Source: Candidatus Coatesbacteria bacterium
GTDB taxonomy: Bacteria; RBG-13-66-14
Assembly: GCA_014728225.1 (NCBI GenBank)
Contig: WJLX01000177.1
Coordinates: forward strand, 1 to 17,991
Length of the DNA stretch: 17,991 nt
Reading direction: 5' to 3'
Shown: positions 1-17,991 of the stretch, piece after piece
How positions within the stretch are numbered: the first letter of the stretch is position 1
How the letters are laid out: every line of letters starts with the position of its first letter
Notes under the pieces: generated by a model
What the model saw: the letters and a program-made list of their open reading frames with translations, nothing else
Databases searched by the model: none
What the model was told of the DNA's origin: nothing
Made by a program: the position numbers and the translations under genes

Positions 1-232
1 CTCAACCTCCCTCGACCCCCACAGACAAAGGAACGTTTCTCTTAACCAGTTAGCAACTTGGCATTATACAGCAATTACTTGAATGTGGCAAGTATTTTAA
101 TTTCGTGCAAGATAAAACCCACTCTTTTTCTTCATCAAGAGTCGACAAATTCTCCCTGAACGGTTCTGCTAGTCACTAGCAATCCGTCAGTCTCGCACCC
201 GCGATTAGAGCGTTGAACAACACCGTTGAGGC

Positions 233-261
233 TTGCATCTTACCTCAGCGCCCGGTAAAAT
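233..261 (+). promoter_or_regulatory. sigma70-like promoter: TTGCAT (233-238), 17-nt spacer, TAAAAT (256-261), about 45 nt upstream of the tdh start
   Basis: Hexamers and spacing read directly from the sequence. A GAGAGG Shine-Dalgarno sits 1-5 nt before the ATG at 308. Confidence 0.35.
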
Positions 262-307
262 CGTCTTCTGTCTGACGACAGCCCGGCCTTCGCGACGAGA
301 CGAGAGG

Positions 308-1294
308 ATGAGCATGAGCGAACCCCAACGGATTCTGGTCACCGGCGCCCTGGGACAGATCGGTTCCGAACTGACCTTAGAACTGCGGAGCGTCTACGGC
401 GCCGACAACGTCGTGGCCACCGATATTCGCGAGTGCACCATCGCCGACATCGCCGAGTGCGGCTCCTTCGAGATCTGTGACGTCCTTGACCCAAACCGGC
501 TCGCCGAGCTGTGCGAGGCCTACGACATCGACTCCATCGTCCACATGGCCGCCGTCCTCTCGGCCACCGGCGAGCGGAACCCCGACGCCTGCTGGAACGT
601 CAACATCAACGGCAGTCTCAACGTCTTGCGCCTGGCCCGGGAGCGCGGGCTGACCCGGGTGCTGATCCCCTCGTCGATCGCCGCCTTCGGACCGGAAACC
701 CCGCTAGAAAACACGCCCCAGGAGACCGTCCTGCGTCCGCGAACCATGTACGGCGTCACCAAGGTGGCCGGCGAGCTGCTGGCCGACTACTTCTGGAACA
801 AATGGGGCCTCGACGTCCGCGGGCTGCGCTACCCCGGGATCATCTCCGCCAAGACCCTCCCCGGCGGCGGCACCACCGACTACGCCGTCGACATCTACTA
901 CAAGGCCGTCTCCGAACCCAGCTACACCTGCTTCGTCAAGCCCGAGACCCGGCTGCCGATGATGTACATGCCCGACTGCCTCAAGGCCACCATCGACCTC
1001 TTCCGCGCCCCCGTCGAAGGCCTCAAACACCACGGCGACTTCAACGTCGGCTCGATGTCCTTCAGCGCCGGTGAGCTGGCCGCCGCCATCCAGCGCCGCG
1101 TCCCCGGCTTCGAGGTCCGCTTCGAGCCCGACTACCGCCAGGCCATCGCCGACAGTTGGCCTTCCTCGGTCGACGACGCCGCCGCCCGCCGGGAATGGGG
1201 CTGGAGCCCCGACCACGACCTGGAGTCGATGACCGACGATATGCTCGAGCGCCTGCGCGCCCGCCACGCGGCCGGGGAGCTGTACCCGGCTTGA
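308..1294 (+). CDS. tdh: L-threonine 3-dehydrogenase (NAD-dependent epimerase/dehydratase family)
   Basis: The ORF-track frame 233..1294 has an internal ATG at 308 preceded by a GAGAGG SD. The N-terminus ILVTGALGQIGSEL is a Rossmann fold. Motifs RGLRYPGIISAKTLPGGGTTDYAV, RLPMMYMPDCLKAT, RQAIADSWP and WGW match mammalian/bacterial short-chain TDH closely. Confidence 0.9.
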   Translation: MSMSEPQRILVTGALGQIGSELTLELRSVYGADNVVATDIRECTIADIAECGSFEICDVLDPNRLAELCEAYDIDSIVHMAAVLSATGERNPDACWNVNINGSLNVLRLARERGLTRVLIPSSIAAFGPETPLENTPQETVLRPRTMYGVTKVAGELLADYFWNKWGLDVRGLRYPGIISAKTLPGGGTTDYAVDIYYKAVSEPSYTCFVKPETRLPMMYMPDCLKATIDLFRAPVEGLKHHGDFNVGSMSFSAGELAAAIQRRVPGFEVRFEPDYRQAIADSWPSSVDDAAARREWGWSPDHDLESMTDDMLERLRARHAAGELYPA

Positions 1295-1310
1295 TCAAGC
1301 GCGATAAGTC

Positions 1311-1356
1311 AAATACAACCGGCGATCCCCAGGAAAGGAGATCGCCGGTTTTTTTG
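1311..1356. terminator. bidirectional rho-independent terminator: 9-bp GC stem CCGGCGATC/GATCGCCGG, 12-nt loop, then T7 on the + strand and an A-run on the other side
   Basis: Perfect inverted repeat at 1319-1327 and 1340-1348, followed by ttttttt at 1349-1355 and preceded by aaatacaa. It lies 25 nt after the tdh stop. Confidence 0.85.
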
Positions 1357-1682
1357 TATCTTGAAGCTGTTAGCCGTGGGCTGTCAGCAGCTTATAATGT
1401 GGGGTTCTGTGGATCGGCCGTCAGTGACTGGAGAAGACGTTCAACTTGTGATTGAGGCTAATCGAGCTTGATTGCCGCCACGATCGAATGCACCTGTCAT
1501 GGTCCGGCATATCCGTAAATTGAGCTGAGGGGAATGGAGTTACGACCTTCGTAGCTGATTGTCACATTTGTCGGCCGAGTCGGTAAGGTAGCGTAGCCGC
1601 TGTTACGGCGGTCATCAAGAAGAACCACCGGCAGGAAGAGCCACCGGCAAAGTCGCTTGTTAATTGGTTGAGTCAGGATAGC

Positions 1683-2282
1683 TTACTCCCGCCGCAGGCG
1701 CGACAGGGCGGCGGCGATCAACCGCTGCGGGCCGATGTCGTCGGGCAGCTCCTCTTCGGCGGCCGCCACGGCGCCGCGGGCCGCCGCACCGGGATAGCCC
1801 AGAGCCACCAGAGCGGCCACGGCGTCGGAACGCCCCGTGGTCGTCGGCGCGGCGCCCAGCTTGGGCAGCAGCTCCCCGGCGGCGTCACGCAGCTCCAGGC
1901 TCAGCTTCTCCGCTTTCTTGCGGCCGATCCCCGGCACCCGGGACAGCAGAGCGAAGTCACCACCGGTCAACGCCTGGAGCAGCTCCGTGGTCCGCAGGTT
2001 GGAAATGGCCGCCAGGGCCAGCTTGGGACCCACGCCGGAACCGCCCAGCAGCAGCCGGAAGACTTCGCGCTCGGCCGCCTCCAGAAAGCCGAAGAGGGCC
2101 GGACCCTGCTTCTCACTGTAGGTCATCTCCGTCAGCAGGATCAGCTCATCACCCACGGACAGCTTGCTCAGGCTGGTGTAGGTCGACAGCGCCACGGACA
2201 CCCGGTAGCCCACGCCGCCGACTTCGATTACGGCGAACTCCGGCGTCAGCGCCGCCAGTCTGCCGCTCAAACGTTCGATCAT
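1683..2282 (-). CDS. ruvA: Holliday junction branch-migration complex subunit RuvA
   Basis: The ORF-track frame 1683..2429 has an internal ATG at 2282 (MIERLSGRLAALTPEFAVIEVGGVGYRV...). It has the typical RuvA N-terminus, the HhH region GVGPKLALAAIS, and a C-terminal domain III. Confidence 0.9.
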   Translation of the reverse strand: MIERLSGRLAALTPEFAVIEVGGVGYRVSVALSTYTSLSKLSVGDELILLTEMTYSEKQGPALFGFLEAAEREVFRLLLGGSGVGPKLALAAISNLRTTELLQALTGGDFALLSRVPGIGRKKAEKLSLELRDAAGELLPKLGAAPTTTGRSDAVAALVALGYPGAAARGAVAAAEEELPDDIGPQRLIAAALSRLRRE

Positions 2283-2317
2283 GATTGACCGCTCCAGAAA
2301 GGGTGATCGGCCGAAAG

Positions 2318-2501
2318 CCGACCGTTGAAAAACGACACAGCGTCTGCGCAGGACCAGGCCGGCCGGAACTGGCACGGTTTTTGCAACTCGGCGCCCGTTT
2401 GGAGCGACGTTAACCGGCCGCCTCCGCAAAAACCGTGCCAGTTCCGGCCCGGCGGGTTTTCGCCGTGGCGTGGTTTTGGGCCGTCGTTTTTCAACGGTCG
2501 G
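2318..2501. repeat. nested inverted-repeat element: outer 19-21-bp arms (2318-2338 / 2483-2501) and an inner perfect 24-bp arm pair (2361-2384 / 2426-2449)
   Basis: ccgaccgttgaaaaacgac is the reverse complement of gtcgtttttcaacggtcgg. ggccggaactggcacggtttttgc is the reverse complement of gcaaaaaccgtgccagttccggcc. It lies in the 247-bp gap between the FKBP stop and the ruvA start. Confidence 0.6.
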
Positions 2502-2529
2502 CGGGCGGGTGGCGACTACCTTTCTCGGG

Positions 2530-2958
2530 TCAGGCCACCGCCAGCAGTTCGACCTCGAAGCTCAGGTCCTGGCCGGCCAGGGGATGGTTGAAGTCCAGCA
2601 CGATGGTTTGTTCGTCGACCTTGGCGATGCGGGCTCGGGCGTTGTTGCCGTCCTTGAGTTCCATCTCGACGAACATGCCGACCTTGGGCTCGATGTTGTC
2701 CGGGACTTCGCTGCGTTCGAGACTGGCCATCAGCCCATCCTTGCGCTCACCGTAGGCGTCGGCGGCGGGGATGTCGATGGTCTTAGTTTCGCCGACCTTC
2801 ATCCCGAGGACGCCGTTCTCGAATCCGGGGATCAGGGTTCCCGAGCCGATGACGAACTCGAGGGGTTCACGCTCCCGCGAGCTGTCGAAGACGGTGCCGT
2901 CGTCGAGGGTGCCGGTATAGTGGACCTTGACTTTATCTCCCTTGGCGGCTTGAGACAT
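2530..2958 (-). CDS. FKBP-type peptidyl-prolyl cis-trans isomerase (FkpB/SlyD-like, cytoplasmic)
   Basis: MSQAAKGDKVKVHYTGTLDDGTVFDSS...FVIGSGTLIPGFENGVLGMKVGETKTIDIPAADAYGERKDG is a canonical FKBP domain. The ATG at 2958 is chosen over the GTG-extended frame (to 3117), whose extra N-terminus is Ser/Pro low-complexity with a stop just upstream. Confidence 0.85.
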   Translation of the reverse strand: MSQAAKGDKVKVHYTGTLDDGTVFDSSREREPLEFVIGSGTLIPGFENGVLGMKVGETKTIDIPAADAYGERKDGLMASLERSEVPDNIEPKVGMFVEMELKDGNNARARIAKVDEQTIVLDFNHPLAGQDLSFEVELLAVA

Positions 2959-2959
2959 C

Positions 2960-3550
2960 TCAACCTTTCGTTGGGGTCGTTGTCTTGTTTGGGGCGGTTG
3001 TTTTCCAGCCGGCGGCGTCGAGGTGGGGTTGCGTTCCGGGTTGGCCGCCTTGAGGTCGTCGGGGACGGTGTTCAGGGGGACAGGAGAGGTTGACGTAGCG
3101 TCGGCAGGGGTGGACACGCCGGAGGACGAAGAAGCCGACGATGGTGAACAGCAGGGCCGTCGTCAGGATGATCGCGCCCCAGAGGTCGAGTAACTCTGTT
3201 GTTCCGGCGGCGGGGCGGGCCGTCTGCAGTCCGGCCGCGACCAGGGGCGCGGCGCCGAAGCGGGCGAAGCGAATCAGCGGGCCGCTTCTCTCCCAGCCCT
3301 CGAGGGGACCGGGGCGGTAGGGTAACAGTCTGGGTGCGCCGTGGTTGGCCGGGCAGTGCAGGATCGGCGAGTTCTCGGCGTAGTCGGGGCGGTGGGAGCA
3401 GCGGTGGCGGGTTAAGCAGACACCGCAGGACAGCGAAAGGCGCCGTAGGCGATCAGGGCCACCAGCCGAAGCCGACGGGCCCCCCGAGGACGAAGCCGGA
3501 ACGGCCGGAGCCGTGAAGTCGCAGGCCGGCGGTTGGAAGGCGGTCAGCAC
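2960..3550 (-). CDS. hypothetical small membrane protein (Cys/His-rich N-region plus one strong TM helix); uncertain
   Basis: The ORF-track frame carries a TM segment LLDLWGAIILTTALLFTIVGFFVL encoded with near-100% G/C at third codon positions. The tail after the TM has poor codon usage. No homolog recognised. Confidence 0.25.
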   Translation of the reverse strand: MLTAFQPPACDFTAPAVPASSSGGPSASAGGPDRLRRLSLSCGVCLTRHRCSHRPDYAENSPILHCPANHGAPRLLPYRPGPLEGWERSGPLIRFARFGAAPLVAAGLQTARPAAGTTELLDLWGAIILTTALLFTIVGFFVLRRVHPCRRYVNLSCPPEHRPRRPQGGQPGTQPHLDAAGWKTTAPNKTTTPTKG

Positions 3551-3670
3551 GCCGCGTTCCCAGCGGCACAGCAGGTGTTTGCGGGCCGCGCAACCGAAGC
3601 ACTCGTCGGCCGGTTTCAGGTGCAGGGCGTAGGCGTCGAGGGTCTCTCGACCATCGATGATGTTCCATCT

Positions 3671-4333
3671 TCAGGCCCGGCGCAGCAGGTGGGCGTTGCC
3701 CCGCCGGCCGACGAGCTCCAGCACACCGACCCGGCGCAGGACGTAGCTCAAGCGGCGGACCCGTTCGAGGCGTCGGCCGAGGGCGACGGCCAGCTCGCGG
3801 TTGGTGAAGGGCTCCGCCAGACGGCGGGGCAGCAGGCGCAGGTAGTCCGCCGGGCTGCAGAAGTTGAGGCTCTGGCTCACGTTGAGCAGTCGTCGCTCGG
3901 TGACGCGCCAACCGCGCCGGTTACGTGCCGGAGCCCGCCGTTCCTCGAGTTCAAGCAGCAGCACCTCGAGGCTCAACCCCGGTCGCCCGATCAGCTCCGG
4001 GGCGTGGACCAGCTCGTCGAACAGGTCCAGGGCGGAACCGCGCTTGGGCGATTTGCGGCTGCGGAGTTCGGCGCCGTTTTCGTCGAGATAAACCAGGCGC
4101 TTGCGCGCCGCCACGGGGTGGACGAGATGTACCCGATAGGCGGTGAGGAGTTCGGCGACCTTGCGGCGCAGGCGCTGGAAATGGCCGGTCTGGATCTCGA
4201 TGCAGGTCTCACCGCGGCGGATATCGACGACGTAACCGTTGACCGCGACTTCGAGTTCATCGCCGGGCAGGGCGTAGTAGGCCTTCAACGCGGCGTGGAG
4301 GGCGCCCTCGTTGAGCAGGCCGATGCCGCTCAC
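3671..4333 (-). CDS. uncharacterised protein with a PD-(D/E)xK-like nuclease-fold motif and a C-terminal winged-helix-like region
   Basis: 220-aa ORF with protein-like composition. N-terminal GDELEVAVNGYVVDIRRGETCIEIQTG fits a D...E-x-(K/Q) restriction-endonuclease-like core. The start ATG overlaps the TGA of the upstream methyltransferase (4330-4333). Confidence 0.6.
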   Translation of the reverse strand: MSGIGLLNEGALHAALKAYYALPGDELEVAVNGYVVDIRRGETCIEIQTGHFQRLRRKVAELLTAYRVHLVHPVAARKRLVYLDENGAELRSRKSPKRGSALDLFDELVHAPELIGRPGLSLEVLLLELEERRAPARNRRGWRVTERRLLNVSQSLNFCSPADYLRLLPRRLAEPFTNRELAVALGRRLERVRRLSYVLRRVGVLELVGRRGNAHLLRRA

Positions 4334-4881
4334 GGCCGGGGAGCGAACAGGTGGCTCCAGCGACCTTTGCCGCGGAGCGTGAACAAACCGCCGGTCTTCG
4401 TCTGCTCCACCAGCTCGGCGTCGGCCAGGTGATGGTCCTCGACGGCCAAGGTGCCGCAGTTTTTGAGTACCCGGTTCAGCTCGGCCAGGATCGGTTGCGG
4501 CTCGGTGAAGTTGTGCAGGACGTCAAAGAGCAGCACCACGTCGACGCTGTCGTCGTCGAGGCCCGTCGGGCCGGTCGAGGTGATGGTGCGCAGGTTGTTC
4601 AGGTCCTTGGCGGCGGCTTTGGCGGTGACCTTCTTGGCCGCCAGAGGCACCCGGTCGAGGGCGTAGACGAGGCCGGCCGGTCCGACGATCTGCGCCGCCG
4701 GGATGCTGTAGCCGCCGGGGCCGCAGCCGAAGTCCAGCACCGTCATCCCCGGGGCGACGCCGACCTCAAGCAGGATCTCCCCGAGGGGCTTGCGCTGGTA
4801 GCGCCCGGCCTCGAACTTGGCGCTCATCTCCTCGAAGGCGGCCTCGGACATCGGACCGCCGGTTTTTTCGCTCCCGCTCAT
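4330..4881 (-). CDS. class I SAM-dependent methyltransferase (small, about 183 aa)
   Basis: Motif I VLDFGCGPGGYS, an acidic residue at the end of beta-2 (YALDRV), and VVLLFDVLHNF (motif IV region). There is no DPPY/NPPY DNA-methyltransferase motif. ATG at 4881 has a GAGGA SD 6 nt upstream. Confidence 0.8.
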   Translation of the reverse strand: MSGSEKTGGPMSEAAFEEMSAKFEAGRYQRKPLGEILLEVGVAPGMTVLDFGCGPGGYSIPAAQIVGPAGLVYALDRVPLAAKKVTAKAAAKDLNNLRTITSTGPTGLDDDSVDVVLLFDVLHNFTEPQPILAELNRVLKNCGTLAVEDHHLADAELVEQTKTGGLFTLRGKGRWSHLFAPRP

Positions 4882-4914
4882 CGGTTCCTCGCTGATTATC
4901 GCGCCGCGCGGCAA

Positions 4915-4952
4915 CGAGTATAACAAACGGAACCGCCCGGCGCGGTTCCGTT
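4915..4952 (-). terminator. intrinsic terminator-like hairpin (11-bp GC-rich stem AACGGAACCGC/GCGGTTCCGTT), followed on the minus strand by UUUGUUAUACU
   Basis: Seen in sequence. It lies between the small ORF 5151..5294 and the methyltransferase start. The + strand has a weaker T4 tail. Confidence 0.4.
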
Positions 4953-5150
4953 GGCTTTTATGAGGGCGGGGTCAGTTCCAACGACCGCCCCGGCCGCCTC
5001 CCGAACCGCCGCGACAACCGCTGCCACAGCTTTGGCAGGCCCGCGGGTGGTTATGCTGCGCGGGCCGCCGGTTGTTCTCAAAGACTCGCCGGACGTCGCC
5101 TAGTGCGGCACCTTTTCGCTGTTCTGGCGGTTCTCCGGGGGTACCAGACC

Positions 5151-5294
5151 CTAGCTGTCGAAGAGGGTCGGCAGGGCCCGCTGCAGGGCCCGCTGGTGCC
5201 GGCGCTCGGCCTCGCTGACCTCGATGTCCAGGCTCTGAGCGGCGACGGGCGCTCCAAGGGCCGAGAGAACGAAGATCATTGACAGGCTGCGCAT
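5151..5294 (-). CDS. 47-aa ORF with a Sec-type signal peptide (MRSLSMIFVLSALGAPVAAQS...); below the ORF-track size cutoff
   Basis: Hand translation of the minus strand gives MRSLSMIFVLSALGAPVAAQSLDIEVSEAERRHQRALQRALPTLFDS*. It uses GC-rich codons and is followed by the terminator-like hairpin. No obvious SD. Confidence 0.3.
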   Translation of the reverse strand: MRSLSMIFVLSALGAPVAAQSLDIEVSEAERRHQRALQRALPTLFDS

Positions 5295-5399
5295 GGCGCA
5301 GCTCGTTGTTGGCTTGAGCGAGATCAGCAGCGTGATATGGTGTATATTACCAGTAAGTTGCTGGGAAATTGCGTGGGCTTATGAAAGGGAATCGGCTGG

Positions 5400-6330
5400 C
5401 AGCGGTTCAGTTTTTCTTTCGTTTATTATTTCTCGCAGCTTTCCTAGCATTTATAAAAAGCATTTTATTTTTATCATACTCACTTTTTAGCCATTCAATA
5501 AACGCATCATTATATACTGGACATGGATAGTGTTTAGATATATAGCAGTAAGGTGAATTAATATCTATGTTATAGTATTGTTTTACATATTGTATATCCT
5601 GTTGAGAGATCTGTTGACCTTTATTTATATATTTATTCATTTCCTCTACAACATATCCCATTCTTCGACAATGTGTTTTATCAGATTTTTCTGCTCTAAA
5701 TTCTGGAGCATTTGGATCATTTGTTATTCGAATTGTATCAGATAATTTTGTAACACTAATACTATCATGTGCTTCTGCAGGAGTGTCCATAAATATTTGT
5801 ATTTTATCAAAAAAATCATGCATATGTTCGTCAATTCTTTCGTTAATAAGATTTCTTATGTCGTTAGAATTTGCGATTTCAGATTTTGAACCATGTCGTA
5901 CATATATAGTTCCTTTTCTAAATTCATGCTTAACTTTTTTGTCAGATTTATATTCACCATCCTTTTCAAATAATAATGGGTACTTACTTTTACTGATGTG
6001 TATAGCATTAATAATTCCATCTTTTCTTTCAATGTTTACGTGATCAATGCAGTCATATTGAGTGCCAGTATACTTATATATTTTATCAACAAGAGGGGCT
6101 AAATCAATTTTATAATCTTCATAGTTGCATATCTTTCCGTTATCATCAATATTAAATAACAATACTCCACCGTCTGTATTTGCAAATGCAACGATTTCTT
6201 TTATCAATTTTAATAATAATCGCTTGTTCTTAAGGTTGTAGTGTTCCTTAAACTCAATATACTTCGTTTCTATTGTTGTGGTTCTTGAAACTCTAAGCAA
6301 TTCTGTTTTATCCATTTCTTTTCCTTTTAT
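5400..6330. mobile_element. about 0.93-kb AT-rich compositional island (single-gene insertion); no integrase or obvious flanking direct repeats seen
   Basis: An abrupt GC-to-AT switch sits exactly at the stop codon of the upstream gene (6327). The AT-rich tract ends at the island gene's stop (5407). Confidence 0.5.
5407..6315 (-). CDS. AlbA_2 / Schlafen-box (divergent-AAA) domain protein, AT-rich xenogeneic gene
   Basis: The ORF-track frame 5407..6801 is chimeric. The real start is the ATG at 6315 (MDKTELLRVS...), preceded by AAAGGAAAAG. The N-terminal ETKYIEFKEHYN...IKEIVAFANTDGGVLLFNIDDNGKI is the signature E-x-EFK...AFANT-GG-LL-G(V/I)-D of Pfam AlbA_2/Slfn core. Composition is about 30% GC against about 68% in flanking genes. 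Confidence 0.75.
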   Translation of the reverse strand: MDKTELLRVSRTTTIETKYIEFKEHYNLKNKRLLLKLIKEIVAFANTDGGVLLFNIDDNGKICNYEDYKIDLAPLVDKIYKYTGTQYDCIDHVNIERKDGIINAIHISKSKYPLLFEKDGEYKSDKKVKHEFRKGTIYVRHGSKSEIANSNDIRNLINERIDEHMHDFFDKIQIFMDTPAEAHDSISVTKLSDTIRITNDPNAPEFRAEKSDKTHCRRMGYVVEEMNKYINKGQQISQQDIQYVKQYYNIDINSPYCYISKHYPCPVYNDAFIEWLKSEYDKNKMLFINARKAARNNKRKKN

Positions 6331-6824
6331 CGCTTTGTCGCCAGCCTGCCCCCGGGGCAGGTCTCGCGGTAGGCGCATCTGGGGCAGAAGGTGGGGAAGA
6401 AGATCGTCGTGTGCAGCAGCAGCAGGCCGACGTAGAGCGCAGCGTACCACCAGGCCGCCGTGAACAACCAGTACAGCGGGAACAGCAGGATGGCCACGAC
6501 GAAGGAGATACCGAACGCCGCCGCCCGGTCGTAGGCCTTCTTCGTGTGCGCGGCATGGGGATGAAGCAGTTTGGAGAGCGGATTGGCCAGGTAGACGCCG
6601 TAGATCGCCGGGCAGAAGCGCCCCCGGTAGGGGCAGCCGACACAGCAGCGCGCCTGGGCGACATGGACGCCCAGGAGCAGCGAGAGGTAGATGACGCCCA
6701 GCCACCAGGAGCTGGCGAAGAGCAGCCAGGCGGCGCCGATCAGCGCCGCCAGCGCCGGGAGCAGCAGCAGAACGTAGTACAGCTTCTGCCGGGCGGTCCA
6801 CTGATGGGGTGGGTGGGAGGACAT
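6327..6824 (-). CDS. multi-pass membrane protein with two CxxC-type cysteine clusters (possibly DUF2085-like)
   Basis: 165 aa with 4-5 hydrophobic helices. Cysteine clusters CCVGCPYRGRFCPAIYG and FCPRCAYRETCPGG. GC-rich codon usage. Its stop is 11 nt before the AT-rich gene's start. Confidence 0.65.
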   Translation of the reverse strand: MSSHPPHQWTARQKLYYVLLLLPALAALIGAAWLLFASSWWLGVIYLSLLLGVHVAQARCCVGCPYRGRFCPAIYGVYLANPLSKLLHPHAAHTKKAYDRAAAFGISFVVAILLFPLYWLFTAAWWYAALYVGLLLLHTTIFFPTFCPRCAYRETCPGGRLATKR

Positions 6825-7053
6825 GACGGGCTTGTGGCCGAGCTGTCGGGGACGGTCGCCCCTGCGTTATACGACTGGAGTTAGTCGATCCTGCGGCAAG
6901 AACTGATCTTCAGCCGCCATACGGGAGAAAGCCGACTTGAACGGGCCGCACCCCTCAAAGCGTAATCGGGCGGTGGACGTCAATGAAGATGGATCGTCCA
7001 TGTAAAGCGCACTTCTCAGCATCAGTCGGGCGGGAACTCTGTACTCAGCCCGA

Positions 7054-7527
7054 CTAAACCGCGCCCCGCAGCAGATGGCAGATGGCCGCCGCCAGGGCGT
7101 CGGAGGCGTCGTCCGGTGTAACCGGCTCCCGCAGGGCCAGCAGGCGCTGGACCATGAAGGCCACCTGGCTTTTGACGGCCTTGCCCTTGCCGGTGACGGC
7201 GCGCTTGATCTGCATCGGGGTGTACTCGTGGACGGGCAGCCCGGCGCGCACGGCGGTCAATACGCAGACGCCGCGGGCGTGGCCCAGCAGCAGGGCGGTG
7301 CGGGGGTTGACGGCGCTGAAGACGGTTTCGACGGCGCAGCAGTCGGGGCGGTAGGTGTCGATGACGGCGGTCAGCTCGGTGTAGATGCGCTCGAGGCGGC
7401 GGGGCAGCTCCCAAGCGGGTTTGGTGGGGATGTGACCGTAGAGCAGGCCGCGCAGGCCGCGGCCCTGCTCTTCGACCAGGCCGTAGCCGGTGCTGGCGAG
7501 GGAGGGGTCGATGCCCAGGACACGGAT
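7054..7527 (-). CDS. ruvC: crossover junction endodeoxyribonuclease RuvC; no canonical start codon, putative AUC start
   Basis: Hand translation gives (I)RVLGIDPSLASTGYGLVEEQGRGL...ETVF...TPDDASDALAAAICH with all RuvC catalytic acidic residues. It is in frame with the yebC TAA and has no intervening ATG/GTG/TTG. A GGGAGA SD sits 6 nt before ATC (7525-7527). The ORF track captured only the last 68 aa from an internal TTG. Confidence 0.8.
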   Translation of the reverse strand: MRVLGIDPSLASTGYGLVEEQGRGLRGLLYGHIPTKPAWELPRRLERIYTELTAVIDTYRPDCCAVETVFSAVNPRTALLLGHARGVCVLTAVRAGLPVHEYTPMQIKRAVTGKGKAVKSQVAFMVQRLLALREPVTPDDASDALAAAICHLLRGAV

Positions 7528-7542
7528 GGCGGCTCTCCCGGG

Positions 7543-8283
7543 TTAGTCGAATTCGACGTCGTCGGGGATGTCGTAATTGGTATAGACGTTCTGGACGTCG
7601 TCCTGCTCCTCGAGGGCTTCCAGCAGCTTGAGGACCTTCTCGCCGTCGTCGTCGTCGTCCAGGCGGATCTCGTTCTGGGGGATGTAGGCCAGGGAGCTCT
7701 CGAGGATCTTGAAGCCGGCGCGGTTGAGCGCTTCGTTGACCTGGTGGTAGTCGTTGTATTCGGTGAGGACCTCGAAGGCGTCCTCGTCGGTGATGATGTC
7801 CAGGGCGCCGGCCTCGAGGGCGACCTCCATCAGCAGGTCTTCGTCGGTGGAGCCGTCGATGACGATCAGCCCGCGGCGGTCGAAGGAGTAGCTGGCGGCG
7901 CCGGACTTGGCCAGGTGGCCGTCGTACTTGTCGAACAGGTGGCGGATTTCAGAAGTGGTGCGGTTGTTGTTGTCGGAGATGGTCTCGACGATCACGGCCA
8001 CGCCGCCGGGGCCGTAGCCCTCGTAGAGGTGTTCTTCGATCACCATGCCCGGCAGCTCGCCCGTGCCGCGCTGGATGGCCCGTTTGATGTTGTCCTTGGG
8101 CATGTTCTGCGTCTGGGCGTTGTCGACGGCCGTGCGCAGCCGGGGGTTGGCCTCGGGATCGCCGCCGCCCTCGCGGGCGGCGATGGTGATCTCGCGGATC
8201 AACCGGGTGAAGATCTTGCCGCGCTTCTTGTCGGCGGCCTCCTTCTTGCGCTTGATCGTCGACCATTTGGAGTGTCCGGACAC
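7543..8283 (-). CDS. yebC: YebC/PmpR family protein
   Basis: Full-length family signature MSGHSKWSTIKRKK...GGDPEANPRLR...; GTG start with a GGAGG SD. Classic yebC-ruvC gene order. Confidence 0.9.
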   Translation of the reverse strand: MSGHSKWSTIKRKKEAADKKRGKIFTRLIREITIAAREGGGDPEANPRLRTAVDNAQTQNMPKDNIKRAIQRGTGELPGMVIEEHLYEGYGPGGVAVIVETISDNNNRTTSEIRHLFDKYDGHLAKSGAASYSFDRRGLIVIDGSTDEDLLMEVALEAGALDIITDEDAFEVLTEYNDYHQVNEALNRAGFKILESSLAYIPQNEIRLDDDDDGEKVLKLLEALEEQDDVQNVYTNYDIPDDVEFD

Positions 8284-8339
8284 CAGTCGCCTCCGCAGTG
8301 GGGGTTCGCCGTCAGCCTAAGTCTATCAGTGGGATTAGT

Positions 8340-9713
8340 TTAGCGCTCGACGTCGCCGGTGTCAACAGCGGACGGCCGGGACGGCGGCCCATCGAGGAGC
8401 CGGCGACGCAGGGCGGGTTCCAGGACGGCGGCGGTGGTCGGACCGCGGGGACGCCCCAGAAGCAGCCCCTCGAGCAGGGCGGCGGCGGCGCTGGATGCGG
8501 TGGTCAGCTCCGGGCCGGGGCGGACGTGCAGACCGCCGAGGAGCAGCCAGGCGTTCTCGACGGGGCCCCAGGCGGCCTCGTCGGCTTCGAGCCGACGGCG
8601 CAATCCGTACCCGCCGCTACCGACAACGACGATGGTCAGGCCGGGCAGCCGTTCGCGCAACTCGGTCAGCCAGGAGTCGAGCGCCTCGAGCAGGTTCTCG
8701 TAGAGCTCGCCATAAGCCGTGGCCCGGGTCAGGGCCGTCTCATCGAGGTAGACCGGATGGGGGAAGCGCTCGTGGTAGCGCAGCTCGCGGTATCGTTGCA
8801 GGGCCGGCCACCAGCGCCGGGCGAACTCGGCCAACAACCCGGAGTCGACGACGACGGCGTCGGTCCCGGCGGCCAGCAGCCGGGCGGCCGCGTTGAGCCG
8901 CTGTTCCAATTCGTCGGCGGCCCGGCGCACCGCCGCCGAGGTGTTCAACAACGGCGGTCGGGGCAACTCGACGACGGGCGGCTGAGCTTTCAGCAACGTC
9001 GGTTGGGTCGAGGTCCGCCGGCTGAGGGCAGCCAGCCCGGTGGTATTCAAGGGGGCGGCCGTTTCCGGAACGTCGAGACGGATCAGGCAGCCGTGATCGC
9101 CCAGTTCGGCAAAGCCGTTAAGGCGACCTTCGGCCCACAGGCGCTCGAGATGGGTCAGCGCCAGACCATCCAGCCGCAGGATCAGCAGCCGCAGCGGCGG
9201 CGGCTCGACGGGCTCCACGTCGCGCAGGCGCAGCCCTTCGAGACGCAGCGAGCAGCCCCGCGCCAGGACGGTGTTGGCGGCCTCCTCGAGCAGGGCCGCC
9301 AGCCGCGGCCTCAAAGGGCCGTAGAGTTCGAGAGCGCTCAGACGACGAGCCATCCGGCCGAGCAGGGGCGGCAGGATGTACTCGGGCAGGTGGTCGAGCC
9401 CCGGACCCAACCGGGCGCGATCGGCGGCCAGGCGTTTGGGATCCAGCGTGCGAACCGCTCTGAGGCTCACCTGCACTGCGCTGCCCCGACGATCGCGCAG
9501 CGTTAGCTCCAGCCGCACCTCGCGCCGCCGGGCGATGACCTCGACGGACCGGCCGGGGAGGTCGAGGCGGCTTTCGGCGGCGATGCTCCAGCCGCCGTCG
9601 CCTTCATCGACCAGCAGCAGCTCGTCCGCCCGCGGCGTCATCGCCAGGGCCAGGTAGAGGACGATACCGGTCAGCAGACCGAGGCCGAGGACACCTGTGA
9701 TCCGCTCACGCAT
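8340..9713 (-). CDS. membrane-anchored hypothetical protein (N-terminal TM, large extracytoplasmic region); function unknown
   Basis: 457-aa ORF with protein-like composition. N-terminal helix LGLGLLTGIVLYLALA. The opposite-strand ORF is Gly/Gln/Pro low-complexity. Confidence 0.55.
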   Translation of the reverse strand: MRERITGVLGLGLLTGIVLYLALAMTPRADELLLVDEGDGGWSIAAESRLDLPGRSVEVIARRREVRLELTLRDRRGSAVQVSLRAVRTLDPKRLAADRARLGPGLDHLPEYILPPLLGRMARRLSALELYGPLRPRLAALLEEAANTVLARGCSLRLEGLRLRDVEPVEPPPLRLLILRLDGLALTHLERLWAEGRLNGFAELGDHGCLIRLDVPETAAPLNTTGLAALSRRTSTQPTLLKAQPPVVELPRPPLLNTSAAVRRAADELEQRLNAAARLLAAGTDAVVVDSGLLAEFARRWWPALQRYRELRYHERFPHPVYLDETALTRATAYGELYENLLEALDSWLTELRERLPGLTIVVVGSGGYGLRRRLEADEAAWGPVENAWLLLGGLHVRPGPELTTASSAAAALLEGLLLGRPRGPTTAAVLEPALRRRLLDGPPSRPSAVDTGDVER

Positions 9714-9829
9714 CGCCGTGTCCGCGGGTTGAGCGTACTGTAGCGCTCGGCTTCATAAGCCTTATTCTACCGCAGTTCGCCGCCGGGACCAAGCCCGACG
9801 GTCCAGGCCCGGTCGCCGGTTTGTGTGTC

Positions 9830-9851
9830 GGGACGCCTCGAGGCGTCCCGG
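9830..9851. terminator. perfect 22-nt GC palindrome (cgggacgcctc|gaggcgtcccg) in the gap after the SPFH gene; possible non-canonical terminator or REP-like element
   Basis: Seen in sequence. Flanked by tttgtgtgt on one side; there is no strong U-tract on the minus strand. Confidence 0.35.
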
Positions 9852-9885
9852 TTCATCTCTGTGAGTTAGCTCAACCCGCTGGTAT

Positions 9886-10944
9886 TCAGTCGCCGTTCTT
9901 GCCGCTGGTCAACTCGGCGAAGGCTCCCAGGGAGCCCAGGGTCTTGACGGTGTCGAAAGGCAGGAAGACGGTGTTGGAGCCCTCGCGGGCGTTGTCCTGC
10001 ACCGCCTTGATGTAGCCCCGGGTCAGCAGGTAGGTCGAGGTGTGCTCGCCCAGCTTTGCCTGGATGCCGGCCACGGCGGCGGCCTCGGCGGCGGCCTCCA
10101 GCTCGCGGGCCTTGGCCAGCCCCTCGGCGCGGAGGATCTCCGCCGCGCGGTTGCCCTCGGCGTGGGTGATGGCGGCCTGCTTGGCGCCTTCGGCCTTGGT
10201 GATGCTGGCCTGCTTGGAGCCCTCGGCCTCCTTGATCATCGCCCGGCGCTTGCGCTCGGCGGTGACCTCGGCGCGCATGGCCTCGAGGAAGTCGGCCGGC
10301 GGAGAGACGTCTTGCAGCTCGACGCGGTTGACCTTAACGCCCCACTTGTCGGTGGCCTCGTCGAGGATGTCGCGCAAGCGGGCGTTGAGGGAATCGCGGC
10401 TGTCGAAGGTTTCGTCGAGCTCCAGGGCGCCGATGGCCGTGCGCAGGCTGGTCTGGGTCAGCCGCTCGATGGCCAGGGGAACGTTCTCGATCTCGTAGAC
10501 GGCGCGGCGCGGATCGGTGATCTGGTAGTAGAGCACGGCGTCGACGGTCAGTACCAGGTTGTCCTTGGTGATCACCTGCTGGGCGGGGAAGTCCAGCAAC
10601 TGCTCGCGCAGGTCGATGACGTCGGTCCAGTAGTACTGGCCCCCCACGGAACCGCGCCCGCTGCCGTCGACGACCCTGGCCCCGTGGGGCTTGTCGGCGC
10701 CCGCCACCTGGGGGCGGCTGTCGGGTTTTGTTTTGTCGAAGGTGACCGAGGTGGTGTCGATGACCCGCAAGGGCTTGTCGAAGAAGGGCAGCACCATGTG
10801 CAGGCCGCTGTCCAGGACCCGATGGAACTTGCCCAGGCGCTCGATGACCATCACGTGGGCCTGGGGAACCTGGCGGAAGCCCTTGAGGGCGATGATCAGG
10901 ATCAGGATGAAGGCCACGCCGAGAACGATGTAGAGACCCAGCAT
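9886..10944 (-). CDS. SPFH/band-7 (stomatin/HflC-like) membrane protein
   Basis: N-terminal TM; VIERLGKFHRVLDSGLH...DLREQLLDFPAQQVITKDNLVLTVDAVLYYQITDP...WGVKVNRVELQDVSPP...AERKRRA; C-terminal AEG-repeat coiled coil. Confidence 0.9.
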   Translation of the reverse strand: MLGLYIVLGVAFILILIIALKGFRQVPQAHVMVIERLGKFHRVLDSGLHMVLPFFDKPLRVIDTTSVTFDKTKPDSRPQVAGADKPHGARVVDGSGRGSVGGQYYWTDVIDLREQLLDFPAQQVITKDNLVLTVDAVLYYQITDPRRAVYEIENVPLAIERLTQTSLRTAIGALELDETFDSRDSLNARLRDILDEATDKWGVKVNRVELQDVSPPADFLEAMRAEVTAERKRRAMIKEAEGSKQASITKAEGAKQAAITHAEGNRAAEILRAEGLAKARELEAAAEAAAVAGIQAKLGEHTSTYLLTRGYIKAVQDNAREGSNTVFLPFDTVKTLGSLGAFAELTSGKNGD

Positions 10945-10977
10945 TGTTGCTCCTTTCTGGTCGGTGGTCGGGGTCGG

Positions 10978-11877
10978 CTAGAAGTTGAACTCCTCGTCGC
11001 CGATGATGATGCGGATGGTGCGGAAGGCGATGCCCTTGGAATCCATCTCCAGGACTATCTCTCCGTCAACCCCTTGTTGAGCCAGCTCGTAGAAGCGGTC
11101 CCGCTGGACCTCATCGTCACAGAAGTCACCGCCGATAACGATAGACTTGTCCAGGGCTTCCCAACCGACATACTGGTTTGTTCCCTTGAAGGTGAACTGA
11201 TACTCACCGTACCTCCACGCCGTTCCCATCATCATGATCGGATCTCCGGCCGTGTAAGTCAGACGCCCGGGAACACGGATGGTCTGATTGGCATAGGGTT
11301 CGGAATCAGCAGCGAAAGCCGATGCTGAAACCAGAGTACCTCGACGGTCCCATTCACGGTCGATGGCCGCCAGCAGCTTGTCAACCCGGCGAACAGCGTC
11401 GGTGTCGTCGTAGGTCGAGCCGATGCTGCTCAGCTCGGTTTCCGTCTTTTCCAGCTCTTCGTCCTCGGCGCTCTTGAGACCCTCGGCGAAGCCCTCGAAG
11501 GGAGCCAGAGCCCGCAGGCAACGCTCCTCGCGGATTGCGGAGTAGGTCGAGGCGGCTTCTTCGTTGAAGGCCTCATCGGGGTAATCGGCAACCAGTCGGG
11601 CGTAGAGACCGTCGGCCCGCTCCAGGGCCGCATCGTCGGCCTCGCCGACGCCGTCGGCGGAAACGACCAGCCGGGCGCTGCAGAGCCGGCCGACGGGGGT
11701 GGTCTCGAGTTCCTCCAGCTCAGCGCTTACTGCGTCCAGTTTGGCGCGGACCTCGTCGCGCTGCGTGGTCAGGGCGGCGATCTCGTCGTTGAGTTCGATC
11801 TCGCGCTCGCTGGGGCCGCAGCCGGCCAGCAGCGTCGACAACAGGATGCAGGCGGCCAGTAGCAGTCGTCTGTTCAT
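10978..11877 (-). CDS. lipoprotein: N-terminal coiled coil plus C-terminal beta-rich domain, function unknown
   Basis: Signal peptide with lipobox LLAGC. Its start overlaps the stop of the upstream small lipoprotein gene (ATGA). Confidence 0.6.
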   Translation of the reverse strand: MNRRLLLAACILLSTLLAGCGPSEREIELNDEIAALTTQRDEVRAKLDAVSAELEELETTPVGRLCSARLVVSADGVGEADDAALERADGLYARLVADYPDEAFNEEAASTYSAIREERCLRALAPFEGFAEGLKSAEDEELEKTETELSSIGSTYDDTDAVRRVDKLLAAIDREWDRRGTLVSASAFAADSEPYANQTIRVPGRLTYTAGDPIMMMGTAWRYGEYQFTFKGTNQYVGWEALDKSIVIGGDFCDDEVQRDRFYELAQQGVDGEIVLEMDSKGIAFRTIRIIIGDEEFNF

Positions 11878-12089
11878 TGTTCTTCTCCCTCCTCAAGTTG
11901 CTGGATCTCCGGAAAGGAACGCAGTTCGGCGAGCTTGAGGCCGGCCTCGTCCAGCTCCTCCTCGAGCCGGACAATCTCCTCCTTGAGTTCAGCGCGCTCT
12001 TCCTCAAGATCCGCTATCAGTTCCTCGTCCTCACAAGCTGCGAACAAGCCTGTGCTCGCCAGTAACAGTGTCAGCGGTACGTACCTCAT
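11874..12089 (-). CDS. small lipoprotein (71 aa) with an acidic coiled coil
   Basis: Signal peptide MRYVPLTLLLASTGLFAAC (lipobox). AAGGAGG SD 4 nt upstream. Its N-region is paralogous to that of the next lipoprotein. Confidence 0.5.
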   Translation of the reverse strand: MRYVPLTLLLASTGLFAACEDEELIADLEEERAELKEEIVRLEEELDEAGLKLAELRSFPEIQQLEEGEEQ

Positions 12090-12168
12090 CCATCCTCCTT
12101 TTCACTTGGGTTGCGGTGGATACGAGTTCAACACCCCGCCCCGACAGGACGGGTCGTAGGGGTCGCGC

Positions 12169-14193
12169 TCAGTGAACCAGCGGCGCGGGTTCGGCCAGGC
12201 GCTGGACCTCGGCGGCGGTGATGACGATCCCGCGCTCCCGGTAGGTCTCGAGGTCGAAGTAGTAGGGTTCGAGCAGGCGGTCGAGGAGGCCCCGGGCCCC
12301 GCGGGCGCCCAGCCCCTTGGCGCGGGCCAGGGCGGCCAGGGCGGTCAGGGCCGCGGCGGTGAACTCCAGCTCGACCTCCCGCGAGGCCATCAGCGCCTGA
12401 TGCTGCTTGACCAGGGCGTTTTTCGGCTCGGCGATGACCCGGGCCAGGTCGGTGTCGGTGAGCTCGCCCAGCTCGCAGACGACGGGGAAGCGGCCGACGA
12501 ACTCGGGCAGCAGGCCGAACTCGATCAGGTGGGCCGGGCGCAGGGCGGGCGTGGCGGGTTCTTCCGTGGAAGCGCCGAAGCCCAGGCGGCTGGTGCGTTG
12601 TTCGCGACGACGCAGCTCGTCGAGTCCGCAGAAGGCCCCGCCGCAGATGAACAGCACGTGGCGGGTGTCCAGCGTGGCGAACTTGCGGTGGTAGAACAGG
12701 CTGCCGCTCTCGGGGAACCTGGCCTCCGCGCCCTCGACCAGGGTCAGCAGGGCCTGCTGGACGCCTAGTCCGCCGACGTCGCGGCGCCGCTTGTCCGCCG
12801 AGGCGGCCAGCTTGTCGATCTCGTCGATGTAGATGATGCCGTAGCGCGCCGTCTCGAGATCGCGTCCCGCGGCGGCGTAGAGGTCGTAGAGCAGGTCCTC
12901 GACACTGCGGCCGACGTAACCGGTCTCGGTCAGCGAGGTGGCCTCGCTGATCACCAGGGGGCTCTTGAGCAGCCGGGCCAGACTCTTGACCAAATGTGTC
13001 TTGCCGCAGCCCGTCGGGCCGACGAGGAGGATGTTGGACTTCTCCAGCTCGGTTTCGCCCCGGTAGCGGATGCGGCGCAGGTGGTTGGCCACGGCGACGC
13101 TGACGGCGCGCTTGGCGGCCTCCTGGCCGATGACATGCTGCTCGAGGTGGGCGTAGATCTCCCGGGGGCTGAGTTCGCAGTCCAACTCGGCTTTGACCTG
13201 TTTCCCCTTGCCGTCTCCGCTGTTCTCATCGTCCCCGTTCTCCTCGCGGCAATCCGTTTTGAAGCGTTGGTGGATCTGTTCGAGGGCGTTGCGGTAAGTA
13301 CGCCAGTCCTTGTTGTGCAGATGCTTGGCGGCTTGCCGCAGGTTGTGGTTGAGCTTCATCTGGGCCATGGCGAAGGGCCGCTTGCGCTGCGCCTCGCCGA
13401 AGGCGCAGACCTCGTCATAGGCCTTGTCGCACTGCTCCAGCTCACGCAGCTCGATTTTCAGGCTTGCGCAGTAGCGCTCGATGATGTTGCACAGCCCGGT
13501 CTCGTCGAAGTCGACGTTCTCCGTGCCCAGTTCCAGCAGCTCGGCCAGCCGGTGACGGTACTCGCGACCACCCTTGCTCTGCAGCTTTTCGTGGATCCCC
13601 CGGCAGCGTTCCTCGAGCTTGTGCAGCTTGCGGTAGCGGCGGGCCGGGCGGCGGGAGCGCGTGGTCATCAGCTTGTCCAGGCGCCGGGCGGCCAGGCGGC
13701 TCGTCAACCCCCGACCGCCGACGAGGAGGACGCCCAGCAAGGCCCAGCCGCCGGTGACTAACAGGCTCAAGCTCAGAGCCAACCCGCCGGAGAGGGCGAC
13801 CTCGGCGCCCCACAGCCAGAGGTCGACGCGGACCAGGGCGGCGCCGGGCACCAGCTCCAGCAGGACCAGCAGACCGACAGCGAGGGTCGTCGTCACGGCG
13901 ACGGCCAGCCCCAGATCGGGCCGGACGAGGGCCTCGAGACACCCGGGACGGGGCTGGTACTGCAGGTGTTCGCCGACGACGGCGGGCCGGGCCGCCCGCT
14001 TGAGCTGGCCCGGGAAGCCGAGCTGGAAGGCCCTCAAGCCGCCGTAGATGAGCAGCGCCGTCGGCGGGGTCAGCAGGGCCGCCGCCCAGAGAGCCGCCGC
14101 GGCCGTTCCCAGCCGAAACAGCAACACGCCGACGACGGGGGCCAGCAGGACGGCCAGAACCAGTCCGGCCAGCTTGATCGCCCGGTTGATCAT
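12169..14193 (-). CDS. membrane-anchored ClpX-family AAA+ unfoldase paralog (4-5 N-terminal TM helices replace the zinc-binding domain)
   Basis: The C-terminal ~330 aa align motif-for-motif with ClpX: IYAHLEQHVIGQEAAKRAVSVAV, Walker A GPTGCGKT, pore-1 TETGYVG, Walker B IIYIDEIDK, GVQQALLTLVEG, LFICGGAF, the IGF-loop equivalent RLGFGAS, arginine finger PEFVGRFPV, sensor-II GARGARGL. The N-terminus MINRAIKLAGLVLAVLLAPVVGVLLF... forms several hydrophobic helices. The real start ATG at 14193 overlaps the upstream stop (ATGA). The ORF-track 808-aa frame includes a spurious Arg/Pro-rich extension. Confidence 0.85.
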   Translation of the reverse strand: MINRAIKLAGLVLAVLLAPVVGVLLFRLGTAAAALWAAALLTPPTALLIYGGLRAFQLGFPGQLKRAARPAVVGEHLQYQPRPGCLEALVRPDLGLAVAVTTTLAVGLLVLLELVPGAALVRVDLWLWGAEVALSGGLALSLSLLVTGGWALLGVLLVGGRGLTSRLAARRLDKLMTTRSRRPARRYRKLHKLEERCRGIHEKLQSKGGREYRHRLAELLELGTENVDFDETGLCNIIERYCASLKIELRELEQCDKAYDEVCAFGEAQRKRPFAMAQMKLNHNLRQAAKHLHNKDWRTYRNALEQIHQRFKTDCREENGDDENSGDGKGKQVKAELDCELSPREIYAHLEQHVIGQEAAKRAVSVAVANHLRRIRYRGETELEKSNILLVGPTGCGKTHLVKSLARLLKSPLVISEATSLTETGYVGRSVEDLLYDLYAAAGRDLETARYGIIYIDEIDKLAASADKRRRDVGGLGVQQALLTLVEGAEARFPESGSLFYHRKFATLDTRHVLFICGGAFCGLDELRRREQRTSRLGFGASTEEPATPALRPAHLIEFGLLPEFVGRFPVVCELGELTDTDLARVIAEPKNALVKQHQALMASREVELEFTAAALTALAALARAKGLGARGARGLLDRLLEPYYFDLETYRERGIVITAAEVQRLAEPAPLVH

Positions 14194-14675
14194 CGTATCC
14201 CTCCCTCGAGCAGTTTCTCCCGGATCTCCTCGAGCACGATCACGGCCTCGGTACGGCGCCGGGGCAGGCTCTCGAGCACCACGGCGGGCAGTTTGATGTA
14301 GTCGAGGTCGGGGCGGCAGATCAGGCGGACGGTCAGGTTGGGGTGTTCGTCGATGAAGCGGCGCGCCATGGGAGTGCTGATGTTCCAAGCGATGGGGAAG
14401 GTGTTCTTGTCGTCGAAGCGCAGGCGCAGCAGCCGGTCTTCGGCGAAGGGCACGTAGGCGCAGAGGACGACGGGACGGTTGTTCAGGCGGTACTCGTAGG
14501 AACGGGCATGCTCGGGACCGTAGTTGTAGACCTCGACGGCGGCGGTCTCGAGGTCCCGGGGATCGTTGAACCAGCGGGCGGGATCGACCATGCACCAGGG
14601 CCCGCCCCGGTCGGCCCGGACGACGAACAGGCGGGTCAGCAGCTTCTCGGCCTGGAGTTTGATCCGGTGTTTCAT
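14190..14675 (-). CDS. hypothetical soluble protein (161 aa), translationally coupled to the ClpX-like gene
   Basis: ATG at 14675 with an AAGGAGG SD 7 nt upstream (MKHRIKLQAEKLL...). No recognisable domain. Its stop overlaps the ClpX-like start. Confidence 0.6.
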   Translation of the reverse strand: MKHRIKLQAEKLLTRLFVVRADRGGPWCMVDPARWFNDPRDLETAAVEVYNYGPEHARSYEYRLNNRPVVLCAYVPFAEDRLLRLRFDDKNTFPIAWNISTPMARRFIDEHPNLTVRLICRPDLDYIKLPAVVLESLPRRRTEAVIVLEEIREKLLEGGIR

Positions 14676-14752
14676 TGATTGCCTCCTTGAAGCGCTTGGC
14701 AATGGTGGGAGATTGGCTGAGGGCGGTGTCGCTCAGGCGGGATGTCGGCGTT

Positions 14753-16030
14753 CTATCGCAGCCGCACGCAGTCGCCGAGGGGCGGGGTCTCGGTGTTGCC
14801 GTCGGCGGTCAGGCACCACAGCACGGGTAGGCCGTCGTACCCCTCGGGCCAGGGGGCGTAGCCGTCTGTCAGTACGACGTTGTACCGGCCCCAGTGGGAG
14901 TTCTCGCTCACCCAGTCGAAGGCGTTCTGGAAGTCCGTTCCGCCCCAACCCAGTATTCGCAGCCCCATCCAGTCGCCCCGCCGGTAGTGGTGGATGTACT
15001 CGCCGTTGATGCGCTCGACCATGTGGTCGAAGATCAGCAGGCGGATGCGCAGCAGGTGGGAGATGGCCTCCAACTCGGAGAAGAACTGCTGCAGGTGGGT
15101 AGGCTTGATGCTGCCGGAGACATCAACCATGACCAGGATGTCGGCCTTGGCGTGACGGCTGTGCCCCTTGACGCCGAAGACGGGCCGGCGACGGTTGGGC
15201 CGGGCGTAGGTCGGACGGCTACCGCCCAGATAACGGCCGATCAGGTTGCGCAGCCGCTGACGCCAGTCGATCAACGGCACGTCCAGGGCCTCGAGCAGGC
15301 GGGGCAGGTCGCTGGGGCCTTTTCCACCGGATTGCGAGTAGGCGCTCTTGAGTACCCGGCGCAGGATGATCCGGTAACTCTCCTCGTCGGGAGCATCCAT
15401 CCAGGCGCCGTGGTCCATAAGACGCTCCAGCAGGGCCTGGGGGTCGCCCTCGAACCATAGGGGGATGGTGCCGCGATCCGTGTGCAGATGCAGCTTCTCG
15501 CCTCGCAGCATGGCCTCCAGGCTCCGGGCCAGCTCCTCGTAGCTCATCCGCGGCAGCCAGCGGACCAACTGCTCCAGCGCTGTGCGGCAGGAGAGCTCCT
15601 CGGGCAGGAAGACGCTGGCCTTTTCCAGAAACTCGTCACCGGCGATACCCTCGAGGTGGGGACAGCTTTTGTGGCCGTGGATGACGGCGTCCATGGCCCA
15701 ATTGAGGGCGGGGTGGTTGCGGCAGGCTTCCTTGCCGAACTGCCTGGCGCGCAGGGGGTGCAGGTGCAGGATGTGCTCCAGCTCGTGGCGTAGGATGGTC
15801 TGAGTCTGACCAACGCTCAGCCTGTCGACGAACTTCGGGTTGTAGGCCAGCACGGGACGGCCGTCGCGGTCGATCCAGACCGCCATGGTCTTGACCCGCT
15901 TCTCCCGGGGGCCGACGGTGGTGAAGTAGTTGATCAGATAGCCGTAGAAGGGCGTTTCGTTGATCAGGCGGCAACGGGCCAGGTTGATCTTCTCCAGGGC
16001 ACTCAAGCGGGTCTCAGTCGACGAGGACAC
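14753..16030 (-). CDS. putative metallopeptidase (HExxH) plus VWA-like domain protein (DUF2201-type MoxR partner)
   Basis: HELEH zinc-binding motif (ILRHELEHILHLHP) in the N-domain. VWA MIDAS DxSxS (ILVMVDVSGSI) in the C-domain. The start is ambiguous: GTG 16030 (overlaps the ATPase gene by 17 nt), TTG 16006, or the ORF-track TTG 16063. Confidence 0.8.
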   Translation of the reverse strand: MSSSTETRLSALEKINLARCRLINETPFYGYLINYFTTVGPREKRVKTMAVWIDRDGRPVLAYNPKFVDRLSVGQTQTILRHELEHILHLHPLRARQFGKEACRNHPALNWAMDAVIHGHKSCPHLEGIAGDEFLEKASVFLPEELSCRTALEQLVRWLPRMSYEELARSLEAMLRGEKLHLHTDRGTIPLWFEGDPQALLERLMDHGAWMDAPDEESYRIILRRVLKSAYSQSGGKGPSDLPRLLEALDVPLIDWRQRLRNLIGRYLGGSRPTYARPNRRRPVFGVKGHSRHAKADILVMVDVSGSIKPTHLQQFFSELEAISHLLRIRLLIFDHMVERINGEYIHHYRRGDWMGLRILGWGGTDFQNAFDWVSENSHWGRYNVVLTDGYAPWPEGYDGLPVLWCLTADGNTETPPLGDCVRLR

Positions 16031-17390
16031 CCTCCACCTCCCCGTGGCTGTGTTCGCTCTCAACGGGACGGGCGGTGCCCCTGGTCAGCTCGCCGAAGGC
16101 CGTGCAGAGATCGGTGCGTGGGGCCATCAACTGCAGCCAGGCGTCGGGGTCGTTCTTCTCCGGGGCCACCACCTCGAGGACCTGCTTCAGCGCCGCCGGT
16201 CCACCGAGAACAGCCACGCTGTAGCCCTCGCAGATGTCGAGTTCCCGGGCCCCCACCCGGGCGATCACCCGGGCCAGTCCCAGGACCAGGTCCCAGTTGG
16301 CGTTGTCGGCCTGGGGACCGAGAAGCAGGTCCAGCAGGTCCAGCACGTTGTGGCGGCGTCCGGGATGCTTGATCTCCTCGATCTTGCCCAGCAGGCTCCA
16401 AACGAGCTGGCGTACACCGTTGCGGCTGAGGTCCAACACGTCGTTCTTCCAGTACTCGCGGTCGTTGTCCAGGATCAGCGCCAGAGAGATCAGCGGTTCG
16501 GTGTTGAGGAAATCGTCCACCAGGGGCAGGCCGATCAGGCCGCCCAGAACGCGGCGATGGGCCTCCTCGCCGTAGATCCCCAGCCTTCGGGACGCGGTGT
16601 TGACCCGCCCGACGGCTTCCCAGCTCCGCGGCGAGGGGTAGACCTTGACCCCTTTATCGACGGGCTGGGCCTTCTCGTCCTTGGCGTCCAGTTGCAGCGG
16701 CCGGCCGAGGAACATCGAGCCCAGATCGCGCTCGGAAGTGTAGGTCAGGATCTTGCCGATCTCGTCACCGTCGAGCTTCGGCAACCGCCCCATGAAGGCG
16801 GCCCATTCGATCATGTACTCATCGTCGACCTCGACCTCGAGGAAGCAGAAGCGGTCGAGGAAGGCGGAGTCCAGCAGGGCGTTCTGGGAGTAGGCCGAGC
16901 TGCGTGGCGGGTTGCTGGCCGCCACCACGTCCCAGCCCGCCGGCAGGCGATAGCGACCGCAGCGGTGGTAGACGGCGCCATCTGTGTCGCGCTGATGCTC
17001 GATGAGTTGGAAGACGGCCTGCTGGACGTCGAACTGGGCGCGGAACAACTCGTCGAGGAACAGCAGCCCCCGCTCGCCGTGGACCTTCTCCTGGGGCAGG
17101 ATCGTCGGCGGGGCGAAATTGGTCAGCTTGCCGTCGGCGGCGTCATCCAGGTAGGGCAGGCCGGTGAAGTCGGCGGCTTCATGGAGCGAGCCGCGCAGGT
17201 TGATGTAGTCCGTCGGGGCCTCGTCGCCCCACAGCTCGCGCCGCAGGCGGGCGAACTCGCTGGATTTTTCGTAGCACAGGGCGCGGACCAGGGCGCTCTT
17301 GCCGATCCCGCGCTCGCCGACGAGCAGCGGGGTAACATCGGCGGCCAGGCTGAGGGTCAGCTCCTGGGCGATCTGCAGTAAACCGGGCAT
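16014..17390 (-). CDS. MoxR-like AAA+ ATPase (AAA_5 type) with a long C-terminal extension
   Basis: Walker A LLVGERGIGKSAL, Walker B LLFLDELFRA, sensor-1 VVAASNP. ATG at 17390 with an AAGGAGG SD 4 nt upstream. It is the first gene of the cluster. Confidence 0.85.
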   Translation of the reverse strand: MPGLLQIAQELTLSLAADVTPLLVGERGIGKSALVRALCYEKSSEFARLRRELWGDEAPTDYINLRGSLHEAADFTGLPYLDDAADGKLTNFAPPTILPQEKVHGERGLLFLDELFRAQFDVQQAVFQLIEHQRDTDGAVYHRCGRYRLPAGWDVVAASNPPRSSAYSQNALLDSAFLDRFCFLEVEVDDEYMIEWAAFMGRLPKLDGDEIGKILTYTSERDLGSMFLGRPLQLDAKDEKAQPVDKGVKVYPSPRSWEAVGRVNTASRRLGIYGEEAHRRVLGGLIGLPLVDDFLNTEPLISLALILDNDREYWKNDVLDLSRNGVRQLVWSLLGKIEEIKHPGRRHNVLDLLDLLLGPQADNANWDLVLGLARVIARVGARELDICEGYSVAVLGGPAALKQVLEVVAPEKNDPDAWLQLMAPRTDLCTAFGELTRGTARPVESEHSHGEVEGVLVD

Positions 17391-17433
17391 CGGGCCTCCT
17401 TTTGTAGTATTTCACAGTTAAATAATAACATGA

Positions 17434-17462
17434 CCCCCTGACAGATCCGGTCTATCAGGGGG
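17434..17462. promoter_or_regulatory. 29-nt near-perfect palindrome ccccctgacagatccggtctatcaggggg, 45-70 nt upstream of the MoxR start, followed on the minus strand by an AT-rich tract; candidate operator (or terminator/attenuator hairpin)
   Basis: Seen in sequence (one mismatched pair). The AT-rich ttattatttaactgtgaaatactac between it and the SD could hold the promoter -10. Confidence 0.4.
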
Positions 17463-17787
17463 CCAAGACTGGTAAGGGAGGAGCTCGAGTGCAGTTAAGC
17501 GCTCTTCACCACCGGGCTGCCGGGGGGATGGTGTTCACCGGTGGACCGCTCTCTCCCCCGTCGACAGAATACTAACGCGGGGGTACGACATCCGGGGTCG
17601 GGGCGGTAACACTTTTTTCCATCCGTCAGCCGCCGCCCCAACACTCAGCAGGTCAAGCAGATGCGGGCTGAAAAACCGCCTTCTCTTCTTGGGGATACCT
17701 TAACGCTCATGGGTCGTCATATGTGTGATTGTCTTGTCTTCACGAAAGTTAACGGGATGCCGTCATGTCACGAGCAATGGAGGCGCT

Positions 17788-17991
17788 GTGGCCGCCGGCT
17801 CAAAGGGTAATCCCGACAGGCATGTCACGTGTGCAAAGTGCAACTATCGCTATCACTACAGGTTAGGCGACGGGCGGCGGATGTGCAAGCGCCGTAGAAA
17901 ACGCTTTAACTATAAACCGGCTCGCCGTGGGCTTTCAGCAGAACAGCGTGAGTTGATCGCCGCGCTGTTTTGGCTTGAAGCAACCGCGGCC
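17788..17991 (+). CDS. partial ORF (runs off the window end) with an N-terminal Cys-rich basic zinc-ribbon-like segment, reminiscent of IS transposase (InsA/IS1595/ISL3-type) N-termini
   Basis: GTG with a GGAGG SD. Translation ...VTCAKCNYRYHYRLGDGRRMCKRRRKRFNYKPARRGLSAEQRELIAALFWLEATAA... has no stop before 17991. Family assignment not secure. Confidence 0.25.
   Translation, partial: MAAGSKGNPDRHVTCAKCNYRYHYRLGDGRRMCKRRRKRFNYKPARRGLSAEQRELIAALFWLEATAA

Follow-up and report, generated by a model that had tools for sequence, protein, structure and literature searches.

An AT-rich single-gene cassette encoding a predicted Schlafen-family nuclease with a winged-HTH domain in Candidatus Coatesbacteria

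Introduction

Why does a single AT-rich gene with an open reading frame stand among the GC-rich genes of a candidate-phylum bacterium, and what might its product do there? The question is raised by a contig from a metagenome-assembled genome (MAG) of Candidatus Coatesbacteria bacterium (GCA_014728225.1, WJLX01000177.1:1-17991), which was analysed over its whole length of 17,991 bp and is called the window below. An original prediction, made from the nucleotide sequence, described an AT-rich island with one recently acquired gene for an AlbA_2/Schlafen-box protein, possibly of the abortive-infection type. We find it close to certain that the segment is an acquired gene of the Schlafen nuclease family. 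Our preferred explanation, to which we give a probability of roughly 0.6, is that it represents a horizontally acquired single-gene cassette of the pSlfn type (prokaryotic Schlafen) and that its product would act as a latent, trigger-activated tRNase in defence, by a mechanism taken over from its homologues.

Results

Composition and boundaries of the cassette

The 300-bp intervals of the window from 5401 to 6300 all have a GC content of 0.28-0.29 compared to 0.61-0.72 in the flanks, in agreement with the predicted drop from ~68% to ~30%, to which the strand of the gene (minus) can now be added. A cumulative GC walk places the low-GC stretch at 5332-6330. Homology to two cassette-free relatives, the contigs L011 and L025, is lost at window position 6348 and regained at ~5377, and the comparison with them delimits the foreign segment to the 968 bp listed in Table 1. 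Its GC content of 0.300 lies at z = -14.5 against the 303 other 968-bp intervals of the contig (mean 0.665, sd 0.025, minimum 0.599). Read along the coding strand, the left end of the cassette lies within the gene of a native membrane protein and the right end ~30 nt beyond the stop codon of the only gene that the cassette contains. Because homology to the cassette-free genomes ends at 6348, the last 6 codons and the stop codon of the membrane-protein gene are derived from the cassette; the C-terminal tails of the membrane protein in the cassette-free relatives are different and longer.

The codon usage of the cassette gene, described earlier as foreign to the host, is indeed far from that of its surroundings. 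GC3 is 0.205 versus 0.86-0.94 in five neighbouring genes, and codons ending in A or T make up 79% of the gene versus 12% of host genes. The codon ATA occurs 49.7 times per 1000 codons versus 0.5 in host genes, and 53% of the codons used have a frequency of <5 per 1000 in host genes.

As had been anticipated, neither an integrase nor repeats mark the insertion. Pfam scans of neighbouring proteins yielded no integrase-like family, a tRNA gene scan of the window returned none, and no significant direct or inverted repeat was found in the flanks, where the sole related pair is an 11-nt inverted repeat at 5016/5397 that is at chance level. The cassette therefore lacks the features of a classical genomic island or integrative element, namely an integrase or recombinase, a tRNA target and flanking direct repeats. 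Pfam and PADLOC scans of the genes of the window identified no known defence, integrase or mobile-element gene. The same junctions are present in an ENA contig, in two Logan contigs and in the GenBank MAG contig, all assembled independently and all of one lineage; a second lineage (contig L004) has a homologous junction. Since the junctions recur in independent assemblies, a chimeric assembly is rejected.

Table 1. Coordinates of the cassette, its gene and the adjoining features (positions in the window)
Feature	Position	Strand	Description and basis
Acquired AT-rich cassette	5380..6347	.	968 bp, 30% GC; homology to L011/L025 and GC profile
Native membrane-protein gene, upstream	6327..6824	-	165 aa, Cys-rich; TAA 6329-6327; GC3 0.90; translation
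Intergenic spacer	6316..6326	-	11 nt, AAGGAAAAGAA; Shine-Dalgarno-like AAGGA (6326-6322), 6 nt 5' of ATG
Schlafen/AlbA_2 + winged-HTH CDS	5407..6315	-	302 aa; ATG 6315-6313, TGA 5409-5407; translation, full-length homologues
Predicted Schlafen/AlbA_2 nuclease domain	5866..6315	-	aa 1-150; Pfam PF04326
Predicted catalytic motif E16-x4-E21-F-K23	6247..6270	-	IETKYIEFK, of the form Ex4(E/D)xK; aligned to SLFN13 'ESASIEFK' (E205/E210)
D58, putative third catalytic acid	6142..6144	-	Counterpart of SLFN13 D248, in motif GGxLxFxxDD; profile-to-PDB alignment
Long helix and linker	5674..5865	-	Helix aa 150-177, low-confidence linker aa 172-214; structure model
Linker motif R-I-T-N-D-P-N-A-P	5704-5730	-	aa 196-204; family-conserved
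MerR/RacA/excisionase-like winged HTH	5410..5673	-	aa 215-302; putative sensor or nucleic-acid-binding module
Downstream 47-aa ORF	5151..5294	-	Internally deleted remnant of a ~175-aa native gene

The cassette gene and its neighbours

The cassette gene starts exactly 11 nt behind the GC-rich membrane-protein gene, as predicted. In GenBank its product is given as a protein of 323 aa (MBD3401171.1, "hypothetical protein GF399_12690"). The spacer of L004 is identical to that of the window except for the stop codon, TGA replacing TAA. The spacer leaves no space for a promoter of the cassette gene's own, and co-transcription with the upstream gene would agree with the 11-nt spacing. Orthologues of the membrane protein are found both with and without the cassette; the membrane-protein gene is context rather than cargo, and the probable source of transcription for the cassette gene. 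On the other side of the cassette gene, a scan found no terminator on the coding strand, and the RNA fold was no better than those of shuffled sequences.

In Coatesbacteria the genes follow on one strand in the order yebC, ruvC, membrane protein, (cassette), a secreted protein of ~175 aa, a methyltransferase, a DUF8091 protein and, further along, FKBP and ruvA. The 47-aa ORF of the window stands in the place of the ~175-aa gene. Alignment to the full-length counterparts in L025, L004 and the more distant contig L006, together with Blast gaps, identifies it as a remnant, a mark of decay beside the insertion.

The N-terminal domain and its predicted active site

A profile search recovered PF04326 (SLFN_AlbA_2) at residues 16-148 with an E value of 1.1e-14 and 55.3 bits (cut-off 25.3), covering positions 1-117 of the 118 in the profile, and so bears out the AlbA_2/Schlafen identity that had been proposed from the motif EFK...AFANTDGGVLLFNIDD, which is present in the translation. 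An AlphaFold model of the window protein, built on 17 homologues, has a pLDDT of ~90 for residues 1-160, and the Schlafen fold is present in this predicted structure. Its Foldseek matches are DIP2311 (3LMM), SLFN12, the SAMD9 tRNase domain and SLFN5, 11, 13 and 14.

When the family profile was aligned with PDB sequences, residues 16-66 fell on the active C-lobe of SLFN13 ("SESASIEFKQ...AFANTQGGYLLFGVDDESK"), with E16, E21, K23 and D58 as the counterparts of E205, E210, K212 and D248, respectively. Among 110 family members E16 is conserved in 99% and K23 in 97%. In an alignment of 17 sequences (A1), D58 is kept in 15, and all 17 have E or D at position 21. The motif alignment and the conservation of E16 and K23 indicate a complete Schlafen active site, and the predicted metal-dependent nuclease site of the window protein (E16, E21, K23 and D58) is intact. 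The protein contains a single PF04326 stretch and its model a single AlbA_2-like domain, and the PDB profile alignments hit the C-lobe only.

The C-terminal half

The C-terminal ~150 aa had been left unassigned. They can now be divided into a long helix, a conserved linker and a MerR/Xis-like winged HTH. Within the linker motif, A1 shows little or no variation at T198, D200, P201 and A203, and A203 is found in 91% of the sequences of alignment A2. The C-terminal ~90 aa resemble the DNA-binding domains of MerR, GlnR, TnrA, RacA and Xis. This part, which Pfam does not recognise, is a conserved domain with a winged-HTH fold and a putative role as a sensor. The predicted nuclease and this accessory domain are fused on one polypeptide.

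A two-domain family and its neighbourhoods

Full-length homologues of 300-320 aa with 28-35% identity are found, for example, in Ruegeria and Yoonia. An exhaustive profile search at E <= 1e-30 returned at least 336 clusters, nearly all of them spanning both domains; the protein belongs to a widespread two-domain family. GenBank names for the homologues include 'putative DNA-binding protein' and 'RNA-binding domain-containing protein'. The family genes examined have a GC content 7-22 points below that of their flanks; for the Coatesbacteria copies the difference is 36-37 points.

The suggested link to defence stands for the family and in the literature (PMC13056530, PMC13462974); the window locus itself is no defence island. 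The window protein had no match in PADLOC and NCBIfam (for PADLOC PDC-S19, none at E <= 0.1), PADLOC gave no match for any of the four locus proteins tested, and the Pfam families of the window are of housekeeping type only. In the family, 94 of the 110 members match the PDC-S19 model PDLC04952 through the C-terminal domain, by weak matches (best 6e-12) to part of the profile (~192-324 of 328), and in 64 of the 110 the N-terminal domain matches PDC-S50. The PDC entries are 145 phage defence candidates that were predicted by their embedding in BREX, DISARM and type I RM systems (Payne et al. 2024, 10.1101/2024.01.29.577857). At the metagenomic locus L027 the family gene adjoins a type IV Mrr-like restriction enzyme (E 5e-104), and at L028 it lies near a class I pAgo (E 7e-188), a viperin-like (pVip-like) radical-SAM gene and an LmuB/SbcC-like gene. 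It should be mentioned that the metagenome context scan gave only 3 full-length family loci among 80, so context statistics are thin.

The setting is different in Ruegeria, Yoonia and a third lineage of Rhodobacterales, where the family gene is always convergent with lepA, among housekeeping genes and without defence neighbours. This conserved position looks more like that of a resident gene than of island cargo. The search for a vector was negative: in tblastn the window protein hit nothing in collections of phages and plasmids, nor did the Ruegeria homologue among plasmids, and a scan of viral contigs gave only generic AlbA_2 matches to the N-terminal domain and no full-length family member. 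JGI metagenome contigs scanned with the membrane protein contained no relatives.

Intact, broken and empty alleles of the locus

The history of the locus was followed in a tree of the flank (1,354 positions) with the window, L010, L004 and L011 and the outgroups L005 and L006. The window and L010 are 1.8% apart, L004 and L011 are 2.1% apart, the two pairs are separated by 9-10%, and the outgroups are 28% away. The window carries the intact gene. L010, which is 99.4% identical to it over 4 kb of the upstream flank, carries a pseudogene: a deletion between two copies of AAAAGAAAT has removed the first ~40 codons and with them the catalytic motif, and there are two frameshifts and in-frame stops besides. 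In the second lineage, L004 has an intact allele with an identical left junction, 69% protein identity and a GC content of 0.27. L011, ~98% identical to this carrier in the flank, is without the cassette as far as its contig end, and so is L025, ~98% identical to L004 in both flanks. At the cassette position L025 has an unrelated, ORF-less segment of 653 bp with 52% GC, in which Rfam and ORF scans found nothing. In L005 and L006, the membrane proteins of which are 73-74% identical, only ~50-60 bp separate the two native genes and there is no cassette. The gene is accordingly not universal at this locus, the point on which the original prediction had made its reading of the gene as acquired depend.

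Over 298 codons, 81 synonymous differences at 166 sites and 108 non-synonymous differences at 727 sites separate the cassette genes of the window and L004, giving dS 0.78, dN 0.166 and dN/dS 0.21 (~0.2 for each domain), values that are rough since the Nei-Gojobori method was applied at a GC3 of 20% vs 90%. The adjacent membrane-protein gene has a dS of 0.21 between the same two contigs. Despite a dS of ~0.8, both Coatesbacteria alleles hold GC3 near 0.2. The empty sites in relatives indicate that the gene was acquired, the purifying selection indicates that it is functional, and its loss or breakage between near-identical strains indicates that it is dispensable. Such polymorphism of intact, absent and pseudogene alleles suggests the population dynamics of a defence gene.

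The acquisition as such is thus upheld, and it is the adjective 'recent' that does not fit, as the same junction is found in two lineages with flanks 9-10% apart and alleles 69% identical. The acquisition is older than the word suggests, unless recombination through the conserved flanks has swapped alleles between the lineages. The L010 copy diverges from the window by 12-16% in its 5' half and by 1.7% in its 3' 300 nt; beside it, the 3' end of the membrane-protein gene and the downstream flank are identical to those of the window. In L004 the dS of the C-terminal domain is twice that of the N-terminal domain. The mosaic copy and the difference between the domains favour some recombination, as leads that come from short metagenomic contigs and a simple Nei-Gojobori estimate at extreme composition.

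Comparison with known Schlafen systems

The motif Ex4(E/D)xK defines 5,930 prokaryotic Schlafen proteins, the pSlfn, of which RorSlfn5 and EcoSlfn7 protect E. coli from phage, RorSlfn5 through tRNA cleavage (Perez Taboada et al., Nat Microbiol 2026, PMC13056530). According to the same study, 69.6% of pSlfn genes lie near known defence genes, which makes such a position typical but not obligatory, and the architectures include HTH fusions and fusions to 'unannotated' domains. In its predicted features of sequence and fold the window protein is a pSlfn: it has a single PF04326 domain with the defining motif, and joins the predicted nuclease to a second, presumably sensory domain in a single-gene arrangement. 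It differs in that this second domain is a small winged HTH, compared to the Ig-like or DUF262 domains of RorSlfn5 and EcoSlfn7, and in that its locus has no defence-gene neighbours.

The CRISPR-associated Schlafen CbCash (PDB 9ylu) cleaves tRNA loops; its residues E17, D22 and K24 hold Mg2+ and the scissile phosphate of the tRNA loop, their mutation abolishes cleavage, and its single lobes need oligomerisation to make the active site (Weickert et al., Nat Commun 2026, PMC13462974). CbCash resembles the window protein in its size of ~300 aa, its N-terminal single lobe and C-terminal regulatory domain, and its triad E17/D22/K24, to be compared with E16/E21/K23. However, its regulatory domain is a Csx15 Rossmann-like cA4 sensor and it belongs to type III CRISPR loci, whereas the window protein has a winged HTH and no CRISPR context. 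Sequence similarity of CbCash to the window family is marginal (E 0.25) and covers the N-terminal 47 residues only.

Eukaryotic SLFN11/12/13/14 and the SAMD9 tRNase domain share the fold, and the catalytic acids align with the active C-lobe. However, the eukaryotic Schlafens have two-lobed pseudo-dimer cores and helicase or other large C-terminal modules, in contrast to the one lobe and ~90-aa winged HTH of the window protein, which lacks the horseshoe of two AlbA_2-like lobes of a eukaryote-type core. The commonest bacterial AlbA_2 architecture, AlbA_2-HATPase_c_4-HTH of the DIP2311 type (PDB 3LMM), is ~500 aa long and has a histidine-kinase-like ATPase domain between the modules that is absent from the window protein. 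PDC-S19 and PDC-S50 are likewise single-gene candidates, of ~330 aa, but the window protein itself has no match to PDC-S19. By these comparisons it is classed neither as a eukaryote-type Schlafen nor as a Cash, nor as a demonstrable member of PDC-S19.

Discussion

Single-gene antiviral defence is, in our assessment, the most likely function of the cassette. We propose that its gene would be transcribed by read-through from the upstream membrane-protein gene and, with over half of its codons rare in the host, poorly translated. The Schlafen protein would remain latent until the C-terminal module senses a cue of infection, which may be a foreign nucleic acid or a protein. Oligomerisation would then join the single-lobe nuclease domains and turn the nuclease on, the loops of tRNA (or other RNA) would be cut, and the resulting stop of translation would abort or slow phage replication. 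The expression route, RNA substrate, trigger and defence phenotype in this scheme are those that homology with RorSlfn5, EcoSlfn7 and Cash suggests, and we infer, as conditionally, that the window protein may be toxic, have RNase activity and bring about abortive infection. It should be mentioned that the catalytic residues are also kept in Schlafens of debated RNase activity, for example SLFN5, which counts against a nuclease in defence.

A protein with an AlbA_2 domain and a winged HTH could instead be a regulator or housekeeping factor that binds DNA or RNA and controls expression, the AT-richness reflecting foreign origin only. The likeness of the C-terminal domain to those of MerR, GlnR, TnrA, RacA and Xis, the crystal structure of the SAMD9 AlbA_2 domain as a DNA-binding domain (7ksp), the binding functions named in GenBank for the homologues, the synteny of the Rhodobacterales homologues with lepA away from defence genes, and the 30% of pSlfn genes that lie away from defence genes (PMC13056530) all point in this direction. 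Nevertheless, we consider it unlikely. A pure binder would not need the full catalytic set, which is conserved (E16 and K23 in 97-99% of the 110 members, E or D at position 21 in 17/17 of A1); no conserved partner or target gene is adjacent; the gene is inactivated or lost between near-identical strains and hence dispensable; and most members match PDC-S19, with two loci adjoining a pAgo or a type IV restriction enzyme. It could also be asked whether the gene encodes the toxin of a selfish module, of the toxin-antitoxin or addiction type, that persists since it is hard to lose and not for defence. RNases of the Schlafen type are potential toxins, the gene is both AT-rich and patchily distributed, and in Ruegeria a gene like those of Phd/YefM-family antitoxins lies ~300 bp upstream. 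However, no small partner gene is present in the window, in L004 or at the other homologue loci: the antitoxin-like gene is confined to Ruegeria, the upstream gene in Yoonia is unrelated and without a Pfam match, the JGI loci have an amidase upstream, and the neighbours in the window are a native membrane-protein gene and a gene remnant. The ready loss and pseudogenisation of the gene among near-identical strains also argues against addiction. With no conserved partner, this very improbable module was rejected.

The source in a MAG, the extreme composition and the decayed copy in L010 might raise the suspicion of a chimeric assembly or of a dead mobile-element remnant without function, yet the recurrence of the junctions in four assemblies and in a second lineage, a frame that is open over 302 codons, the dN/dS of 0.21 and the retention of all family-invariant residues make this scarcely credible. 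A more specific idea is that the AT-rich codon usage is itself functional. SLFN11 reportedly restricts viruses by tRNA cleavage in a codon-usage-dependent manner, and a Schlafen of that kind, cutting the tRNAs for A/U-ending codons, might serve as a codon-usage-selective, self-limiting immune nuclease at a site that is a small hotspot of allele exchange. Since the host has a GC3 of ~0.9 and hardly uses A/U-ending codons, cutting such tRNAs would spare host translation. Activation would then starve AT-richer phages or plasmids and bring synthesis of the nuclease itself to a halt, and the small hotspot would have its alleles exchanged by recombination. We regard this extension as quite improbable.

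The preferred reading, a pSlfn-type defence cassette, would extend prokaryotic Schlafen defence nucleases to the uncultured candidate phylum Coatesbacteria. It is noted that this is not a new kind of system, as antiphage pSlfn tRNases were established in 2025-26 with HTH and unannotated fusions already catalogued. The analysis defines within them a compact architecture of ~300 aa, in which a Schlafen domain, a conserved linker motif and a MerR/Xis-like winged HTH are combined in at least 336 clusters. The unusual part is the natural history, a gene of 30% GC under purifying selection in a core-gene array of 66% GC. The family is AT-shifted in every host examined, and intact, broken and empty alleles occur in near-identical genomes, so that the locus offers a clean natural experiment on how immune genes turn over and how foreign composition persists. 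The homologues in the cultivable Ruegeria and Yoonia provide an experimental route to the family.

Contents of the insertion site

At the site occupied in the window by the AT-rich cassette (5380-6347), the related cassette-free contig L025 carries an unrelated 653-bp segment (GC 52%), in which no convincing ORF was found and for which the Rfam search returned no match. L025 is ~98% identical in both flanks to the cassette carrier of the second Coatesbacteria lineage, L004. The site thus acts like a small hotspot whose contents differ.

Coordinates of features in and around the cassette and at related loci
Feature	Location	Strand	Remark
47-aa ORF directly downstream of cassette	window 5151-5294	minus	aligned with intact L025, L004 and L006 genes
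Alternative-start region of cassette gene	window 6253-6378	minus	
Upstream membrane gene, 165-aa hydrophobic protein	window 6327-6824	minus	
ClpX/AAA_2-like ATPase, long N-terminal extension	within window 12169-17390	minus	
170-aa unknown protein	within window 12169-17390	minus	
DUF2201 metallopeptidase with VWA domain	within window 12169-17390	minus	
MoxR-type AAA_5 ATPase	within window 12169-17390	minus	
Cassette pseudogene copy	L010:4017-4812		
Unrelated 653-bp segment at cassette site	L025:6478-7130		also at the end of L011 and L026

As the alignment shows, the short downstream ORF is what an internal deletion has left of a secreted protein of ~175 aa whose tail is rich in Cys and Gly, and which is undamaged in L025, L004 and the outgroup L006. 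Within this remnant, 12 nt are duplicated in tandem (GCAGGGCCCGCT x2, window 5171-5194). The upstream membrane protein has no family match in Pfam or NCBIfam; it has orthologues in Coatesbacteria and homologues of 40-48% identity in Anaerolineae, and its Cys motifs CCVGCP, FCP, FCPRC and CPGG are conserved. It is also observed that window 12169-17390 holds a four-gene cluster, including two AAA-type ATPases, with no evident connection to the cassette.

Start codon of the cassette gene

GenBank and the gene callers place the start at an upstream ATG, giving a protein of 323 aa that overlaps the membrane gene by 52 nt. A start at the ATG of 6315, which is preceded by AAGGA, agrees better with the GC break and with where the homologues begin at their N-termini.

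Possible mosaic ancestry of the cassette gene

The upstream flanks of the window and L010, the contig bearing the pseudogene, are 99.4% identical, and the flank sequences adjoining the pseudogene are identical. The 3' 300 nt of the pseudogene differ from the window gene by 1.7%, and its 5' ~500 nt show just 84-88% identity. Polarised by L004, 41 changes belong to the L010 branch and 19 to that of the window. On these comparisons the L010 copy appears to be a mosaic, which could have originated by recombination with a diverged allele or as a strain-mixture consensus.

Between the window and L004, the C-terminal domain (aa 215-298) is 58% identical versus 75% for the nuclease domain, with dS values of 1.30 and 0.66, respectively, and dN/dS of ~0.2 in both domains. 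The pattern is similar to that of pSlfn5, a prokaryotic Schlafen for which faster-evolving sensor domains have been reported. In the cassette, though, the C-terminal divergence seems to reflect a mosaic origin and not positive selection.

Context and composition of homologues

A family homologue is convergent with lepA in all of Ruegeria, Yoonia and a third Rhodobacterales lineage (L012, L013, L021-L023), while the upstream neighbours vary between lineages, that in Ruegeria being a Phd/YefM-like antitoxin gene. Family genes are clearly AT-richer than their flanks in all loci examined (L012, L013, L021, L024, the metagenomic L027-L029, and L004), with gene GC of 0.41-0.50 versus 0.52-0.65 in the flanks of the members examined outside Coatesbacteria, and 0.27-0.29 versus 0.64-0.66 for the Coatesbacteria copies. 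This AT shift is present even at the syntenic lepA position.

Follow-up and report, generated by a model that had tools for sequence, protein, structure and literature searches.

Seven co-directional genes on the minus strand of a Candidatus Coatesbacteria contig (positions 9886-17390 of the window, the whole stretch of 17,991 nucleotides that was analysed) bring together a ClpX-type unfoldase carrying its own predicted membrane anchor (TM-ClpX), a MoxR-like ATPase, a zincin-VWA protein, an orphan protein, two putative lipoproteins and a stomatin-type SPFH protein. We propose, at a probability of about 0.45, that their products form an FtsH-like ClpX(P) machine that is tethered to the membrane and works together with a stomatin cage and a module of MoxR and VWA-zincin proteins.

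Organization of the cluster

The cluster is real, and a check of the open reading frames places all seven genes, g1 to g7, on the minus strand, with successive gaps of -17, 77, -4, 79, -4 and 33 nt. Start and stop codons overlap at g1/g2 (17 nt, 16014-16030), g3/g4 (ATGA, 14190-14193) and g5/g6 (ATGA, 11874-11877), and GGAGG or AGGAG precedes each of the seven start codons. The next gene, g8, lies beyond a gap of 172 nt and has no Shine-Dalgarno site. Scanning the cluster revealed no internal promoter-like site. Third-position GC is 0.88-0.94 in g1-g4 and g7 and 0.65-0.76 in the lipoprotein genes g5 and g6.

The g1 start is preceded, at a distance of about 40 nt, by a conserved palindrome (17431-17465, minus strand) whose 15-bp stem includes 8 GC pairs and which has a T-rich tail. 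Its pattern, CCCCTGnnAGAnnnnnTCTGTCAGGGG, is unique within the window and occurs once each upstream of g1 in the related loci L001, L002, L005, L006 and L007/8; L003 shares the half-site TCTGTCAGGGGG. As the core is exactly kept in a lineage with protein identities of only 44-64%, the palindrome is not a chance feature, and we regard it as an operator or, alternatively, as a hairpin in the leader RNA. In an alignment of the window with L003, L005 and L006, the surrounding GC-rich 5' leader/promoter region (17391-17700, minus strand) shows ~90% column identity; it has an RNA fold z-score of -2.45 and gave no Rfam match. At the other end, a GC-rich hairpin read directly from the sequence (GGGACGCC-TCGA-GGCGTCCC; 9830-9849, minus strand), 37 nt past the g7 stop, is the probable 3' end of the operon; as it has no U-tract, we can only infer a terminator function. 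A single operon is supported by the start/stop overlaps, the Shine-Dalgarno sites and the presence of one conserved palindrome ahead of g1.

This layout, including the overlaps, the spacing and the palindrome, is as a sequence-only reading had described it. Its domain calls were likewise borne out by Pfam and NCBIfam (AAA_5, DUF2201 zincin-VWA, ClpX-like AAA+ and Band_7, with g3 an orphan), and the membrane anchoring of the ClpX-like protein and the two lipoproteins that it had claimed agree with the predicted features described below.

A ClpX-type unfoldase with a predicted membrane anchor

The g4 gene (12169-14193, minus strand) encodes 674 residues. Its N-terminal membrane module (13699-14193, minus strand) contains four hydrophobic segments within residues 1-165, predicted as TM helices at about residues 2-28, 33-59, 94-114 and 137-165 (hydropathy peaks 2.1-2.8; helices in the AF2 model, at low confidence), together with a small hairpin at residues 68-81 and a conserved LWxWGAE loop. 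The module is conserved across lineages, and its charge distribution is compatible with an N-in/C-in topology. It is followed by a helical spacer domain, predicted to be cytoplasmic (residues 183-320; 13234-13647, minus strand; AF2 pLDDT 60-88 for the helices), and by a charged linker modelled as disordered (residues 320-340, pLDDT <50).

The remainder is a ClpX-type AAA+ module (residues 341-674; 12169-13173, minus strand) that scores 356 bits with the NCBIfam ClpX model (cutoff 359), residues 334-667 aligning to ClpX positions 53-403, versus 203 bits for HslU; with respect to the ClpX equivalog cutoffs it lies just under PRK05342 and clearly under TIGR00382. Pfam assigns AAA_2 and ClpB_D2-small, and PDB ClpX is matched at E 5e-82 with SRLGFGA aligned opposite GIGFGA. 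Walker A (GPTGCGKT, 12997-13020), Walker B, the pore-1 loop GYVG (12910-12921), the arginine finger, sensor II and the [I/L]GF tripeptide (LGF, 12577-12585) are intact in all TM-ClpX lineages, down to 35% identity. The module is 43-50% identical to canonical ClpX and has the GYVG loop, Walker motifs, sensor II and IGF-type ClpP-docking loop in common with it. Unlike the canonical protein, g4 gave no match to the C4 zinc-binding domain (PF06689), carries another sequence in place of the RKH loop and has an additional TM and helical N-module of 340 residues, and its gene is not beside clpP or tig.

When the N-module was used as query in an exhaustive HMMER search, the matches were confined to TM-ClpX proteins and to three membrane proteins (P0148-P0150) that carry a DnaJ J-domain at the C-terminus. 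By hhalign the modules of the two groups are homologous (probability 99.0%, E 2e-18, 303 columns), and the helical region of the J-domain relatives aligns with the g4 spacer. E. coli DjlA is a membrane-anchored J-domain protein, and the three relatives resemble DjlA-like proteins in having a membrane anchor at the N-terminus, joined through a linker to a J-domain at the C-terminus, an arrangement that brings a chaperone to the membrane. They show no DjlA/TerB-type Pfam match, however, and the N-module is of another type, with four TM helices followed by a long helical domain; in g4 a ClpX motor stands in place of the J-domain. As the same membrane module is joined to either a ClpX motor or an Hsp70 recruiter, it points to protein remodelling at the membrane.

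Accompanying genes

The first gene, g1 (16014-17390, minus strand; 458 aa), encodes a MoxR-like AAA+ ATPase (AAA_5, E 1.9e-8) with Walker A GERGIGKS (residues 25-32), Walker B LLFLDE (residues 109-114) and a C-terminal domain of ~270 aa that belongs to no known family; orthologues from lineage B are 64% identical and those from lineage C 46-66%. The product of g2 (14753-16030, minus strand; 425 aa, GTG start) joins a zincin-like metallopeptidase to a VWA domain (PF13203 and PF09967; DUF2201_N E 2e-18, DUF2201 E 8e-16), and its zincin motif HELEH (residues 82-86) and complete VWA MIDAS (DVSGS, residues 303-307, T365 and D389) do not vary among orthologues or in remote DUF2201 proteins. Both g1 and g2 match phage protein families (g1 with phrog_1297 'ATPase', E 8e-32). 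The soluble orphan g3 (14190-14675, minus strand; 161 aa), without relatives in Pfam, NCBIfam, PHROG, PADLOC or PDB, always lies directly upstream of TM-ClpX; it has orthologues in all three lineages that carry TM-ClpX and is duplicated in L014.

Of the two putative lipoproteins, g5 (11874-12089, minus strand; 71 aa) has a signal with LFAAC and an acidic coiled coil, is preceded by the Shine-Dalgarno sequence AAGGAGG and is conserved only in L003 (85%). The other, g6 (10978-11877, minus strand; 299 aa), has a lipobox-like LLAGC and an N-terminal coiled coil and evolves fast, being 65% identical in L003 versus 84-94% for the other genes. No g6 orthologue was found in lineages B and C, and in L014 (lineage C) a different lipoprotein (LIGC) occupies its position. 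Neither protein has a Pfam family, and Lpp/alanine-zipper matches of g6 were weak and below cutoff.

The last gene, g7 (9886-10944, minus strand; 352 aa), encodes a QmcA/stomatin-type SPFH protein with an N-terminal TM helix (Band_7, E 1e-43) that matches E. coli QmcA (8z5g) in two segments (E 2e-64) and carries a 47-aa insertion (residues 63-109); the lineage C orthologue, 66% identical, has the same insertion. An assignment to the HflK/C type was rejected, as TIGR01933 scored 101 bits versus a cutoff of 159 and the closest protein is QmcA.

Distribution among lineages

In searches of 5.8 and 1.84 billion proteins TM-ClpX was found in only three lineages, all metagenomic, two of them named Candidatus Coatesbacteria. 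The core of MoxR, DUF2201 protein, orphan g3 and TM-ClpX is kept in all three, with unrelated flanks. The SPFH gene is linked in two: it is present, in the same order, in the most distant lineage, C (ClpX 35% and SPFH 66% identical, with other exported proteins between), and missing in the middle lineage, B, whose locus consists of the four core genes only, with neither SPFH nor lipoprotein genes adjacent, and therefore SPFH is not obligatory in cis. As g5 and g6 themselves recur only in close relatives, conservation as a unit, on which the sequence-only reading depended, holds for the core and in two of three lineages for SPFH but not for the lipoproteins. None of the clusters contains clpP.

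The surroundings vary. A low-GC Schlafen/AlbA_2 gene lies near the cluster in the window, a GmrSD_N+SLFN_AlbA_2 gene is found ~1.2 kb upstream in L002, and a WYL regulator neighbours the cluster in L014. Such extreme rarity, in contexts that differ from lineage to lineage, is commoner among accessory or conflict genes than among those for core proteostasis.

Discussion

We propose that g4 would form a hexameric ClpX-type unfoldase in which the zinc finger has been swapped for a four-helix anchor and a ~140-residue helical spacer. The substrate-entry face of the ring would be turned toward the membrane, while the [I/L]GF loops on the far face may dock a cellular ClpP encoded elsewhere, a docking suggested by this three-residue motif. 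Clp components would in this way make up a membrane protease that resembles FtsH and acts on membrane or membrane-proximal clients. As the RKH loop is replaced, clients would be picked by the N-terminal module and not by ssrA-type tags. A cage or microdomain of g7 at the cytoplasmic face could confine or gate the motor, and g5 and g6 may be fast-evolving periplasmic partners. Our guesses for the other genes are that g1 and g2 act upstream of g4, the g2 VWA MIDAS capturing a client or complex component, g1 remodelling it and the g2 zincin cleaving it, and that g3 is an adaptor, anti-adaptor or regulated client.

HflK/C-FtsH and the stomatin-NfeD operons offer precedents for such a membrane ClpX machine. 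Like FtsH with HflK/HflC, g4 would be a membrane-anchored hexameric AAA+ protein with its entry face at the membrane, linked to an SPFH scaffold. The comparison that the sequence-only reading drew nevertheless needs correction, since QmcA-type SPFH proteins are predicted to face the cytoplasm (PMC10434171) and there is a single g7 here in place of the periplasm-facing HflK/HflC pair; moreover, the g4 motor is ClpX-type and has no fused protease domain, so that ClpP would have to be recruited via [I/L]GF, and MoxR, VWA-zincin and g3 have no counterparts in that system. In stomatin-NfeD operons SPFH1 is found with NfeD, and NfeD1b bears a ClpP-class protease domain (PMC2636767). These resemble the cluster in placing a QmcA/stomatin-type SPFH gene beside genes of membrane proteins and in linking stomatin to Clp-type proteolysis, but the Clp-related partner here is an unfoldase, not a ClpP-fold protease, and searches of the neighbours detected no NfeD domain.

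Literature searches found no published description of this exact composition, in keeping with the sequence-only reading, which had however overlooked the closest described analogue, the MoxR-vWA-FtsH ternary conflict systems (Kaur, Burroughs, Iyer and Aravind 2020, eLife; PMC7159879). These likewise combine a MoxR and vWA core with a second classical-clade AAA+ protein in one operon and are patchily distributed. Their third component has two FtsH-type AAA+ domains, the N-terminal one inactive, with no TM-ClpX, and their effectors are NEFF1, radical SAM, or Ubl/caspase with EADs (PMC7159879), whereas the present vWA is of the DUF2201 type with an N-terminal zincin, g1 falls short of the bpMoxR model (PF20030, 17 bits versus a cutoff of 27), and SPFH and lipoprotein genes are attached. 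It is conceivable, though unlikely, that the cluster is itself an NTP-dependent anti-phage or abortive-infection system of this kind, in which MoxR and the VWA-zincin would sense or license, membrane ClpX with or without ClpP would be the effector against membrane or invader proteins, and SPFH and lipoproteins would restrain it until triggered. The predicted precedents, the rarity and wholly different flanks, the neighbours named above, the phage-family matches and the much faster divergence of g3, the g4 N-module and g6 than of g1 and g7 speak for this explanation, yet the defence role considered by the sequence-only reading found no direct support: PADLOC gave g4 no more than generic AAA matches and g1 a single weak one, effector-associated, nuclease, TIR and caspase domains were not detected, the lineage A cluster sits among the housekeeping genes polA, yebC and ruvA, no relatives were found on viral contigs or plasmids, and the J-domain relatives suggest chaperone biology.

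Characterised MoxR-VWA pairs are reportedly maturation or assembly chaperones. They are summarised in this way in PMC7159879, and together with the absence of clpP and the chaperone-recruiting J-domain on the alternative N-module proteins this could suggest that MoxR-VWA and TM-ClpX build or insert a lipoprotein-SPFH envelope complex without degradation or ClpP, much as NorQ/NorD, CbbQ/CbbO and RavA/ViaA act on their clients. We consider this improbable, as all three lineages keep the ClpP-docking tripeptide although overall identity falls to 35%, the intact g2 HExxH argues for proteolysis somewhere in the pathway, and lineage B has no nearby lipoprotein or SPFH client. Mere adjacency of a MoxR-DUF2201 dyad, a g3-TM-ClpX pair and a lipoprotein-SPFH module appears very improbable. 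AAA_5-DUF2201 pairs are indeed widespread without ClpX, in other bacteria and on phage-like contigs, g5-g7 are missing from lineage B, and the 77- and 79-nt gaps could house internal promoters; however, the TM-ClpX-linked g1/g2 clade is distinct (46-61% identity, then <=32% to other DUF2201 proteins) and adjoins g3 and TM-ClpX in every locus long enough to judge, and the order of the SPFH gene in lineage C, the promoter scan and the three start/stop overlaps also stand against separate units.

The interpretation offered by the sequence-only reading is thus partly supported. The physiological role of the membrane-tethered ClpX machine that we favour may be either quality control or defence, and the cluster appears to represent a type of membrane-bound machine, for protein remodelling or degradation, that has not been described before.

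Results

Layout of the cluster and its surroundings

The window spans the full 17,991-bp contig WJLX01000177.1 of a Candidatus Coatesbacteria metagenome-assembled genome. The observation of a seven-gene cluster made in the sequence-only reading is confirmed and its interpretation is partly supported. All seven minus-strand open reading frames claimed (g1 to g7, 9886-17390) were found, and their spacing is as close as had been stated, with gaps of -17, 77, -4, 79, -4 and 33 nt from g1 to g7, the first being a g1/g2 overlap of 17 nt. A GGAGG-type Shine-Dalgarno site lies ahead of each of the seven genes, no promoter-like site was found by a scan within the cluster, and a GC-rich hairpin is positioned at 9830-9849, just past the g7 stop. 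Third-position GC is 0.88-0.94 in g1 to g4 and g7, and 0.65-0.76 in the two lipoprotein genes. The products of g3, g4 and g7 are identical to MBD3401180.1 ('hypothetical protein'), MBD3401179.1 ('AAA domain-containing protein') and MBD3401176.1 ('SPFH/Band 7/PHB domain protein'), respectively. The next gene on the same strand, g8 (8340-9713, minus), encodes a 457-aa protein with a single N-terminal TM helix that matches no family in Pfam, NCBIfam, PHROGs or PADLOC; it is kept (86%) downstream of the cluster in lineage A only, one of three groups of related loci (A, B and C) described below. We rejected it as an eighth member given the 172-nt gap, the lack of a Shine-Dalgarno site, the hairpin after g7 and its absence from lineages B and C.

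The surroundings are chromosomal and include an epimerase gene, ruvA, an FKBP gene, a methyltransferase gene and yebC. A low-GC island at 5000-6800 (35-43% GC versus about 66% elsewhere), which looks horizontally acquired, carries a Schlafen/AlbA_2-domain gene (5407-6801, minus) between the methyltransferase and yebC genes, and in lineage B a GmrSD_N+SLFN_AlbA_2 gene lies ~1.2 kb upstream of the cluster of L002. In the near-identical strain of L005 the only gene call between yebC and the island is a 68-aa RuvC-like fragment (L005:10494-10700, equivalent to about 7000-7450 of the window), and ruvC may be truncated there; window frames tried in that region gave no Pfam match. At the other end of the contig a plus-strand frame (17882-17991) that begins MCKRRRKRFNYKPARRGLSAEQRELIAALFWLE, diverges from the operon and continues past the contig end has what we take to be a resemblance to the N-terminus of IS5-family (DUF4096-type) transposases. 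Upstream of g1, the first 320 nt are common to the window and the 99%-identical strain of L006.

A ClpX-type motor with a membrane anchor

The fourth gene, g4 (12169-14193, minus), encodes a 674-aa ClpX-like ATPase whose residues 334-667 align with ClpX positions 53-403. ClpX is by far its best family (HslU reaches 203 bits), which upholds the earlier assignment, yet its scores stay below the ClpX equivalog cutoffs of NF003745 (356.2 bits, cutoff 359) and TIGR00382 (319.2 bits, cutoff 370.75). It aligns with solved ClpX structures at E 5e-82 and retains Walker A/B, the GYVG pore-1 loop, the arginine finger and sensor II; GPTGCGKT, IIYIDEIDK, GYVG, RDVGG and GARGAR show conservative changes at most in the alignment of these TM-anchored proteins (TM-ClpX) and in their remote relative P0147. 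The zinc-binding domain PF06689 is present in all canonical ClpX matches and in none of six TM-ClpX proteins; it has no Pfam match in g4, and a single Cys aligns with the zinc-finger region. In place of the RKH loop of ssrA-tag recognition, GGRKHP, these proteins have SGSLFY-H, NGNLRF-H or NGDRMGMG. Opposite the E. coli GIGFGA, the ClpP-docking tripeptide reads LGF in the window, P0002, P0006 and P0147, and IGF in P0003 to P0005; an IGF-type docking loop is kept, and binding of ClpP is predicted.

The N-terminal half agrees with the claim of a TM-anchored ClpX-like protein. Residues 1-165 hold four hydrophobic helices by hydropathy (the AF2 helices being of low confidence), and a helical domain at residues 183-320 (AF2 pLDDT 60-88) precedes a disordered linker. 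An N-in/C-in topology, by which the AAA+ ring would be cytoplasmic, is consistent with the distribution of charges.

To find relatives of this membrane part, the N-module, 1.84 billion cluster representatives were searched exhaustively with HMMER, which returned one more TM-ClpX, P0147 (701 aa, E 1e-7), and three proteins of 400-420 aa (P0148 to P0150) whose N-terminal 320 residues match the N-module and which end in DnaJ J-domains bearing the HPD motif (Pfam E 4e-11 to 1e-6). The two kinds of N-module align over 303 columns with an hhalign probability of 99.0% and E 2e-18, so that one membrane module is coupled to either a ClpX motor or an Hsp70 recruiter. This homology between a ClpX anchor and membrane J-proteins is, judged from profile comparison, well supported and new, and no other single clue speaks as strongly for the N-module as a means of bringing protein-remodelling activity to the membrane. 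In L016 (1434-3029) a VWA-domain gene starts 13 nt downstream of the J-protein gene, an echo of the VWA link of the cluster; as the J-protein loci L015 and L016 are on short contigs, this single adjacent gene is all the neighbourhood information they hold. No relatives were found by a metagenome-contig scan with the N-module profile (A3), and the module was found neither in viral contigs by a scan nor in plasmids by tblastn.

The partner proteins

The MoxR and VWA pair had been recognized correctly. The first gene, g1 (16014-17390, minus), encodes an AAA_5/MoxR-like ATPase (Pfam E 2e-8; 34.9 bits, cutoff 22) with intact Walker A/B, of which GERGIGKS and LLFLDE are conserved in the alignment. 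It adjoins g2 (14753-16030, minus), in which a DUF2201_N zincin and a DUF2201 VWA domain, the two expected families, both score above gathering (PF13203, 67.5 bits against 23.2; PF09967, 58.7 against 26.4), and the HExxH motif and the complete MIDAS (DxSGS...T...D) are invariant, remote relatives included. PDB searches by sequence or profile gave no meaningful match for either protein. Generic DUF2201 proteins are at most 32% identical to g2 and pair with AAA_5 ATPases without ClpX in bacteria and phage-like contigs; the g2 clade linked to TM-ClpX is sharply apart from them. A prophage origin of the cluster was rejected, the phage homologues of g2 and g4 being distant (25-48%) and without the N-module.

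The third gene, g3 (14190-14675, minus), encodes a soluble 161-aa orphan with no match in Pfam, NCBIfam, PHROGs, PADLOC or PDB; all family members were searched against Pfam at E up to 5 with the same outcome, the two weak PDB matches are both de novo designed Ig proteins, and a metagenome-contig scan with the g3 profile (A1) found no relatives. An AlphaFold2 model built from two sequences has a pLDDT of 35, too low for use.

Downstream of g4 are a putative 71-aa lipoprotein with a lipobox-like LFAAC (g5, 11874-12089, minus) and a 299-aa lipoprotein with the lipobox LLAGC (g6, 10978-11877, minus), for which Lpp-like coiled-coil matches remain sub-threshold. The latter is 65% identical to its counterpart at L003:9083-9946, compared with 84-94% for other cluster genes, and is a fast-evolving, periplasm-exposed component.

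The last gene, g7 (9886-10944, minus), encodes an SPFH protein, the Band_7 match being as anticipated (E 1e-43, 149 bits). The analogy to HflK/C drawn earlier has to be amended, as g7 misses the HflK/HflC equivalog cutoffs (TIGR01933, 101 bits against 159; TIGR01932, 34 bits against 134). Among solved structures E. coli QmcA (8z5g, E 2e-64) is nearest to it, ahead of archaeal and human stomatins (PH stomatin, E 2e-37), and HflK is far weaker (E 2e-13); g7 is therefore of the QmcA/stomatin type, a class for which a cytoplasm-facing orientation is predicted (PMC10434171). A 47-aa insertion (residues 63-109, at about QmcA residue 59) is shared with the lineage C orthologue (L014:13651-14619).

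Distribution and conservation

When g4 was searched against 5.8 billion proteins, no more than six relatives matched over the full length: two are close (99% and 88%), and the other four stand at 47-48% and include one named Coatesbacteria; all other matches are canonical ClpX of ~420 aa that cover the C-terminal half only. Among GTDB species genomes the N-module is present in two. The loci fall into three lineages, with identities all relative to the window proteins. Lineage A comprises the window, L005/L006 and L003; in L003 g1 is 86%, g2 83%, g3 88% and g4 88% identical, g5 to g7 are all present (85%, 65% and 94%) and local synteny is kept. In lineage B (L001, L002, L007 and L009) g1 is 64%, g2 61%, g3 44% and g4 48% identical, and g5 to g7 are absent at the locus, their place taken by non-coding DNA and then an opposite-strand LarA gene. 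Lineage C (L014) has g1 at 46-66% in two frames, g2 at 48%, two copies of g3 at 29-34%, g4 at 35% and g7 at 66%, with four small proteins between TM-ClpX and the SPFH gene, including a different lipoprotein, a TM protein and a TM zinc-ribbon protein. Two overlapping frames of 257 and 260 aa (L014:5723-7121), one matching the N-terminal and the other the C-terminal half, represent its g1, which is either a pseudogene or frameshifted by an assembly error; its g3 copies are in tandem (L014:8816-9947; 34% and 29% to the window protein), and g2 is separated from them by a 97-aa gene that belongs to no known family.

As the flanks are unrelated among the three lineages, the conserved unit is the four-gene core of g1 to g4. 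Conservation as a unit, one of the earlier expectations, thus stands for this core in all three lineages and only in part for g5 to g7, which are missing in lineage B. The SPFH gene is present in lineages A and C; its link is either ancestral or recurrent, and the locus can lose it. The cluster is very rare, confined to uncultured lineages and built from known parts.

The palindrome claimed upstream of g1 is present at 17431-17465 (minus), a 15-bp stem with a T-rich tail some 40 nt ahead of the start of g1, within a GC-rich leader of ~300 nt (17391-17700, minus) conserved within lineage A. Leaders are conserved within each lineage, the lineage B equivalents being L001:700-1011 and L002:3435-3746. 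The palindrome core CCCCTGnnAGAnnnnnTCTGTCAGGGG also occurs once, identically placed, in lineage B, where the proteins are only 44-64% identical, and has no second copy anywhere in the window; it is therefore a regulatory site under selection. A comparison of three sequence variants would suit either an operator or a leader hairpin/attenuator. In lineage B a perfect TATAAT immediately follows the palindrome; no Rfam family matched the window or the leader region.

Discussion

The closest known systems are FtsH-HflK/C, the predicted MoxR-vWA-FtsH ternary systems, canonical ClpXP and the stomatin-NfeD operons, and the cluster fails defining features of each. Unlike FtsH-HflK/C, its motor is not FtsH, none of which was found in the window, and g7 falls short of the HflK and HflC models. 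The third component of MoxR-vWA ternary conflict systems is VMAP, iSTAND, a double FtsH-type AAA+ or a beta-propeller-vWA fusion, and bpMoxR goes with the beta-propeller type (Kaur et al. 2020, PMC7159879). The third AAA+ of the cluster is a single ClpX-type module, in contrast to the double FtsH-type AAA+; Pfam found no VMAP, STAND or propeller domains in the cluster, and PF20030 bpMoxR reached 17 bits versus a cutoff of 27. Canonical ClpXP has the zinc finger and RKH loop that g4 lacks, in addition to its scores under the ClpX equivalog cutoffs. In stomatin-NfeD operons NfeD carries a ClpP-type protease domain (PMC2636767); g7 shares their SPFH type but the cluster has no NfeD partner, the NfeD Pfam domain being absent from g5, g6, g8 and the L014 neighbours. 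Literature searches on DUF2201, membrane-anchored ClpX and SPFH proteins with MoxR turned up no account of this composition.

We propose, with a probability of roughly 0.45, that the cluster encodes a membrane-tethered, FtsH-like machine of TM-ClpX and ClpP with a stomatin cage and a MoxR/VWA-zincin/g3 module. Identities, motifs, linkage and homologies are direct observations, from which we infer the interactions and the order of events. A TM-ClpX hexamer would dock ClpP via its [I/L]GF loops, the N-module would pick its clients among membrane or membrane-proximal proteins, the QmcA-type stomatin cage would act as gatekeeper, and MoxR, the VWA-zincin protein and g3 may form a priming, adaptor or assembly module. 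A bolder form of this proposal, which we regard as rather unlikely as a whole, would add to FtsH and archaeal LonB a third kind of membrane-anchored AAA+ protease, in which a membrane-held ClpX hexamer with a dedicated client-sensing module would recruit soluble ClpP inside a cytoplasm-facing stomatin cage, primed by MoxR-VWA-zincin, and the N-module would be a portable 'membrane client receptor' plugged into a ClpX motor or, via the J-domain, into Hsp70.

That the cluster is instead a MoxR-vWA conflict system with an unfoldase as effector is in keeping with its rarity and mobility, its fast-evolving parts and its defence-like neighbours, but neither PADLOC nor effector-domain matches were obtained and the N-module relatives carry a J-domain, and we consider it an improbable, though serious, contender. 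In PADLOC-DB 2.0 no specific defence model was matched: g4 gave generic AAA matches only (DolB and IetA, E ~1e-7, in the P-loop region), g1 one weak match, and g2, g3 and g5 to g7 none. A ClpP-independent assembly chaperone would share the anchored motor with the machine that we favor; the docking tripeptide is kept across TM-ClpX, and we hold such a chaperone to be distinctly unlikely. Least probable of all, in our estimate, is that separate modules lie adjacent by chance; g5 to g7 are missing in lineage B, and the four-gene core recurs between unrelated flanks.

To our knowledge, the degradation of membrane proteins in bacteria is credited almost wholly to FtsH, and ClpX is held to be soluble. 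If the anchored ClpX, its docking loops and the stomatin partner act as we propose, the association of a membrane AAA+ protease with an SPFH cage arose more than once, and the cluster would be a natural system for probing what SPFH cages do for unfoldases; if it is a conflict system instead, it adds an unfoldase-based class of effectors. For the MoxR-DUF2201 dyad, which bacteria and phages commonly carry, the operon provides a defined unfoldase-adjacent context that may help reveal the role of the dyad. The swap of a ClpX motor and a J-domain on one membrane module gives a direct and testable way into the question of how membrane clients are selected.

Follow-up and report, generated by a model that had tools for sequence, protein, structure and literature searches.

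The gene considered here encodes a ClpX-like protein that carries a predicted membrane anchor at its N-terminus, which we refer to as TM-ClpX, and it lies in a 17,991-nt stretch of DNA from a Candidatus Coatesbacteria bacterium (GenBank assembly GCA_014728225.1, contig WJLX01000177.1, positions 1–17,991), the whole of which formed our window (Table 1). It is the last member of a cassette in which a MoxR-like AAA_5 ATPase gene is followed by one for a DUF2201 HExxH-peptidase/VWA protein, one for a protein of ~160 aa, and then TM-ClpX itself, and this four-gene cassette was present in all eight TM-ClpX loci we found in three clades. The hairpin just upstream of the cassette is likely to mark the 5' boundary of its transcription unit.

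Table 1. Features of the TM-ClpX locus and of the encoded protein (positions are those of the window and residues those of TM-ClpX).
Feature	Position	Strand	Basis
SPFH/Band_7 protein, downstream and on the same strand as TM-ClpX	9886..10944	-	
Two small coiled-coil lipoprotein-like genes (71 aa, 299 aa), between TM-ClpX and SPFH	10978..12089	-	
TM-ClpX coding sequence, 674 aa plus stop (NCBI MBD3401179.1)	12169..14193	-	
Small AAA+ domain, ClpB_D2-small, residues 578-667	12193..12462	-	
Sensor II GARGARG, residues 629-635	12289..12309	-	
Large AAA+ domain, ClpX type, residues 341-577	12463..13173	-	
Arginine-finger segment EFVGRFP, residues 564-570	12484..12504	-	
LGF tripeptide, residues 537-539, on the IGF ClpP-docking motif	12577..12585	-	
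RKH-loop equivalent GSLFYHRK, without the RKH motif	12682..12705	-	
Pore-2 loop region	12763..12804	-	comparison with 79 canonical ClpX
Walker B IYIDEID, residues 454-460	12814..12834	-	
Pore-1 loop GYVG, residues 425-428	12910..12921	-	
Walker A GPTGCGKT, residues 392-399	12997..13020	-	
Basic helical linker, ~180 aa, residues 160-340, membrane to AAA+ ring	13174..13716	-	
Four-TM anchor, N-in/C-in	13717..14175	-	hydropathy, K/R distribution, conservation, low-confidence model
161-aa protein, motif W-C-x-V-D-P-x-R-W..E-T-A, stop overlaps the TM-ClpX start (ATGA)	14190..14675	-	
DUF2201_N putative Zn-metallopeptidase (HELEH) fused to VWA-like DUF2201 (MIDAS-like DVSGS)	14753..16063	-	
MoxR-like AAA_5 ATPase, Walker A GERGIGKS, Walker B LLFLDE	16014..17390	-	
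Terminator-like hairpin just upstream of the cassette	17431..17465	-	

The MoxR-like protein scored 34.9 bits against AAA_5 (cut-off 22) and has a helical C-terminal extension of ~270 aa, and its gene overlaps that of the DUF2201 protein. The best matches of the two proteins were to phage families (phrog_1297 at 8e-32 and phrog_1314 at 2e-45), and PDB sequence searches with both returned nothing. The family of the 161-aa protein occurs only directly upstream of TM-ClpX genes; the protein had no Pfam or NCBIfam match even at relaxed E-values, and its structure model was unusable (pLDDT 35). Beyond the cassette, loci of clades 1 and 3 have an SPFH gene downstream of TM-ClpX, which in L009, a distant locus of clade 3, keeps its synteny and shares 66% identity; the clade-2 loci have no such neighbour. 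It is uncertain whether the 71-aa and 299-aa genes are part of the system, as they are conserved among close relatives only. No clpP gene adjoined TM-ClpX in any of the eight loci. We note that housekeeping genes (RuvA, YebC and PolA as well as SPFH) lie nearby and that the chromosomal position is stable in relatives at 88–99% identity. The window also contains a low-GC island with an AlbA_2 gene, and weak hints of defence islands were seen at two other loci (GmrSD/AlbA_2 in L004 and a WYL regulator in L009).

In the NCBI/PGAP annotation, MBD3401179.1 starts at the ATG at 14193; this codon is preceded by the ribosome-binding site GAGGGAGGG and overlaps the stop codon of the 161-aa gene as ATGA. 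The N-terminus is kept in an alignment of homologues from the three clades sharing 35–48% identity, GC3 is 0.87–0.93 over the TM, linker and AAA parts of the gene, and comparison with one relative at 88% identity gave dN/dS values of 0.50, 0.49 and 0.15 for the same three parts, which show the N-terminal region to be under purifying selection. Because the start annotation, overlap, ribosome-binding site, conserved N-terminus, GC3 and dN/dS agree, we conclude that the hydrophobic region is translated in the annotated frame. The concern raised in the preliminary description, that the start codon might be wrong and the hydrophobic region untranslated, was ruled out by this evidence. A more general artefact, in which a wrong start or a chimeric assembly has joined a hydrophobic stretch to a ClpX-like protein to which it does not belong, is scarcely credible. 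It is true that long spurious ORFs arise in high-GC DNA, and the in-frame extension upstream, as far as a GTG at 14595, clearly lacks the character of coding sequence, but the full-length architecture recurs on at least eight independent contigs, which come from different samples and represent three clades, quite apart from the signals at the start codon and the coding constraint across the N-terminus.

The AAA+ module is of the ClpX type, with 43–50% identity to canonical ClpX. The NCBIfam ClpX model PRK05342 matched residues 334–667 with an E-value of 2e-106, and comparison with solved ClpX structures gave E ~1e-81. The Walker A and B motifs, GYVG pore-1 loop, arginine finger and sensor II listed in the preliminary description all aligned on the solved structures, and the sensor-1 strand (FICGGAF, residues 515–521) and small domain are likewise held in common with canonical ClpX. 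The scores fell narrowly below the curated equivalog cut-offs of both PRK05342 (356.2 against 359 bits) and TIGR00382 (319.2 against 370.75 bits), because the N-domain is missing and the sequence has diverged. Membership of two related families was rejected: HslU, whose model gave 203 bits where 362 are required, split over three stretches (an IGF-type loop is also present), and FtsH, whose model gave 20.5 bits where 1008 are required.

We follow a review in the roles assigned to the IGF, RKH and pore-2 loops and the zinc-binding domain (ZBD) of ClpX (PMC9035409). The LGF tripeptide of TM-ClpX falls column-for-column on the IGF of the E. coli and Neisseria meningitidis ClpX structures, and the loop is thus neither deleted nor mis-assigned, in agreement with the earlier claim of an intact docking loop. 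An [I/L]GF tripeptide is found in 8/8 family members; among the three clades, which share 35–48% identity, the rest of the loop varies and this tripeptide alone is conserved. The LGF variant also occurs in 3/79 canonical ClpX. The resemblance of HRK to the RKH motif did not survive alignment: the E. coli RKH is aligned to '-LF' in TM-ClpX with HRK three residues further downstream, this position reads HTN or GPS in the TM-ClpX relatives, and the RKH motif is found in 76 of the 79 canonical ClpX compared with none of the eight TM-ClpX family members. HRK was therefore rejected as an RKH equivalent, being both out of register and not conserved. TM-ClpX also differs from canonical ClpX in the length of two further segments, as the pore-2 loop is 2–3 residues shorter in the family (the protein from the window lacks two residues here relative to every one of the 79 canonical ClpX) and the segment after the IGF is 2–7 residues shorter, and these changes might weaken or alter coupling to ClpP.

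The C4 zinc-binding domain of canonical ClpX is missing. No match to zf-C4_ClpX (PF06689) was found in TM-ClpX using Pfam, the canonical ClpX homologues that we recovered all carry this domain whereas six TM-ClpX family members do not, and no CxxC pairs are present in the family alignment. In its place are a four-TM anchor and a stalk of 180 aa, and the proposal that the zinc-binding domain has been replaced by a polytopic membrane anchor is borne out by alignment, hydropathy and homologues. There are four hydropathy peaks in the N-terminus, and we place TM1 at residues 7–28, TM2 at 33–56, TM3 at 94–115 and TM4 at 136–159, with a cytoplasmic loop (57–93) between TM2 and TM3 that carries a conserved VVGExxxYQ hairpin and an outward-facing loop (116–135) between TM3 and TM4 that carries LWxWGAE. 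Counts of K and R residues (the positive-inside rule) gave an N-in, four-TM, C-in topology in 10/10 members of this 4TM+linker module, and on the strength of these sequence features the N-terminus would be inserted into the membrane. The preliminary description had suggested four to five hydrophobic helices; the four are upheld by hydropathy and the K/R counts, while a fifth was rejected by the K/R topology and the predicted model. It should be noted that the full-length AlphaFold2 model is poor (pLDDT 57.9 overall and below 55 at the N-terminus) and gives no support to the anchor and stalk, and that no Pfam or NCBIfam match was found for the N-terminal module even at relaxed E-values. The linker had also been described as Cys-rich, a feature to which we attach little meaning: C255 is the only cysteine shared by all three clades, C197 is shared by two of them, the others are not conserved, and for this reason a zinc or other metal site in the linker is unlikely and was rejected.

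A database search for further ClpX homologues with an N-terminal TM region, as had been proposed, was successful and recovered the eight loci. The family is extremely rare, with representatives in only 2 of 185,579 species genomes, and has a very patchy distribution, being known only from uncultured organisms. In a tree with canonical ClpX, the AAA+ modules of TM-ClpX formed a separate monophyletic clade (support 100/100) that has diverged from canonical ClpX far more than the canonical proteins have among themselves. For the N-terminal module we used an exhaustive profile search against 1.84 billion proteins, as a word-indexed query with residues 1–341 came back empty despite the presence of a 99%-identical protein in the database, probably because hydrophobic words had saturated the candidates. 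A scan of metagenome contigs with the TM-ClpX N-terminal alignment found nothing, nor did tblastn of the 4TM+linker module against phage sequences, and the cassette was absent from the viral contigs that we scanned. We also found no membrane-anchored ClpX in the literature.

The exhaustive profile search recovered other rare proteins, at E-values of 8.9e-7 to 4.9e-4, in which a J domain takes the place of the ClpX motor behind the 4TM+linker module. Profile comparison of the TM-ClpX and TM-J modules by hhalign gave a probability of 99.0% and an E-value of 2.6e-18 over 302 columns, and the two have in common the four TM helices, a cytoplasmic G-E/Q hairpin loop and a stalk ending in K-x-W-x-x-Y. 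The 4TM+stalk module is an independent evolutionary unit. The closest analogue of the TM-J proteins is E. coli DjlA, which has an N-terminal membrane anchor and a C-terminal J domain (with HPD) and recruits DnaK to the membrane. However, DjlA has a single TM helix and showed no homology to the 4TM+stalk module, and, unlike DjlA, each TM-J protein is paired with a VWA gene downstream. The most informative context for TM-ClpX is this reuse of the module beside VWA genes, together with the MoxR-like/DUF2201/160-aa cassette.

ClpX is treated as a soluble protein whose specificity comes from the zinc-binding domain and adaptors, and to our knowledge FtsH and, in archaea, LonB are the AAA+ proteases that prokaryotes anchor in the membrane. 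TM-ClpX resembles FtsH in having an N-terminal membrane anchor followed by a cytoplasmic AAA+ ring, with any proteolytic partner expected on the membrane-distal face. The SPFH/Band_7 gene near TM-ClpX in two of the three clades recalls the FtsH–HflK/C association, and the cassette includes an HExxH peptidase, though on a separate protein. In contrast, the AAA+ module is of the ClpX/HslU type and not a classical AAA domain with an SRH, there are four TM helices where FtsH has two and a periplasmic domain, and there is no fused M41 peptidase (no Peptidase_M41 match).

Taken together, the anchor, the retained docking loop and the fixed four-gene cassette suggest that TM-ClpX is part of a system, so far undescribed, for remodelling or degrading proteins at the membrane. 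The explanation we favour, and consider probable though far from assured, is that the N-terminal module is a membrane dock that places a protein-remodelling engine beside a VWA partner, the engine here being a ClpX motor that probably feeds ClpP. In the ClpX hexamer the N-terminal domain is on the substrate-entry face and the IGF loops are on the opposite face, and therefore the anchor would make the entry pore face the membrane, with the [I/L]GF loops exposed to the cytoplasm and available to ClpP, which is the geometry of FtsH. The 4TM+stalk module and the VWA partner would capture targets at the membrane, the 160-aa protein, translationally coupled to TM-ClpX, may be an adaptor or regulator, and the module would bring the remodelling engine to the capture site, where the ClpX unfoldase would thread the captured or membrane protein, most probably on to the housekeeping ClpP. 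Capping of ClpP by TM-ClpX, as the preliminary description had expected, and ClpXP-type degradation at the membrane are plausible; like membrane insertion, the geometry of the hexamer, the docking of ClpP, the roles of the partners and the nature of the substrates are our inferences. We also predict that ssrA-type degrons would not be substrates, because RKH has been lost and the pore-2 loop shortened.

Several points tell against this explanation: no clpP adjoins any of the loci, the pore-2 and post-IGF segments are shortened, the equivalog cut-offs for ClpX are narrowly missed, the structure models are of low confidence and lend no support to the anchor, stalk or partners, and clade 2 lacks the SPFH neighbour. 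In addition, the cassette encodes a putative peptidase, and ClpP may therefore not be needed. TM-ClpX could instead be a ClpP-independent membrane unfoldase or extractor that works with the MoxR-like ATPase, with proteolysis left to the HExxH peptidase-VWA protein in what would amount to a split FtsH-like system. There are precedents for remodelling alone in the action of ClpX on MuA or ALAS and in Msp1-type extractors, and this alternative would account for the putative Zn peptidase (HELEH) and second AAA+ ATPase within the cassette, the absence of an adjoining clpP, the shortened pore-2 and post-IGF segments, and the sister architecture in which the motor is swapped for a J domain that would recruit a chaperone rather than a protease. 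We nevertheless regard it as unlikely, as the [I/L]GF has been kept in three diverged clades amid variable surroundings, there is no sign that a DUF2201 peptidase assembles into rings that could receive a translocated polypeptide, and the IGF loop of ClpX has been described solely as a ClpP-docking element (PMC9035409).

The cassette also bears comparison with the MoxR-vWA ternary systems described as conflict systems, some of which include a second, FtsH-type AAA+ ATPase (Kaur et al. 2020, PMC7159879; ClpX is not mentioned there). In both, genes for MoxR-class and vWA proteins are joined by a conserved third component which is another AAA+ ATPase. An anti-phage or abortive system of this type, in which the MoxR-VWA pair senses an invader and the membrane ClpX is a regulated effector, for example destroying membrane proteins, or an assembly chaperone, would fit the phage-family matches of the MoxR-like and DUF2201 proteins, the very patchy and rare distribution, and the weak defence-island hints noted above, including the AlbA_2 gene in the window. 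We think such a role rather improbable. As regards composition, the ATPase of the FtsH ternary systems is a double FtsH-type protein and soluble, whereas TM-ClpX has a single module and is membrane-anchored; the VWA-like protein here carries an N-terminal HExxH domain (DUF2201_N), and there is an additional 160-aa family and no Ubl, caspase or NEFF effectors. More generally, the cassette has no iSTAND, VMAP, double FtsH-type, beta-propeller or effector domains and no recognisable toxin domain, and bpMoxR scored below its cut-off (17 against 27 bits). PADLOC reported generic AAA similarity only, and the housekeeping neighbours, stable chromosomal position and absence from viral contigs likewise argue against a conflict role.

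Returning to the membrane dock, a wider version of this explanation, which we offer tentatively as a possibility, is a modular membrane proteostasis pathway in which the dock and a VWA (MIDAS) capture protein serve interchangeable engines, either the ClpP-docking ClpX motor or J-recruited DnaK, while the MoxR-like ATPase, HExxH peptidase and 160-aa adaptor would control the extraction and degradation of particular membrane proteins, perhaps in SPFH microdomains. If ClpP is indeed the partner, TM-ClpX would give the first natural example of ClpXP bound to the membrane and an independently evolved functional analogue of FtsH. An anchored ClpX that has the ClpP-docking motif but neither RKH nor ZBD for recognition would show that the design of ClpXP has been moved to the membrane. 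It would also offer a compact system in which to study a ClpX motor at work on substrates in or close to the membrane, although the immediate impact is limited because the family is very rare and known only from uncultured organisms. The occurrence of one anchor with either ClpX or a J domain, in both cases beside VWA genes, points to a general, unnamed membrane module that recruits remodelling machines. For the MoxR-like/DUF2201 family, which is large, uncharacterised and also common in phages, with 251 phage records, it provides a first mechanistic foothold.

The C-terminal part of TM-ClpX (residues ~334–667), the 674-aa ClpX-family protein of the window, aligns with solved ClpX structures (E ~1e-81, about 50% identity) and with the PRK05342 ClpX equivalog (E 2e-106), where its 356.2 bits narrowly miss the cut-off of 359. 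As the preliminary description had it, the Walker A and B motifs, GYVG, the arginine finger and sensor II are all there; these and the sensor-1 strand are in register with solved ClpX, and RLGFGAS, which it took for the ClpP-docking loop, lies exactly over GIGFGA(T/S), the IGF loop of these structures. Its RKH-like reading of HRK was mistaken, as E. coli RKH is placed opposite '-LF', and RKH is found in 76/79 canonical ClpX proteins and in none of the eight TM-ClpX family members. The [I/L]GF tripeptide is kept in every family member despite variable flanking residues, and in all of them the pore-2 loop and the post-IGF segment are shorter than in canonical ClpX, by 2–3 and 2–7 residues, respectively. 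In a tree with 35 canonical ClpX proteins, the family's AAA+ modules form a single clade (100/100 NJ bootstraps); they share 43–50% identity with canonical ClpX, compared with at least 59% among the canonical proteins themselves. TM-ClpX falls in the ClpX branch of the AAA+ ATPases and would be expected to work like ClpX, but departs from it in scoring below the curated cut-off and in lacking both the RKH motif and the C4 zinc-binding domain (ZBD). The most fitting description is a new variant of the ClpX family with a membrane anchor; we found no membrane-anchored ClpX in the literature. Identification as FtsH or HslU was rejected on comparison of family models.

The minus-strand ORF ending at 12169 could be extended in the 5' direction to a GTG at 14595, though the added stretch is rich in Arg and Pro and runs into the upstream gene. 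The true start is the ATG at 14193, because it is preceded by GAGGGAGGG and shares an ATGA overlap with the stop codon of the 161-aa gene before it, is identical to the start of NCBI MBD3401179.1 ('AAA domain-containing protein', 674 aa, Candidatus Coatesbacteria), and is equivalent in alignment to the N-termini of homologues, and also because GC3 is 0.87–0.93 along the entire gene and comparison with an 88%-identical relative yields dN/dS values of 0.50 (TM part), 0.49 (linker) and 0.15 (AAA+ part). An annotation artefact behind the architecture is excluded by the data.

No zinc-ribbon domain was detected in TM-ClpX by domain search, in agreement with the earlier reading, and the polytopic anchor said to replace it is borne out by hydropathy peaks at residues 1–160, which number four and not 4–5. 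The topology pattern obtained from K/R counts in alignment-defined loops is alike in 10/10 members of the module: the N-terminus is basic, the TM1–TM2 turn has 4 residues, the TM2–TM3 loop (37 residues) is basic, and the TM3–TM4 loop is acidic or neutral. The post-TM4 segment is strongly basic in TM-ClpX (9–15 K/R per 41 residues) and near neutral in some members carrying a J domain (TM-J, see below). The module is predicted on this pattern to have four TM helices, N-in/C-in, with a cytoplasmic AAA+ domain. An AF2 model (of low confidence, with shallow sequence depth) has the same helices as this picture, β-hairpins at two conserved motifs (VVGExxxYQ and LWxWGAE), and an all-helical linker; no Pfam family matches the 4TM plus stalk module. 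The linker had been called Cys-rich, but its cysteines are not conserved. C255 (window 13429–13431) alone is conserved across the three TM-ClpX clades and C197 (window 13603–13605) in two, both being absent from the J-domain versions; they could have a redox role or make an intersubunit contact particular to the ClpX version.

The full-length architecture was found in only six clusters among 5.8 billion clustered proteins, the remaining matches being ~420-aa ClpX with a zinc finger. An exhaustive profile search of 1.84 billion representatives with the N-terminal 341 residues added one distant TM-ClpX (P0121, 701 aa). Carriers amount to 2/185,579 species-representative genomes, one a Coatesbacteria MAG, and all members come from metagenomes, chiefly of microbial mats. 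The N-terminal search also recovered the TM-J proteins, of 400–420 aa, in which the same module (99.0% probability, E 2.6e-18, 302 columns in profile–profile comparison) is followed by a C-terminal J domain with HPD and no ClpX motor. In each of five independent loci, a ~215–225-aa VWA gene bearing the MIDAS motif D-x-S-G-S comes directly after the TM-J gene; the two seem to make up a so far undescribed membrane J-protein/VWA pair of low-GC organisms.

Positions of features in the window and in loci on other contigs (L prefixes)
Feature	Position	Strand	Context
TM-J + VWA pair	L011:1434-3029
TM-J + VWA pair	L014:1466-3332
TM-J + VWA pair	L015:2484-4387
TM-J + VWA pair	L016:555-2421
TM-J + VWA pair	L018:119-1626
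MoxR-like and DUF2201 genes	window 14753-17390	-	cassette
Lipoprotein-like genes (71 aa, 299 aa; acidic coiled-coil), overlapping	window 10978-12089	-	between TM-ClpX and SPFH gene
SPFH/Band_7 gene	window 9886-10944	-	downstream of TM-ClpX
SPFH/Band_7 gene	L009:13651-14619		downstream of clade-3 TM-ClpX
Split MoxR-like gene	L009:5723-7121		cassette
Duplicated 160-aa gene	L009:8816-9947		cassette
WYL/HTH regulator gene	L009:15375-16355		downstream of cassette
GmrSD_N+AlbA_2 gene	L004:260-2512		upstream of cassette
Low-GC island	window 5100-6350
Schlafen/AlbA_2-domain gene	window about 5407-6300	-	in low-GC island, between methyltransferase gene and RuvC/YebC region

The order MoxR-like AAA_5 ATPase, DUF2201_N (HExxH) plus DUF2201 (VWA-like) protein, ~160-aa protein and TM-ClpX is identical in the window and in loci of the three clades. 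Gene overlaps indicate that this cassette is probably co-translated, and a terminator-like hairpin lies upstream of it in the window. An HMM of the 160-aa family, for which we found no database annotation, matches solely ORFs directly upstream of TM-ClpX genes. We note that in the clade-3 locus (L009) a frameshift, reflecting either an assembly error or a pseudogene, interrupts the MoxR-like gene, and two tandem paralogues (183 and 169 aa) stand in place of a single 160-aa gene. Both the window and L009 have an SPFH gene a few genes beyond TM-ClpX on its downstream side, with 66% identity between the two proteins where the neighbouring TM-ClpX proteins share only 35%; it does not adjoin the clade-2 genes in the loci examined. 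The two lipoprotein-like proteins of the window, the longer with a lipobox (LLAGC), match no database family, and their genes are conserved only in close relatives.

In canonical ClpX the ZBD acts as the recognition domain particular to the family, the RKH and pore-2 loops grip the degron at the channel top, and the IGF loops dock into hydrophobic ClpP sites (PMC9035409). Given these roles, an anchor in place of the ZBD would hold the entry face on the membrane side, with the [I/L]GF loops turned to the cytoplasm, in an FtsH-like geometry. Our data concern architecture, conservation and gene linkage, from which we infer the function of the TM-ClpX system. ClpP probably remains the partner, the main argument being that the tripeptide alone is kept within a variable loop in clades down to 35% identity; a ClpP-independent extractor acting with the cassette's own peptidase strikes us as unlikely. 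The swap of ClpX motor and J domain, together with the constant VWA neighbour, suggests that anchor and stalk serve as a docking platform, which would couple VWA-mediated capture to a remodelling engine, with the translationally coupled 160-aa protein as the best candidate adaptor or regulator. We hold this docking arrangement to be fairly probable.

The cassette is similar to the MoxR-vWA ternary theme (Kaur et al. 2020, PMC7159879), yet lies outside the classes described there, and we found no functional work on DUF2201 in the literature. The best family matches of its MoxR-like and DUF2201 proteins are phage protein families, and 251 phage records contain DUF2201-like genes (25–30% identity). 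These phage-like relatives, the defence-type neighbours of some loci and the MoxR-vWA-FtsH ternary systems already described would all fit a conflict system of MoxR-vWA type, but the neighbourhood consists of housekeeping genes, PADLOC gave no matches beyond generic AAA similarity and effector domains are absent, and we consider such a role quite improbable.

The matches of the MoxR-like and DUF2201 proteins to phrog_1297 and phrog_1314 are far better than those to any Pfam AAA model, and the 'HNH endonuclease' label of phrog_1314 looks like an annotation error. The phages concerned include those of Escherichia, Klebsiella and Vibrio and jumbo Staphylococcus phages; the TM module was not found in phage and viral collections. 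Defence-associated genes are found close to the cassette in L004 (GmrSD_N+AlbA_2) and L009 (WYL/HTH). The window itself has an island of 35–43% GC (~66% elsewhere) which is present in a 99%-identical locus (L005) and replaced by unrelated sequence in a ~90%-identical one (L002), and therefore resembles a variable spot of recent acquisition.
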